Source: a bacterium (lineage in GTDB: Bacteria > Zhuqueibacterota > Zhuqueibacteria > Zhuqueibacterales > Zhuqueibacteraceae). From it: a DNA stretch of 56,557 nt. Positions 1 through 56,557 of this stretch are shown piece by piece. A program made the translations under genes and the position numbers. The DNA lies in assembly GCA_044869275.1 (NCBI GenBank), contig JBIOXB010000096.1:1-56557 (forward strand), written 5' to 3'. Each line of letters begins with the position of its first letter. Within the stretch, counting starts at the first letter, position 1. Under the pieces are notes generated by a model. That model ran no database searches. It saw only the letters and a program-made list of their open reading frames with translations, and was not told where the DNA came from.

Positions 1-2
1 TG

Positions 3-125
3 ATTGAACGGTTAAGGCAGCGATGGGAGCTCGGCGAAAAACTTCTGACGCAATTAATTGACGATCTAATGAGTGTCGCCGCAGGCCTGTTTTTACAGCC
101 TCAAATCACGAAGTCAGAAAGTTGA
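3..125 (+). CDS. possible 3' end of a gene entering from outside the window
   Basis: Frame +3 is open from the window edge (IERLRQRWELGEKLLTQLIDDL...) to TGA at 123-125; no recognisable motif. Confidence 0.25.
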   Translation: MERLRQRWELGEKLLTQLIDDLMSVAAGLFLQPQITKSES

Positions 126-255
126 GTCACTGGGTTTCCCTGCTCTTTCTTCTACTTTTCTTAACAAATAACTTTGTGCAAAAGAGTTCATTTTGTATGA
201 ACTCGAACCCTAAACAAAGCGAATTGGAGCTGCCTTGGCTAAATTTGTAATCGTC

Positions 256-684
256 CTAAATGACCTCAGGCAAGAAGTAATCAACGTTGTACGTTACAAT
301 GCGAAGCCTCCCGGGTTGTGGCAAACGTTCCAATTCCCACGTCTGCGCTACGTAAAAGCCAGCTTGCTCACTCCCAGCACCCGACGCGTTGTCTAAGACC
401 GACCGCTTCCAGTAAAGCACTACCTCGACTTTTGCCGTGTCTTGAGCCGACGTAATCCTTAATCCCTTGATGCTATGGATTTGATCAACAAAGTTTCTTA
501 CACCTTGATACCATTCTTTGAAACCCTCATGACCATAAAAAGTCCTCTCGGGCATTTTCATCGACAATTTTTCATCTGCCACAAAAGGAAGCATCTCTGC
601 AACGGGAGGGTGTATATCGAGTTGGCTAAACCACTCGCGCATGAACTGCTTCACCTCAGATTCGGCAACCAATTCGTTTGACAT
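256..684 (-). CDS. SnoaL-like / NTF2-fold small protein
   Basis: 142 aa from ATG 684 with GGAGAG RBS. The pattern 'W F..LD.H......FV.D..L....P.....GHEGFKEWY' followed by beta-rich C-terminus is typical of NTF2/SnoaL-like proteins. Confidence 0.6.
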   Translation of the reverse strand: MSNELVAESEVKQFMREWFSQLDIHPPVAEMLPFVADEKLSMKMPERTFYGHEGFKEWYQGVRNFVDQIHSIKGLRITSAQDTAKVEVVLYWKRSVLDNASGAGSEQAGFYVAQTWELERLPQPGRLRIVTYNVDYFLPEVI

Positions 685-731
685 TGCCTTCTCTCCGGCA
701 TGCTTTCTACTAAAAGTTTGCAAATATCCCC

Positions 732-1320
732 TCAGTCTTTTTGTTGATCTTGCGAGTTATTTTGATCTTGACTGTTGTCATCTTTGGAAAACACCGCTTT
801 CGCTACTTCTTTCAGCCGGTGCATAAATTCCGGTGAAGCATAACCAGCGAGAATGGCCACAGCGATATAAGGTAATCGGCCTGTTAAGGTTGACCAGCTT
901 TGCTCGGTGGCATTGATTGAAAGCGAGGTAACGAGTAAATTACCAAGAAAAAAAAGCCAGTAAACCCGTAACCGCGCCCCTTAAAGGGCGAAGATAGAAA
1001 TCTATTTCAGACTGACTTGATTCCGTGTGATCGCCTCTCAGAAAAGCAAGAAGATTGTCATTACACAGATTACACAAAATTCCTCCAGCAGCTCCGGCTA
1101 CAAACATCGCTATTAATGTTGTGATGATGACGAGGCGATAGGTCGTATTATCCGCGGCGTCCTTCAGCTCGCTATTGTCTGACAGCGATGGTGTAAAAGC
1201 GATAAGAGCTGCCAATGCGGTGGATAAGAAAATCGCCAGAAAGACATTGTAGGCAATCAGGTAGTTTCTGTGCCTTCTTGCCCAGTGAGAATCGTTCTGT
1301 TCTTTTGGATTATCAGCCAT
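732..1320 (-). pseudogene. multi-pass membrane protein interrupted by a +1 frameshift in an A8/T8 tract (948-955)
   Basis: The ORF from ATG 1320 stops at 940. Removing one T from the run gives ...GLLAFFLGNLLVTSLS...YIAVAILAGYASPEFMHRLKEVAKAVFS...QDQQKD* (stop 732-734), a coherent 195-aa, ~4-TM protein. Confidence 0.7.
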
Positions 1321-1369
1321 TTTGGAACCCCAACTTTGCAGCATCGAATTGTTGCTGTTCTGTTACTTA

Positions 1370-1385
1370 TTCAATTGGTGTGCCG
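1370..1385 (-). promoter_or_regulatory. putative sigma54 (-24/-12) promoter
   Basis: Minus strand CGGCACACCAATTGAA versus consensus TGGCACN5TTGCW: GG-N10 spacing is right but GA replaces GC. Lies ~50 bp upstream of ATG 1320. Confidence 0.45.
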
Positions 1386-1481
1386 CAAAACAGAAGACAT
1401 TTTTAGAAAAAGACATCTGCTTGATTTTGAAAGCTTTCATTACAGGTTGATTTGATAGGGCATCAATGCTGAGAAATGAAT

Positions 1482-1509
1482 CCGACATTTTTGTCGGGGA
1501 AATTCGACA
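1482..1509. promoter_or_regulatory. putative upstream activator sequence (overlapping palindromes)
   Basis: CCGACA-TTTT-TGTCGG overlapping TGTCG-N8-CGACA, ~100-125 bp upstream of the putative sigma54 promoter. Confidence 0.45.
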
Positions 1510-1823
1510 TTTGTTGCTCTATGTTTGTGTCGTGCTTTTCATTGCCGCTTAATTCAAATGCCACTCAACTCAGCAGAAAATATCTTCACCGCAAGAACGA
1601 TTTGTTTTAGTGAAGGTGACTCTGCTTCCAAAGCTTCAACTCAGCGCTGCACGAATTCTTATTTTGTACGGAATTAAGCCTCTTGTAAGACTCCTTTTTG
1701 ACTGTAACATAAGATAAGCATTCGCGCCACGGCTTTTCAATCACCACTTTGCGGTAATTTTCGGTTGGAAGACGAATAAAGGAAGGAGGAAGTCATCATT
1801 TTGGAGTAGAAACGGGGACGAGA

Positions 1824-1858
1824 GGCAAAAAGCAAACAGCAAAAGGCAAAAAGCAAGA
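1824..1858. repeat. tandem heptamer repeat (RGCAAAA-like x5)
   Basis: ggcaaaa agcaaac agcaaaa ggcaaaa agcaaga; related copies at 14254-14288 (inside a CDS) and 55149-55169. Confidence 0.7.
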
Positions 1859-1886
1859 CGATGAATGGGGTATGTAACGCAGAAGG

Positions 1887-1928
1887 GTAGCGCAGACATC
1901 TTGTCTGCAGTCTGGAAGACTGCGCTAC
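1887..1928. repeat. GTAG-type REP-like inverted repeat
   Basis: GTAGCGCAG...CTGCGCTAC arms with internal palindromes (gcagac..gtctgc), just downstream of the response regulator gene. Confidence 0.6.
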
Positions 1929-1968
1929 GATTTTCACTCCGTGCGTGATGCAATATGGGTAGGGAAAT

Positions 1969-2613
1969 CTACCGGCCCAAATATTTCAGGGCGGCTTCGG
2001 TGCGGGAATGAACGTGGAGTTTCTTGTAGATGTTGCGGATGTGGGTACGAATCGTTTCGACGCTCACGAAAAGCGTATCGGCAATCTCTTTGTCGTGATG
2101 TCCCTTGGCAAGGTAGGATAGGATTTCCATTTCACGTTCGGTGAGGGCTTCGATTTCCTGGCGTGACTTTCCGATTTGTTGAAAGGCTTGCACCACCTTG
2201 CGCGCAATTTGGCTTGACATGGGCGAGCCGCCGTTGTGCAGGCTTTGGATCGCTTTCAACAACTCCGAGGGCGGGGTCTTTTTGAGAACATAGCCGGTTG
2301 CGCCTGCCAAGAGCGACTGAAAAATCAGCTCATCATCCTCATACATGGTGAGCATCATGATCTGCAGCGCCGGCAGACGCTCCTTCAGCCGGGCCACGCA
2401 ATCAATGCCGGACATCTGCGGCAGCCGGATATCCATCAGCACCACGTCCGGCGCCTCGCGCGGAAGCTCGTCGAGGGCCTCCTCGGCATTGTGATAGGCC
2501 GCCACGCAGGCGAGCCCGGGAGAGCCATTGATGAGGGCTGCCAGGCCTTCGCGAATCTCCCGATTGTCTTCAACAATGGCGACTTTGATGGACATCGGCG
2601 TGGTTTGATTCAT
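1969..2613 (-). CDS. NarL/LuxR-family DNA-binding response regulator
   Basis: Receiver domain (IVEDN, DVVLMDI, LTM, YVLK) plus LuxR HTH (LTEREMEIL...KEIADTLFVSVETIRTHIRNIYKKL). Start may be 2613 or 2595. Confidence 0.93.
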   Translation of the reverse strand: MNQTTPMSIKVAIVEDNREIREGLAALINGSPGLACVAAYHNAEEALDELPREAPDVVLMDIRLPQMSGIDCVARLKERLPALQIMMLTMYEDDELIFQSLLAGATGYVLKKTPPSELLKAIQSLHNGGSPMSSQIARKVVQAFQQIGKSRQEIEALTEREMEILSYLAKGHHDKEIADTLFVSVETIRTHIRNIYKKLHVHSRTEAALKYLGR

Positions 2614-2721
2614 TCCATCATCAAAGTACATTTTGGCCTCAAAAAAATCAATACTCCAAATGCGGTATTTTAATTTGGCATCACACAACCCAGCACAAGC
2701 CGGAACCAAAAAGAAAAAGCC

Positions 2722-2842
2722 TCACGCAAAGACGCGAAGACGCAAAGAATCCGCAAAGTTTTCCAAAGACCAAGCAATAATAAGTTTGACCTTTTGAAGG
2801 CTTTTCTTTGCGGCGTCTTTGCGGCTCGGCGTCTTTGCGTGA
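2722..2842. repeat. intergenic periodic inverted repeat (CGCAAAG / CTTTGCG units)
   Basis: tcacgcaaagacgcgaagacgcaaag ... ctttgcggcgtctttgcggctcggcgtctttgcgtga. Confidence 0.75.
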
Positions 2843-2865
2843 AAGTTTTTTGCAACGATTACATT

Positions 2866-5800
2866 TCAAGAAACCGGCAAGGGCAATTCCACCACCACGC
2901 TGATCTGCGTTCCGGCATCCGGCTGTGATTGCAGGGCGAAATTGCCGCCAATCTCCTCGATGCGCTTCTTCATGTTCAACAGGCCGTTCCCGAAATGCTG
3001 CAAGTTTTCTGGTGTAAAGCCTTTGCCGTTATCAGTGACGAAAAGCTCCAGCCGCTGCGGCGTACACGCCAGACGCAACACCACTTCGCTGGCCACGGCA
3101 TGTTTGACGATATTGTGCAGCGCTTCCTTGAAAACGAGAAACAGATTGCGACGAGCTTCCGCGGAAAGCTGAATGTCCGGTATCGTTTCCGTAAACTCAC
3201 AACGGTACTTGAGCGTAGCCATCATGAGGTAGCGCCCGGCATACTGCCGCAAATAGGCGCTCAAATCGTCCAACCGGTCGTGCTTGGGATTGATCGCCCA
3301 GATGATTTCGCCGATGTTGTCGATCACCTCGCGCGCTCTTTCGGAAATTTTCCGGAGCTGGCTTTCCACCTCTTTTTCCGGCGGTAAAATTTTTTGTGCC
3401 AGCTCGCTGAGAATCGCAATTTCTGTCAGACTGGCGCCGATTTCATCGTGCATGTCTTGCGAAATGCGCAAGCGCTCCCGTTCCAGCGCTTGCTGTTTCT
3501 CCAAGGCTCTCAATCTCTCCTGCAGCTTTCGCATTTCAATGTATCGAATCGTGCTCCAAATTGTGATGACGAGGGCCACCCAGAAAAGGCTGGCAAACCA
3601 CCACGTTTTCCAGAACGGTGGCACAATGCTGATCTTGACTGCGGCACCGGTTTCGTTCCAAACCCCGTCATTATTTGATCCTTTTACGCGAAAAACATAA
3701 TGGCCGGGATTGACGTTGGTGTAATTGGCATAGTGTCTGGTTCCGGCGTAAATCCAATCTCGGTCGAACCCCTCCAGTTTATAAGCATATTGATTTTTTT
3801 TTGGTACGGTAAAATCCAACGCGGCAAATTCAAATGAAAAAAAGTTCTGCCGGTAGGAGAGACGAAGCTCCGGAAACGCCGCACCGGCTTTAGGCAGCGG
3901 CAGCGGCTCCTCAAAAACTTTGAACTGGGTAATGGCAATGGGAGGAATATGCTCATTGTCTCTTAAACTATCGGGATGGAAAGCGAGGCCGCCCTGGTCA
4001 CAGCCAAAAAATAATCGGCCCTCACGGCTTTTGTATGCAGCGCCCGAAAGAAACACATTGCTCAACAATCCTTCCTGCACCGTGTAGTTTCTGAATGTTT
4101 GGGTGCGCGGATTGAATTTTGACAACCCTTTGTCCGTGCTCAACCAAAGATTGCCGTGCGCATCGGGCAAGATGCTCTTTACAAAATTGTCGGGCAGACC
4201 CTCGCGTTCCGTGTATTGCTCAACCTGTTTGGTGCGGGAATCATAGCGTTTCAGACCCTCACTGAATGTGCCGGCCCAAACCCCTCCGGCCGGGTCCACA
4301 TAGAGCGAGTAGATGGTGCTTATATCCTGGGAATTATTCAAACCACAAGGATACGGGGCCGATGCCTTTGTTTTTTTATCAAGCCGATATAGGCCACGAC
4401 CAAAAGTACCAACCCACAATTCACCCTCTTTGCCCTCGGCGAGGCTCCAGACCTCAGTATCCGGCGAATCGAGAGGGCAAGGCGTGAAGGTTTTCTTCTC
4501 GCGATCCCAGTGCTTTAAGCCGGTTCCTGTGCCAATCGTGCCAAGCCAGAGGTCCCCCTCGCGATCTTCATAAAGGGTTTTGCAGCCACTATTCTTTGAA
4601 TTGCCCGGCAGATAATGGAAAGAGACAAAATTATCCGCCTCTGCGCTATACCGACTCACGACGCCACTCGTACCGATCCAGATTTTTCCTTCTCGATCTT
4701 CGCGAATGGCCCTCACGCCATCGCCGCCGAGGCTTCTGGGATTTTGAGGATCATGAACATATTGAACCCAGCGCCGGCGTTGCCGGTCATACCTAAACAG
4801 GCCATGAAAGTCAGTACCCAACCAGAGATTGCCGCTTCTGTCTTCAAGAACAGCGTACACTTCTTGATCAATCTTGTAGTGCTGAAATACCGTTTGCCGG
4901 CGAATATAACGATTGAGGCCGCCGCGATATGAGCCGACCCACAAAATGCCTGAGCGGTCTTCATAGAGGCAAGGCACACGACTTTGACTCAAGGAAGTTG
5001 GCGCTTCAGGATCGTGGAGAAAGCGAATAAAACGGCCGGCTGCGGCTTCATAACGCCACAAACCGAGATGCATGGTGCCGGCCCAGAGCACACCTCGACG
5101 ATCTGCGTAGAGAGCGAAGATCACACCCGAGATCTTATCGCGAGCGTCAAACGGGTAACGCACGATCGTACCTTGCTGCGGGTCATATTGATTCAATCCA
5201 TCGTTGGTGCCGATCCAGAGAACGCCCCGCTGCTTTGGGTCTTCGCGTATGCAGAAAATGTAGTCATGGCTCAAACTTTTGGAGTCGTTGGGGTCGTGAC
5301 GATAATGGATGAAGGTATTCTTTTGCGGAGCATAGCGGTTGAGGCCGCCATTGGTGCCAATCCACAACGTGTTCCGTGCAGCGGAATCTTCACAGAGCGA
5401 GGTGATAACATCACTGCTAATCGAGGTCGTGTCGTGGGGATCATGCCGGTAGTGTGTGAAAACATGCTGTTGTGGATGGTAGCGATATAGTCCCACGTTG
5501 GTGCCAATCCAAAATTCGCCTTGCGTGTCCTCAATGATGGCGTTAACATATTTACCGATTAAGCTGGGACCGTTGGTTACGATGTTTTCAAAACGATCAA
5601 ATTTATTCGTCTCGGAATTGTAGCGATACAGCCGGTCTGAACCGATCCACAGATTCCCCTCGTGATCTACGTACAAGCAGCGAATGCATGCATTGCGCAA
5701 CGCCAGCGTATCTGCCGGATCGGTTTTGTAAACGGTAAAAGTGTAGCCGTCATATTTGTTCAGCCCGTTCTCCGTGCCGATCCAGAGAAAACCCTGCTGG

Positions 5801-5985
5801 TCCTGTACGATCGCCGTGATGGAAAAATTGGAAAGTCCCTGCTCAGTGGAGATATGGTCGAAGCGCATATCGTCTGATTGGGCGTGAAGAGCCACAGGAA
5901 GAATCAAGAGAAAATTGAAGCAAAGACGTGCGCTGGACATGCTTTGGTTGCTTTTTGCTATTCGGCATTTGCAGGTTAAACGCAT
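2866..5985 (-). CDS. membrane sensor histidine kinase: periplasmic beta-propeller (Reg_prop repeats) + Y_Y_Y + TM + HisKA_3 + HATPase_c
   Basis: Signal peptide, many 'ED..G.LWIGT' repeats, YAYKLEGFD...YTNVNPGHYVFRVKGSNNDGVW, PPFWKTWWF, H-box ISQDMHDEIG, N-box EALHNIVKHA, DNGKGF, GNGLLNM. Start may be 5940. Confidence 0.93.
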   Translation of the reverse strand: MRLTCKCRIAKSNQSMSSARLCFNFLLILPVALHAQSDDMRFDHISTEQGLSNFSITAIVQDQQGFLWIGTENGLNKYDGYTFTVYKTDPADTLALRNACIRCLYVDHEGNLWIGSDRLYRYNSETNKFDRFENIVTNGPSLIGKYVNAIIEDTQGEFWIGTNVGLYRYHPQQHVFTHYRHDPHDTTSISSDVITSLCEDSAARNTLWIGTNGGLNRYAPQKNTFIHYRHDPNDSKSLSHDYIFCIREDPKQRGVLWIGTNDGLNQYDPQQGTIVRYPFDARDKISGVIFALYADRRGVLWAGTMHLGLWRYEAAAGRFIRFLHDPEAPTSLSQSRVPCLYEDRSGILWVGSYRGGLNRYIRRQTVFQHYKIDQEVYAVLEDRSGNLWLGTDFHGLFRYDRQRRRWVQYVHDPQNPRSLGGDGVRAIREDREGKIWIGTSGVVSRYSAEADNFVSFHYLPGNSKNSGCKTLYEDREGDLWLGTIGTGTGLKHWDREKKTFTPCPLDSPDTEVWSLAEGKEGELWVGTFGRGLYRLDKKTKASAPYPCGLNNSQDISTIYSLYVDPAGGVWAGTFSEGLKRYDSRTKQVEQYTEREGLPDNFVKSILPDAHGNLWLSTDKGLSKFNPRTQTFRNYTVQEGLLSNVFLSGAAYKSREGRLFFGCDQGGLAFHPDSLRDNEHIPPIAITQFKVFEEPLPLPKAGAAFPELRLSYRQNFFSFEFAALDFTVPKKNQYAYKLEGFDRDWIYAGTRHYANYTNVNPGHYVFRVKGSNNDGVWNETGAAVKISIVPPFWKTWWFASLFWVALVITIWSTIRYIEMRKLQERLRALEKQQALERERLRISQDMHDEIGASLTEIAILSELAQKILPPEKEVESQLRKISERAREVIDNIGEIIWAINPKHDRLDDLSAYLRQYAGRYLMMATLKYRCEFTETIPDIQLSAEARRNLFLVFKEALHNIVKHAVASEVVLRLACTPQRLELFVTDNGKGFTPENLQHFGNGLLNMKKRIEEIGGNFALQSQPDAGTQISVVVELPLPVS

Positions 5986-5998
5986 GATTTGAAGATGA

Positions 5999-7564
5999 TT
6001 ATTTTTTCGGAGACTGCAACGCCAGCCGTTTGATTTTATACCGCATAACTCTCTCCGAAATCTTCAATTCTTTGGCTGCCGTGGTCTGGTTCCAGTCGTA
6101 CTTGTTCAGCACCTGCCGCAAAATCTCTCGCTCATAATTTGCCAATAGGGCGTCCAGGTTTCCGGTCATGGGAAGATCAGACGGTTTGGGTTGGATTGCG
6201 CCAAAAGATAGTTCAAAGGGAAGATACTCCGATTTCAGAGTCGCCTCATTCGGTTTTGCTAAAATCGCCGCGCGTTCGATCACGTTCTCCAATTCGCGCA
6301 CGTTGCCGGGCCAGGAGTAACGCTCCAGAATTTTTACGGCGTCAGCAGCGAGATGGCGCAATTGCTTGCCATGCTTTTCGGCAAAGCGCTTGAGGAAATT
6401 GGCGGCAAGCGTGGGAATATCTTCCACACGCTCTCGCAGAGCAGGCAGTTTGATCGAAACGACATTAAGTCGAAAAAAAAGATCAGACCGAAATTCGCCC
6501 TTGGCAATTCTCTGATTTAAATCAATCGAGGCGGCGGTGATGATGCGGACGTCTACTTTGCGGGATTGGTTGGAGCCGATGGGGCGAATCTCTCCTTCCT
6601 GGAGCACGCGCAGCAACTTCGACTGTGTTTCTAAAGTCGTGTTGGCAATTTCATCGAGGAACAGAGTGCCGCCGTTGGCTTCTTCGAACAAGCCCCGGCG
6701 ATCCCGATCCGCGCCGGTAAAAGAACCACGAACATGTCCAAACAGCTCGCTTTCCAACAAGGTGGGCGGCAACGCGCCGCAATCGACTGCAACAAATGGG
6801 CGATGATTGCGGGGGCCTTCGTGATGAATGATTCTGGCAATCAATTCTTTGCCAGTGCCGCTCTCTCCCTGCAACAGCACCCGGCCTTCGGTGGGGATGA
6901 CTCGATCGAGAAGGCCAAACACTTCTTTCATGGCCGGACTTCGTCCCAGAATGCCATGCAGAGAATAACGATCCGAAACTTCCTGCCGTAGTTTCTGGTA
7001 ATCGCTAAACAATTGTTCTCGGATATGCGCCTGCTCGATGAATTCAGCAGTCTCTTGCGCCAGTGCCAACGCCATTTGAGCGTGCGGTTCAGCGAACGGG
7101 CTGGTCGGCCGGACGCGAATGAGACTGATGACGCCGATGACATTCTCCTGCAGCGTAATCGGAACCGCCAGTAAGGAGGAAATATTTTCATAGCGTTTCG
7201 CCGCGGCGCCCAGCTTGATTTGCGCCGCGACATCGTGGGTGAGCAATAAGGAATGATGCTTGAGAATCCATCCCGTAATCAGATTTTCGAGATGAGAATC
7301 ACAACCATCTTCTTGAGGTTTTGATTTTCTAATCAACGTCTTATGGGTTCGCTCTGAACCTGGCCGCAGCAGTTGAATGGAGCCGCAGTCGGACTGAACC
7401 AGTTCGATAAATTCATGGAGGAATGACTCCAGCGCCTGCTCCAGTAGAGGCGTTTTGCCTAAAAGATGTGCGATGCGATTGGCGGCTTGAAGGAGGCCAA
7501 GTTGTCTCTTCGCATCATCAAAGGAAGTTTCATTCCTGCTTTCTTCTAATCGCGCATTCATCAT
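5999..7564 (-). CDS. GAF-domain sigma54-dependent transcriptional activator (bEBP) with Fis-type HTH
   Basis: N-terminal GAF (SLLAVPI...VIGVI), Walker A GESGTGKE, ESELFGH, GSFTGA, Walker B LFLDEI, WPGNVRELEN, C-terminal HTH; GGAGG RBS. Confidence 0.93.
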   Translation of the reverse strand: MMNARLEESRNETSFDDAKRQLGLLQAANRIAHLLGKTPLLEQALESFLHEFIELVQSDCGSIQLLRPGSERTHKTLIRKSKPQEDGCDSHLENLITGWILKHHSLLLTHDVAAQIKLGAAAKRYENISSLLAVPITLQENVIGVISLIRVRPTSPFAEPHAQMALALAQETAEFIEQAHIREQLFSDYQKLRQEVSDRYSLHGILGRSPAMKEVFGLLDRVIPTEGRVLLQGESGTGKELIARIIHHEGPRNHRPFVAVDCGALPPTLLESELFGHVRGSFTGADRDRRGLFEEANGGTLFLDEIANTTLETQSKLLRVLQEGEIRPIGSNQSRKVDVRIITAASIDLNQRIAKGEFRSDLFFRLNVVSIKLPALRERVEDIPTLAANFLKRFAEKHGKQLRHLAADAVKILERYSWPGNVRELENVIERAAILAKPNEATLKSEYLPFELSFGAIQPKPSDLPMTGNLDALLANYEREILRQVLNKYDWNQTTAAKELKISERVMRYKIKRLALQSPKK

Positions 7565-7603
7565 CTCTCGCCTCCATCAAAACTTGGCAACGTTAATCTC
7601 CAC

Positions 7604-7757
7604 CATGGATTTTCGCGTGAGTCGAAATCCGAAGCCCTGCGGGCAGCTTCAAAGCAAAAGCTTTTGGACGCGGATGACGCGGATGAAACGGATTCTCGCG
7701 GATTTGATATTTTGGTTTTATCCGTGCTCATCCGTTCAATCCGTCTGATCCGTGTTC
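7604..7757 (-). repeat. composite structured element, copy 1 (CGGAT/ATCCG inverted array + conserved two-hairpin tail)
   Basis: Minus strand: 9-10-mer CGGAT units inverted to ATCCG units, then GAAGCTGCCCGCAGGGCTTCGGATTTCG..CGAAAATCCA. The tail is homologous to 34352-34405 and 40556-40601. Confidence 0.7.
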
Positions 7758-7788
7758 AAAAAGATGACTCAAGAACTATCAGTGCCGA

Positions 7789-10134
7789 TCATTTTTCCAA
7801 ATGCACTTTTTTCAGCAATGCCGTGAACCGCGCATCGGAGTGCAGGCCATCGAGAAACGGATCCACTTTTACGAACAATGAGAATCCTGAATGTTCTTCA
7901 GAAGCTTTTTGCAGCCATCTGATGGCATGCTCGTTATCCCTAAGCCCGGAATAGAGTACGGCCATATGATAGGGATCGACGTAGGTGTGCCGTGCTTGTT
8001 CCTCCAATTCATCTCGCAGCTTCAAAGCCTCATTCACCTTGCCGGTTAAATTATAAGCGTAGGCCTGGAGCGCCAGCGTGACGGGTTTGCGGCCGAATAA
8101 ATTGATTTCCTTTTGAATCTCGGCAATCGCCTCTTCATACTCTCCTTTCTGCAGATAAGCCCGGGCGAGATAGGCATACGTTGGAAAATTTGGATCCATT
8201 GCAATGACTTGGCGATAGCGTTCTATCGCCAACTCGGACAGGGAATTCAGCAGAAAGATATATCCTTCCACCGAGTTGATGATGAGTGAGAGCGGGTCGA
8301 GCTCGCGCGCCCGTTCAATTGCGACCAGCGCTTCGTTAAACCGGTCCATCGCGGCGAGATACTCGGCATACCATTGATAAGCCGTCGCGTAGCTGGGATT
8401 GAGTTCAATCGCGCGCCGGAATTCTCTTTCGGCGGCCTGCCAATCCCATTCGTAAAGCATTTTCACATATGCCAATGAGCTGTGAGCCTCGGCGAGTTCG
8501 TTATTCATTTCAAGAGCTTTACTGGCCGCAGCACTTGCTTTCGGGAAAGCCTCTTGCGGAGAGAGAAAAGCGAATTGTCCCAACAGCAGGTACGAATCGG
8601 CAAGTCCCGCATAGGCCAACGCGTAGGCGGGGTCCTTGGCAACGGCTTGCTCGAAGTATTGCCGGCCTTGTTGCAACCCCTCCGACGTTCGTTTATTCCA
8701 GAAGAAACGGCCTTTCAAATATAGGTCATACGCTTCAAGATTTTCTGTTGGCGGTTTAACCAGCTTACCCTCGGGGTTGCCCGCCAGTGCGATCTGCAAA
8801 TTGTCGACAATGGCCCGGGCAATGCCATCTTGGATCGCAAAGATATTTTGCACGGTGCTTTCTTCAAAAGATTCGGACCAGAGATGGTAGCCATCGGCCA
8901 CGTTAATGAGTTGGGCCGTGATGCGCATTTTATCACCGGCCTTGCGCACGCTCCCTTCCAAAACCGCGCTCACGTTGAGCTGTTCGCCGATTTTGCGGAT
9001 GTCGTAAGCCTTCCCTTTAAATTGAAAAACGGAGGTTCGCGCCACCACGTTTAATCCCTTCACTTTCGCCAGCGCATTGATCAGTTCTTCGGTCATGCCA
9101 TCGCTGAAATACTCTTTCTCGGCGTCAGTGCTCATGTTCACAAAAGGCAGCACCGCGATGGAGGCCGGCCTTGCCTTTGGTTTGGTGCGTTGCAAAAGAT
9201 TGAGGCTTATCGCCGCAACAAGCAAAACCACAAAAAGCGCCACGCCTGCAAAAAGCCACCGCCGTTTTATCCGAAGCGTTGTAGCTTTTGGCGGAGGCGC
9301 TTTTATTTTACTGGTTTTGAAACCTCTCTGCAAATTCTTCAAACCAACCTGTATCTCATCCACATGCTGGTAACGAGCGTCAGGATTTTTTGACAGTGCT
9401 TTGCCGACAAGTTGCTCCAATTCAATCGGCACGCTGGGCCGTAAATCTGCAATTGGTTTGGGTTCATCATTCAAAATTGAATAAATGATCGCCTGCTCGT
9501 ACTCGCCGCGAAACGGCAATCTACCGGTCAGCATCTCATACAGCACTACGCCAAATGACCAGATGTCGGTGCGCTGATCGACCGGCTCACCCCACGTTTG
9601 CTCCGGCGACATGTACGCCACCGTGCCCAAAGTGGTGCCGGCCTTGGTAAGATGCATACCGCCACCGATTTTCGCCAAACCGAAATCCATAATCTTGACT
9701 TGGCCGGATTCCGTCACCATAATATTGCTGGATTTGATGTCGCGATGGGTGATGCCTTTGGCATGTGCGGCTTTCAGGCCTTCGGCAATTTGTGCAGCGT
9801 AGGCGAGACAATTCTCAATTGTCAATTGAGAATTGGCGATTAACAATTTTCTCAGTTCCTGTCCATCGATGAATTCCATCACCATGAACATTTCATCATC
9901 AATTTCCTCGATGGCGTAAATCGTGGCGATGTTGGGGTGATTCAACGCCGCGGCAGCCTGCGCTTCGATTTTGAAACGCTCGCGCTCTTCGGCGCTGGCG
10001 GCAATGTGCCGCGGCAGAAATTTGATCGCGACTTCGCGCTTGAGCTTGGTGTCTTCGGCTTTGTAGACTATTCCCATTCCCCCTTCACCCAACTTCTCTA
10101 GTATCCGATAATGTGAAATTGTTTTTCCAATCAT
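7789..10134 (-). CDS. Ser/Thr protein kinase K1: kinase + TM + TolB-N-like domain + TPR repeats
   Basis: [32 protein letters not shown]; hydrophobic TM; SIAVLPFVNMS..EYFSDGMTEELI; TPRs. Start MIGKTISHY at 10134. Confidence 0.93.
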   Translation of the reverse strand: MIGKTISHYRILEKLGEGGMGIVYKAEDTKLKREVAIKFLPRHIAASAEERERFKIEAQAAAALNHPNIATIYAIEEIDDEMFMVMEFIDGQELRKLLIANSQLTIENCLAYAAQIAEGLKAAHAKGITHRDIKSSNIMVTESGQVKIMDFGLAKIGGGMHLTKAGTTLGTVAYMSPEQTWGEPVDQRTDIWSFGVVLYEMLTGRLPFRGEYEQAIIYSILNDEPKPIADLRPSVPIELEQLVGKALSKNPDARYQHVDEIQVGLKNLQRGFKTSKIKAPPPKATTLRIKRRWLFAGVALFVVLLVAAISLNLLQRTKPKARPASIAVLPFVNMSTDAEKEYFSDGMTEELINALAKVKGLNVVARTSVFQFKGKAYDIRKIGEQLNVSAVLEGSVRKAGDKMRITAQLINVADGYHLWSESFEESTVQNIFAIQDGIARAIVDNLQIALAGNPEGKLVKPPTENLEAYDLYLKGRFFWNKRTSEGLQQGRQYFEQAVAKDPAYALAYAGLADSYLLLGQFAFLSPQEAFPKASAAASKALEMNNELAEAHSSLAYVKMLYEWDWQAAEREFRRAIELNPSYATAYQWYAEYLAAMDRFNEALVAIERARELDPLSLIINSVEGYIFLLNSLSELAIERYRQVIAMDPNFPTYAYLARAYLQKGEYEEAIAEIQKEINLFGRKPVTLALQAYAYNLTGKVNEALKLRDELEEQARHTYVDPYHMAVLYSGLRDNEHAIRWLQKASEEHSGFSLFVKVDPFLDGLHSDARFTALLKKVHLEK

Positions 10135-10177
10135 ACACGACGCCTGCCGCCCCGCGGGACCAATATGAACGAAATTC

Positions 10178-10220
10178 AAAAAAACTCGCGGGGCGAAGAC
10201 TTCCGGTCTTTGCCCCGCGA
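10178..10220 (-). terminator. intrinsic terminator after coxM
   Basis: 15-bp stem TCGCGGGGCAAAGAC/GTCTTCGCCCCGCGA (1 mismatch), 5-nt loop, then G+T7 on the minus strand. Confidence 0.85.
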
Positions 10221-10259
10221 TCATTATTTTTTATTTCAACAACCAGTCGGGCCGATTGG

Positions 10260-11111
10260 CTACGCCCTTTCCGCCGCCTGCTTCAATGCACGACCAGCAA
10301 ACACCGTCGCCAGATGCGTGCGATATTCACCCGAGGCGTAAATATCGCCGAGCGGGTCACTAATCGCCTCGGCAACTTTCGCGGCAGCCGTAGAAATAGC
10401 TGCATCATCGAGTGACGTGCCCAGCAACGCCTTTTCCGCTGCAACAGCACGAACGGGAATCGTCGTCACGCCGCCGACCACAACACTGGCGTGCGAGCAC
10501 TTGCCATTTTTCACACCGACGATTGCAGCAACACCGACGACGGCGTAACTTGACGCGGGATGGCGATGTTTCAAATACGCGCCACCGGTGCCTTTTGCCA
10601 TGATCGGAATTTGAATTTCGGTCAGGACTTCGCCGGATTTCAACGCCGTGGCGAACAGATCGACGAAAAATTTGTCGGCGGCGATACTGCGTTTGCCGCT
10701 GGTCAGAAATTTCGCGCCGAGCGCCATCATCACGGTGGGCAGATCAGCAGCGGGATCGGCATGCGCGAGACTGCCACCGATGGTGCCGCGATTGCGCACT
10801 TGCGTATCGCCGATTTGCCTCGCCGCTTCGCTGACCATCGGGCATTTGCTGGTCAAAATTTTTGACGTAGCAACTTCAGCGTGCGTCGTTAACGCGCCGA
10901 TACGGATCGTCGTCTTCGTCGCTTTGATGCCGGAAAGTTTGAGCTTGCCGATATCCACCATCACCGTTGGCAGCGCTTGCCGCAGTTTCATCATCGGCAA
11001 CAAGCTGTGGCCGCCCGCGAGAATCTTGGCTTTCTTGCCGTGCTGCTTGAGCAGCTTCAGCGCTTCATTCAAAGTCTTCGGTTGATAATAATCGAAATTT
11101 GCAGAATACAT
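10260..11111 (-). CDS. coxM: molybdenum hydroxylase FAD-binding medium subunit (CoxM/CutM-like)
   Basis: LAGGHSLLP, IGALTTH, QVRNRGTIGGSLAHADPAAD; GAGGAGG RBS before ATG 11111. Confidence 0.88.
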   Translation of the reverse strand: MYSANFDYYQPKTLNEALKLLKQHGKKAKILAGGHSLLPMMKLRQALPTVMVDIGKLKLSGIKATKTTIRIGALTTHAEVATSKILTSKCPMVSEAARQIGDTQVRNRGTIGGSLAHADPAADLPTVMMALGAKFLTSGKRSIAADKFFVDLFATALKSGEVLTEIQIPIMAKGTGGAYLKHRHPASSYAVVGVAAIVGVKNGKCSHASVVVGGVTTIPVRAVAAEKALLGTSLDDAAISTAAAKVAEAISDPLGDIYASGEYRTHLATVFAGRALKQAAERA

Positions 11112-11121
11112 GTTGTCCTCC

Positions 11122-13491
11122 TCACTTTCCATTCTGGTTCATGGCGCGCCAGACGCGCTCGGGGGTAAGCGGCATGTCGAGGTGCTTGATTCCCAACGGT
11201 GCGAGCGCATCCATCACCGCGTTGACGACCGCCGGTGTTGAAGCAATCGCGCCGGTTTCGCCGACACCTTTGACGCCGAGCGGATTGACTGGCGTCGGCG
11301 TTTCGGTGCGGCCCATTTCAAACATCGGGAAGAAATCGGCTTTCGGCACGGCGTAGTCCATCAACGAGCCGGTGACGAGTTGGCCGCTCTCGTCATAAAT
11401 CGCGCCTTCCCACAACGCCTGCGCCACACCTTGCGCGATGCCACCGTGGATTTGTCCGTCGACGATCATCGGATTGATGGCGCGACCGACATCATCGACC
11501 GCGACATAGCGGAGAATTTTTGTTGCGCCGGTCGCCTGATCCACTTCGACAACACAGATGTGCGTGCCGAAGGGATACGTGCAATTGGGTGGATCGTAAT
11601 ACGCGGTGTCATCGAGAAACGGCTCCATACCTTTTGGCAAACTGTAACCGAGCGCCGCGGCGCCGGCGATTTCCTGAATCGTCTTCGCTTTGCCAGGCGA
11701 GCCTTTCACCTGCACTTTGCCGGCTGCAAACACCATGTCCTCCGGCGCGGCTTCGAGCATATGCGCCGCGAGCTTGCAGGCTTTTTCTTTGATGCGCTGC
11801 AAACTGTTGTACAACGCCATGCCACCAACCGCGGCGCTGCGACTGCCATACGTACCGTACCCGAACGGCGTGCCGAGCGTGTCGCTGTGCTGCACGATCA
11901 CGTCTTCAATCGCAACGCCAAGCTCGTCCGCCGCGATTTGCGCGAACGTGGTTTCGAGACCTTGGCCGTGCGAGTGCGAGCCGGTAGTGACGACGACTTT
12001 GCCGGTGAGATGCACGCGCACATTCGCGCTTTCCCACATGCCCGCGCCCCAACCCTGGCCGGGAAGTCCGATCCACGCGGAGGGCGCCACGCCGCAAATT
12101 TCAATGTAAGAAGACAAGCCGAGGCCGAGATAACGGCCTTGCTGGCGCGCTTCTGCTTGTGCTTTACGGAAGTTCTGATAGCCTACCATTTCGAGCGCTT
12201 TGCTCAACGTCTTTTCATAGTCGCCGATGTCGTATTTCAGCCCAGCGAGAAGATTGTCAGCCGGCGCGTAGGGGAAGTCAGTCGGCGGGATAAAATTCTT
12301 GCGCCGTATTTCCACCGGATCCATGTTTAACTCACGGGCGACGAGATCGACCGCGCGTTCGACAATATACGTCGCTTCCGGACGGCCCGCGCCGCGATAG
12401 GCGTCGACCATGCCGGTGTTCGTATACACGCCTTTGACATTGCAATAAATATTTGGAATTTTATACGCGCCGGAGAGCATACGGCCATACAGCGTGGTCG
12501 GAATGCCGGGCGCAATCGTGGAAAGAATGCCGCCGAGATTGGCATAGGTGTTGGCTTTGAGCGCGGTGATTTTGCCATCGCGTTGCGCGCCCACTTCGAT
12601 GTCGGTGATGTGATCGCGGCCATGCGTGGTGGCGATATAATTCTCACGGCGCGTTTCCATCCATTTCACCGGACGGTTCAAACGTTTCGCGAGCGCGGTG
12701 ACGAGGCAATATTCCGGATACATGCAAATCTTCGAGCCGAAGCCGCCGCCGACTTGCGGCGCGATCACGCGAATCTTGGTTTCTGGAATGCCAAAAACAA
12801 ATGCGGCCATTACCAGGCGCATGACGTGGGGAGCTTGCGAAGTAATCCACACCGTGTACTCGTCGGCTGCAGGGTTGTACTGCGCAATACAGCCACGCGT
12901 TTCTATCGGCGTGGGAATCAAGCGCTGGTTAATCACGCGCTGCTTCACCACCACCTCAGCATCCTGCAGCGCTTTGTCCGTTCCTTCTTTATTACCACAG
13001 CTCCAATCCATGCAAATATTGTTCGGCGCATTTTCGTGCAATTGCGGCGCGCCGGCTTGCGTGGCTTTCTCGGCGTCGATAACAACAGGCAGCGGCTCGA
13101 ATTTCACCTCGATCAAATTCAGCGCATCTTCGGCGATATAGCGATCTTCCGCAATCACCACCGCGACGCCGGCGCCGGTAAACGTCACGCGATCAATTTC
13201 CAACACGCGCGGTGAGTTTACGTTATTTTTCACACCGCCGGCTTGCCAGGCGCAGGGCAGCGTCGGCAGTTCTTTAAAATCTTGTCCGGTAAAAACCGCA
13301 ACGACGCCGGGAACCTTCGCAGCTTTTTTAGTGTCGATGCTTTTAATTTTCGCATGCGCATACGGGCTGCGCAGAATCGCCGCGTGCAACATGCCGGGCA
13401 GTTGAATATCGTCGAGATATTTCGCCTCGCCCGTAATCAGCCGCGGATCTTCGCGGCGTTTGATGGCGGAACCAAAAACTCTTGTGCTCAT
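11122..13491 (-). CDS. coxL: molybdenum hydroxylase large subunit, CoxL form II-like
   Basis: [18 protein letters not shown], active-site loop AYRGAGR (form II), HGQG, GSRS, KGVGE; ATGA overlap with the coxS stop. Confidence 0.85.
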
Positions 13492-13964
13492 ACGCCACCT
13501 CCCATCGTTGTGGCGGCATGTTGCACCGCGGCGACGATGTTTTGATAGCCGGTACAGCGGCACAGGTTGCCTTCCAAACCGTAGCGAATTTCCGCTTCGG
13601 TGGGATGGGGATTGTGCTGCAACAAATCGTGCGCGCACATGATCATGCCCGGCGTGCAGAAGCCGCATTGCAAGCCGTGCTTCTCCCAAAACGCATTTTG
13701 CAACGCATGCAAATTACCGTTTTGCGCCAGGCCTTCGATCGTGGTGATCTTGCTGCCGTTCGCCTGCACCGCGAGCACGGTGCAAGCCTTCACGGCTTTA
13801 CCATCCATCAGCACCGTACACGCGCCGCACTGGCTGGTGTCACAACCGATGTTGGTTCCCGTCAAGCCGAGCGTCTCGCGCAGGAAGTGTACCAGCAGCA
13901 AACGCGGTGGCACTTCCGACTGCCGCACAACGCCGTTTACGGTGATTTTGATTTTGTGGGACAT
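13488..13964 (-). CDS. coxS: 2Fe-2S small subunit (CoxS/CutS-like)
   Basis: [12 protein letters not shown]...[27 protein letters not shown]. Confidence 0.9.
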
Positions 13965-14022
13965 ACAATCGCCTCCTCACTTTTTCGTACAGTTACTTTA
14001 AAAAGTTTTTTAGAAATCTTGC

Positions 14023-17000
14023 TTACGACCATTGCTCCAACTGCGTCTTCGCTTCTTGCAGATCTGCCGTATCAAAACCTTCGGTGAACCAATTGTAAAC
14101 GTCCGACAGCAATTGCCGCGCTTCGGTTTTTTTATTCTGTTGCTGCCAAAGACGGCCCAGGCTCATGGCCGCGCGCAGCTCCAGCGACTTGGCGTTCTGC
14201 CGCTGTGCAATCTTGAGCGCGTGCTGAAAACACGCTTCTGCCTCTGCTTCAGTTATTTCTTTTTGCTCTTTGCTTTTTTCTTTTTGCTTCACCAATTCGC
14301 CTTTGAGCCGATACAACTCCGCCTCATAAAAGCGCTCATCATTTTTTTCTACCAGCGCCAACGCCTCGGCCAGCACGGTGAGGCCTTCTTCAGTCTGATT
14401 ATTTTTCCAATGCACCTCGATCAACATTGATAGATGGCAGGCTCGCCACGACGCTGCTCCGGTGGCTTGATAGGCAGCCAAACCCTGGCGCATCTGTGCA
14501 ATCCCCTCCTTGGTCTGCCCTTGCTCGGCCAATGCCCAGCCATGCAGGATATTGCCAAATGTTAACCAGAACGCAAACCCCTGTTCAGCACAGAGTGCAA
14601 CCGTTTCCTTTGCCAACGCGTGGGTTGCTTGGCACTCTCGACGGTGCTGACGGACCATAGCAGCGAAGTTCAAACCACAAGCCAAACTATTGGCATGAGA
14701 CACCTCCCTCGCCAGCGTAATTCCCTCCTGGCTCTGCCCTAGCGCTTGCTCAGGATAGCCAAGCAACCACAGCGTCCAAGCCAAACCGACTCGCCCCAGC
14801 ATTCCAGCATCATGCCCATAAGAATAGGCCAGGGACCGGTGCTGCCGGCTGTCATAAAGAGCAACGATTTGCTTCCAATGCTCAAGGGCCAAATCAAGTT
14901 TTCTCAGACCAAATAAAGGCCAGGCTACAGTTCGATGCCCGACTAAAATTGCAGGGTCTTGTTGGCGCCGGGCCGTACTCAGGAGCTCTTCACCGAGCGC
15001 AAGCGCCTTCCGGTGTTCCCCGTTCACAATAGGAACCGCGCATAAGCCGTAAAGTACCGGGAGGAAATACGGCGTTTCCCCAAGCTGCCGGCACAGCTCT
15101 CGCGCGCGAGAATAAGTTTGTTCGACTTCCGAGGAAGCATAGCCCTTTGTGGCTATCAACACATTGCCCAAAGCGATTTGCAATGTCAGTTCTTGTTCAC
15201 TGCGCTCACGGGTATCCGGCAAGGTCTTGAGTATCTGCAATCCCTTGTTAAGATGCGCCATCGCTTCCACATTCGCCGAACGTTGAATGGCGCGCCGGCC
15301 GGCCTTTTGCCAGTATTCGATCGCTTCTTTTTTCAATCCTGCTTCCGTGTAGTGATGCGCCAACAGTTCCGGTTGCGTTTCGGCAATCTCCGAAAATTTC
15401 GTTGCTAAAATTTCGGCAAATCGCCGGTGATGCTGCTGGCGCGTGCTTTTGAGCAAAGATTCATACGCCGCGTCCTGAATCAAGGCATGTTTGAAAATAT
15501 AGTTCACTTTGGGCAACACGCCTCGGCGGTACAGCAGCTCGGCATTCACCAAACGCGCCAGTTCCTCGTTCAAGGTTTCCTCGTTCAAAGGCGAAACGGC
15601 GTGCAGCCATTCATAAGGAAATTCGCGGCCCAACACCGCCGCCACTTGCGCGACTTCTTTGGCAGTGTCCAAACGATCCAAACGCGCCATCAGCGAATCA
15701 AGCAAAGTGGCGGGAATGGAAAGTTGCATTAACGATCCTCGCAATTCATACTGACCGTCCTTCTCTTTGAGCAGGCCCGACTCTAGCACCGTCTTGGTCA
15801 TTTCTTCCACGAACAATGGGACACCATCGGTTTTGCGGGCGAGGTGATTGAGCACTTCATCCGGCAATGCCTTTCCTTTCGTTACCCTCCCGACCATGTT
15901 CTCAATCTCCATGCGCGACAAGCGGCTCAGCGTGAGGTAAGTCCGATACGAGCGCATCTCCCATGGCGGCGTAAAAGTTGGACGAAAGGTAAGCAGGATG
16001 CATAGTCTGGTCGTTGGCGCCTGATCGATCAACATCTTGAGCAGATCGAGGGTGGAAGGATCACTCCAATGCACGTCCTCCATCACAAAGAGCAGCGGCT
16101 GCTGGCCGGCGCGGGTCAACAGCAGGGCGAGCAATGCTTCGAGGGTCTTTTGTTTTTGCTGTTGCGGGGACAGATTGAGGGGAGGGTAATTCTCGTTGAG
16201 CGGAATCGACAACAGCGTGGCAAAGAGCGGCACGGTTTCCGGCAGGCCCAGTCCATACTGCACTAAAAAGCCTTCGAGCTTGCGCAATTTTTCCGGGCCG
16301 GCCTCTTCGGCCTCAAATTGCAGCACCACTCGTTCGAGCAATTCGATGAAGGGATAAAGGGCGCTGCTCTGATGGTAGGGCGAACAGAAGCATTCGGTCA
16401 ACCAAGCTTTGGGGTTGGCCGCCACGTATTCTTTCAGTTCCTGCACCAGCCGCGATTTGCCAATGCCGGCTTCGCCGCTAAGTAAAACCACCTGCCCATT
16501 TCCTTCGACCACCTGTTCCCAGCGTTCCTGCAACATGCCGATTTCTTTCGCGCGACCCACCAACGGCGTCAAGCCCGTGACTCGCGCAGCGTCGAGACGG
16601 CTGCGGGCCGCGCTGGCATAAAGCACTTGATACAGAAGCATCGGCTGCGCGAGACCTTTTATTACCTGCGTGTCCAAATCACGGCAATCAAAGTATCCCT
16701 CGACCAACCGGTAGGTGGCCTGGCTGATCACGAGTGCACCGAAATCAGCCAGGTTCTGCAACTGCGTCGCGAGATTCGGCGTCTCGCCGACAAGCGCCTG
16801 CCCCTGTTCACTTTTGTCTCCGGCAACCACCACACCGGTGTGAATGCCGGCGCGGGCAAACAGCTTGAACCCTTTTTCTCGTTCGAAGCGGAGATTCATT
16901 TGCCGCAACCCTTCGAGAATCCCGAGTCCGGCATGCACGGCGCGGCGGTCGTCATCTTCGTGGGCATGGGGATAGCCAAAATAGACTAAAAGAACATCGC

Positions 17001-18024
17001 CGAAAGACTGAATGATCTGCCCTTCGTAGCGGGCAATGACTTTGGCGCACAGCGCCTGATACGCCGGCAACAGCACGTGGAACTCTTCGGGATCGAGCGG
17101 TTCCGAATGTAATGGCGAAGCGACCAGATGGCACGACATCACCGTCACCTGGCGGCGCTCGGGTGTTGATACAGCAGATTTGGTCGACGGCTTCTCCGGA
17201 GTTTTCCCCGTCTTTTCTTTTTGCAAGCTCTTCAAGTCTGCCAATATCTCCATTGCAGCTTGATACCTGGTGCTGACCTCCTTTTGCAGAGCTTTTTCAA
17301 CGATCATTTGCAATGCTTCCGGAACATCAGATCGATATCGTGCCAGTGGCTCAGGATCTTCGTGAACAATCGAGTACATCATCGCGGCTTCGTACTCACC
17401 GCGAAACGGCAGTTGACCGGCGAGCATTTCATACAGCACCACACCGAACGACCAAATGTCGGTGCGATGATCGATCTCTTCGCCCCGCGCCTGTTCCGGC
17501 GACATATACGCCGCGGTGCCGAGTGTCGTGCCGGTTTTAGTGAGATGCACATCGCCAATCTTGGCCAACCCGAAATCCATGATCTTCACTTGCCCAGATT
17601 CCGTCACCATGATATTGCTAGATTTGATATCGCGGTGGATAATACCCTTCGTGTGCGCGGCTTTCAGCCCCTCGACGATTTGTGTGGCGTAGGCGAGGCA
17701 ATTATCAATTGACAATTGAGAATTGGCAATTACCAATTGTTTCAACTCCCGCCCCTCGATAAATTCCATCACCATGAACATGTCATCGTCGATTTCCTCG
17801 ATGGCATAAATCGTGGCGAGGTTGGCGTGGTTCAGCGCCGCCGCGGCCTGCGCTTCGATTTTGAAACGCTCGCGCTCTTCGGCGCTGGCGGCAATGTGTC
17901 GCGGCAGAAATTTGATCGCGACCTCGCGCTTGAGCTTGGTGTCTTCGGCTTTGTAGACGACGCCCATTCCCCCTTCACCCAACTTTTCTAGTATCCGATA
18001 ATGTGAGATTATTTTTCCAATCAT
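14023..18024 (-). CDS. Ser/Thr kinase K2: kinase + class III cyclase-like domain + STAND AAA ATPase + TPR (TOMM kinase/cyclase fusion-like)
   Basis: Intact kinase motifs; ERRQVTVM..., GIHTG, VGETPNLA; LVGR, Walker A GEAGIGKS, Walker B VMEDVHW, GVPLFVEE, FKHALIQDAAYESL; C-terminal ELRAAMSL...WFTEGFDTADL. Confidence 0.92.
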   Translation of the reverse strand: MIGKIISHYRILEKLGEGGMGVVYKAEDTKLKREVAIKFLPRHIAASAEERERFKIEAQAAAALNHANLATIYAIEEIDDDMFMVMEFIEGRELKQLVIANSQLSIDNCLAYATQIVEGLKAAHTKGIIHRDIKSSNIMVTESGQVKIMDFGLAKIGDVHLTKTGTTLGTAAYMSPEQARGEEIDHRTDIWSFGVVLYEMLAGQLPFRGEYEAAMMYSIVHEDPEPLARYRSDVPEALQMIVEKALQKEVSTRYQAAMEILADLKSLQKEKTGKTPEKPSTKSAVSTPERRQVTVMSCHLVASPLHSEPLDPEEFHVLLPAYQALCAKVIARYEGQIIQSFGDVLLVYFGYPHAHEDDDRRAVHAGLGILEGLRQMNLRFEREKGFKLFARAGIHTGVVVAGDKSEQGQALVGETPNLATQLQNLADFGALVISQATYRLVEGYFDCRDLDTQVIKGLAQPMLLYQVLYASAARSRLDAARVTGLTPLVGRAKEIGMLQERWEQVVEGNGQVVLLSGEAGIGKSRLVQELKEYVAANPKAWLTECFCSPYHQSSALYPFIELLERVVLQFEAEEAGPEKLRKLEGFLVQYGLGLPETVPLFATLLSIPLNENYPPLNLSPQQQKQKTLEALLALLLTRAGQQPLLFVMEDVHWSDPSTLDLLKMLIDQAPTTRLCILLTFRPTFTPPWEMRSYRTYLTLSRLSRMEIENMVGRVTKGKALPDEVLNHLARKTDGVPLFVEEMTKTVLESGLLKEKDGQYELRGSLMQLSIPATLLDSLMARLDRLDTAKEVAQVAAVLGREFPYEWLHAVSPLNEETLNEELARLVNAELLYRRGVLPKVNYIFKHALIQDAAYESLLKSTRQQHHRRFAEILATKFSEIAETQPELLAHHYTEAGLKKEAIEYWQKAGRRAIQRSANVEAMAHLNKGLQILKTLPDTRERSEQELTLQIALGNVLIATKGYASSEVEQTYSRARELCRQLGETPYFLPVLYGLCAVPIVNGEHRKALALGEELLSTARRQQDPAILVGHRTVAWPLFGLRKLDLALEHWKQIVALYDSRQHRSLAYSYGHDAGMLGRVGLAWTLWLLGYPEQALGQSQEGITLAREVSHANSLACGLNFAAMVRQHRRECQATHALAKETVALCAEQGFAFWLTFGNILHGWALAEQGQTKEGIAQMRQGLAAYQATGAASWRACHLSMLIEVHWKNNQTEEGLTVLAEALALVEKNDERFYEAELYRLKGELVKQKEKSKEQKEITEAEAEACFQHALKIAQRQNAKSLELRAAMSLGRLWQQQNKKTEARQLLSDVYNWFTEGFDTADLQEAKTQLEQWS

Positions 18025-18049
18025 ATACGACGCCTGCCGCTATGCGGGA

Positions 18050-18139
18050 TCAATTTATTGTACTCTTACTGAAGGAAGACATGCCGCCTTCGCCGAGCTT
18101 TTCGATGATTTTGTAGTGCGATATGGTCTGGTCGATCAT
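18050..18139 (-). pseudogene. kinase 5'-end copy / leader ORF upstream of K2 (29 aa)
   Basis: [20 protein letters not shown], then a 45-nt insert containing TGA, then ggcgtcgtat (GVVY codons) abutting the K2 ATG. Confidence 0.85.
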
Positions 18140-18212
18140 AGTCATTATTTCTTTTCACCCGTACTCAATCTTCGTACTTCTCTTTCTGGCAGTTCCTTAA
18201 AGTTCTGTATTG

Positions 18213-18256
18213 ATTGCAAATTTTAAATTGAAAATTATCAATTTAAAATTTGCAAT
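18213..18256. repeat. AT-rich perfect inverted repeat built of ATTnnnn heptamers
   Basis: attgcaaattttaaattga-aaatta-tcaatttaaaatttgcaat (19-bp arms), with ATT every 7 nt. Confidence 0.8.
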
Positions 18257-18282
18257 GTTTTTTGTTGTGACTCAAGGCCGCG

Positions 18283-19173
18283 CTAGATAGCAGCCGATAC
18301 GCTCCCGGCATAGTCCCTGACCGAAGCGAGCTTTAGGGGAAACGTCTTGAGCATTTCTTGCATGTCAATGGCATCACCCTGCGCATAGCACAACATCAGG
18401 CCGGAAAAGGACTGCTGCATGGGATCCGTTGCGGCCTTTTGTTGTGCCCGTAGGGCCTCCTCTGGGACATGTTGCACTGCGAAGGGCTTTCCACCCACTT
18501 TTTCAAAGATCCGTACGGCCTGCAGAGGACTGAGAGCTTCGGGGCCGCCCAACTCGAGTACAGCATTCTTCGCCGCCGGGTTATCCAGGCTTTCCACCGC
18601 AAATTGTGCGACGTCCTTAAAAGAGATCCAACTGATTGGGTTCTCGCCCGTCCCATAAATCTGGGCCTTGGCATTAGATACATCAAAGCCTACGGCTGGG
18701 GTGAGCCAGACCTCCATGAAATAGCTTGGGTGCAGGATGGTGTAAGCGAGTCCGCTACCTTTCAGGCGCTGCTCCACCGCGCGCTTGGCATTCCTAAGCG
18801 GAAAGTCAAGGTCCATGTGACCCGATAACGAAGTGTAGATAAAGCGGGATACGCCGGCAGCCTGTGCCGAGCTGATGAGATTCGTCAAGCCCTCAAGATC
18901 AACTGTCTGAATATTATTCTCCTCCGGCTGGTAGGAAAACGGCATCGAAGACGCGGTTGAGATCACCGCTGTGATTCCCTGACATGCAGCTTTTAGGGAG
19001 GCACGGTCGCGCAGATCACCCTGCACCAGTTCAACACCGAAACTTTTCAACTTGCCCACCTTGGTTCCATCCGACGTGGATCTGACCATTGCCCTGACCG
19101 GTTTACCTTTGGCGGTAAGTTGTCGGCATGTTTCCGTGCCCAAAAAGCCGGTTGCTCCAACGACTAAAATCAT
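18283..19173 (-). CDS. NmrA-like / atypical SDR NAD(P)-binding protein
   Basis: ILVVGATGFLG, GDLRD, K.AVEQ.L..SGL.YTIL.P, DVAQFAV, LELGGPE; AGGAGGT RBS, start 27 bp after the K3 stop. Confidence 0.88.
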   Translation of the reverse strand: MILVVGATGFLGTETCRQLTAKGKPVRAMVRSTSDGTKVGKLKSFGVELVQGDLRDRASLKAACQGITAVISTASSMPFSYQPEENNIQTVDLEGLTNLISSAQAAGVSRFIYTSLSGHMDLDFPLRNAKRAVEQRLKGSGLAYTILHPSYFMEVWLTPAVGFDVSNAKAQIYGTGENPISWISFKDVAQFAVESLDNPAAKNAVLELGGPEALSPLQAVRIFEKVGGKPFAVQHVPEEALRAQQKAATDPMQQSFSGLMLCYAQGDAIDMQEMLKTFPLKLASVRDYAGSVSAAI

Positions 19174-19200
19174 AATGTACCTCCTACCTGTTGTAAGTTA

Positions 19201-22200
19201 TCATAGGTAGCCCATCTTCTGGGCCAATTCTAAAGCTTGATTAAGGTTTGTACATGTTTCTTTTGCATCACCTCCTTGCCATGTATGAATTGCTTTTTCC
19301 AGAACCGCCGTTAGCGCCTCGGGCACTCGCATCATTTGCGAGGAGTCCAGCAGACCACGCGCGTAATCAATCGCTTCGGAGATTTGATCTTGAGTGATGG
19401 ACACACCGATTAACGGCCAGAGTGCTGTCCAGCGAAAGGCGGTGCTCGCATGCCCGGCTGGTAATTGTTGCCAAGTCTCAAGAGCAGCCTGCCCGTTCTT
19501 ATTCACCTCTGGTAAGTTCCCTTCACGCCATGCCGCCCAGGCCATATTCGCTTTGGCTGTGGCGAGGTATTCAATCATCTGGCCTGAGGACGCGATGGCC
19601 TCGCAGCGCGGAATATATTGCCGGACTTTTTCTAATTCACCGCGCTTTCTGTAAACGACAGTCAAATAGGTCAAGCAACGCGATTGCAGAACCACGTCAC
19701 CCGTTCGCTCCGCCAATTTCAAGGACTCTTGCAACTGTTCCTCCGCTTCATCCAAATCGTCGCGCCATAACAAACTAAAACCAAGCAAAAAATGCGACAT
19801 GCCGAGCGAGTTCAAATTTTTCGACTCGCGGCTTGCTGATAATGCGGCTCGAGAATGCGCTATGATCTCATCTGAAATCACATAGCGAGAGCGCCTATAA
19901 CCCATCAGCGTGAGGCCATTGAAAAACCTAGCGCGCTGAGCCGGATTGCCGTACTGTTCCACAGCAGGCCTGACCTTTGCTGCTAGCGCATTCATTTCAA
20001 CCAACTGCGCTTGCCAATAGTGCATCCAAATCCGCTCGGCCTGGGCCTCGATCCATTCGTGCCACCAATCCCCGGAATGTTGCTCCTGCTCTGGTCCAAG
20101 CACAGATTCGGCCAGTTTGTAAGTTTGCAAAGCTTCATCAAATCGTCGTTGCACCTCAAAGGTTTTGCCCGTCTTGCGGTAAAGACGCGATTGCCAGATC
20201 AAATCATGTTGCGGAACCTGGGTCAAAGCCTCTTGATATGAAGCTCGGGCTTCTTCATGCCGTCCGGTTGGCGCTTGTGCATCACCTAAACCTTCGAGAA
20301 TTTGTGCCGTCAATTCCTGGCGCTGTTCCGGTTTGGTTTTGGGCCAAGAAGCTTGCTTGATCAAAGCCAATGCCTGTTGGTAGTGTGCTATCGCTTCTGC
20401 ATTCGCATAAACTTGTCGCGCCTGTTTCGCGGTCTTGATCATATAATCAACGGCCTTTTCAGCAATCCCGGCGTCACGAAAATGCCGCGCCAGGTGGACG
20501 GCGATCTCATCGGCATGTTCGCCATACAAGTTCTCCAACACCGTTCCCACTTCCTCGTGGAGATAGGCCCGCTCAATTTCATCCAGACTGTTGTAAAGGT
20601 ATTTCTGGAATAAGACATGCCGGAACCGATACAACGACAAACGCCGGCCATTCATTCGTTGAATGCCCTGGGCGCTCACCAGGTTATGATGCTTCTCCAA
20701 ATCAGCGCTCAACAGCCGGATCATTTCCATCTCGTTTGTTCCATGCAGCCGGGCCACAACCTCGGCAACGAATTCTTCGCCTTCTACGCTGGCTGTGACC
20801 AACACTTTCCTCAAGTTCTCCGGCAATCGCTCAATGCGTTCGCCGACCACGGCATCGACCCGCGCCGGCAGGGTATTCCAGTTCAAAGCCGGGCCCTCGA
20901 TCCACATTCCCTCCTGATCCCGAACCAACACGCCCTGTTCCTGCATGCCATGAAGCAGTTCAACGGTGAAGAGGGCATGTCCCTCGGTTTGTTGAAAGAG
21001 CGTGTCACGAAATGAGGCGCTCACCCGATTCGGTTCCGTGTCAATAAAAGCGTTGATGAAATGGCGGCCTGCAGCCTGATCCAGTTCTATTTTAAAATCA
21101 CCGAAGAGTCCCTTGAATTCATTAATAACGGATGCCAGAGGATGTCGCTCACCGCTTCGTCCCAAAGCGACTTCAGTCGGCCTGTACGTGCCCACAATAA
21201 GAATGCGATCGCGCTCGATTCTCCGGCCCAAATGAAATAGCAGGCTGATCGAACCTGCATCGGCCCATTGCAGATCGTCCAAAACCATCAGCACAGGTTG
21301 CAGGCGTGACAATGTTTGCAGTACCGTGGTGAATTGTTTGAAAAGGTCGCTTTGCTGGAGATGGGAAGCGGGGGATGCGGAGGTCTTACCTTCCACCTGT
21401 TTTTTCAAACGGGTCAACCAGCTTGCTCGGCTGGAAGTAAAAGCAACGGCGCGTTTGAGTAGCGCCTCACCGGGCACAAATGTCCCAATCAGGTCGGAGC
21501 CGGCATCTACCAGCGCTGGCATTGAAAGCGGGAGAAAATTCCACAGGCGCGTGGCATGCTCTTTGGTGATGGCGCCTGCCGCCCACATCGCTTCAACCTC
21601 GCCCGTCAGCATACCGAGGAGGTCACGGAATGGGAGATAAGGATCGCCGATGCCGGTATGGGCATCGCTTTTTCCACCCGCCACGATCAGGTCAGCGTGC
21701 CTCTTTTGCGCGAACTGCTCGAAGGCCCGGATCAAGGTTGTCTTGCCACTTCCAGCTTCGCCGGTGATGAAAACCATCTGGCCCTTTCCGCTCAACGCCA
21801 AATCGAGAAATTTATCCAATCTCGCCAATTCATGTTCACGGCCTATGCAAAAAGGCTCGTGCTCCTCCACCATCGCTCTTTCGCCTGCGACAAAGGGCGC
21901 CGGGATATCAGGTTGTTCTGCGGAGATACCAGTTTCAAAATTTTTCGTTATCGCATGCAACGCGAGGCGCATCTCCTCCACGTGCTGATAGCGTTCAGCC
22001 CTGTCCTTTGCCAAAGCGGTACTCACCATGTGTTCCAATTCCGTTGGCGTCTCGGGACGCAGAGATAATAGCGATTCCGGTTCTTCATGCACGATCGCAT
22101 ACATGATCGCCGCTTCGTACTCGCCGCGAAACGGCAGTTGGCCGGCGAGCATTTCATACAGCACCACGCCAAACGACCAAATGTCGGAGCGATGATCAAT

Positions 22201-22749
22201 TTCTTCGCCCCGCGCCTGTTCCGGCGACATATACGCCGCAGTGCCGAGTGTCGTGCCGGTTTTGGTGAGATGCACGCCGCCGCCGATCTTCGCCAAACCG
22301 AAATCCATAATCTTGACCTGACCGGATTCCGTCACCATAATATTGCTGGACTTGATGTCGCGATGAGTGATCCCTTTCGTATGCGCGGCCTTCAACCCCT
22401 CGGCGATTTGCGTAGCAATGTTGATGACCCAGTCCACTGACAACTGACCACTGGCCACTTTCTTTTTCAGTTCTTCGCCCTCGATGAATTCCATCACAAT
22501 GAACAGATCATCATTGATTTCTTCGATGGCGTGAATCGTGGCGAGGTTGGGGTGGTTCAAAGCGGCCGCGGCTTGTGCTTCGATTTTGAACCGTTCGCGT
22601 TCTTCGGCACTGGCGGCAATATGCCGCGGCAGAAATTTGATTGCGACCTCGCGCTTGAGCCTGGTGTCCTCGGCTTTGTACACGATGCCCATGCCGCCTT
22701 CGCCGAGCTTGGCGAGAATCCCATAGTGGAGGATGGTTTGGCCGACCAT
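19201..22749 (-). CDS. Ser/Thr kinase K3: kinase + STAND (AAA_16, MalT-like) ATPase + TPR
   Basis: Intact kinase motifs; CIGREHEL, Walker A GEAGSGKT, Walker B VLDDLQWAD, TEGHALF, YRFRH, LARHF; long TPR C-terminus; no TM. Confidence 0.92.
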   Translation of the reverse strand: MVGQTILHYGILAKLGEGGMGIVYKAEDTRLKREVAIKFLPRHIAASAEERERFKIEAQAAAALNHPNLATIHAIEEINDDLFIVMEFIEGEELKKKVASGQLSVDWVINIATQIAEGLKAAHTKGITHRDIKSSNIMVTESGQVKIMDFGLAKIGGGVHLTKTGTTLGTAAYMSPEQARGEEIDHRSDIWSFGVVLYEMLAGQLPFRGEYEAAIMYAIVHEEPESLLSLRPETPTELEHMVSTALAKDRAERYQHVEEMRLALHAITKNFETGISAEQPDIPAPFVAGERAMVEEHEPFCIGREHELARLDKFLDLALSGKGQMVFITGEAGSGKTTLIRAFEQFAQKRHADLIVAGGKSDAHTGIGDPYLPFRDLLGMLTGEVEAMWAAGAITKEHATRLWNFLPLSMPALVDAGSDLIGTFVPGEALLKRAVAFTSSRASWLTRLKKQVEGKTSASPASHLQQSDLFKQFTTVLQTLSRLQPVLMVLDDLQWADAGSISLLFHLGRRIERDRILIVGTYRPTEVALGRSGERHPLASVINEFKGLFGDFKIELDQAAGRHFINAFIDTEPNRVSASFRDTLFQQTEGHALFTVELLHGMQEQGVLVRDQEGMWIEGPALNWNTLPARVDAVVGERIERLPENLRKVLVTASVEGEEFVAEVVARLHGTNEMEMIRLLSADLEKHHNLVSAQGIQRMNGRRLSLYRFRHVLFQKYLYNSLDEIERAYLHEEVGTVLENLYGEHADEIAVHLARHFRDAGIAEKAVDYMIKTAKQARQVYANAEAIAHYQQALALIKQASWPKTKPEQRQELTAQILEGLGDAQAPTGRHEEARASYQEALTQVPQHDLIWQSRLYRKTGKTFEVQRRFDEALQTYKLAESVLGPEQEQHSGDWWHEWIEAQAERIWMHYWQAQLVEMNALAAKVRPAVEQYGNPAQRARFFNGLTLMGYRRSRYVISDEIIAHSRAALSASRESKNLNSLGMSHFLLGFSLLWRDDLDEAEEQLQESLKLAERTGDVVLQSRCLTYLTVVYRKRGELEKVRQYIPRCEAIASSGQMIEYLATAKANMAWAAWREGNLPEVNKNGQAALETWQQLPAGHASTAFRWTALWPLIGVSITQDQISEAIDYARGLLDSSQMMRVPEALTAVLEKAIHTWQGGDAKETCTNLNQALELAQKMGYL

Positions 22750-22831
22750 GTCGTTATCTAAAATTTAAGGTTTTCGGCTTGCTTTTGAGCTGAAAAAAAG
22801 CTGTATAGTTGCATATGTGACACTATCAAAA

Positions 22832-22935
22832 ATCATGGTGGATGCTGATGTGGTCGAATCATCTCTGCGGAGCCAACTTGGCGCCGTATCGATTTAAGAT
22901 CATCACACCGCAAAAATTTTTGCACGCGGTGCTTT
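22832..22935 (+). pseudogene. PIN-domain toxin remnant (internal deletion)
   Basis: N-terminal IMVDADVVESSLRSQLGA (cf. PIN 'IVIDTNVLVSALRS..GAS') is joined directly to C-terminal-like KIITPQKFL; the middle of the gene is missing. Confidence 0.6.
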
Positions 22936-23175
22936 ATGGGTAAATTACAACTGCGTTTGCCTGAGACCGTTCACAAAAAAGTCAAAAAAATTGCGAAAAA
23001 AGAAAAAATCTCCATGAATCAGTTATTGGTGGGTTCTATTTCCAACGAAATTATTCGCTACGAAACCATGCATTTCTTTGCCAGACGAGCAAAGGATTTT
23101 AAAGAAGCAGATTTCCTGGCCGCGCTACAGGAAGTGCCAAAAACTAAACCTGCAAAACGCGACAGGTTGGATTGA
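22936..23175 (+). CDS. HicB-like / ribbon-helix-helix antitoxin
   Basis: MGKLQLRLPETVHKKVKKIAKKEKISMNQ...RRA...FLAALQEVP...DRL matches the small RHH antitoxins that pair with PIN toxins. Confidence 0.8.
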   Translation: MGKLQLRLPETVHKKVKKIAKKEKISMNQLLVGSISNEIIRYETMHFFARRAKDFKEADFLAALQEVPKTKPAKRDRLD

Positions 23176-23405
23176 ACCTGCCTTCTTTTTCCATCAGCTG
23201 CGGGCATTACAACCAGGGTACAAATTGTACCCCAGTAGGAATTCAGCTCCGGATCGCGCTGCCGCATTCTCTTGATGTACTGTTTGAGGTCAGCGCTATC
23301 GGTCAAAGCTGCCACTACATCCGCCACCGAAAAATACCACTTCTGCTCGGCTTCATTCCACGCGGAACGATTTTTTTTGCTTTCAAAAAGTTTGATATTG
23401 CTCAT
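23172..23405 (-). pseudogene. Bro-N domain protein fragment
   Basis: MSNIKLFESKK.R..WNE.EQKWYFSVADVVAALTDSAD...Y...M...AADGK.R; similarity ends where it runs into the antitoxin 3' end; GGGAG RBS. Confidence 0.7.
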
Positions 23406-23465
23406 CTTGCTCCCTAATGTCTTTCGCTTCTTGCATAAATCAACAAATTTTGCAGCCTTCTCAAT

Positions 23466-23757
23466 AATCCCGTAGGGATGAAATGTCTATAGCTCAAGAT
23501 CAACCACAGAGCCAAAACTCCGTAGGAGTGAAATGGTGTTGCCTTTGAAATCCAAAAATCAATCCTTCTCTTCATCAACCCATTTGAAAAGATATTTCTC
23601 GTCGTATTCCACGGTGAATTTCTTGAGCATCTCCAGATATTCATCTTTGAACGTCTTCTTTTCTTCACCTGGTGTTGCTCAAATACATGTCACTCCTACG
23701 GAGTTTTCCTAGTTTTATTTGGCGTGGGGCTATAAACATGGCACTCCTAACGGAGTT
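23466..23757. mobile_element. REP-flanked fragment of the IS200/RAYT-like transposase 3' end
   Basis: aatcccGTAGggat and aactccGTAGgagt on the left, inverted copies actcCTACggagtt and actcctaacggagtt on the right; 23567-23661 matches 26464-26558 with 1 mismatch in 95 nt. Confidence 0.75.
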
Positions 23758-23888
23758 TGATGCTGCGACACAAGCTTTAATGCGACGGTGCGCTTGAACT
23801 TGGTGTTCTCGGCTTTGTACACGACGCCCATACCGCCTTCGCCGAGTTTTTCGAGGATACGATAGCGCGAAATTGTTTTGCCGATCAA
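23730..23888 (-). pseudogene. truncated Ser/Thr kinase (first ~39 codons)
   Basis: TTG start overlapping the K4 stop (TTGA): [38 protein letters not shown], then runs into a REP palindrome. Confidence 0.85.
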
Positions 23889-26203
23889 TTTTCTAACTCC
23901 AATTTTTTTAGCAGAGCTTGAAACCGCGGTTCTGAGTGCAAGGGATCGAAGACGGGGCTTAGTATGAGAACTACAAGCCAAGGTCCATTCCGCTCGAGCA
24001 TGGTCAGTGCCTTCTCCTTTTCATGCAAGCTTACATAAATCTGGGCGATGGCCACGTTTGTGTATTCGCCTCGCTCCAATCGCTCCTTCAATTCCTCAAG
24101 CAACTTCAACGCCCTCTCCCGCTGGCCTGATAAGGCATAAGCGCTGCCAAGATATCCCAAACAATCCAACCTTCCTAAAGCCAGCGCGTCCACCTTCTGA
24201 AGCGTTGCTATAGTTTCATCATAAAGACCCTTCGTGAAATAAGCCATTCCGAGATTACACTGCACTTGGGGAAAATTAGGGTTCAGTTGGAGCGCCTTGA
24301 GGCAGTGCGCAATGGCCTCATCATACTGGCGGTCATAGACGTAAGCCCATGCAACGAAGGCATTCACACTTTCCGAAAGTGGATTGAGATCAAAGGCGCG
24401 AATCATCTCAGCCAATCCCTCCTTCGTCCTGCCCCGTTTAAATAGCCCCCATCCATATTCGCGATGTGCTTCCGCGTTGCCAGGGTTCAGTTCAATTGCT
24501 CGTTTAAATTCCTCCTCCGCGCCGGACCAGTCCCCATCAAGATCCTTTCGGATCACGGCCATCGCGCTGTGGGCTTCGGACAGGGTCTCGTCCAGTTCCA
24601 ACGCCTTCATTGCCGCCTGCCTTGCTTTGACTTCGGCCTCTTCCAGAGGCAGTAAACGCATCATTACTGCCGATGCCAGGTATGGCACAGCCACAGCGGC
24701 GTATGCCTGGGCGAAGTTCGAGTCTATCGCGATCGCCTGCTCGTACTGGTTTAACGCCTGCTGCATACTCTCTTTGGTTTGCTTATCCCAGAAACTCAGT
24801 CCCCAGAGATAATGCTTATAGGCCTCAGGGTCCACAGCTCGGGCTTCTTGTAAGCGCGCCTGCTCCTGAGGCGTCAGCTTGATTTGGATTTCGTGGGTGA
24901 TAGCGAGTGCCACCTGGCGTTGCAGCGTCAATACTTCACGCAGATCGCGCTCATAACTATCTGCCCACAAATGCTGATCGGTTTTTGCTTCGATTAACTG
25001 CGCCGTAATCTGAACCCGGTCTCCGGAGCGCACCACCGAGCCTTCGACAATCGCATCCACGTTCAACTGGCGCGCGATCTCCGGCAGCGACTTCGTCGTG
25101 TTTTTGAATTGCATGACCGAGGTACGCGAAATGACCCGCAAGGCTTTGACTTTGGCCAGTTCGGTAATCACCGCTTCCGTCATACCATCGGCAAAGTACT
25201 CTTGCTGTGGGTCACCAGAAAGGTTCGCGAGAGGCAACACGGCAATCGCATCAAAGGTTTTGCTGCGCTTGGAAAAGAAATAGAGTCCACCGGCGATGAG
25301 TAAAATGAGAAAAGCAGCAATGCCGCCGTAGAGAAAAGTACGCCGTCTTTGCAAGAGATTTGGCTTGATTTTGTTTGCGGATGAAGAAGCACGAGCTTCG
25401 GTGGGAGATTTCAAATCCGGCAGCATGTCTTCAATCTGCCGGTAGCGTGTTTCCGGATTTTTGTCCAAAGCTTTGTCAATAATGTGCTGCAAACCTATTG
25501 AAACCTCGGCCCGGTGGCGGGACAAAGGCTCCGGCGCTTCGTTCACAATGGCGTACATGATCGCCTGCTCATATTCGCCATGGAAAGGCAATTGGCCGGT
25601 AATCATCTCATACAGCACGATGCCCAGCGACCAAATATCCGTACGATGATCTACCTGCTCGCCGCGTGCCTGCTCCGGCGACATATAAGCAGCCGTACCC
25701 AATGTCATACCAGATTTAGTCAGGTGCAGACCGCTGTTGATCTTCGCCAAACCGAAATCCATGATCTTCACTTGCCCCGATTCCGTCACCATGATGTTGC
25801 TAGATTTGATGTCGCGGTGGATGATGCCTTTGGCGTGCGCGGCTTTCAGGCCTTCGGCGATTTGGATGGCGATGTCAATCACACTGCTTACTGGTAACTG
25901 ATCACTGGCCACTTTCTTTTTCAGCTCCTCGCCTTCGATGAATTCCATCACAATGAATATCTCACCATCGACTTCCTCGATGGCATAAATCGTGGCGATG
26001 TTCGGATGGTTCAAAGCAGCCGCGGCCTGCGCTTCGATTTTGAACCGCTCGCGTTCTTCGGCACTGGCGGCGATATGCCGCGGCAGAAATTTCAGCGCGA
26101 CGATGCGTTTAAGCTTGGTGTCCTCGGCTTTGTACACGATGCCCATGCCGCCTTCGCCGAGCTTTTCTAGTATCCGATAATGTGAAATTGCTTTGCCAAT
26201 CAT
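23885..26203 (-). CDS. Ser/Thr kinase K4: kinase + TM + TolB-N-like + TPR
   Basis: Intact kinase motifs; [48 protein letters not shown]; TPRs. Confidence 0.93.
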
Positions 26204-26319
26204 ACACGACGCCTGCCGCTATGCGGGGCCAAGTTATTGTATTTTGCACTGAAGGAAGGCATACCGCCTTCGCCGAGCTTTTCTGAAATTTTGCAGTGAG
26301 AAATGGTTTGGCCGAGCAC
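26200..26319 (-). pseudogene. kinase 5'-end copy / leader ORF upstream of K4 (39 aa, ATGA-coupled)
   Basis: GTG start, [20 protein letters not shown] + 46-nt insert + ggcgtcgtgt; its TGA (26200-26202) overlaps the K4 ATG. Confidence 0.85.
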
Positions 26320-26361
26320 GATCTAGATCTCCGGTTTCTTCAATTTCGAGGCGAGTGCGTT

Positions 26362-26432
26362 AATCCCGTTAGGGATGAAATGTTTATAGCACGGAACCAA
26401 GCCAAGGGCAAAAACTCCGTAGGAGTGACATG
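26362..26432. repeat. GTAG-type REP palindrome pair
   Basis: aatcccgttagggatgaaatg...aaaactccgtaggagtgacatg, homologous to 23466-23535. Confidence 0.75.
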
Positions 26433-26455
26433 TTGTGGCGGCCGAAATCCAAAAA

Positions 26456-26884
26456 TTAATTCCTCTCTTCATCAACCCATTTGAAAAGATATTTCTCGTC
26501 GTATTCCACGGCGAATTTCTTGAGCATCTCCAGATATTCATCTTTGAACGTCTTCTTTGCATGGTGCTTTTCCTGATCCTGAACATATTTCGCCACCGCG
26601 TCGATTTGTGAGTGCCCGTATGAAAATGCGCCGAATCCTTCCTACCAATTGAATTTTCCCCGAATCCATTTCTTCTCGTTGATGAATGCTGATGAATTGT
26701 TTTTGATATCGCGGGTCAAATCGGACAGCGCTATGCCCGGTTTTATGTCTATGAAAATATGCGCATGAGCTAGAATGCTGTTGATACCGAGTAATTCTTG
26801 CTTTTCACTCCGAATGATTTCGGCGATATATTTGTACAGTTCTTCCTTCTGCTCTTTTGGGAAGAGACTTTGCCGCCCTTGCAT
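26456..26884 (-). pseudogene. tnpA: IS200/IS605 TnpA (Y1 HUH) or RAYT-like transposase pseudogene
   Basis: QGRQSL...ELYKYI...AHAHIF...SDL.RDIKNNSS.FINEKKW..GKFNW*EGFGAFSYGHSQ...YV..QE.HH.KKTFKDEY...YLFKWVDE. In-frame TAG at 26642-26644; N-terminus missing. Confidence 0.85.
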
Positions 26885-26992
26885 CGCGACCCCGCGCTTG
26901 AGCCTGGTGTCCTCGCTTTGTACACCACGCCTATACCGCCCCTTCGCCGAGTTTTTGAGAATGCGATAGTGCGAGAATGTTTTATCGATCAC
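26885..26992 (-). pseudogene. degenerate, frameshifted kinase 5'-end fragment fused to the tnpA remnant
   Basis: gtgatcgataaaacattctcgcactatcgcattctc..aaaactcggcgaagggcggtataggcgtggtgtacaaagcgaggacaccaggctcaagcgcggggtcgcg aligns to MIDKT.SHYRIL.KLGEGG.GVVYKAEDTRLKR.VA. Confidence 0.8.
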
Positions 26993-27098
26993 AATTAATG
27001 CCTGTGTGCCTTGCTGAGTACTTTAAAACAGCCAAAAGCGGGATAGCAGGATATTGTTTTGCAAAAATCTATAACTTCTCCTTATCAAAGATTTTATT

Positions 27099-29753
27099 TC
27101 AATTTCTCTTTTTTAGCTCCGCCATCCAGTTTACCACGAGCGTAATCGACGAAGATGTTTTCTTCTCAGTAACCGAATTGACAATGAAATGTATGCCATC
27201 ATCGGAAACATCATAATTGAGAGCCACTGTAGTCGGACGGGTCTGAAAAAGCGGTCGGGCATCATCAATTTCCATTTTAGAACCTCTTATATGGATTCTA
27301 GTGGCCATAATTGTGTTGTCGTTGCTCAGATAGAAGATTTCCTTTCCATCGCGCCGCCAACGAGGGCGTGTACCGCCAGCAGTTGAAATCTGCCACTTGC
27401 CACTCGGCCCAGGGAACGGCCGCACATATACTTCTTTTTGCTCGGTTTCATCGGAAACGTAAGCGATCCACCGTCCGTCCGGAGAAAAATAAGGATAGAG
27501 CTCATCGCACTCCGCTCGCAAGAATGGGATAGGCTTTCGATCTCCAAACAGCGGCAAGACCCATACGTCCGAGCGTGTCTTGGGGTCACCGTAAGTAACA
27601 TATGTGATAAATCTCCCGTCCAATGACCAGTCGAAAGGTTGCTTGTTCTCCTTTGACTCAAAAAAAATCTCTTCACTGCCGGCGCCACTCGCGGCTATCT
27701 GATAAAGATCAAGCACTGCTTTCCGACTTGACTGAAAAACGAGGCGACTTCCATCGGGAGACCAGACCGGAAATCTATCACCACTAGGGTTAAATGTTAG
27801 GCGAGTCCTGGCATCGCGCGCCAATTCGTATACCCAAATGTCATTTTGACGCGATTGCGGATCAAAGAGGTCCACGGCAATTCGCTGCGCATCGGATGAA
27901 AAACGAATCCCGGTGTAATAGCCAATTTCGCCGACCGACCGTATCAGCTTACCGCTCTGGTCGAAGATGAGGAGTTTTGAGCCGGCTTGATTAGCGCTCA
28001 GCAGATAGGCCAGCATTCCATTCTGTGAGACGGAAAAAGTTGCCAAATCAATCATGGTCGCGCCATAGTGAACCTGTTCTGCAATTGGAATGGTCTCGCC
28101 ATCAAGCATAAGGGTATTCAAGTCAAGCCGCTGTGCTATGAGCGTGCCATTGCGATGAAAAAGCAGATAGCCCGAGGCATACGCCATGTTAGATGAGGCG
28201 CGCACCAGAAGCTTATTCACTTTCAAATCCAGCGAGGCGACATAGATGGCATTGGATTCACCTAGAGCGCCGATATTAGAGGTTAGGTTGAAATAGAGAA
28301 AATGTTTTCCATCAGGCAAGAAGCAGGGCCAGCGATGTGCGATTTCCTTGCGCGCTGTATCAAGTGTTGTGAGAGCAGTTGTCTTGCCTCCTGCTGCCGG
28401 AACGAGATAAAGGGGGCCAGGATAAGTCGGGGTAAAAAGGATCATATCATCTTTGCTCCAGGCCCCGCCCCGTGCATCTGGTGCATCGCTAATTGTGAGA
28501 GGAGGGCCGCCCGCAGCCTCGACTTTTTTGAGCTTGTTAGTCGCAAAAAATCCAATAAAGCGACTGTCCGGCGACCAGAAGGGATCAGAAGCTCCTTCAG
28601 TGCCGGCAAGCTCGTTGGCGGACATGGCATTGAGAGGTCGAACCCAAAGGTGCGCCTTTCCAAAGGAATCCATCACTGCAAAGGTCAATTTAGAGCCATC
28701 TGGCGAGAGCGCGATCTGCCTTCCAAATCCAAATTGAGTGGTAAATGTCGATTGTTCCGGCAGGGGAATCAAAGTACGGATGGTTGACATCTGCATATGC
28801 GGCTGGCGCAATTCGAGCAATGCGAATGCAGTCAGCGCCAAAAGGAAGCAAAACGTTACAACTATCCAGGGTAGGCGCACGTTGGGTTTGGTCGCCACGC
28901 CAGCCAGAATCTTTGTCGTGGAAAATCTTGATCTGCTCAGGGAGGTCGATTCAATCGTCCGAAAATCCGCCGGCAGCTCATCCACATGCTGATAGCGAGA
29001 TTCCCGATCTTTGACGAGTGCTTTGGCGATGATGCCATCCAATACCACTGGCACTCCGGTGCGCAATGACCTCAAGGGCTGCGGGTTTTCGTGCACAATC
29101 GAATACATGATCGTCTGCTCATACTCGCCGCGAAAAGGTAATTGCCCGCTGATCATTTCATATAACACCACGCCGAGCGACCAAATATCGGTGCGCTGAT
29201 CCACCACTTCCCCGCGTGTTTGCTCCGGCGACATGTAGGCGGCGGTGCCCATCGTCGTGCCTTCCTTCGTGAGCATGGTCCCGCCGCGCGCCAATTTGGC
29301 CAGGCCGAAATCCATGATCTTCGCTTGCCCTTTTTCCGTGATCATGATGTTGGCGCTTTTGATGTCGCGATGCGTGATGCCTTTTTCATGCGCGGCTTGT
29401 AAACCCTCGGCAATCTGCGTGGCAAGTTTTATCGCCTCCGCGATCTTCAACGGCCCAGCCTCGATCTTCTCCCGCAAGTTCTGGCCTTCGAGGTATTCCA
29501 TCGCAATAAACATTTGGCCGTCGACTTCATCGATCTCGTGGATGGTACAAATGTTCGGATGATTCAGCGCTGCCGCAGCCTGGGCTTCGCGGTGAAAGCG
29601 ATTCTTCTCCTCATTGCCGAGCGTGATCGCCGAGAGAAACTTCAGCGCGACGATGCGCTTGAGCTTGGTGTCTTCGGCTTTGTATACGACGCCCATGCCG
29701 CCTTCACCGAGTTTTTCTAAAATCTTGTAGTGTGAAATCGTCTTGTCGATCAT
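27099..29753 (-). CDS. Ser/Thr kinase K5: kinase + TM + TolB/PD40 beta-propeller
   Basis: Intact kinase (HRDIKSAN, DFG); TM; repeated SPDG/WSPD motifs; ends LVVNWMAELKK. Start MIDKTISHY at 29753. Confidence 0.93.
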   Translation of the reverse strand: MIDKTISHYKILEKLGEGGMGVVYKAEDTKLKRIVALKFLSAITLGNEEKNRFHREAQAAAALNHPNICTIHEIDEVDGQMFIAMEYLEGQNLREKIEAGPLKIAEAIKLATQIAEGLQAAHEKGITHRDIKSANIMITEKGQAKIMDFGLAKLARGGTMLTKEGTTMGTAAYMSPEQTRGEVVDQRTDIWSLGVVLYEMISGQLPFRGEYEQTIMYSIVHENPQPLRSLRTGVPVVLDGIIAKALVKDRESRYQHVDELPADFRTIESTSLSRSRFSTTKILAGVATKPNVRLPWIVVTFCFLLALTAFALLELRQPHMQMSTIRTLIPLPEQSTFTTQFGFGRQIALSPDGSKLTFAVMDSFGKAHLWVRPLNAMSANELAGTEGASDPFWSPDSRFIGFFATNKLKKVEAAGGPPLTISDAPDARGGAWSKDDMILFTPTYPGPLYLVPAAGGKTTALTTLDTARKEIAHRWPCFLPDGKHFLYFNLTSNIGALGESNAIYVASLDLKVNKLLVRASSNMAYASGYLLFHRNGTLIAQRLDLNTLMLDGETIPIAEQVHYGATMIDLATFSVSQNGMLAYLLSANQAGSKLLIFDQSGKLIRSVGEIGYYTGIRFSSDAQRIAVDLFDPQSRQNDIWVYELARDARTRLTFNPSGDRFPVWSPDGSRLVFQSSRKAVLDLYQIAASGAGSEEIFFESKENKQPFDWSLDGRFITYVTYGDPKTRSDVWVLPLFGDRKPIPFLRAECDELYPYFSPDGRWIAYVSDETEQKEVYVRPFPGPSGKWQISTAGGTRPRWRRDGKEIFYLSNDNTIMATRIHIRGSKMEIDDARPLFQTRPTTVALNYDVSDDGIHFIVNSVTEKKTSSSITLVVNWMAELKKRN

Positions 29754-29764
29754 GAAATTTATTC

Positions 29765-29804
29765 TTGTTTTTTGACGTACAGCGGGGTATACTTTGTACG
29801 TCAA
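29765..29804 (+). promoter_or_regulatory. sigma70 promoter with operator palindrome for the TA module
   Basis: TTGTTT-N17-TATACT; perfect 10-bp inverted repeat TTGACGTACA (29772-81) / TGTACGTCAA (29795-804) bracketing the -10 box; AGGAG RBS follows. Confidence 0.7.
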
Positions 29805-29820
29805 CCTCAGGAGAAAAAAT

Positions 29821-30084
29821 ATGGAAACAAAACTCACTTTGCGGATGGACGAAGAAATCATCCAAGCCGCCAAGAATTACGCGCAAAAACAAGGCGTCAG
29901 CTTGTCCAAGCTGGTTGCCGATTACCTTCGAATAATATCAGTTAAAGCCCATTCCGCCAAGAACAGGGCGGCGTTTGAGCCTACGCCGATCCTTTCGGAA
30001 ATTACCGGCGTTCTTCGGAAAACTTCTCGCCGCAAAGATTTGCAAAAAGAGTATCACGAGTATCTCGAGGAAAAATATCTTTAG
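29821..30084 (+). CDS. DUF6364-like RHH antitoxin
   Basis: METKLTLRMDEEIIQAAKNYAQKQGVSLSKLVADYL...TPI...ITG...EY.EYLEEKYL. Confidence 0.8.
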   Translation: METKLTLRMDEEIIQAAKNYAQKQGVSLSKLVADYLRIISVKAHSAKNRAAFEPTPILSEITGVLRKTSRRKDLQKEYHEYLEEKYL

Positions 30085-30085
30085 C

Positions 30086-30202
30086 GATTATTTTGTCACC
30101 CGCAACAAAAAGGATTATCCCGGCAACCTTTTGCAGATTCTGATGCCGGACGAATTCCTAGCCTTGTTAAAACTCGAGAGTGCCGCACCAAACTTGCCAT
30201 AA
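30086..30202 (+). pseudogene. PIN-domain toxin C-terminal remnant
   Basis: DYFVTRNKKDY....QILMPDEFLAL follows the antitoxin stop directly; no start or N-terminal DTN motif. Confidence 0.7.
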
Positions 30203-30405
30203 CTATTCTTTTCCTGCAGACTTTTTTCAACGTATTCCATTCATTGGGCCGGCTGGTGGCGAATGGCGGTCGCTTACTTTTTCCATATACTATACTCATT
30301 ACGGGTTGGTTGGTGAGCGCTTTTCCCGTACCACAACATTTATGTTGCGAGGAAACAACGCACGCGACATGAATGTCGCGGTACAATCTCAGCCGTACCG
30401 ATTTC

Positions 30406-30542
30406 AGCAGGATGCTGAAAAAGTCTCGAATTGCTCGAATTCGTCATTCCCACGAACGAGGGAATCCATGATTTTGTTTGATTTTCTGGATACCCGCTTT
30501 CGCGGGTATGACATCGAAAAGAGTTTTTCAGCATCCTGTTAG
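30406..30542. mobile_element. MITE-like element: 15-bp terminal inverted repeats enclosing a REP-like pair
   Basis: CAGGATGCTGAAAAA (30408-22) ... TTTTTCAGCATCCTG (30524-38); inner gtcattcccacgaacgagggaatcca / tggatacccgctttcgcgggtatgac. Confidence 0.7.
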
Positions 30543-30593
30543 AAACACTGCACTCCTAGCGGAGTTAAGCAGGAAGTAGTTTCGCCGCTCATC

Positions 30594-33230
30594 TCACTTG
30601 CCGGTTGGAACTTTACGTTTCAACTCTTCGAACCAGTTGAGCACAACGTTTATGCGCGTCAGCCGCTGCCGCTCTACGGGCTTAACGATGACAAAGCGCT
30701 CGCCATCAGCAGTGATATCGTAGAACCCGCTAAAATAGGGATCTAGGTATTCCTTATCAAAAAGCAGATGCGGACGCTCCGCTTTGAATGCCGGCGCGGT
30801 TGAAACCTCGACCGCCATCATTTTGGTGCCATTGCGATAGACGATTTCGCGGCCAGCCCGCGACCACCGCGGCGAACCCCCGCCATCCGCGGAAATCTGC
30901 CATTTTGCGCTTGAGCCGGAAACCGGCTGGACATAGACCTCGGACCGTCCGGATTCGTTTGATTCGTACACCAACCAGCGGCCATCCGGAGAGAACTTCG
31001 CTCCATGTTCATCAAAGGCGGTCTGGAGGAAAGGCCGGGGCTTCCGTTCGCCTTCGAGCGGAAGCAGCCAGATATCCGCACCATTCTTGGCACTCCCCTG
31101 GGTGAAAGCCAGCAGATGGCTGTCCGGTGCGTACGAAGTAGGGATCTGCGCAGCTTCGCTCGTGGTCAGCCTTTCAATGGTTCCGCTGCCATCTGCTGGA
31201 GTGGCGTAAAGATTGTCTACGCCATTACGATCAGAAGTGAAGGCGATCTTTTTGCCGTCAGCCATCCAGATCGGATTCCAGTTTTCCGCCTCGAAGGTGA
31301 GGCGCGTCTGCGTATCACGATCCAAATCGATGAGCCAGATATCGTCATCCATCGCCGCAATCTGCACGGCGATGTGCCGCCCATTAGGAGCGAAGCTGAG
31401 TCCTTCATAGAGTGCTCGTTTCTGGCTGATCCGTTGAGGTTTCCCGGATCGATCGGCAAGCATAAGTTCGTTAAGCACTATGCCTTCACTGCCAGGCAGA
31501 TAGATCAATGTGCCATTGTCGGAGCACGCGGATTGCCAGGCCGGGACGCCAGAGAGCACTTCGACCGGAGTGCCTGTCACTCTTAGCCCCTTGAGATCAA
31601 AGGGGACTGCAAGTAGAGAGCTCGACCGGCCAAACAGCAGATGCCCGGTTGACACATAACGGCCGCAAAGTCCTCCTTCCACCAACACGTGCCTCTTGCC
31701 GCTGGCAAGCGACTGCACAACGATGGTGAGTTCATTGGAAGACCTGCCCGAGTTTTCAGTGGTAAAGATGACAGACTGGCGATCTGGGAGCATCTGTGGA
31801 AACATGTGGTTGGCTTCCTTCTGCGTGCGGTCAAGCTCGAGGAATGGTTGCGGCACACCACCGTCAGCTGACACCCGCGCGAGACCTGTAGTAAATCCCG
31901 GCGGAAAAATGATGGTGTTGTCTGGCGACCAGCTCGCGCCGTGGCCGCCAGAAGCATCGCAAATCGTGAGGGCGGTTCCACCGTGGATGGAAATCTTTTT
32001 GAGCTTGTTGGACACACGGAAACCGATCCACTTTCCATCGGGTGAAAAGAATGGAGCGTGCGCGCCTTCAGTCCCGGGAAGAGGTGTGGCCTCAAGCTGA
32101 TCCAATGGACGCAGATAGAGAAGGCGAGAACCAGCGCTGTCAGCAGTGTAAGCCAAAAGACGGCCGTCGGGCGAAATGGCGACTTTCAGAATGAACTGAC
32201 CCACAAATTCATGGCCAGTAGGAAGATCGAGGTTGAGCCGAACCAATGGCTTGGGAAGCGAGGTGACGGGACGCAGCCATTCCCACAGAGCAGCGCCAGC
32301 CCCGATGGAGGCCACGATGAGGCCAACGAGAATCGAGAAGAACAGTTTTCCTGAGCGTATCAGAGGCGAAAGGGTAATCGCGCCAGCCGGCGTCGCCAAT
32401 TTCATTGAGGTATCGCCAGGCTTAGATTCAATTGCTCGCAAATCCGCCGGTATTTCATCCACATGCTGATAGCGTAAGGTCGGATCTTTGGCCAGCGCCT
32501 TGGCAACGATACTGTCCAAGGCGAGAGGCACACCCGTGCGCAAAGCCGTCAATGGCTGCGGGTCTTCGTTCACAATCGCATACATGATCGCCTGCTCATA
32601 CTCGCCGCGAAAGGGCAATTGCCCGCTGATCATTTCATACAACACCACGCCGAGTGACCAAATGTCGGTACGCTGATCCACGGCTTCCCCGCGTGTTTGC
32701 TCCGGCGACATGTAAGCGGCAGTGCCCAGCGTCATGCCTTCTTTCGTGAGCATCGTCCCGCCCTGCGCCAACTTGGCCAAGCCGAAATCCATGATCTTCA
32801 CTTGGCCTTTCACTGTGATCATGATGTTGGCGCTTTTGATGTCGCGATGCGTGATGCCTTTCTCATGCGCGACTTGTAAACCCTCGGCAATCTGCGTGGC
32901 AAGTTTGATCGCCTCCGCGATCTTCAGCGGTCCAGCATTGATCTTCTCCCGCAAGTTCTGGCCTTCGAGGTATTCCATCGCAATGAACATTTGGCCGTCG
33001 ACTTCATCGATCTCGTGGATGGTACAGATGTTCGGATGATTGAGCGCTGCCGCAGCTTGGGCTTCGCGGAGAAAACGGCTTTTGTCTTCGGCGCTGAAAG
33101 TCGTGATTGAAAGAAATTTCAGCGCGACGATGCGCTTGAGCTTGGTGTCCTCGGCCTTGTACACGATGCCCATCCCGCCACGGCCTAGTTCTTCCAGAAT
33201 GCGATAATGAGAAATCAGTTTACCGATCAT
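30594..33230 (-). CDS. Ser/Thr kinase K6: kinase + TM + TolB/PD40 beta-propeller
   Basis: Intact kinase motifs; TM; SPDG repeats; ends VVLNWFEELKRKVP. AAGGAG RBS, start MIGKLISHY at 33230. Confidence 0.93.
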   Translation of the reverse strand: MIGKLISHYRILEELGRGGMGIVYKAEDTKLKRIVALKFLSITTFSAEDKSRFLREAQAAAALNHPNICTIHEIDEVDGQMFIAMEYLEGQNLREKINAGPLKIAEAIKLATQIAEGLQVAHEKGITHRDIKSANIMITVKGQVKIMDFGLAKLAQGGTMLTKEGMTLGTAAYMSPEQTRGEAVDQRTDIWSLGVVLYEMISGQLPFRGEYEQAIMYAIVNEDPQPLTALRTGVPLALDSIVAKALAKDPTLRYQHVDEIPADLRAIESKPGDTSMKLATPAGAITLSPLIRSGKLFFSILVGLIVASIGAGAALWEWLRPVTSLPKPLVRLNLDLPTGHEFVGQFILKVAISPDGRLLAYTADSAGSRLLYLRPLDQLEATPLPGTEGAHAPFFSPDGKWIGFRVSNKLKKISIHGGTALTICDASGGHGASWSPDNTIIFPPGFTTGLARVSADGGVPQPFLELDRTQKEANHMFPQMLPDRQSVIFTTENSGRSSNELTIVVQSLASGKRHVLVEGGLCGRYVSTGHLLFGRSSSLLAVPFDLKGLRVTGTPVEVLSGVPAWQSACSDNGTLIYLPGSEGIVLNELMLADRSGKPQRISQKRALYEGLSFAPNGRHIAVQIAAMDDDIWLIDLDRDTQTRLTFEAENWNPIWMADGKKIAFTSDRNGVDNLYATPADGSGTIERLTTSEAAQIPTSYAPDSHLLAFTQGSAKNGADIWLLPLEGERKPRPFLQTAFDEHGAKFSPDGRWLVYESNESGRSEVYVQPVSGSSAKWQISADGGGSPRWSRAGREIVYRNGTKMMAVEVSTAPAFKAERPHLLFDKEYLDPYFSGFYDITADGERFVIVKPVERQRLTRINVVLNWFEELKRKVPTGK

Positions 33231-33319
33231 ACTGAATTTCTCCTTTGCCTGCGGGACAAGTCGCCGCCTTCGCCGAGCTTGGAGAGGATGTGATAGTGCG
33301 AAATTGTTTTGCCGATCAT
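33227..33319 (-). pseudogene. kinase 5'-end copy / leader ORF upstream of K6 (30 aa, ATGA-coupled)
   Basis: MIGKTISHYHILSKLGEGGDLSRRQRRNSV*; TGA 33227-33229 overlaps the K6 ATG. Confidence 0.85.
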
Positions 33320-33715
33320 ATTCTGCTATTTTTGTTGCTATGCCCACAGAGGAGGAGAGACAAGAATTGTTAGGGCTGGCCGAGAAGGGAAAATGGACGA
33401 CACCCGTTTGACTAACCCAGACTTTTGGGTAACAAAATTTAACAAAATTAGGCGAAAAAACAACCATTCCTTTTAGTGGGTGGTACGGAAAGTTTCTTCG
33501 GCGATCTGCACGCGCAAGGGCGGCATGCGGGAGGTTTTACGCAGACCAAAGTCTTGGTCGAGCGCTGGCCCAAGGAATGGTCGAGAAAATTTTGAAAAGG
33601 GAATCGCCACTCGGCAAACAAAGCCTTGCTTTGCAAACACAAAATCCTATATTTCTCCGCATGTGAACAAAGAGCGCGGATTTTGCAAAACTCTCACTAC
33701 TTCGAAAGAGTGAAA

Positions 33716-34237
33716 ATGACAGTGGAACGCGCGGGCGCGGTGACGCTGGACGGCATTCCCTTGACGTTGGTAGGACCAGAGCTGAAAGCCGGCGGCAAAG
33801 CCCCGGCGTTTAGGGTGATGGGCAATGATTGGAAGACGGTGCGCTTCGACAATTTCGGCGGCAAGCCGACGTTGATTTCTTCCATCTTGTCGGTGAGCAC
33901 CAGTATTTGCGAGGCTGAAATCAAACGCTTCAACGCAGAGGCCGGCAAGTTTGGTGACCGAGCGCAGTTTTTCACCATCAGCACGGATCTGCCCTGCTCG
34001 CAAGGCATCTGGTGCGGCAGCGCCGGCGTGAAGAACGTGAAAACGTACGCGGATCATATGGAGACCAATTTCGGCCTGGCGTATGGCGTGTTGGTGAAAG
34101 AGATTCGCGCCTTGTCGCGTGCGATCTTTGTGATCGATCCCCATGGCAAGGTCGCTTATGTGGAATATGTGGCGGAGATCGGTCATCATCCGAATTACGA
34201 ACAGGCACTGGCAGCGATAAAAAAGCTGGCAGTTTAG
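33716..34237 (+). CDS. tpx: thiol peroxidase (Tpx-type peroxiredoxin), atypical motif
   Basis: VTL.G.PLTLVGPELK.G.KAP.F, T..C, RFN.EA, S.DLP..Q..WC, FG.AYGVL.KE.R.LSRAIFVID, YVEYV.EI..HPNY. Confidence 0.85.
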   Translation: MTVERAGAVTLDGIPLTLVGPELKAGGKAPAFRVMGNDWKTVRFDNFGGKPTLISSILSVSTSICEAEIKRFNAEAGKFGDRAQFFTISTDLPCSQGIWCGSAGVKNVKTYADHMETNFGLAYGVLVKEIRALSRAIFVIDPHGKVAYVEYVAEIGHHPNYEQALAAIKKLAV

Positions 34238-34419
34238 GCGATTAGCTTTTCAAAGTCAGAATAGAATTCCAACTTTTTATCGCCAACGGATAGATTAACA
34301 CCAACTGATAAAAAGACTAAGAGTTTCATCCGTTGGACTTAATCTATCCGTTGGAGCCGCCCGCAGGGCTTCGGTTTTCATCCCGACCCTTCGGGATGAA
34401 AATCCGAGGTAACTTTTAG
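34234..34419 (+). repeat. composite structured element, copy 2 (TTAG-bounded)
   Basis: ~120 bp nearly identical to 40421-40542 (ccaacggatagattaa...ttaatctatccgttgg IR) plus the two-hairpin tail; starts at the TTAG that contains the tpx stop and ends in TTAG. Confidence 0.8.
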
Positions 34420-34449
34420 TCGAGAGGCTCTTCAAATGGGACACAGAAT

Positions 34450-34935
34450 ATGAACACTTCTTCCGCAGCACTCGCCCTCGAAAAACCGAGAGCCGGCCGG
34501 GTTATTCTGTGGGGTGGCTTAATTGCGGGGGTTTTGGATATCACCGCGGCGTTCGTCAATAGCGGTTTGCGTGGTGGTAGCCCGAAGCGCGTGCTACAAG
34601 CGATTGCCAGCGGGCTGCTCGGCGCAGAGGCTTTCCAAGGCGATATTGGCACCGCTGCGCTCGGCGCTGGGCTACACTTCATCATCGCCACGGGGGCCAC
34701 TGCCGTTTACTATACGGCGAGCCGCAAGTGGAATTTATTGGTACGGCAGGCGGTGGCTTGCGGCTTGGTTTACGGCGTCGCCGTTTATGTGTTCATGAAT
34801 TTTATCGTCTTGCCACTCTCGGCCATTTCTTTCAAAATTTCATATACGCCGGCCGTGGTTGCGACCGGTGTGATGATACTTATGCTCTTCGTCGGATTGC
34901 CGATCGCGCTCGTCGTGCGCCACTATTCGAAATAA
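34450..34935 (+). CDS. 4-TM membrane protein of unknown function
   Basis: Hydrophobic segments; GGLIAGVLDI..A...LQAIASGLLG..AF.G...LG..LHF.IA pattern. Confidence 0.75.
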   Translation: MNTSSAALALEKPRAGRVILWGGLIAGVLDITAAFVNSGLRGGSPKRVLQAIASGLLGAEAFQGDIGTAALGAGLHFIIATGATAVYYTASRKWNLLVRQAVACGLVYGVAVYVFMNFIVLPLSAISFKISYTPAVVATGVMILMLFVGLPIALVVRHYSK

Positions 34936-35017
34936 GCCAACCGCGCACGCGGCGCATATTTCCACAGCTCCAGCCAAGGCAAGGCGAATGAATAATCCCG
35001 CCTCTTGAGATGCCGTC

Positions 35018-35830
35018 ATGCATGCACTCCCACGCGCTTTCGCTCAACTCGCCCTGCCCGGCCTGCAAGACGCCGTGGTGCTGATCACAGGAGGCACGCG
35101 CGGCAGCGGCCTGGCCATGGCGCAACTGTTCGCCACATGTGGCGCGCACCTGGCGATCAACAGCCGGACACAGGAAGAGGCTGCGCGCGTTGCAGAAGAG
35201 CTGCAAAAGGCTTATGGCGTGCCGGTGTTGCCGCTCGCTGCGGATGTGTCCGAGGTGAACGCCGTCGCCAAAATGTTTGTGGAGTTGTCGGCGTGGAGCA
35301 AAGGCAGGCTGGAGGTTTTAGTCTGCAATGCCGGATTTCCCCTCATTGAAAAACTGTGGCAAACGCCGCTGCACGAGCTGAATGAACAGGAAGCAGCGGA
35401 ATGGTTCCAACGCGTGCGCGCGGTGGACCTGGACGGCGCGCGCTATTGCAGCCGGGAAGCACTGCGGCTCATGCTGCCGCGGAAAAAAGGCAGCATCATT
35501 TTCATCAGCTCGACGCCAGCGCTGGCCGGCTATCAAGGCACGCCTTATACCGAAGCCAAGGCCGCGGTCCTGGGCCTGATGCGCGATCTCAGCCGCGAAT
35601 ATAGCGCTTCCGGCATACGCGTGAATGCCCTGGCGTTGGGCAATATCGCCAGCGGTTGGTATGACAGGCTTTCTGAAGAAAGAAAAAAAGCACTCGCGGC
35701 AGAAGCACCCATGGGCCGATGGGGCTCGCCTTTCGAGGTGGCGGGCGCGATTTTGTTTCTGGCTTCGGATTTGGCGGGCTTTGTCACCGGGCAAACGCTG
35801 GTCGTCGATGGCGGGAAGGTGATCAGATAA
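35018..35830 (+). CDS. short-chain dehydrogenase/reductase (FabG-like)
   Basis: TGGTRGSG, CNAG, ISS, YTEAK, IRVNAL, FVTGQTLVVDGG. Confidence 0.9.
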   Translation: MHALPRAFAQLALPGLQDAVVLITGGTRGSGLAMAQLFATCGAHLAINSRTQEEAARVAEELQKAYGVPVLPLAADVSEVNAVAKMFVELSAWSKGRLEVLVCNAGFPLIEKLWQTPLHELNEQEAAEWFQRVRAVDLDGARYCSREALRLMLPRKKGSIIFISSTPALAGYQGTPYTEAKAAVLGLMRDLSREYSASGIRVNALALGNIASGWYDRLSEERKKALAAEAPMGRWGSPFEVAGAILFLASDLAGFVTGQTLVVDGGKVIR

Positions 35831-35974
35831 ATCGCTGCGGCACCACGCAGACGCGCCGCCAGCTGCAGAGGCTCTCACCGCGAATGAGCGCGAATGTGCG
35901 CGAATCCCAATGGGCGTGGACGGGCAGCAGTCGCTTCACTGAAAAACGGACCTCAAACTGGCGAAAAGCGTGCA

Positions 35975-36439
35975 TCAATACTTCGACGAGAAGGTGGTAT
36001 TAAACTCGATGGTCACCCGCACCACGGACTCGACCGGTTTGTTGTTTCTGCGTCCGGGCTTCCAGCGCACGCGCGACACTGCCAGCATGGCCTCGGCGTC
36101 CATGCCAGCGTAGCCGGAGCTTTTATGAACTTTCGTGCCGGCAATTTTCCCCTGGGCGGTCACGCGTGCTTCCACGACGGTGGTGCCGGTTTTGTTTTCT
36201 TTCCAAACTTCCTCCGGTTCTTGCATCGCGGCTTGAATCGCTGCAGCACCTCCCACGGGCAGAGGTTTCGCGTCAAGATTGGAGGTTACCACCACCACCG
36301 CCGGCGGAGGTTTCTCTGTGCTTTTCGTTTCCGGCTCCGCCACTTTTGTCCGGGCTTCTTCTCCTCGCCTTTGACTGTGGCGGGCACCTGCGCATGAACT
36401 CAACATCGCGGCAAGAATCAACATCAACGCGCTTTGCAC
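35975..36439 (-). CDS. TonB C-terminal-domain lipoprotein
   Basis: Lipobox LSSC; Pro-rich linker; G.TVVEARV...G.I...KV.KSSG...MD.EA..AV....WKPG.....PV...V...IEF. Start uncertain (GTG 36439 or TTG 36460). Confidence 0.78.
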   Translation of the reverse strand: MQSALMLILAAMLSSCAGARHSQRRGEEARTKVAEPETKSTEKPPPAVVVVTSNLDAKPLPVGGAAAIQAAMQEPEEVWKENKTGTTVVEARVTAQGKIAGTKVHKSSGYAGMDAEAMLAVSRVRWKPGRRNNKPVESVVRVTIEFNTTFSSKY

Positions 36440-36664
36440 TTGCACACCTCCGTTCCACAAGGTGAAATTCCTCCTGACAACATAGCATAATGCCCGGCCA
36501 TTCACAAACAAATTCTCCCCCTGCCGCCGAGTGCCGGGCAAGAACCGGCGCAGGCTTTGGGCTTGCAAATCGCGAATAGCGTGGTTACATTTTTCGCCGG
36601 CATTTGACCTCTGGCGAAGGAAACGCATCTCTTCCCTACTTTCATCTGCGACGCGGAATTTGAC

Positions 36665-37504
36665 ATGCTGCGCTTTCTGCTTTGGTCCATGGCAATTCTG
36701 ATCATCTTCGCCCTGCTGCTGCGCCTGGGCGAGCCGCGCTTGGTGTTTTTCCCCAGTTCATATCCCGCCGGCTATTGGCATCCGCAAATCGCCGGGCTGC
36801 ATGTCGAAGACGTTTGGCTCACCACTGCCGATGCCGTGAAAATTCACGGCTGGTTCGTGCCCCACGATTCCGCCGCCGCCAACTTGATCATGGCACACGG
36901 CAACGGCGGCAATCTCAGCGATCGTTTGGAATGGCTCACGCTGCTGCACGAACACATTCCCGCCAATCTATTCATGTTCGACTATCGCGGCTATGGCCGC
37001 AGCGCCGGCAAACCCAGCGAGGACGGCTGCTATCGTGACGCGGAAGCGGCACATGATTATCTGCGCGGGAAGTTTCCCGCCCTGCCGATCATCGCGCACG
37101 GCCATTCGCTCGGCGGCGCAGTGATGATCGAGCTCGCCTGCCGCCGCGCCTTGCAGGGGCTCATCGTCGAATCTTCTTTCACCCATGCACGTGACATGGC
37201 CAGGCTCATGTTCGGGCCGTTGCCGGTTTATTGGCTGGCGAAAATGAAATGGGCCAGCATTGACAAAGTATCCCGGCTGACCATTCCGAAACTTTTTTTG
37301 CACGGCGATCGCGATGGCGTGATCCCTTATGCTCTCGGCCAACAGCTCTACGCGCACGCCGCCGAGCCCAAGCAGTTTGTGACCTTGCCGGGAGCGGACC
37401 ATAATGATACTTATCTCGTCGGCGGAGAGCGATATTTTCAAGCGGTAAAAAATTTCGTGCTGGCGAACGCAAACGCCGCAGGGGAAGCATCGAATCTCAA
37501 ATAG
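36665..37504 (+). CDS. alpha/beta hydrolase (Bem46/ABHD13-like)
   Basis: N-terminal TM, HGNGGN, DYRGYGRS.G.PSE.G, GHSLGG, HGDRD, GADHND. Confidence 0.9.
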   Translation: MLRFLLWSMAILIIFALLLRLGEPRLVFFPSSYPAGYWHPQIAGLHVEDVWLTTADAVKIHGWFVPHDSAAANLIMAHGNGGNLSDRLEWLTLLHEHIPANLFMFDYRGYGRSAGKPSEDGCYRDAEAAHDYLRGKFPALPIIAHGHSLGGAVMIELACRRALQGLIVESSFTHARDMARLMFGPLPVYWLAKMKWASIDKVSRLTIPKLFLHGDRDGVIPYALGQQLYAHAAEPKQFVTLPGADHNDTYLVGGERYFQAVKNFVLANANAAGEASNLK

Positions 37505-37514
37505 TTTTATACTC

Positions 37515-38402
37515 ATGCCGTCGTCGTCCACTCCTCTGTATCGCGTGATGCTGGTCATTGCCGCCGGCATCCTGGCCGTATCCTTCGCCGCGATTTTCAT
37601 CCGCTGGTGTGAGGCGCCGCCGCTGGCCATCGCATTCTATCGCCTGCTATTCGCCTCCCTCTTTTTCTGGATGACCGGAGGTATGCGATCCTGGTCCGAG
37701 TTCAAAAAGTTGCTGCGCGCCGACTGGATTTTAGGAGGGCTATCCGGTCTTGCGCTCGCCATGCATTTCGCGACGTGGATTACATCATTATCCTACACCT
37801 CGGTCACGAGTTCCGTGGTGTTGGTGGCGACCAGCCCGATCTTTGTCGCGCTGGGAGCGATTTTCATTCTGCGCGAGCCGGTGCGGCCACTGCTCTCTGT
37901 CGGGTTACTCCTGGCTTTCACCGGCGCCATCATCATTACCTTCGACGAAGCGAGCGGCGGTGAAAACTCCCTTCTCGGCAACGCCCTGGCCATCGCTGGT
38001 GCGCTTTTCGGTGGCATCTATTTCTTAATCGGCCGCGTGCTGCGCAGGCGCATCGCCACCATTCCGTACGTCACGCTGTGCTATACCGCCGCCGCCGCCT
38101 GCTTGTGGTTCGGAACACAAATCTTTGCCGTGCCCTTGCGCGGCTACGCGCTGCCAACGTTTGGCATCTTCCTGCTGCTCGCCCTGGTGCCGCAAGTGAT
38201 CGGGCACACCAGCTTCAATTGGGCGCTCAAACATCTCTCCGCGCCTGCGGTTTCGGTTACGCTGCTCGGCGAGCCGGTGGGCGCGAGCATTCTGGCATTC
38301 GTCTTTTTTGAGGAACGGCCATCTGTGCGCGCCGTGCTCGGCGGCGGTCTGGCGCTGGCCGGCGTGGCCATGGCCATCTTTTCAGAAGGAAGGAAATCAT
38401 GA
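37515..38402 (+). CDS. DMT/EamA-family transporter
   Basis: ~10 TM; AVSFAAIFIR, HFATWI.SL.YTSV.SS, GHTSFNWAL, LGEPVGA. Confidence 0.9.
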   Translation: MPSSSTPLYRVMLVIAAGILAVSFAAIFIRWCEAPPLAIAFYRLLFASLFFWMTGGMRSWSEFKKLLRADWILGGLSGLALAMHFATWITSLSYTSVTSSVVLVATSPIFVALGAIFILREPVRPLLSVGLLLAFTGAIIITFDEASGGENSLLGNALAIAGALFGGIYFLIGRVLRRRIATIPYVTLCYTAAAACLWFGTQIFAVPLRGYALPTFGIFLLLALVPQVIGHTSFNWALKHLSAPAVSVTLLGEPVGASILAFVFFEERPSVRAVLGGGLALAGVAMAIFSEGRKS

Positions 38403-39301
38403 AACACATTTTGCTCGCAGCCAACACGCGCTCGGCGCGCGGCCGGGGCGAACAAATTCTGCGCGAAACCCTCGCAGGATTCTCGCGTGCCGACGTGCAA
38501 TGCGAAGTGGTCGTGTCGCAGCATCACGGCCATTTCTTTGAAATCTTGCCCGCCTATTTGCAGGGGCACTGGGATGCCGTCGCAGCACTCGGCGGCGACG
38601 GCACGCTGTTCCAAGTCGTCAACGTTTGCCTGCGCCAGCCGCAGTTCAACACGCCGCTCGCATTGATTCCAGCGGGCACCGGCAACTCATTTTCGCAGGA
38701 GTTTCGCAATGGCAAATCTCGGCCACACTGGGAGCGCCTGCTCAGCGGCGAGCTCACGCCGGTGGATGTTTTGCATTGCCGCCTTGACCATCCCATCTCG
38801 TGGTATCACCGCGAATACTACTTCGTGAATGTCGTTGGCGCGGGCTTTGTCTCAGATGTAAATATTACTTCACAAAGTTACAAAGATTTGGGCATGTTCG
38901 CCTATGCCTTGGGTGTTATTCTGACGCTGATAAAACTGCGCCCGGCACGCCTGCAGATGATTCTGGACGGTCAAACGATCGCGCGCGACAGCGTTTTTGT
39001 GATGATTTGCAACTCGCGATATATCGGCGGCAACATGAAGGTCGCGCCCGAGGCGCGTATTGATGATGGCATAATGGACATCGTGGTGGCCCGAGAAATC
39101 TCGCGCACAGCGTTGGTGCGGGCGTTCCCCTCGGTGTTTGCCGGCACGCACGTGCATCATCCCAAAATCGAGATGTTCCGTGGCCGCAAACTGCGTCTGG
39201 AATCAGAGCCGCCGCAGCTCTTGACGCCCGACGGTGAAATCGCCGGCAGCACGCCGATGGAAATCGAAGTGCTGCCGCGGCGGTTGCAGTTCATTTTATA
39301 A
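38399..39301 (+). CDS. diacylglycerol/lipid kinase family protein (YegS/DagK-like)
   Basis: GGDGT, IPAGTGN, FVNVVGAG, NSRYIGG, P.A..DDG, DGE; ATGA overlap with the upstream gene. Confidence 0.9.
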   Translation: MKHILLAANTRSARGRGEQILRETLAGFSRADVQCEVVVSQHHGHFFEILPAYLQGHWDAVAALGGDGTLFQVVNVCLRQPQFNTPLALIPAGTGNSFSQEFRNGKSRPHWERLLSGELTPVDVLHCRLDHPISWYHREYYFVNVVGAGFVSDVNITSQSYKDLGMFAYALGVILTLIKLRPARLQMILDGQTIARDSVFVMICNSRYIGGNMKVAPEARIDDGIMDIVVAREISRTALVRAFPSVFAGTHVHHPKIEMFRGRKLRLESEPPQLLTPDGEIAGSTPMEIEVLPRRLQFIL

Positions 39302-39310
39302 CTGCCCGTC

Positions 39311-39424
39311 GGATTGGTGGATTGGTGGATTGATGGATTGATGGAGTGGTGGATTGATGCATTCGTCTCAATCCAACGATCCAACGATCCAACAATCCAT
39401 CAATCCAATAATCCAATAATCCAT
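39311..39424. repeat. inverted octamer tandem arrays
   Basis: (GGATTGRT)x6 followed by (YRATCCAW)x7. Confidence 0.85.
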
Positions 39425-39464
39425 CATTGCAATAGCCCTGTATTCCCGAATACGATTGCCAAAC

Positions 39465-40397
39465 ATGATAGAACTTGTCTTCCTGGGCACCGGCTCGGCC
39501 ATGCCCACGGCGCAGCGCAATCTTTCCGGCACGGCGCTGAGGCGCAACGGCGAAATCTTTTTGTTTGATTGCGGTGAAGGCACGCAAATGCAATTCCGCC
39601 GCGCCGGCTTGCGGCCGGGAAAACTGCGCCACCTTTTCATTTCGCATTTTCACGGCGATCATCTTTTCGGGTTGCCCGGCCTGCTGACCAGCCTGCACAT
39701 GGCGGGATTGCGCCACGAGTTGCACCTTTACGGCCCGCGCGGCTTGCGCGACTATATTCAATTTCATCAGAAATTGTGCGGCTTTACACTCGAATTCCAA
39801 TTATGCCTGCACGAAATTAGTGATACGACGGAAACGACGCTTTGGACAGCGCCGGAGTATCGCGTTGAATGGCAGCCGTTGCAGCATCGCATTTTTACGG
39901 CGGGATTTGCGCTGGTGGAAACTCCGCGCCTCGGCAAATTCGATGTCGAACGCGCGAATCATTTGGGGGTGCCGGACGGGCCCGAGCGCGGGAGGCTGCA
40001 AAGGGGCGAGAGCGTGCAACTGGCCAGCGGCAAGATGATTCATCCCCACGAAGTCTTGGGCCCGCCGCGGCCGGGCATGAAAATCGCGTACGCCGTGGAT
40101 ACTTCGCCCTGCGCCGGCCAGGAGTATCTCGCGCAAAACGCTGACGCCTTGATCGCTGACGCGACTTTTCGTTCTGCGGAAGGAGCCTGGGCGCTGCAAA
40201 CCGGCCACTCCACCTCCGCCCAGGCGGCGCAAGTCGCGAAAAAATGCGGCGTGCAAACGCTGTTTCTGACACACTTCAGCGGTACGCTCACGGAGGCCGA
40301 TCTGCTTGCGCATGGTGAAGAAGCGCGCGCGATTTTCCCCAATAGCATTGTGGCGGGCGACTTATCACGCTTTGCGATTCCACGACCGTTGGGATAG
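39465..40397 (+). CDS. rnz: ribonuclease Z
   Basis: FLGTGSAMPT..RN, LFDCGEGTQ, SHFHGDH, exosite GVP.GP, DT, GHST, LTHFS. Confidence 0.9.
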   Translation: MIELVFLGTGSAMPTAQRNLSGTALRRNGEIFLFDCGEGTQMQFRRAGLRPGKLRHLFISHFHGDHLFGLPGLLTSLHMAGLRHELHLYGPRGLRDYIQFHQKLCGFTLEFQLCLHEISDTTETTLWTAPEYRVEWQPLQHRIFTAGFALVETPRLGKFDVERANHLGVPDGPERGRLQRGESVQLASGKMIHPHEVLGPPRPGMKIAYAVDTSPCAGQEYLAQNADALIADATFRSAEGAWALQTGHSTSAQAAQVAKKCGVQTLFLTHFSGTLTEADLLAHGEEARAIFPNSIVAGDLSRFAIPRPLG

Positions 40398-40420
40398 CAT
40401 AACCGTCGCGCGGGTGGTGT

Positions 40421-40615
40421 TTAGGTGATTAGCTTTTCAAACTCAGAATAAAATTCCAACCTTTTAACGCCAACGGATAGATTAAGACCAACGGATGAAA
40501 AGACTAAGAGTTTTATCCGTTGGAATTAATCTATCCGTTGGAGAGTTTTTGTCTAAAGCTGCTCCGAAAGGAGTTTCGGTTTTCAGCGTGCTGAAAATCC
40601 AATGAAGTCCCTTAG
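40421..40615 (+). repeat. composite structured element, copy 3 (TTAG-bounded)
   Basis: Homologous to 34234-34419; tail gctgctccGAAAggagtttcggttttcagcgtgctgaaaatcc; ends in TTAG. Confidence 0.8.
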
Positions 40616-40659
40616 CCTCCCGGGCCGCACAATTGACAAAAAACCTATACAGGATCGCC

Positions 40660-41340
40660 ATGAACAATATCCAAGCCGTTCTCTTCGACGTCGGCCAAAC
40701 CATTCTATCGCCGGATTATCCTTACCTCCAGGGCATGCTGGCCGAATTCGGCGTTCACGCGGACTTTGACCAGCTGGCCAGAGGCGCGGCTCTGGCGCGA
40801 GAAAAGTATTTTCGCGGGAATCCAGGCGAGCCTTGGAAGGAGTACTTCAGTTATTGGTTTACCGGCATAGGCGCGCGCGCCGAGGATTTGCCCGCCATGC
40901 TCAAACGCGTTTACGAACGCCATCATGCCGTTTACCTTTGGAATTACGTCGAGCCCACAGCGCGGCAAACTTTCGGGGCCCTGCAGGCGATGGGCTTGCG
41001 CTTGGGCATTATTTCCAACGCCGATGGCAAAGTGCATAGCATTCTGCAACAGCTCCAGCTCGACCACTTTTTTGAATGCATCATCGATTCCAAAATCGTG
41101 GGCGTGGAAAAACCCGATCCCGCGATCTTCCGGCTGGCTTTGCAAGCCCTGCATCTCCCGGCCGAACATTGCATCTATGTGGGCGATCATTACGATCGCG
41201 ACGTCCTCGGGGCGCGCCATGCCGGCTTCCTGCCGGTTTTGCTCGATCCCTTCGAGGTCGTGCCCGAACACGACGTCTACCGCATCAAAGCGTTAGCCGA
41301 GCTGGTCGATCTTCTGCGCGCAGGCCTCCCTTCGTACTAA
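40660..41340 (+). CDS. HAD-superfamily hydrolase, subfamily IA
   Basis: VLFDVGQT, IISNAD, EKPDP.IF, YVGD....DV.GA..AG. Confidence 0.9.
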   Translation: MNNIQAVLFDVGQTILSPDYPYLQGMLAEFGVHADFDQLARGAALAREKYFRGNPGEPWKEYFSYWFTGIGARAEDLPAMLKRVYERHHAVYLWNYVEPTARQTFGALQAMGLRLGIISNADGKVHSILQQLQLDHFFECIIDSKIVGVEKPDPAIFRLALQALHLPAEHCIYVGDHYDRDVLGARHAGFLPVLLDPFEVVPEHDVYRIKALAELVDLLRAGLPSY

Positions 41341-41626
41341 TACCGGTTTTGAGCGAAGCCATGACGAAGTTGTAATCATATGCCAGGAGGCTCATTTTGC
41401 GGCGCCCTCTCCTTCCGTTTTTCTAACACCGCCCGGCAGGTTTTTCTGAACATAAATGGGTATGGCCGGGTCCTCTCATGTTGGTACAAAAATTGATCAT
41501 ACAAAAAAAGGCTGCGGTGCTGCGGCAGGAGTTGTCAGGAAAACCTTGCCGGCAGCCCGCAGGGAAATGCCGAGCACGAAGAAAAAACAAATGGGCGCAA
41601 AAAATCGTTAACTGGAGGTGCTTCCC

Positions 41627-42013
41627 ATGCTGCAAATCAAAATGCCCTTGTCATCACTGGATTCAGGAGTTGATCGCGTTGCCACCGAGCACATGCCCAT
41701 GGCCGGCGTCGAATTGAACATGAACGGGGGGGACTGCTGTGTGCAAATCACATTGAAAGGCGCCATTTGCGGCTCCAGTGTCGACACTCTGGTGCAATTT
41801 CTCAAAGGGGTATCCGGGCTGGTGGGAACCAAGTGGAGCCTGCAGATGGACGATTTGCAGGTATTGAGCACGCGCGGCATGAGCACGTTGTTCCGCTTTG
41901 CCGAACATCAGCGCCGGCGTGGCTTTAAAGTGGAAGTGCACGGTGCCAGCCAGTACGTCCATGCTGCCTTGAAAGAATCAAAAATGGCGCGAGCTTTTGC
42001 CTGGGCGGATTGA
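41627..42013 (+). CDS. STAS-domain (anti-sigma-factor antagonist-like) protein
   Basis: GGAGGT RBS; ITLKGAI...L.M.DLQVLSTRG...L......RR.G.KV.V.GA...V...L pattern. Confidence 0.65.
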   Translation: MLQIKMPLSSLDSGVDRVATEHMPMAGVELNMNGGDCCVQITLKGAICGSSVDTLVQFLKGVSGLVGTKWSLQMDDLQVLSTRGMSTLFRFAEHQRRRGFKVEVHGASQYVHAALKESKMARAFAWAD

Positions 42014-42206
42014 TTTTTTGTGGCGCTCGCATGTTGCACCTTAAGGCCGAAGATGAAAGCGCGAATCGTCTTCGGCCTTTTTCATTCCGTCCCGAAACTG
42101 TCAGCTCCAGCACACATTGCGGTCTTCGTACCAATCTGGACGAAATTCAAGTGCGCAAATGCTTTTGTCGAAATAAGAGGCAATTGCGTTTATTCAGCTC
42201 ATCGCC

Positions 42207-43436
42207 TCAATCCTCCAGAACGACTTTCTGATACCTTTTCTTTCCCGCGCGCAACAACAGCGCTTGATTCTCAAAATCCGCTGGCGTGACCACATCTTCA
42301 ATGGACTCGATGCGCCGGCGGTTCACATAGGCGCCGCCCTGGCCGATCAATCGCCGCGCTTCACTTTTCGAAGGGGCCAGTCCGGTGAGATGGAACAAAT
42401 CTATGGCCTTCATGCTCTGCGCCAGGCGTGCGCGATCCAGACGAAATGTCGGAATCTCAGCACCGTCGCCTTCGTGGCCAAAAAGCGCATGCGCGGCTTT
42501 TTGGGCCTTTTCCGCCTCCGCTTTGCCGTGCACCAGGGCCGTCACTTCGAACGCCAGCCTTGCTTTCGCCGTGCGCAATTCCGCTCCCTGCCATTTTTCG
42601 AAACCGGCGATTTCGTCCAAAGGCAGAAAAGTATATAAGCGCAGCAGCTTGATCACGTCGCGATCGTCAGTGTTGATCCAATATTGATAAAAATCGTACG
42701 GCTTGAAGCGCTCCGCCGAGAGCCATACCGCGCCCGCCGCGGTCTTGCCCATTTTTTGCCCGCTGGCCGTGGTCAAGAGCGGCGTGGTCGCCGCAAATAC
42801 TTCATGGTTTTCGATTTTGCGTACCAGCTCGACTCCAGGCAGAATATTGCCCCATTGATCATTTCCGCCGATCTGCAAAACACAGCGATAGCGGCGATGC
42901 AGCATCAAAAAGTCGTAAGCCTGCAGGAGTTGATAATTGAATTCCAAAAACGTCAAGCCGGTTTCCAAGCGCGTTTTGTAAGCCTCCGTGGCGAGCATGC
43001 GATTGACGCTGAAGTGCCGGCCGATGTCCCGCAGGAACTCGACATAATTCAAACCCAGCAGCCATTCGGCGTTATTCACCAACAAAGCTTGCCCGTTTTC
43101 GAAGCTGATAAAGCGCGAAAATTGCTCGCGAATCAGCTCGCCGTTGGCAGCGATCTGTTCGCGCGTGAGCATTTTGCGCAGCTCGGTTTTGCCGCTGGGG
43201 TCGCCGATCATGGCCGTGCCGCCGCCGAGCAGCGCAATCGGGCGATGGCCGGCGCGTTGCAGGTGCGCCAGCACCATGATTTGCACCAAATTGCCCACAT
43301 GCAAACTCGTGGCCGTCGGATCGAAGCCGATATAGCAGGTGATTTTTTCTTTTTCCAGGAGGGTGCGCAGCGCCGGCTCGTTTGAAACCTGTTGCACAAA
43401 ACCGCGCTGCGCAAGCTCATCATAAACGTTCATCAC
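42207..43436 (-). CDS. tyrS: tyrosine--tRNA ligase
   Basis: YIGFDPTA.SLHVGN (HIGH), IGDPSGK, EFNYQLLQAYDF, QIGG.DQWGN, KMGKT, C-terminal S4 domain. Confidence 0.97.
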   Translation of the reverse strand: MMNVYDELAQRGFVQQVSNEPALRTLLEKEKITCYIGFDPTATSLHVGNLVQIMVLAHLQRAGHRPIALLGGGTAMIGDPSGKTELRKMLTREQIAANGELIREQFSRFISFENGQALLVNNAEWLLGLNYVEFLRDIGRHFSVNRMLATEAYKTRLETGLTFLEFNYQLLQAYDFLMLHRRYRCVLQIGGNDQWGNILPGVELVRKIENHEVFAATTPLLTTASGQKMGKTAAGAVWLSAERFKPYDFYQYWINTDDRDVIKLLRLYTFLPLDEIAGFEKWQGAELRTAKARLAFEVTALVHGKAEAEKAQKAAHALFGHEGDGAEIPTFRLDRARLAQSMKAIDLFHLTGLAPSKSEARRLIGQGGAYVNRRRIESIEDVVTPADFENQALLLRAGKKRYQKVVLED

Positions 43437-43463
43437 AAGACAACCCTTTTATCTAAAGATCTG

Positions 43464-43613
43464 CTAGTACACTGTCATCATAATTCTTGTAACCACTTCA
43501 TAAACTGTCATTCAGGAGGAATCTTGTGACGCATGAGCACATTGCTCAATTCTGCCAAGATTCTTTCAGAATGACATGATAAAGGTACAGTTTTCAAGGT
43601 GACAGAGTACTAG
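43464..43613. mobile_element. MITE-like element with CTAG-ended terminal inverted repeats
   Basis: CTAGTACACTGTCA ... TGACAGAGTACTAG (13/14 match); inner tgtcattc..gaatcttg / caagattc..gaatgaca pair. Confidence 0.7.
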
Positions 43614-43671
43614 CCATTTCCATCTCGGACAAAATGTACTGAAATTTTTGGCATGCGTTTAATTTTGTTAC

Positions 43672-44142
43672 TTACGCATACGTTTGCTTGGCCCGGAATA
43701 CGCGTTTCATTTCGCGCTCGGCATCACGCTTGGCAATGGACTCGCGTTTGTCGTACTGCTTCTTGCCTTTGGCCAGGGCGAGTTCAACTTTCACCTTGCC
43801 GTGCGCGAAATAAAGCTGCAACGGCACCAGGGTCAATCCGGTTTCCTTGGTCTTGCCGATCAAGCGCCGGATCTCACGGCGGTGCAGCAGTAATTTGCGG
43901 TCGCGCTCGGGGTCGTGATTATTGATATTGCCATGGGAATAGGGGCTGATGTGCACGCCATAGAGCCAAACCTCGCCCGCGCGCATCGCGGCATAGGAGT
44001 CTTTCAAGTTCGCGCGGCCATCGCGCAAGCTTTTGACTTCCGTGCCGCGCAATGCGATTCCGGCCTCGTAAGTTTCCAGAATCTCATAATCGTGCCGCGC
44101 TTTGCGGTTCTGCGCGATAATTTTTTTCGGGGAATCTTTCAT
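43672..44142 (-). CDS. smpB: SsrA-binding protein
   Basis: [42 protein letters not shown]. Confidence 0.97.
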
Positions 44143-44201
44143 CAACGACCACAGGTTCGCATTTTGATATTTGTAAGTGTTCAGAACAAAAAAGCAACGC
44201 A

Positions 44202-44280
44202 AACAGATTAAGCGGATTGAGCAGATAATTATTCCGGCAAACGAAGCATTAAAATCCGCTTTATCCGCTCAATCCGCTTA
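44202..44280. repeat. periodic 9-mer inverted repeat (CRGAT/ATCCG units)
   Basis: aacagattaagcggattgagcagat ... atccgctttatccgctcaatccgctta. Confidence 0.65.
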
Positions 44281-44380
44281 CAAAAGCAGTCGCGGAATAG
44301 TATCATAGATTCTTTAAAATAAAGTTTGAAGCCCCCAAAAGCAAGCCTTTTGCCCGAGACGGAAAGGTCTGACAAAGCTC

Positions 44381-44409
44381 TTGACTTTCGTAGCCTGCTT
44401 TTTTACCTT
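44381..44409 (+). promoter_or_regulatory. sigma70 promoter of tRNA-Leu
   Basis: TTGACT-N17-TACCTT, 35 bp upstream of the tRNA. Confidence 0.65.
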
Positions 44410-44443
44410 TTAAAGATTTTTTGCAGGCTTCCTGTCGTTCTTT

Positions 44444-44527
44444 GCCGAAGTGGTGGAACTGGTAGACGCGCTGCGTTCAGGGCGCAGTGGGCGTACGCCC
44501 GTGGGGGTTCGAATCCCCCCTTCGGCA
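44444..44527 (+). tRNA. tRNA-Leu(CAG)
   Basis: Acceptor GCCGAAG/CTTCGGC + A, D-loop GGAACTGGTAGAC, anticodon arm CTGCG-TTCAGGG-CGCAG, long variable arm, GGTTCGAATCC; CCA not encoded. Confidence 0.95.
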
Positions 44528-44533
44528 CTCGCG

Positions 44534-44565
44534 AGCCAAAATCATATAACGATTTTGGCTTTTTT
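44534..44565 (+). terminator. intrinsic terminator after the tRNA
   Basis: AGCCAAAATC-N7-GATTTTGGCT followed by a T run. Confidence 0.8.
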
Positions 44566-44734
44566 GTTGCAACGCCGCAACACCTCACATTTGCGCGTAA
44601 CTTAATCGAGAGCATTTCACGCTTGTGTTTTTTTGAATTTCAGCTATATTGACGAGTGCTTCAGATTTTGGGCGCCAGGGCGTTGATATTCATTGTTGGT
44701 CATGCCGTTCTGCAACCTTGCTAAGGAGAGCAAA

Positions 44735-45412
44735 ATGACAAACTGTGAAGACCAGTTTGCAGAGGCCGCCAGGTTCTGGGATGAAGGAAAACTCCAGGAA
44801 GCCATGGCGGTTTATCAGAAACTGCTGCGCGACGAGGCCATCCCGGCCATGGCGCGCGCCGTCCTGTGCGAATACCTCGGACGATTGCAGGTGGGCTTGG
44901 GCGATCTCGCCACAGCGGAAGAGTTTTTGCGGCGCGCGATTACGCTGGATCCCGAAGGCGTCGATCACCATGTGCAATTGGCAAATTGCCTGTGTTTGTG
45001 CGAGCGCCAGGAAGAAGCCTGGGAGTTGATGCAAAAACTCCATCAGCGCCATCCGGACCATCCCACGGTGATCCACTATGTGGGCAAAATGCTCGACGAG
45101 CGCGGCCAGCACCAGAAAGGCCTGGCGCTGATGAAAAAAGCCGTACACCTCGACCCCAACAATGAGCGCATGCTCGCGGATTTGGCCTTGTCTTACCTCA
45201 TGCACGGCAATCCCGGCGCGGCGATGGTTTGCAGCGAGCAGGCATTGGAGCTGAATGCGGAGGACGAGGTCGTACGATTCGTGCACGATCTCGCCAGCGA
45301 ATTCGAGAATTCCGCTCGTGCCCGGAAATCATCCGCACAAAATCGCGCCGCACGCCGGAAACGGAACACCACAAAATCCCGGGCCAAGGATTTGAAGCGA
45401 AACGTGCCATGA
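44735..45412 (+). CDS. TPR-repeat protein
   Basis: AAGGAG RBS; repeated A...L..A..LDP motifs; basic C-terminal tail. Confidence 0.85.
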   Translation: MTNCEDQFAEAARFWDEGKLQEAMAVYQKLLRDEAIPAMARAVLCEYLGRLQVGLGDLATAEEFLRRAITLDPEGVDHHVQLANCLCLCERQEEAWELMQKLHQRHPDHPTVIHYVGKMLDERGQHQKGLALMKKAVHLDPNNERMLADLALSYLMHGNPGAAMVCSEQALELNAEDEVVRFVHDLASEFENSARARKSSAQNRAARRKRNTTKSRAKDLKRNVP

Positions 45413-45801
45413 ACGGTGATGCGCCTTTGCTGCAGCGGGCCCAGGCCTTTCTCGCACAGTTTTCGCAAGCAGAAGACAGATGGATTGGCGCATTGCTGGC
45501 TTCGCCCGACGGCCTGCTCGTTGCCCATCACCTCCCCCTTTCCGACCATCTCGAAAAAATCGCCGCGATGTCCACAGCGCTGTATGCTTTGGGCAAAGAA
45601 ATCGGCACCGCACTCGTGTTGGGGCAATATCGCGCATTGCATGTGCACTTTCAAAACGGCGAAGTGTATTTAGTCAGTGCCGGCGACTATACCCTGGTGG
45701 TGGCCTCCGCGCTCGAATTGCAGCCGGCGGCATTAGATGCGCTCGCGCAACAAGCGGCAGAGCAGCTCCTTCCGGCGCAACCTGCGCTTCCGCATGAATG
45801 A
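45409..45801 (+). CDS. roadblock/LC7-domain protein (MglB/CvnB-like)
   Basis: ATGA overlap with the TPR gene; ALLASPDGLLVA...IAAMSTAL..LG.....L..G......V....G.VYL. Confidence 0.85.
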   Translation: MNGDAPLLQRAQAFLAQFSQAEDRWIGALLASPDGLLVAHHLPLSDHLEKIAAMSTALYALGKEIGTALVLGQYRALHVHFQNGEVYLVSAGDYTLVVASALELQPAALDALAQQAAEQLLPAQPALPHE

Positions 45802-45819
45802 TTTCTCATACTTCTCTCC

Positions 45820-46359
45820 ATGACCGCCTCTCCCCGGAAAAAATTCAAAATCGTCGTCGCCGGGCCTTTCTCCGCCGGCAAGTCGCAATTTATCGCCACC
45901 GCCAGCGCCTTGAATAGTCTCCGCACGGAAACGAGGATCAGCGACGAAACCGCTTTCGAAAAACAGCACACCACCGTGGCCATGGATTTTGGCCGGGTCG
46001 ACTATAACGGCAAGTCACTCTATTTGTTCGGAACACCGGGGCAGGAACGTTTCGAGTTCATGTGGAAGATTTTGACGGTGGGCATGCACGCGCTGTTGAT
46101 TATCGTGGATGCCACGGATTTGGCCGGCGCAAAAGACGCTGTCGCCATTGCCAATTACTATCAAGAACGCTTCAACATTCCCATTTTGGTTGGCGCCAAC
46201 AAACAGGACCTTTCGTATGCCCGCACGCCGGAACAGATGTATGCTGCGCTGGATTTGCCGCGCACCATTCCTCTCCTGCCCTTAATTACTCGCGAGCCCC
46301 GCAGTGTGCGCCTGGTGTGCAACCGCATTCTCAAAGAAACGGAAAGCTGGCTGTATTGA
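45820..46359 (+). CDS. small Ras-like GTPase (MglA group 2 / CvnD-like)
   Basis: G1 GPFSAGKS, TTVAMDFG, LFGTPGQERFEFMW, G4 NKQD. Confidence 0.9.
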   Translation: MTASPRKKFKIVVAGPFSAGKSQFIATASALNSLRTETRISDETAFEKQHTTVAMDFGRVDYNGKSLYLFGTPGQERFEFMWKILTVGMHALLIIVDATDLAGAKDAVAIANYYQERFNIPILVGANKQDLSYARTPEQMYAALDLPRTIPLLPLITREPRSVRLVCNRILKETESWLY

Positions 46360-46432
46360 AAGACAATTCCTGAATGAGTCCCCATGCTCATTCAGCTCTG
46401 GCTGTTGGCAGCATCATGACCGGGAAAGCAAT

Positions 46433-48142
46433 ATGTCAAATGTTTCATCCCCGCTGGCCTGGGTCGAAAACGAGCTGGCCCGCATGACGCTGGCCGAACA
46501 AATCGGCCAAATGTTGATCGCCGATTTTGCGGCAGTATATACCCATCGCGAGCATGAAAGCTGGCAGCGCATACAGTCTTTGCTCCGCGAACAACACCTC
46601 GGCGGCATCATTCTCGCGGGTGGGAGCATTTTCGAGATCGCATTGCTCACCAACGAATTGCAGCAGCTCTCCCGCATTCCCTTGTTGGTGAATGCCGACC
46701 TCGAAACCGGTGCCAGTTTTTGGCATCCCTGGCGCCGGGCGCGCGGACGCGCGCCGGATTTGCCCGCCGATCTCACGGGCGGCGGTACCATGCTCCCTCG
46801 CTTCATGGCTCTGGGCGCCACGCGTAATGCCGAATATGCTTTCCACGCCGCAAGAATTACAGCGCAGGAATGCCGTGCCCTCGGCATTCATTGGACGAAT
46901 TCCCCGCTGGTGGACATCAATTCGAATCCCCACAATCCGATCATCAACATTCGCGCCTTCGGTGATGATCCCGAGCTGGTGGCGCGTTTGGGCGCGGCCT
47001 ACGTGCACGGATGCCAGTCCGCCGGCGTGATCGCCACCCTGAAACATTTTCCCGGGCACGGCGATTCCGCGGAAGATACCCACATGAAATTGCCGGAGAT
47101 GCCACTGGCACTCGAACGTTTGCACCAGCTTGAGCTCGTTCCCTTCAAAGCCGCGATGGCCGCCGGCGCAAAAGCCGTGATGACCGCGCATCTCGCTTTT
47201 CCGAAAATTGATACTTCACACCGGCCCGCGACGCTTTCACAACCTCTGCTCACCGCTCTGCTGCGCCAGGAATTGGGATTCCAGGGCTTGATCATGACCG
47301 ACGCCTTGACCATGCAAGGCCTCACCAACCATTTTGCGGCGGACGAGGCCGCGGTCCTGGCGGCACAAGCCGGCGCCGACGTGCTTTTGATTCCGGAAAA
47401 TACGGCACGCGCTCATGCACTTTTGCTGCAGGCCGTGCAAAGCGGCGCGCTGCCCAAGGAACAAGTGCGCGCGAGCGTGCGGCGCATTCTCACCGCCAAG
47501 GCAGAATTGGGCTTGCACGCCGGGCGCACGGTCGTGATCGAAAAGATTCGCGATATCGTCAATCAACCTGCGGCCCAACGGCTTGCCGAGAATATGGCGG
47601 ACGATGCGCTCACCCTGCTCGATCATGATGGCCGCACGCTGCCGCTGCGTCGCGAACGAGCCGCCCGCATTCTGACGATAGTTATTTCGAACAGTTTTGA
47701 TCCCGCCGAAGGCGAGCACCTCGGCGCCGCGCTCACCGCGCATGGACATCAGCTGGAGCTCGTGCGCTGGAGAGGTGATGATGCCGCAGCGACGCTGGAC
47801 CACGTGGTCAAGCAATTGCCGGCTTGTGATTTGGTGTTGCTGGCAATCTACCTCATGCCCGGCGCCTGGAAAGGAGCCATGCACTTGCCGGAAACAATGC
47901 CGCAGTTGCTTCAGCTGATCGAGCACGCACGCAAGCCGGCCATTGCAGTTTCCTTTGGCGATCCGTATGTATTTGCGAATTTGCCGAGAATGCCGGCACG
48001 CCTTTGTGCCTATGGTGGCGGAAGGCTGATGGAGCAGGCTGTGGCGCGCGGTTTGCGAGGCGAAATCTCAATCCAGGGGAAATTGCCGGTAACGATTTCA
48101 GAATATTATCGTTTCGGCGATGGTTTGATTTTCACGCCATAA
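46433..48142 (+). CDS. GH3 beta-N-acetylhexosaminidase (NagZ-like, two-domain)
   Basis: KHFPGHGDSAEDTH consensus, MTAH, TDAL nucleophile, C-terminal GH3 domain ending GKLPV.I. Confidence 0.88.
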   Translation: MSNVSSPLAWVENELARMTLAEQIGQMLIADFAAVYTHREHESWQRIQSLLREQHLGGIILAGGSIFEIALLTNELQQLSRIPLLVNADLETGASFWHPWRRARGRAPDLPADLTGGGTMLPRFMALGATRNAEYAFHAARITAQECRALGIHWTNSPLVDINSNPHNPIINIRAFGDDPELVARLGAAYVHGCQSAGVIATLKHFPGHGDSAEDTHMKLPEMPLALERLHQLELVPFKAAMAAGAKAVMTAHLAFPKIDTSHRPATLSQPLLTALLRQELGFQGLIMTDALTMQGLTNHFAADEAAVLAAQAGADVLLIPENTARAHALLLQAVQSGALPKEQVRASVRRILTAKAELGLHAGRTVVIEKIRDIVNQPAAQRLAENMADDALTLLDHDGRTLPLRRERAARILTIVISNSFDPAEGEHLGAALTAHGHQLELVRWRGDDAAATLDHVVKQLPACDLVLLAIYLMPGAWKGAMHLPETMPQLLQLIEHARKPAIAVSFGDPYVFANLPRMPARLCAYGGGRLMEQAVARGLRGEISIQGKLPVTISEYYRFGDGLIFTP

Positions 48143-48145
48143 GCC

Positions 48146-49846
48146 TCATGGCGTTTTCAACGCTTGCTGCAAGACCTTGCCGTCGACGGGGTGGGAAATA
48201 GAAATGCTCAATGCTGCTGCCAACGTCGGGGCAAGATCGACGGTAGCAACTTTTTCCTCATATTTGCCTGCGCGAAAAGCCGGACCCCAGAACACCATCG
48301 GAACGTGGGTGTCATAATCAAATTCCGAACCGTGATCGGTGCCGTACGGGCCTTGCCCGCCTAGCAAGAAAAAAGGCTTGCGATGCCAGAGCACCTCCGG
48401 CGAGCGGCCGGCAAAATAACTGTGGCGAAATCTCGCGATGAAATCTTCTGCCTGTTGGTCTTGCGCCGCCAGTGTACTGGCCGTAAAGACCTTGGTGACA
48501 AAAGACAACGCTTGCAGCTTCTCGGCAAGTTGTGGCAAAGGGATGGGGGTGGGTGACGATTCAACCGCGGTGGTGTCTTCTGAAAGATAAACGCCATTCA
48601 GCATACAGACGAAAAGTGAATCAGCCTGTGCCTCCGTGTGCGCCACGGCCTGGTCTTGCAAAATATTGACAATCTCCTGCCGCATTTCCTCTTCGTTCAA
48701 CCGCGCTGCTTCGAATCCCCGGCGGCGCAACTCCTCCGGCATAGGCAAAACGCCGTGATCCGCCGTGAGCACGATGCAGCAATTCTGCAAACCGATATTC
48801 GCCTCCAGCCAGGCAAAGAAATTCTCGAGACAGGCATCCAGGCGCAGGAGATGATCCTGAATTTCCTGGCTCAATGGCCCAAAGGCGCGGCCGATGCCTT
48901 CCGTGGCGCTCAAGCTCAAGCAGAGCAAATCGGGGTGGAGGTCTTGTCCGAGCTCGTGTGCACGTATCGCTATTTGTGCAAATTCGAGCGTGAGCAAATC
49001 GCCGAATGGGCTGGCCATGAGTTGTCCATGAAAAGAAGTATCCGCGCCCGCGTTGAGCTCGTCGAGGCGGTGCGGAAAGGTGGTGTGCATGCCGTCGGCC
49101 TCAGTGGCAAACAAATCTTCGCGAGAGGAAAAATATGCGGTTTCCGGCAAGGATTTTTCCCACACCGCTCCGCGATAACGCTCGGCATAATGCCGGGCAT
49201 TCCATGCGCTCACGGCCGGCGGCATTTGCTTCAAATAATACGTCGAACTCACGAACGTGCCGGTGCTGGTGTCAAACCAATAAGCCGCCTCCGCATGCCG
49301 GCCAGCCATCAAAATCGCAGCATGGTCTTGGCCGGAGATGCTGAGCACTTTGGCCTGCGGGTCGCTGCTCTTCAGCCATTCGCCGAGGGTGGAGGATTGG
49401 AGAAGCAGGGGGCTTTTGCCGCTGGCAAAGTGCGGAGAGCCGGTGAGAGTTCGGGTGGGCACCGTGGCATAAGCGGTATCTTCCACACAACCCACAATCG
49501 TTTGCCGGGCGCGATCATACCAACGCTCGCCGACGATGCCGTGGCGCGCTGGATGCGAGCCGGTCAACAAAGTCGCATGGCCGGGCGCACATGCCGTGAT
49601 CGCGTGCTCATGATGCGCTTGGGAAAAGCTCGCACCCTCGCGCAGTAGTTTTGCCATTCCGCGTTGCCAATAACCCGCGAAGCGCTGCATATAGTCATAG
49701 CGGAATTGATCGATCACGAGAACGATGGTGAGCCGCGGCGGAGGCTGGCGCGTGCCGCGGGAATCGGTACAGCCGGTGAATGGGCCGGCAATCAGTTCCA
49801 GAAATATGCCGGCCAGCAGAGAAAGGGAAGATTTCATCTCCCTCAC
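48146..49846 (-). CDS. alkaline phosphatase superfamily (PafA/NPP-like) probable lipoprotein with non-canonical active site
   Basis: VIDQFRYDY, T.CAPGHAT..TG..P..HGIV, TADHG, HGS..DYDTHVP, VDLAPTLA; FTGC lipobox-like. Confidence 0.85.
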   Translation of the reverse strand: MREMKSSLSLLAGIFLELIAGPFTGCTDSRGTRQPPPRLTIVLVIDQFRYDYMQRFAGYWQRGMAKLLREGASFSQAHHEHAITACAPGHATLLTGSHPARHGIVGERWYDRARQTIVGCVEDTAYATVPTRTLTGSPHFASGKSPLLLQSSTLGEWLKSSDPQAKVLSISGQDHAAILMAGRHAEAAYWFDTSTGTFVSSTYYLKQMPPAVSAWNARHYAERYRGAVWEKSLPETAYFSSREDLFATEADGMHTTFPHRLDELNAGADTSFHGQLMASPFGDLLTLEFAQIAIRAHELGQDLHPDLLCLSLSATEGIGRAFGPLSQEIQDHLLRLDACLENFFAWLEANIGLQNCCIVLTADHGVLPMPEELRRRGFEAARLNEEEMRQEIVNILQDQAVAHTEAQADSLFVCMLNGVYLSEDTTAVESSPTPIPLPQLAEKLQALSFVTKVFTASTLAAQDQQAEDFIARFRHSYFAGRSPEVLWHRKPFFLLGGQGPYGTDHGSEFDYDTHVPMVFWGPAFRAGKYEEKVATVDLAPTLAAALSISISHPVDGKVLQQALKTP

Positions 49847-49878
49847 GCCTCGAACGGTTGCGGATCAAAGCCGAACAG

Positions 49879-50271
49879 CTAAATCAGCCAAGGTATCAAT
49901 ACCCCCAAGCCCATGACGATCACGATGGTCAAAATGATTTTGTCGATCATAAATGTGGTTTTGCTCAAGAGGATCAAAAGGATGATGGCCGCGGCGAGCA
50001 TTGCAGAGATCATGAAGAATTTCAAGTCGTTGCGAATGAGGTGATAGAGCCCGGCGCCGATGAACCCCCACAAGAGCGAGCCGCTGCCGATCACGGCCAT
50101 GAACATCAAGCCGGAGCTAGTCAGGTTTTCGGAATAAGGCAGGCCGCCGTTGCCGCCGGACTCGGCCGCGTTTTGTGTCGCAATCACGCGCGTGGTGCGC
50201 AGAAAAACGTACGCCACACAAATGACGCCCACGACGAAACCCGAAAGCAAACCCACTAGGATTGTCTGCAT
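49879..50271 (-). CDS. small 4-TM membrane protein
   Basis: Four hydrophobic segments; GAGGA RBS. Confidence 0.75.
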   Translation of the reverse strand: MQTILVGLLSGFVVGVICVAYVFLRTTRVIATQNAAESGGNGGLPYSENLTSSGLMFMAVIGSGSLLWGFIGAGLYHLIRNDLKFFMISAMLAAAIILLILLSKTTFMIDKIILTIVIVMGLGVLIPWLI

Positions 50272-50320
50272 GATGTCCTCACCTGAATTTCACGAGAAAC
50301 CCGCTCAGTAGTTTCTGCGC

Positions 50321-51676
50321 CTATCTGTTGATCAATTCGAAGCGACCAGAACCGTCGCGCTCGCGAAAAATAAAGCGGCGCTCGATTTCGGGATACAGCC
50401 AAATTTCATACACCAGTTTTTCCGGCTCGCTGGCGCGGACTCGCACTTCACGCGGCGGGCCGTAGATGATGTAAATGCGGCCGCGATCCGCCTGCCATCC
50501 CCATTCACCCGCGCCTTCGGCGGCAAAGCTCGCCTCGGCGAGCGCCACGCGGCGGTAAAACTCATTCTGCAATTCGTTGTCAGCCGTTTCCGGCGTCGGA
50601 TCTCGTTGCTGCCAAAATGCCGCGATCAAACTGTCTCGTCTGGCGCCATGGGCGGCGAGAATGCGCCGGTAATCCTCTTCGGAGCTGATATACCTCAGCG
50701 GCGCATACCGCAGTTCCGAAGAAAAATCGAAAAAATCCGTCATTGCATCGGTCGCAGTGGCAACAACTTTATAATCTATCCGTGCCGACGCCGATTGCCC
50801 GAGATTTTTGACCTGCACATGAAGCGTTTGCGCGCCGCGCCGGCGAATTTTATCGTCCAGGCTTTCGCAGCATTTCAGCGCGCCGCCGGCAGCGATCAAC
50901 GTCTTGTTCCAAGCGGCGAGCGTGTCGCTCTTGGTATCTAAAATGGCGAAATCGGCGGTCAAACGATCGCCACCCCGGGCGCCGTAAATCTCATAATAAA
51001 GATGTTGGCGCGGCTTTCCCATCTCGAGCAGCGCCGGCAGATTGTAATCCACGATCACAAGAGCGCCGTTGTGATCGGGCGCCACTTCTCCCAACACCAG
51101 CGCGCTCAACTGCAATTTTCCGTTCTGCAAATCCGGCACGGGCAGCGGATACTGTCTGCGCATGCGCCGCTGCGTGTGAAGGTCGACGATTTCGGCGTGC
51201 AATTGATAAGTTCCCGGCGGCAAGCGAAAAAAAGCTGCTTCGAGATTCAACTGCGCGCGATCGTTGGTCGCCGGAAAACTGTCAACTTCAAGGTCGCGTT
51301 TCCAGGTCCGGCTGGCCACGCAAGCCTGGCGCGTATCGAATACGGCCAAATTGGCTTCATACGATGCGCGATAGCATGCGGCGCTGATCCTGGTGAATTG
51401 CAAAACATCATGCACCAGCCCAAAGCGCACTTCCAAGCGAACATTGCCCACGGAATCAGCGAATGCATACGTGCGCAAAAGATAGGCTGGCAAGGCAAAA
51501 AACGGTGTTGTTCTCGCCTCCGTTTTTTTGCCCGGGTTCGCCGCGTCGAAGATTCGCGCCGGTTCGGTATGCTGGGCCTGAAGAGAAGCGGCGGCCAAAA
51601 CCAAGAGCAATGCCGCACAGCCGAAATTTAGAGTTTCTTTCGGCTTTTTCCAAGCCCATCGCTTCGCCGCATACAT
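50321..51676 (-). CDS. GWxTD-domain protein (secreted)
   Basis: Signal peptide; FW..RDP.PET..NE...E.YRRV..A...F...GWQADRGRIYI.YGPP...YEIW.Y. Start uncertain. Confidence 0.85.
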   Translation of the reverse strand: MYAAKRWAWKKPKETLNFGCAALLLVLAAASLQAQHTEPARIFDAANPGKKTEARTTPFFALPAYLLRTYAFADSVGNVRLEVRFGLVHDVLQFTRISAACYRASYEANLAVFDTRQACVASRTWKRDLEVDSFPATNDRAQLNLEAAFFRLPPGTYQLHAEIVDLHTQRRMRRQYPLPVPDLQNGKLQLSALVLGEVAPDHNGALVIVDYNLPALLEMGKPRQHLYYEIYGARGGDRLTADFAILDTKSDTLAAWNKTLIAAGGALKCCESLDDKIRRRGAQTLHVQVKNLGQSASARIDYKVVATATDAMTDFFDFSSELRYAPLRYISSEEDYRRILAAHGARRDSLIAAFWQQRDPTPETADNELQNEFYRRVALAEASFAAEGAGEWGWQADRGRIYIIYGPPREVRVRASEPEKLVYEIWLYPEIERRFIFRERDGSGRFELINR

Positions 51677-51813
51677 GACGACGCATTGCCAAGCTGGGAG
51701 ATGGACGGCCTGCAGTCGAGCTAAAAGAAGCATTCGATCAGATTTGTCATTACCAGCAATCATTCTTTTTGCAGAAAAATAAGTGCAATTACTGCCAGGT
51801 CTGGCGCACAATT

Positions 51814-54800
51814 CTAAAACTCCGTGCCGACGGATAAATACGAAATCGGTTTTGCGCTGCTCTGGTGTAAATTCGTACTCCAGGCGAGGTCCCAGCGCAA
51901 CAATAGGAATCCGAGATTGGCGCTCGCACCCAGGCCATAGCCCAAAGCCAAACCCTCCAGTTCGGGCACCATGCCACCGGCTTTCTTGAACGGCCTGAAC
52001 CTTTCATACCGTCTCCATTTCCCCTGCCACGCCGCGCCCACATCCGTGAACAAGGCGCCGCGAATATTCTGAAAGCCCAACGGCAGAGGCCAGCCCAAAA
52101 TCAAATAGCGGATTAAAGGAAAGCGGAATTCGAGATTCATCAAGACGAATCGATTGCCGGTTTGTCCGTAATAATAGGTGCCGCGCAACGGGGTTTCGAA
52201 AGCGGAAAAATAAATGTCCTCGGGGCGGTCAATGCGCAATCCGCCGTGAAAGCGCGGTTGCAACCAGTTCTCCACGCCGCCCAGAAAGAATTGCTGCGGC
52301 TCGCTGCCTTCGGAAAAGCCTGCGGCCAGACGTACGGCAAAACTATGTTCCTTCCAGAACTTGAAATAACGGCGGGCGTCACCGCGGAGAGTGACAAAAC
52401 CCAGGCCGTTATTCGAGTCGATTTTTGGCGAAACGCTCAGACTGAAATTTCGCCTGCCGCCGTTGCTCGGCCCGGTCCAGCCCCACAACGCCGTGTCCGT
52501 CACATAAGACATGCTGGCGACGAGAGCGCGAATGCGCTTGGTGGGATGCTGCGGCAAATCCAAAAACTCGCGATTGATGCCGAGCCAGAACAAGTTTCCT
52601 TCCAGGCGATTATACTGATTGAAAGGCCGCTCAGCCAGCACCATCAGACCATAATAGCGATCGCGAATGACGCCCAGAGAGCGGCTGGCAAAAATCCAGG
52701 CATTGTGAAAGGCGCCCAGGCCGTAATCGGTGCGCTGCGCCAGACGGGTGTAACGGATCATGTAGTTTGAGTTTCGCACATCGTAAAAAAGATCGGTGTA
52801 AAGATCGAAGCGATGGTTGCCGAGCACGTCCGAAAGCGAAATCAAAGTCTGGCCTTGCACCCCGAAGAATTGGCTGTAGCCGGCATTGCCGTAAATAATA
52901 TCCGGTGAGAATCGGGCTTTATAGTCTTGTACCCGGTACTGGCCCTGGGCGTTCTTGTAAGCGCTGCTGTCGAGCAAAGCGATGCGCTCCGGCTTGGTCA
53001 TCACTTCGCCCTTGATGAAATCGCGCCCAAAGACATACTGGCGATACCTGCTCGTTTTCAAGTCCGTTTGAGCCCCGCTCGTGTCTTCCTGCACCAGACT
53101 TTGTTCTTCGCTGCGAAGACGGAATGCGGTTTTAACGACGGGCACCTCTCCGGGTTTGACCTCCAGCGGATTTTTCAATAAGAAAACATCGTAACCGGCG
53201 TTGAAAAAGGACGCGAACGCCAGCTTGCTCCCGTCGCCTGCCCAGGACAATTGCAAGATGCCGGTGATGGCATTCGTGAGCGCATACTCCTCGCCGCTTT
53301 GTAAGTCGTGCAGATACACGTTGCAGATGCCGGTACGATCACTCACAAAAGCGAGCTTGCCGCCCTGCGGCGAAAATACCGGAGATTTTTCTGCAAACGG
53401 CGTATGCGTGATTTGCAAAATCTCGCCGCCGTTACTCACGCCCACGGTTTCGGCGACATAAACGTCTGCGTTGCGGAAATCCGCCTGCCAGATTTCAAAA
53501 CTGGAGTCGCATTTGGCCGCCAAGCACCGGCCACGATCACTCACAAAGGCGATTTGGCTGCCATCGGGCGAATACGCTGGCTCGAGATCGCTGAAAATGT
53601 CGTCGGTGATTTTTCGCAGCCTGGCAGAATGAAGATCAAAGGCATACAAATCGCACTGCCCATTTTTCATTCCGGTAAACGCAATTTCGTGCCCGCGTGG
53701 CGACCAGGCAGGCGAGAACACGCCGTCGAGACCGAATTTCAGCGTGCGAGAGATTTTGCGTTTTTCGACATCGACGAGGTGCAGGGCGTCTTCCGCTCCC
53801 GCCTTTGCCGCAAAAGCGAGGAACTTGCCGTCCGGTGACCAACTGAGGCCCGGCCGCAGCCAGTGCAGCTCTTCCAGGTTTCCGCTTTTCTGCCCGCTCA
53901 CCAGCTTTGCCAAAATTTTTCCATCAAAAGTGCTCATCAAATAAATATCGAAGTAATCCGATTTATCCGAAAGGAAAGCAAGCAAATCTCCCTGCGGCGA
54001 AAGCGCGGGGCTATTGTTGATGAAGTTGCGATATTCAAGGTGATCGGTCATCTGCTCGCCGATTTCCGCAGGCTCTTGCCGCCCGGCCACCTCCGGCCAA
54101 TATTCCTTTCTTAAGAATTTCTGCCAGCTTTTGCTCAACTCCTCCACGCCAACACCGATCGCTTGCCGCAAGCCCTCGTCCAGGCTTTTGCTGAGGCGAA
54201 TTTTACTCAACAACTCGCCGATCTTTTCGCGGCCATGGGTGCGCGCAAGATACTCGAGAACGGATTGGCCGCCTTTGTAGGCCAGGAAGCCGTGCAACTG
54301 CGGAATTTCCGGAAGGTAGTTATTCACCGTCGCGTCGCGCATGAACATATCGCTCTCCGCGTCCCAGCCCGGGATCTCGTGGCCGCGGCTTTCGTATTCC
54401 GCCAAGCCCTCGGCGAACCACAACGGCATTTGCAGCTTGGCCAGCCCGGTGAGCACGGCCTGCACGCCCGTGCCGTAGATCATTTGCAGCATCACCGCGT
54501 GGGTCAATTCGTGATGGATCACGTGGCGAAATTTTTCCCAATCGCCTTCATAAGGAATGACCACACGATTCTTGAGGAACTCCGTGAATCCTCCCACCGA
54601 CTCTTCCGGCGGGCCGAGGCTCAAATTGGTCTGTTGAAAATCATTGTGGCTGTTATAGACGATGAGGGCAATGCGGTCATGAAGCTGGTAGCCGAAATCC
54701 TCTTGCAGCTGGCGGTAGCTGTCTTCCGCAAGCTCCGCGGTAAATTCCGCCAGAGTGAAGCCGCCGGGAGAAAAGTAGATATCAAAATGCTCGGATTGAA

Positions 54801-54924
54801 TGTACTTCGTCTCGAAGGTTTTGTATTGGACGTGGTTCTTGCCAAAATTTTGGGCCGTGCTTGGCGCGGCCAGCAGCCAAGAGAAAATCGCCGGCAACCA
54901 TGCGGAAATCCAAAATCCTTTCAT
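51814..54924 (-). CDS. Omp85/BamA-family outer-membrane protein with N-terminal peptidase MA-like domain and PD40 propeller
   Basis: Signal peptide, FGKN.VQY, HELTH...WFAEGLAEY, SPDG repeats, barrel motifs FFLGG, LRG, NLEFRFP, FTDVG, terminal Phe. Confidence 0.88.
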   Translation of the reverse strand: MKGFWISAWLPAIFSWLLAAPSTAQNFGKNHVQYKTFETKYIQSEHFDIYFSPGGFTLAEFTAELAEDSYRQLQEDFGYQLHDRIALIVYNSHNDFQQTNLSLGPPEESVGGFTEFLKNRVVIPYEGDWEKFRHVIHHELTHAVMLQMIYGTGVQAVLTGLAKLQMPLWFAEGLAEYESRGHEIPGWDAESDMFMRDATVNNYLPEIPQLHGFLAYKGGQSVLEYLARTHGREKIGELLSKIRLSKSLDEGLRQAIGVGVEELSKSWQKFLRKEYWPEVAGRQEPAEIGEQMTDHLEYRNFINNSPALSPQGDLLAFLSDKSDYFDIYLMSTFDGKILAKLVSGQKSGNLEELHWLRPGLSWSPDGKFLAFAAKAGAEDALHLVDVEKRKISRTLKFGLDGVFSPAWSPRGHEIAFTGMKNGQCDLYAFDLHSARLRKITDDIFSDLEPAYSPDGSQIAFVSDRGRCLAAKCDSSFEIWQADFRNADVYVAETVGVSNGGEILQITHTPFAEKSPVFSPQGGKLAFVSDRTGICNVYLHDLQSGEEYALTNAITGILQLSWAGDGSKLAFASFFNAGYDVFLLKNPLEVKPGEVPVVKTAFRLRSEEQSLVQEDTSGAQTDLKTSRYRQYVFGRDFIKGEVMTKPERIALLDSSAYKNAQGQYRVQDYKARFSPDIIYGNAGYSQFFGVQGQTLISLSDVLGNHRFDLYTDLFYDVRNSNYMIRYTRLAQRTDYGLGAFHNAWIFASRSLGVIRDRYYGLMVLAERPFNQYNRLEGNLFWLGINREFLDLPQHPTKRIRALVASMSYVTDTALWGWTGPSNGGRRNFSLSVSPKIDSNNGLGFVTLRGDARRYFKFWKEHSFAVRLAAGFSEGSEPQQFFLGGVENWLQPRFHGGLRIDRPEDIYFSAFETPLRGTYYYGQTGNRFVLMNLEFRFPLIRYLILGWPLPLGFQNIRGALFTDVGAAWQGKWRRYERFRPFKKAGGMVPELEGLALGYGLGASANLGFLLLRWDLAWSTNLHQSSAKPISYLSVGTEF

Positions 54925-55282
54925 GATTTCCTTTCCTGATTTCTGAGAAATGCCCGTCGCGGCATTCCGCCCATAAACGGCAAATGATCACAAATTTGTA
55001 AGCAGTCGCATCCTATTTGTAGGTCCGCGTTGTAACCGCGAACTCGCGAGGCTAAAGACAGTTCAAGCAAACAGCCAGTTTTTAATAGGCTGCAAGCTGC
55101 GGCGCTGCGTACTTTTGTTTAATGAAAAAATCGCGCGCGCCAAATGAAAACAAAAGGCAAAAAGCAAGCCCGGCGGCCCCGGCAATGTTACAGTATTTTT
55201 TCAATTAAGAATTCAGCTTGCAAGTTTCGCGGCGAATGTTTAGCGTTGCATTTGCAAGGAAAGGAGGCGGAGAGGAATAGCC

Positions 55283-55495
55283 ATGCCAGTCGGATTGTGT
55301 GAGAATTGCAAAAACGTGGAGATTATCGCCAACCGGCGGGGCAGCCGGTTTTATTTGTGCACGCTCGCGGCGCACGACGCGCGCTTTTCCAAGTATCCGC
55401 GCCTGCCGGTTTTGTCATGTGAGGGATATGAGGCCAGAGTTGAGGAAAAAGCCTCGGCTGATCAAGACTCTGCAAAGAAATCCAAATGCCTCTAA
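55283..55495 (+). CDS. small Cys-rich conserved hypothetical protein
   Basis: GLCENC...RGS.FYLC......F.KYPRLPVL.C.GY; strong purine-rich RBS. Confidence 0.75.
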   Translation: MPVGLCENCKNVEIIANRRGSRFYLCTLAAHDARFSKYPRLPVLSCEGYEARVEEKASADQDSAKKSKCL

Positions 55496-55500
55496 CCAGA

Positions 55501-56490
55501 TCAATTGATTTTCAATAGCGACGGCAACAGCGAGGCCGGGAGCAGAAAAAGCACATTCCACGGGCTGGTCACTTTGTGCCGGTACTTAGTCGATCGTAAT
55601 GCGGTCTGGCCATCTCTTTGACTCGAATTCACCGGAGGAGAAAATGAGCGTTTCGCCATGTGCTTGAGACGCCATTCCGCCAGCAATGCTTGGGGATTCA
55701 CACAGAAAGCCTCCGGCAATCGTGCCCGGGTTAGCCGGCAGAAACCGGCCATTCTATCGAACTTCATTTGCTGCTTTTCATTCCAAGCAACGCCGTAAGC
55801 TTCACGTAAGTTTTCGGGCAGCATTGCCGCGCCACAAAATTGCATCAATCGAGCCAGGCCGCGCAGGCCGCGCTGTGCAAGCAGTGCTTGCACAAGCGTT
55901 CGCGCCGTCTCGCCGACATGCAGTGTCTCTCCGGCGAACATATTCTGCATGTAAGTGGCAAATTCTTCATACGTATCAGGAACAAAGCTGAAAGGAATGC
56001 CGAAGACATGCGCAAGTTTTTGGCTATCGAGATAATAAGCACGCTTCTCCGATAAAGCCAGAGGCGCCACAAAATGCTCGTACGCCACCAGGGCGGAATC
56101 AATCAGTGTCGCCAACACCCAAAATTTCAGCCCGGAATTTTGCGAGGAATACTTCGTCTCAGCAGGGAAAATGCCTTCCTTCCGGGGCAAAACGCCGCGC
56201 ACATGCGCATGGCATTGATGGAAATATCGCAACGCTGTGCGCGCTGCTTCAGCGCCCCCGAAAGTGAGATCGTTCATCACTTTCATCGTGCGATACAAGC
56301 GTCGCCAGGGATTTCTTTGAAAGTGGCTGTGTTCAGAGACGCCCGCCGCGACCAGCGGATGTGCTAGCTCGAGTGCGAGCGCGCGGCCGCCGCTCAAGCC
56401 GGTCAGCATTTCGCGATTCACGCGCCAGAAAACGGAAGCGGGCGTGAATAGTCTGACGGCCGGCGGCAGTTGATCAAAGCACTTCGCCAT
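55501..56490 (-). CDS. oxygenase MpaB / DUF2236 family protein
   Basis: S..WRVNRE....GGRAL.L.LAHP.VAAGV..HS.F...P..RL.RT, H..V.G, WV.ATL.DS. Confidence 0.85.
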   Translation of the reverse strand: MAKCFDQLPPAVRLFTPASVFWRVNREMLTGLSGGRALALELAHPLVAAGVSEHSHFQRNPWRRLYRTMKVMNDLTFGGAEAARTALRYFHQCHAHVRGVLPRKEGIFPAETKYSSQNSGLKFWVLATLIDSALVAYEHFVAPLALSEKRAYYLDSQKLAHVFGIPFSFVPDTYEEFATYMQNMFAGETLHVGETARTLVQALLAQRGLRGLARLMQFCGAAMLPENLREAYGVAWNEKQQMKFDRMAGFCRLTRARLPEAFCVNPQALLAEWRLKHMAKRSFSPPVNSSQRDGQTALRSTKYRHKVTSPWNVLFLLPASLLPSLLKIN

Positions 56491-56557
56491 TAGTCCGTAA
56501 ACGCAAAAGAAGACAAAATTCGTTGCTGTACTTCACTCAGCTCGTCCTTGGCGCGGA

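Follow-up and report, generated by a model that had tools for sequence, protein, structure and literature searches.

A dispersed, hairpin-ended DNA unit of about 46 nt at the glycine-rich loop codons of decayed kinase genes in a bacterial kinase array

An insert between loop codons in two kinase leaders

The window (the whole stretch of DNA that was analysed, 56,557 nt) is contig C96 of a 6.7-Mb genome. It carries six Ser/Thr kinase genes (K1 to K6) on the minus strand from 7789 to 33230, which differ from each other in their C-terminal parts and are separated by kinase 5′ stubs and unrelated genes. Ahead of K2 and K4, the kinase codons of a stub are interrupted by 45 or 46 nt lying exactly between those for GEGGM and GVVY, raising the question of what this insert is, how it reached that junction, and what part it has in the array. 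An earlier, sequence-only reading saw it as a small palindromic element that targets the ATP-binding loop codons and may be the recombination or integration site of the array. The relevant features are listed below.

7789-10134, minus: K1, intact kinase and TPR gene, 781 aa
10135-10144, minus: spacer ahead of the K1 start
10145-10164, minus: 3′ unit remnant ahead of K1; stub and 5′ part lost
14023-18024, minus: K2, intact Ser/Thr kinase with cyclase-like and AAA ATPase parts, 1333 aa (Pfam PF00069, PF00211, PF13191)
18025-18034, minus: resumed target (GVV codons plus T), now the spacer ahead of the K2 start
18035-18079, minus: unit copy, 45 nt, T/A type (first base T, A at the hairpin foot), in frame, with a TGA
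18037-18047, minus: terminal mini-hairpin of the K2 copy, CCGC-ATA-GCGG (family form RTCCCGC-N3-GCGGGA with one G>C change)
18080-18139, minus: dead kinase 5′ stub, 20 codons, MIDQ...GEGGM, left flank of the unit
23691-23888, minus: kinase stub without unit, cut by RAYT-type palindromes like those at 26363-26992
23885-26203, minus: K4, intact kinase and TPR gene, 772 aa
26204-26213, minus: resumed target, spacer ahead of the K4 start
26214-26259, minus: unit copy, 46 nt, C/G type, E 1.3e-9
26260-26319, minus: dead kinase 5′ stub ahead of K4
26363-26992, minus: kinase stub fused to a broken Y1 (RAYT-like) transposase (PF01797 at 26573-26881, one TAG)
33231-33319, minus: K6 leader, GEGG stub (33263-33319) and a different short module (33231-33262) with an AGGAG site

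The coordinates, lengths and junctions of both inserts were confirmed. Read on the minus strand, the K2 leader passes from the stub, which ends in GGCGGCATG and is identical at 55 of 60 positions to a kinase start on contig C144, through the 45 nt to GGCGTCGTAT and then to the K2 ATG at 18024, the A of which is the middle base of the Tyr codon, as the sequence-only reading had it. Translation in frame with GVVY gives SSFSKSTIN*SRIAA, the asterisk being the TGA that had been pointed out. The K4 insert is 84% identical to the K2 copy, and the stub frame ahead of K4 stops at a TGA that overlaps the K4 ATG. The mini-hairpin recurs at 26216-26226 in the K4 leader and, with a GGG loop, in the 3′ 20 nt of the unit kept at K1, in agreement with the first description. 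A further remnant had been proposed at K6. The motif is indeed present (33246-33262), but its descent from the unit is only plausible: it lies in a second conserved leader module, a variant that also follows GEGG-type stubs on contig C195 and in genome G023 (L144). This module precedes EELGRGGM-type kinases, and its stub frame ends in an overlap of the form ATGA.

A pattern combining site and insert matched twice in the window and never in 100 shuffles. Across the whole genome, the insert is found at K2 and K4, plus the remnant at K1, and nowhere else; the broad search that had been suggested did reveal many free copies in other genomes. Positions 17931-22231 are covered by a contig of run X1, possibly the source, and positions 26123-26811 by one of run X2, which comes from a different sample in that study. 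Both agree with 0 differences, so the K2 and K4 leaders are not an assembly artefact. Among the 15 joints listed, of 95, none skipped the insert (contigs, which drop rare variants).

Several other features of the window were observed. At 7780-7792 and 23885-23888, a kinase stop overlaps the ATGA of a further kinase start (few bases of which are left after K1), an arrangement seen also at L040 and L057. The K2 stub is separated from an NmrA-like gene by a near-perfect AT-rich palindrome of 44 nt (18213-18256, 19 pairs). Behind K6 (30440-30565) there are palindromic repeats of a further type, and a plus-strand two-gene frame that resembles an antitoxin-PIN pair precedes K5.

A dispersed family of units with fixed ends

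A model built from 17 sequences of nothing but the insert found matches in 16 of 151 genomes at a best E<1e-5, and in 49 of 151 at E≤0.05, some of these by chance; one of the 49 (G162) was excluded from models and later counts. Four genomes of one distant family each carried at least 40 matches, and a deeper search raised the number in one of them, G030, to 89. Thirty-six G030 copies and 29 other listed copies lie outside kinase starts, and the inspected copies of G030 and five other genomes are intergenic and mostly nested in other repeats. Insertion is thus not confined to the one codon pair, most inspected copies being outside kinase genes.

An HMM built from 60 non-kinase copies ranked the K2 and K4 copies (21.0 and 18.1 bits) as the top two of seven matches of at least 10 bits here, the next scoring 11.1, and had no match in the reversed genome. 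Since non-kinase copies alone pick out K2 and K4, the kinship of the window copies with the dispersed family is independent of the kinase flanks. The K2 copy was also matched by model R1 with an E of 1.6e-8.

The commonest host of the unit is a perfect GC hairpin, which occurs both empty and filled, at the same loop base. The numbers of empty and filled sites are 34 and 34 in G030, 4 and 12 in G028, 23 and 10 in G029, and 29 and 8 in G031, and their comparison shows no duplication of target bases. The insert is a member of a dispersed family of units that have fixed ends and sit between target bases without duplicating them. The existence of a small hairpin-bearing element, as first proposed, is borne out by independent occurrences across this family.

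The consensus unit (about 45-46 nt) consists of YCTTC, a variable A-rich stretch, TAYAAT, TTG, R-T, and a 5-bp GC stem with a 3-nt loop. TAYAAT is found in 69 of 122 copies and a perfect stem in 77 of 122, with seven arm variants. Immediately 5′ of the junction, 107 of 123 copies have a G, which forms part of TG in 76 of 123; the 123 include one mis-called duplicate (L057), removed for the 122-copy counts and the unit tree. The two ends of the unit are unrelated, and there are no terminal inverted repeats. A left hairpin involving the GAAGGC codons appeared in only two of six folds. A promoter formed by TTG together with the unit was considered and rejected, its spacer to TAYAAT (14-15 nt by inspection) being too short for sigma-70.

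Rfam covariance models gave no match at E≤1 at five loci. Integron attC sites have RYYYAAC...GTTRRRY core sites and a long imperfect palindrome; neither core is present in the unit consensus. No description of the family was found in Rfam or in a literature search that covered few subscription papers. Two insert-bearing database proteins are labelled candidate division KSB1, one of them the translated stub of G159, a genome of the same family as the present one, and from these labels we infer that the phylum of the unit-bearing genomes is KSB1.

In the class of the present genome (125 genomes), the exact unit pattern had six matches, five in kinase starts and one apparently by chance, and the unit models found no free copy in this genome. 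From these searches, free copies are apparently rare in this class. The 27 strand matches of ATCCCGC-N3-GCGGGA in this genome belong to other repeats and are missed by the unit models. In G000, a longer dispersed repeat, distinct from the unit, surrounds ATCCCGC-N3-GCGGGAT at 14 or so loci (C11, C12, C52, C67 and others). G028 to G031 (L113-L141, L210-L221) contain a mosaic, BIME-like repeat of 150-300 nt with paired GC hairpins, in which units are nested in both orientations.

The first base of the unit covaries with the foot of its hairpin

Base 1 of the unit and the purine after TTG, at the foot of the hairpin, follow a simple rule: they are T and A in 54 copies, C and G in 60, and another combination in 9 (114 of 123 conform). 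This is the strongest of 820 column pairs, and is seen in kinase copies (21/24), non-kinase copies (93/99) and all four subtypes. Copies nested in a host repeat may have multiplied along with it, in which case the number of events behind the 123 copies is much smaller, and recombination between two old subfamilies could give the same appearance as covariation.

Tandem copies allow the rule to be examined within single units. They are arranged head-to-tail, with an ungapped identity between units of 0.37-0.76, and in the six tandems in which the first bases differ, base 1 matches the foot of its own unit in all six and that of its neighbour in none. Because covariation stays within each unit even in unlike tandems, these would represent successive insertions of monomers, with pairing inside one unit.

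Only in a unit whose ends are joined do the covarying bases lengthen the hairpin, which then spans the junction. In the 18 copies that end in the stem plus A, their predicted pairing has a median of 0.01 in linear form versus 0.97 in circular form. These 18 are part of the 77 perfect-stem copies, 39 of which end in G in place of this junction-closing A, and 20 of which are without that base. The hairpins of the window copies are too small to stand out against shuffles (z of 0.2 and -0.9).

The covariation points to a single-stranded, end-joined intermediate. We infer a 46-nt circle as its simplest reading, to which pairing between a guide and a cut site would be equivalent, and our best guess for the route is a single-stranded one of HUH type. 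No circle was observed.

Kinase-site copies are carried by dead genes

Pattern searches of 167 genomes of the phylum showed that homologous sequence begins exactly after GGM in G023, G062, G063, G127, G155 and G159. Of 40 loci from a metagenome scan, five proved to be kinase stubs carrying a unit and 35 were unrelated. Twenty-three kinase-site copies fall into two forms. In ten, the kinase sequence resumes at GVVY, and all ten frames stop within 6-109 codons. In the other 13, a new ATG comes after about 10 bases that resemble the target, and it opens a long frame in 9 cases.

The proteins tell the same story. Kinases with a 15-aa insertion in the loop had been predicted, and the insert pattern does occur in 35 of 250 proteins retrieved by word-indexed searches and by exhaustive HMMER searches over 1.84 billion representatives. 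All 35 are 37-164 aa long and none has a DFG motif; about seven further insert proteins recognised by eye are equally short. No full-length kinase bearing the insert was present among the 250, and every kinase-site copy found lies in a dead 5′ stub. Since the insert contributes some 20-45 bits, a full-length carrier would top the ranking. These lengths make it extremely improbable that a functional kinase subfamily carries the 15 codons as an insertion in its loop, comparable to the protein-coding palindromes of the RPE type. The frame is open in most 45-nt copies, as this would need, but the invariant bases include third codon positions, and the same constraint is seen in non-coding copies. 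Translational bypass of the insert was also dropped, as the resumed GGC has no ATG before it and a whole kinase frame follows in none of the carriers.

Of the targeting proposed in the sequence-only reading, it is borne out that the same junction is filled in other genomes and in at least four kinase subfamilies; a targeting of ATP-loop codons as such is not supported, most inspected copies being in non-coding repeats. A single clade of carriers is rejected by the AU test (p 4.7e-6; 14 versus 31 rows, 52 columns). The tree of the units themselves does not reject one origin for the kinase-site copies (AU p 0.64; 45 columns, 24 kinase copies versus 45 of 93 others). A mobile unit may therefore have struck the kinase site just once or twice long ago, its copies being spread by recombination or gene conversion, with no site preference. 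Two founders would also explain why 8 of the 10 GVVY-continuing copies start with T and 11 of the 13 new-start copies with C, and free copies are rare where kinase copies occur. This account is possible, though on balance we doubt it, because the unlike units found in tandem at the kinase site (P0010, P0133, P0134 and P0147; L016, L093 and L223) require later insertions. In addition, the copies of G023, all ten of which sit in kinase leaders, are of the CTTCAA subtype, common to free copies, whereas the other kinase copies are of the CTTCC subtype. Finally, one variant occurs with either GEGGM or GGGGM on its left and with different right flanks (P0002, P0004), which requires a crossover within about 7 nt. 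Unlike tandems and the presence of two subtypes argue for more than one insertion at the kinase site, and the GEGGM^GVVY junction is a recurrent yet not exclusive target.

Inserts of 9-39 nt at this site ahead of an intact GVVYKA were absent from all 167 genomes. Over all species genomes, an insert followed by an intact GVVYKA was found at two loci, both of this phylum, with a pattern that requires GAAGG and so misses other codon choices. Viral contigs had no match for the unit and phages none; plasmids gave two partial matches, which at E 0.7 were attributed to chance.

Other small in-frame hairpin inserts occur at fixed positions of kinase starts (after EDTKL, ISHY and MI, and inside GEGG), sometimes stacked three or four times. 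Examples are found on contig C203 of G000 (about 22060, minus strand), at L027 and L052, and in P0011, P0127 and P0246. Small inserts accumulate in kinase starts generally, at several fixed positions. In connection with the RAYT-like remnants described below, stubs ending in VAFQLR recur at L068 and in three proteins, which suggests another fixed insertion point.

The window copies as passengers of a leader module

K1, K2 and K4 share a derived GGCA end of the unit, the spacer and the downstream start. Their first 60 nt are alike at 51-57 of 60 positions, and have a GC3 of 0.35-0.45 versus 0.61-0.66 in the rest of the gene. The first 60 nt of K1 match a kinase start in G159 at 60 of 60 positions, where they are joined to another subfamily, and match the kinases of its own genome outside K2 and K4 at no more than 43 of 60. 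The same module of unit, 10 nt and new start heads other kinase subfamilies in other genera. From the identity of K1 with G159 and its continuation into another subfamily, the module appears to spread between kinase genes by recombination at their 5′ ends, and the three window copies are, as far as these comparisons go, passengers rather than fresh insertions. The possibility that all inserts descend from one ancestral event, named at the outset as what would count against an independent element, does not apply across the family, but locally it is partly true, given the shared GGCA end and start and the lack of a free copy.

In the family form, the GGGA of the unit and the GG of the target create GGAGG, 8 nt ahead of the new ATG. 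The unit could then be a domesticated expression leader rather than debris, offering a TAYAAT box, a 5′ hairpin, GGAGG and a stub peptide coupled to the kinase start. The 13 new-start copies would suit such a role, most of them preceding an open frame, and in eight of the 13 a stub frame that stays open would run into an ATGA overlap. We consider this unlikely, as no promoter is called across the insert and no -35 box lies at the right distance from the TAYAAT box. In the window copies GGAGG has changed to GCAGG, K1 has lost the TAYAAT box, and this box is kept equally in copies nested in repeats.

Even less probable is that the unit is a site-specific recombination or integration site by which the array was built, as the sequence-only reading had suggested. 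It would account for the unit and new start heading kinases of several subfamilies and genera, and for stubs that flank small cargo genes. However, seven of this genome's nine kinase stubs are without the unit, as are 13 of its 16 intact kinases (the stub count excludes the C76 row, which is not a kinase), the points of exchange lie downstream in conserved coding sequence, and the unit borders no cassettes in unit-rich genomes. The suggestion is left unsupported, neither a linked recombinase nor a partner enzyme having been found.

Search for a mobilising enzyme

Candidate enzymes were sought among Y1, Y2 and GIY-YIG loci, and no mobilising enzyme or linked recombinase was found in these searches. 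None of the 30 Y1 loci fetched (37 matches in five genomes) is flanked by the unit, and these loci carry palindromes of their own. The only Y1 gene with a unit copy, on one side, is the broken one of the window, which lies about 250 nt upstream of the K4 stub and has short palindromes of its own (26414-26426 and 26363-26376). Genome G160 has a similar open frame ahead of a stub with two units, and the arrangement of Y1 remnant and unit seems to have been passed on together with the locus. Two RAYT-like remnants (23467-23756 and 26363-26992, minus strand) have palindromes of the GTAG type, and in both a kinase stub leads into the remnant; the G160 frame is similar to these.

A search of four unit-rich genomes, 78-96% complete, gave no match to the Y2 transposase (PF04986); it has two matches in G000, neither with a unit copy nearby. 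Among 27 GIY-YIG loci, there are four with a copy less than 1.5 kb away, in each case to one side, and none is flanked; the G030 gene has a copy behind it, whereas its G031 counterpart does not. No gene enclosed by two units was seen in ten clustered regions of the G028/G030/G031 type among 17 fetched. A frame about 390 nt from a unit copy at L158 (G034), seen once, resembles the start of an integron integrase.

Comparison with known small repeats

The unit works like a non-autonomous element of the REP or IS200 type; by the features compared it falls outside REP/REPIN, MITE, IS91 and RPE, and it shares part of the features of IS200/IS605. Non-autonomous derivatives of IS200/IS605 exist. REP, REPIN and BIME sequences, moved by RAYT (TnpA-REP), are likewise small, multi-copy and mostly intergenic, with a GC hairpin, nesting in palindromes and tandems (PMC8266576, PMC3733652, PMC3116915). 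In REPs, the cut site is selected through base pairing with nucleotides that lie 5′ of the palindrome (PMC8266576), a relation of the kind seen between base 1 and the foot of the unit. Unlike REPs, the unit has no GTAG/CGTC tag, TTG-R-T preceding its hairpin in the 60 non-kinase copies; the CGTC that follows kinase copies is target sequence. It also has a single hairpin at the very 3′ end together with a conserved 30-nt tail, and no RAYT gene is flanked by it. It moves as a monomer and not as an inverted doublet like REPINs, single units filling single empty sites.

With IS200/IS605, the unit shares the lack of target duplication, a preference 5′ of the junction and the sign of an end-joined single-stranded intermediate (PMC8266576, PMC6006769). 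In IS200/IS605, as in REPs, a guide at the hairpin foot pairs with the cut site (PMC8266576), and the covariation of the unit is compatible with a guide of that type. It differs in having one hairpin in 46 nt rather than one at each end, apparently in the preference for only G or TG in place of a fixed target of 4-5 nt, and in that no transposase was found for it. IS91 also makes no target duplication, has a circular single-stranded intermediate, a CTTG target and a hairpin adjoining an end (PMC13181058). Of the 34 clean G030 junctions, 23 follow CTTG, but this belongs to one host repeat, other unit targets being CATG, TTTG and CGGG, and the unit-rich genomes searched have no Y2 transposase. 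MITEs differ from the unit in their terminal inverted repeats and target-site duplication.

The cyanobacterial SDRs are another comparison. They are reportedly very small gene-less repeats, the mobility of which was deduced from empty and filled sites while their mover stayed unknown (Elhai et al. 2008). Most are about half the length of the unit, and we know of no end-to-hairpin covariation in them. They belong to another phylum and have another sequence; small dispersed repeats are mentioned also in PMC2884548. The RPE, a palindromic repeat lying in frame within coding sequence, is about 150 bp long, in host genes thought to be functional (PMC10969869, PMC3733652), whereas kinase-borne unit copies occur only in dead fragments.

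Proposed mechanism and significance

The overall explanation that we favour, and consider probable, is a mobile KSB1 unit of about 46 nt that would move through a single-stranded, end-joined form, has become part of a kinase-stub module, and is present in the window as a passenger. Both ends of the single-stranded unit would be cut by an enzyme that acts in trans and is most likely of HUH type. The ends would then join, as the 46-nt circle or through the equivalent pairing of guide and cut site, with the hairpin closing over the junction, and the joined junction would open into a new R^N site. Insertion at ATG^GGC would split the glycine-rich loop and kill that kinase copy, as the absence of full-length carriers suggests, leaving it to decay to a stub. 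In some lineages a fresh start may arise 10 nt behind the unit, where GGAGG would favour rescue, and the module of stub, unit and new start could spread between paralogues by recombination in their near-identical first 100 nt or so.

A bolder version is tentative, and rather unlikely in our view: the unit would be a minimal transposon of about 46 nt with a single-stranded circle, mobilised by an enzyme beyond the tested Y1, Y2 and GIY-YIG pairings, which repeatedly re-targets the kinase loop junction and there gives rise to a portable start with its ribosome-binding site, fuelling the shuffling of kinase arrays.

For annotation, a class of short 'serine/threonine protein kinase' calls with a 15-aa loop insert can be explained as debris. 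How tiny gene-less repeats of the REP-like and SDR-like kinds move is an old question, in which ends and intermediates are mostly ill defined. With its exact ends, plentiful empty and filled sites and a predicted joined junction, the unit makes both the intermediate and the enzyme directly testable.

What the first reader, a model, noticed from the sequence alone, without database searches (positions are those of the whole stretch)
26200..26319. Self-derived leader ORFs: a copy of the kinase's first ~20 codons whose stop overlaps the real start
Seen: upstream of K4 (26200-26319) and K6 (33227-33319) is a short ORF encoding M/V-x-G-x-TISH-x-x-I-x-x-KLGEGG that then diverges, and its TGA overlaps the kinase ATG (ATGA). 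K2 has the same kind of leader (18050-18139, stop ~25 nt before the ATG), and K1 keeps the last ~30 nt of one (10135-10164). K1, K2 and K4 have no obvious Shine-Dalgarno sequence. Inference: either the leaders provide translational coupling or attenuation, or they are scars left when an incoming kinase gene integrates at the Gly-rich-loop codons of the resident one. Recurrence at four of six genes argues against chance.
Basis: partly seen in the sequence, partly recalled or inferred. Interest (0 to 1): 0.8.

Follow-up and report, generated by a model that had tools for sequence, protein, structure and literature searches.

The report
Stranded kinase starts kept as leaders
In this bacterium and its relatives, small hairpin insertions cut protein-kinase genes after their first 20 codons, a new gene start behind the insertion rescues the gene, and the stranded old start mostly survives as a short reading frame that ends on the new start and probably hands ribosomes on to the kinase.

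Summary
The leaders are real, on the minus strand. K4 and K6 leaders end in ATGA, K2's stops 25 nt early, and K1 has only a remnant.

Each leader is kinase codons 1-19/20 plus a palindrome-derived insert. In relatives the K4/K2 spacer also occurs inside single kinase genes, and all 5 such copies are broken. The K6-type spacer starts with a box complementary to the downstream gene's Gly-loop codons; it resembles one arm of a genome-wide repeat.

The layout occurs in at least 19 of 167 phylum genomes (7 families) and is scattered over the kinase tree. Of 34 junctions, 23 are in the overlap frame. None of these has an early stop (12.3 open expected by shuffling), while their lengths run from 89 to 221 nt in steps of three.

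Best reading: insertion scars rescued by a new start, spread between paralogs and kept under selection for translational coupling. Both first-reader ideas are partly right, and attenuation is unsupported. Translation is not shown, and K1 and K2 are intact without overlap. The scan noted this layout before on other DNA (kinases, typA, gltX, uvrA).

The parts
26200..26319 (-). K4 leader ORF (type A): GTG start, 39 codons, TGA overlapping the K4 ATG
26260..26319 (-). stranded kinase codons 1-20 (decaying: GTG start, Tyr9 and Leu12 changed)
26214..26259 (-). 46-nt type A insert: pyrimidine box, A-rich stretch, REP-like hairpin
   Evidence: 45/46-nt homologue sits inside single kinase genes in L006, L007, L021
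26204..26213 (-). remnant of kinase codons 21-24; with the hairpin arm it forms the SD-like site of K4
23885..26203 (-). K4, Ser/Thr kinase with TPR, 772 aa
33227..33319 (-). K6 leader ORF (type B): kinase codons 1-19 plus 32-nt spacer, ATGA overlap
33247..33262 (-). type B box, complementary to K6 codons 16-21; resembles the left arm of a multi-copy repeat of this genome
33231..33246 (-). tail with SD (-8.7 kcal/mol), predicted to pair with K6 codons 4-8
33168..33185 (-). K6 Gly-loop codons 16-21 (GGG at codon 19), pairing partner of the box
30594..33230 (-). K6, Ser/Thr kinase with PD40 propeller, 878 aa
18050..18139 (-). K2 leader ORF (type A, 45-nt insert 18079-18035), stops 25 nt before the ATG: not overlapping
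14023..18024 (-). K2, kinase with cyclase-like, AAA and TPR domains, 1333 aa; AT-rich recoded 5' end shared with K1
10135..10163 (-). 3' remnant of the type A module before K1; no leader ORF
7789..10134 (-). K1, kinase with TPR, 781 aa
23759..23888 (-). further kinase 5' fragment (about 43 codons); its TTG start overlaps the K4 stop; followed by REP-like repeats and transposase debris
26860..26992 (-). frameshifted kinase 5' fragment fused to IS200-like transposase debris (26887-26459)
19201..22749 (-). K3, kinase without leader
27099..29753 (-). K5, kinase without leader; closest in the tree to K6 (type B) and to a type A kinase of G008

Best explanation
Origin (inferred from intermediates): the Gly-loop codons 19-21 of this expanded kinase family are a hot spot for small palindromic (REP/MITE-like) insertions, which break the gene. 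The gene is rescued when a second copy of its 5' end comes to lie just behind the insert, by tandem duplication of the 5' end or by recombination with a paralog. Insert and tail supply a Shine-Dalgarno site for the new start. The old promoter, start codon and first 19-20 codons stay in front as a short ORF. Spread (inferred): the module has kinase homology on both sides, so recombination moves it between paralogs, multiplies it in tandem or deletes it. Maintenance (conservation shown, mechanism inferred): ribosomes still enter at the old start. Versions whose leader stays open and stops on the new ATG are kept, because these ribosomes melt the local hairpin or the box:Gly-loop stem and reinitiate on the kinase. 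The leader peptide itself is probably incidental.
For: Insertion-only state of the type A spacer in L006, L007, L021, the second fragment of L003 and the second unit of L274: 5 of 5 broken genes. L274 holds a leader unit and an insertion-only unit in tandem; L282 and L283 are A/B hybrids. An unrelated MITE sits at the same codon 19/20 junction with its own rescue start in L206. The repeat family TCCCGC-n-GCGGGA has 200 strand matches against 9.3 expected; one subfamily's right arm equals the Gly-loop codons GGC GGG ATG and its left arm matches the box. Frame: 23 of 34 junctions are 2 mod 3 (binomial p 4.5e-5; 19 of 30 with one vote per genome and length, p 7e-4). All 23 stop within -2 to +4 nt of the ATG; 0 of 23 have an early stop, against 9 and 10 of 23 in the other two frames and 12.3 open expected by shuffling. 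Their lengths take 10 values from 89 to 221 nt. Junctions not in that set: 8 of 13 overlapping (read by eye). SD of -5 kcal/mol or better: 23 of 29 starts behind leaders against 32 of 83 leaderless starts (p 2e-6). Downstream ORF intact as far as seen: 15 of 19 in the overlap frame against 4 of 10 others (p 0.051). GGG at codon 19 goes with leaders: 16 of 44 against 1 of 29 sampled controls (p 0.0013). Cognate box:target duplex averages -22.0 against -20.2 +/- 0.35 kcal/mol for permuted partners, n = 23. Type B leaders need 8 changes for 9 rows on the kinase tree, no better than shuffled labels (quick tree).
Against: No translation or expression data. K1 (no leader) and K2 (stop 25 nt early) are full-length, and 29 of 49 GGG kinases have no leader, so overlap is not required. 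The leader's own start has no SD at K2, K6 and C195 (-0.9, +1.3, -1.0). Start-site occlusion is higher behind leaders (10.5 against 8.2 kcal/mol, p 0.005) but not beyond shuffled upstream sequence (p 0.30). Whole-region folding z-scores are +0.9, +0.95 and +1.8. No insertion-only state of type B matched the pattern in 167 genomes, so its origin is less direct. Junctions are related, so the p-values overstate. The insertion-only copies could be secondary deletions between the 10-nt repeats rather than ancestors. The box pairing may simply be inherited from the repeat's two arms.
Confidence: 0.55

Rival explanations
1. Neutral debris: one or two old insertion events happened to leave the -1 frame, and the module is copied by gene conversion in a fast birth-and-death gene family with no selection on translation.
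For: Arrays are full of 5' fragments with breakpoints at many other codons, followed by unrelated genes. 11 of 34 leaders are in other frames. K1 and K2 are intact without overlap. Leader codons show more amino-acid change than intact pairs (nonsynonymous/synonymous codon ratio 0.86 against 0.65).
Against: Diverged spacers change length in steps of three and carry 0 early stops in 23, where about 11 are expected; SD enrichment; cognate pairing.
Confidence: 0.2
2. A dedicated regulatory switch: the duplicated Gly-loop codons give the box two alternative partners (its own leader or the kinase coding region), so ribosome speed on the leader sets kinase translation or transcription.
For: The box can pair locally with the leader's own loop in several loci (-10 to -14 kcal/mol) and with the downstream copy (mostly -17 to -28). 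The pairing extension changes with the downstream codons in L163, L190, L197 and L201. Some loci hold relays of 2-3 leaders.
Against: No conserved specifier codons seen in the 34 leader peptides, no Rfam family, no excess structure at the start site, and the module is gained and lost freely.
Confidence: 0.13
3. Site-specific cassette exchange: whole kinase genes, or a hairpin-bounded start cassette, are inserted by an enzyme (HUH/Y1 transposase-like) at the Gly-loop codons of a resident kinase, leaving its 5' end behind.
For: The breakpoint is fixed across 7 families. The same upstream context carries different kinase bodies (K4 against L004/L215), and one context is seen with and without a leader (L198 against L199). 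IS200-like transposase genes or debris lie inside the arrays.
Against: No excised or joined form of a leader among the joints listed (contigs only, 12 joints not shown). The array transposase is flanked by a different repeat type. Homologous recombination is enough to explain the spread.
Confidence: 0.12

Closest known systems
Translational coupling / termination-reinitiation at ATGA overlaps (PMC6728339, abstract and outline read; PMC12548453, passages read)
   Same: Short ORF whose stop overlaps the next start, an SD inside the upstream ORF, and possible RNA structure around the start.
   Different: Here the upstream ORF is a truncated copy of the downstream gene's own start, made by an insertion; coupling itself was not measured.
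REP / MITE / Rickettsia palindromic element insertions into coding sequences (PMC3184786, passages read)
   Same: Small G+C-rich palindromes, abundant in the genome, found inside kinase 5' ends, often in frame; Y1 transposase genes nearby.
   Different: The insert sits at a fixed codon of one gene family and is followed by a second gene start; in type B one arm appears to be supplied by the coding sequence itself.
Integrative elements that carry a replacement end of their target gene (recalled, not from a call)
   Same: The target gene is cut at a fixed site and reconstituted, leaving a displaced fragment.
   Different: Only 30-60 nt of new DNA, no integrase gene and no cargo.
Synthetic bicistronic design (seen as search listings; first named to me by earlier finding e1-2782011)
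   Same: A short leader cistron holds the SD of the target and ends on its start.
   Different: Natural, derived from the gene itself, and mobile among paralogs.
Tandem inversion duplications (recalled; search listing only)
   Same: Direct copy, inverted remnant, direct copy; the K6 spacer resembles a deleted reverse complement of the K6 5' end.
   Different: The box keeps the same G.U-type departures from a perfect inverted copy across families, which points to shared ancestry rather than fresh foldback.

Membership tests
Translationally coupled gene pair | Stop of upstream ORF overlaps or abuts downstream start | tested here: met
   K4 and K6 yes, K2 no; 24 of 34 junctions within -2 to +4 nt
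Translationally coupled gene pair | Upstream ORF under selection to stay open and in frame | tested here: met
   0 of 23 with early stops against about 11 expected; lengths vary in steps of three; junctions are related
Translationally coupled gene pair | Inhibitory structure at the downstream start (RNA-unfolding type) | tested here: inconclusive
   predicted at K6; no excess over shuffled upstream across 29 loci
Translationally coupled gene pair | Downstream translation depends on upstream translation | not testable with these tools
   needs reporters or ribosome profiling
Leader-peptide attenuator | Conserved specifier codons or arrest peptide | tested here: not met
   non-kinase parts of 34 leader peptides share only box-encoded residues (by eye); no Pfam match for the K4 and K6 leaders
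Leader-peptide attenuator | Terminator/antiterminator pair | not tested
   no terminator scan was run; no Rfam match at E <= 1 in 9900-34500
REP/MITE-derived insertion | Empty and filled site known | tested here: met
   type A: ordinary kinases lack the insert, L006/L007/L021 carry it between codons 20 and 21; not found for type B
REP/MITE-derived insertion | Element is multi-copy elsewhere in the genome | tested here: inconclusive
   the hairpin core is a 200-match family, but the whole 45-nt unit was found only at kinases
REP/MITE-derived insertion | Cognate transposase acts on it | not testable with these tools
   Y1_Tnp homologues are present; specificity unknown
Integrative element with target reconstitution | Integrase, att sites and cargo between displaced and restored gene ends | tested here: not met
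   spacers are 32-56 nt in the window, leaders at most 221 nt in all; no gene lies between

The most novel reading that the evidence does not exclude
A minimal selfish 'start cassette': a split REP-like hairpin whose right arm is written in the kinase's own Gly-loop codons and whose loop carries an SD and a replacement gene start. It homes into kinase paralogs across a phylum without killing them, and turns each host gene's old start into a ribosome-dependent RNA switch (leader translation opens a long-range stem). It would be a general route by which small repeats create self-derived uORFs.
Probability: 0.2. Interest if true: 0.8.

Novelty: new variant of a known kind. Interest (0 to 1): 0.58.

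Why it matters
It shows, with intermediates, how a damaging repeat insertion can be turned into an upstream ORF that is kept in frame across a phylum. That is a testable route for the birth of bacterial uORFs and of translational coupling. It also points to the conserved 5' end as a recombination anchor in large kinase arrays of uncultured bacteria, and it warns annotators that these 30-40 codon kinase look-alikes are neither small kinases nor assembly errors. If coupling is not real, the finding reduces to a recurrent insertion hot spot.

Tried and rejected
Assembly artefact: rejected for K2 and K4. The K6 leader is not among the pieces listed there, but it is matched by C195 and relatives.

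Expression: no RNA holder listed. Excision or phase variation: no joint skipping a leader among those listed; contigs only, 12 joints not shown.

Leader as an internally deleted upstream kinase that keeps its 3' end: the tails did not resemble kinase C-termini by eye, although such 5'+3' deletion scars exist (L005).

Start-codon sequestration as a general rule: not significant against shuffled upstream sequence. Global folding stability: not above shuffles. Type A box pairing with the recoded downstream loop: only 0-4 kcal/mol better than with ordinary kinases in 8 loci, no test run. Peptide function: leaders and intact genes do not differ significantly at free positions (0.096 against 0.072 rare residues per site, p 0.18), so this neither shows nor excludes constraint.

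Type B insertion-only state: 0 of 167 genomes with one pattern. Known RNA family: none. A DNA-level scan for duplicated starts missed the known leaders and was discarded; it was replaced by the protein-level scan.

Across those loci and the 17 loci, 30 had a kinase-start profile hit. In one search, G077 (2 matches) and G038 were false positives. The homologous-protein database was not searched with a leader peptide, so leaders outside this phylum are known to me only from a few metagenome contigs. The careful tree did not finish; the quick tree was used, with 75 of 119 starts (those with 255 aa or more visible).

Full report
OBSERVATION. The window holds six Hanks-type Ser/Thr kinases in one minus-strand array. 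The described leaders are present: K4 26319-26200 and K6 33319-33227 end with TGA overlapping the kinase ATG. The K2 leader, 18139-18050, is in another frame and stops 25 nt early. K1 keeps only the last 29 nt of the K4/K2 module. Contigs assembled independently from public runs cover the K2 and K4 leaders without differences. A DNA profile of 17 intact kinase starts found one more leader in the genome (C195, spacer identical to K6 over 31 nt) and two further 5' fragments in the window, both followed by IS200-like transposase debris. A protein-level scan of 7220 long ORFs gave 8 duplicated-start hits, 4 of them kinase leaders, so in this genome the feature is largely kinase-specific. A titled record returned (Ca. 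Zhuqueibacter, L023/L024) carries the same type A module, which suggests the KSB1/Zhuqueibacterota group (inference).

TYPE A (K4, K2, K1). The spacer is not random. In L006, L007 and L021 the same 45-46 nt lie inside a single kinase gene between codons 20 and 21, and the last 10 nt of the K4 spacer are kinase codons 21-24. All 5 insertion-only copies seen are broken genes. L004 carries two tandem copies of the insert, and L274 has a leader unit directly followed by an insertion-only unit. The insert ends in a hairpin of the TCCCGC-n-GCGGGA family, which has 200 strand matches in the genome against 9.3 expected; the whole unit was found only at kinases. Hairpin arm plus codon 21 form a GGAGG-type SD about 8 nt before the new ATG in 4 of 6 relatives' modules; it is weaker in the window. 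The type A junction pattern matched 15 of 167 phylum genomes, 13 of them true matches, in 4 families.

TYPE B (K6). After codon 19 comes a conserved box, then a variable tail with an SD, then the new start. The box is complementary to codons 16-21 of the downstream gene, with G.U pairs at fixed places. Downstream genes mostly use GGG at codon 19. Of 46 GGG kinases in the phylum search, 44 had enough upstream DNA and 16 had a leader. Of 29 control starts, taken from 30 loci of 246 non-GGG matches, 1 had a leader (Fisher p 0.0013). A few other non-GGG kinases with leaders turned up in other searches (L162, L219, L264, L283), so the link is not absolute. Boxes pair better with their own downstream gene than with permuted partners (-22.0 against -20.2 +/- 0.35 kcal/mol, n = 23; 3 loci without a box were left out and one box was mis-anchored). 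A multi-copy repeat of this genome has the box as its left arm and GGCGGGATG, the Gly-loop codons, as its right arm, so type B looks like a split repeat with a replacement gene start in its loop (inference). No unsplit type B insertion matched my pattern in 167 genomes. L282 and L283 join a type A 5' part to a type B tail, linking the two types. L206 shows an unrelated MITE at the same codon boundary, followed by codons 20-24 and a new start, and is not overlapping: a separate origin of the same layout.

IS IT SELECTED? Among 34 distinct junctions from 20 sources, 23 have a leader-to-ATG distance of 2 mod 3, 8 of 1 mod 3 and 3 of 0 mod 3 (p 4.5e-5; 19 of 30 with one vote per genome and length, p 7e-4). 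All 23 stop within -2 to +4 nt of the ATG. None has an early stop in the spacer, whereas the other two frames have stops in 9 and 10 of 23 and shuffling expects 12.3 to be open. Their lengths are 89, 92, 95, 98, 101, 113, 116, 122, 161 and 221 nt; five of the seven 1 mod 3 lengths are one base shorter than one of these. Of 13 further junctions read by eye, 8 overlap and 5 do not. Downstream ORFs are intact as far as visible in 15 of 19 overlap-frame cases and 4 of 10 others (p 0.051; 5 junctions dropped, 4 leading into another leader and 1 too short). Starts behind leaders have stronger SD sites (23 of 29 against 32 of 83). Against: K1 and K2 are full-length without overlap; 29 of 49 GGG kinases lack a leader; opening energy at the start is not above shuffled controls (p 0.30); regional folding z-scores are positive; three of the four leaders in this genome lack an SD of their own; and related junctions inflate all p-values. 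One junction (L002/L212) and one array map rest on G014, which is flagged unpublished; the type A count of 13 and the total of 19 genomes include it.

MOBILITY. Leaders were seen in at least 19 of 167 phylum genomes in 7 families and on a few metagenome contigs. On a quick tree of kinase residues 41-265 (75 rows), type B needs 8 changes for 9 rows and type A 6 for 7, not below shuffled labels. K6 (type B), K5 (none) and a type A kinase of G008 form one tight group. Some loci carry relays of two or three leaders. L198 and L199 share an upstream context with and without a leader, and K4 and L004 share one but carry different kinase bodies. The module therefore moves or is lost independently of the kinase body; flanking homology makes recombination sufficient (inference).

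MECHANISM. Shown: the anatomy, the insertion-only intermediates of type A, the frame and openness bias, SD enrichment, cognate complementarity and scattered distribution. Inferred: order of events (insertion, then rescue), spread by gene conversion, and translation of the leader with reinitiation or unfolding at the kinase start. Both coupling models are described in PMC12548453 (passages read), and strict coupling in 13 of 14 tested overlapping pairs is reported in PMC6728339 (abstract read). In-frame insertion of small repeats into genes is reviewed in PMC3184786 (passages read). I put 0.55 on scar plus selected coupling, 0.2 on neutral debris, 0.13 on a dedicated switch and 0.12 on enzyme-driven cassette insertion.

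NOVELTY. Eight answered paper searches aimed at this layout or its parts and one on bicistronic design listed no paper describing self-derived kinase leaders, judged from listings; the library lacks most subscription papers, and no supplements were read. The scan itself noted the same layout before on other DNA: kinases in two other groups and typA, gltX and uvrA in CPR bacteria (unchecked AI notes, not used as evidence). Both ingredients are known kinds; their combination in one mobile module is a new variant. Interest 0.58.

Noticed in passing
window 26887-26459 and 23666-23562 (-): Two broken IS200-like (Y1_Tnp) transposase copies inside the kinase array, flanked by a CTCCGTAGGAG-type repeat found only on this contig (5 matches); an intact copy sits at the matching place in G008 (L215), and a 36% homologue lies on C190.
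   Followed up: partly
L004, L212, L215, L151, L168, L173, L197, L263, L264: Other small palindromes are inserted, often in frame, after kinase codon 9 or codon 15, so the first 25 codons hold at least three insertion hot spots.
   Followed up: partly
L008, L011, L018, L020, L213, G000 C241:16514: Kinase 5' fragments of 10-94 codons lie directly in front of unrelated genes; in L213 one overlaps the next gene's start by ATGA.
   Followed up: no
window 18024-17960 and 10134-10070 (-): K1 and K2 start with an AT-rich, synonymously recoded 5' end shared with type A genes in other genera, while K4 has the ordinary codons back from about codon 14: a likely conversion tract.
   Followed up: partly
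G000 C129:37400 (-): A 799-aa gene, probably an ABC permease (recalled from its N-terminus, no family search), is preceded 176 nt upstream by a decayed copy of its own start that is not overlapping.
   Followed up: no
window 10260-13964 (-): A three-gene cluster resembling a CO dehydrogenase/xanthine dehydrogenase-type molybdoenzyme (recalled from the translations, no family search) lies between K2 and K1; its insertion may have removed the K1 leader.
   Followed up: no
window 30486-30541 and 34234-34411: High-depth repeats in the laid runs (depth 90-137 against about 10), i.e. multi-copy palindromic elements of this genome.
   Followed up: no
L058, L101 (metagenome contigs): AT-rich genomes carry a third leader type (97-98 nt) whose box is a different palindrome arm, pairing with GGC GAA GGC GG of the downstream gene.
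   Followed up: partly
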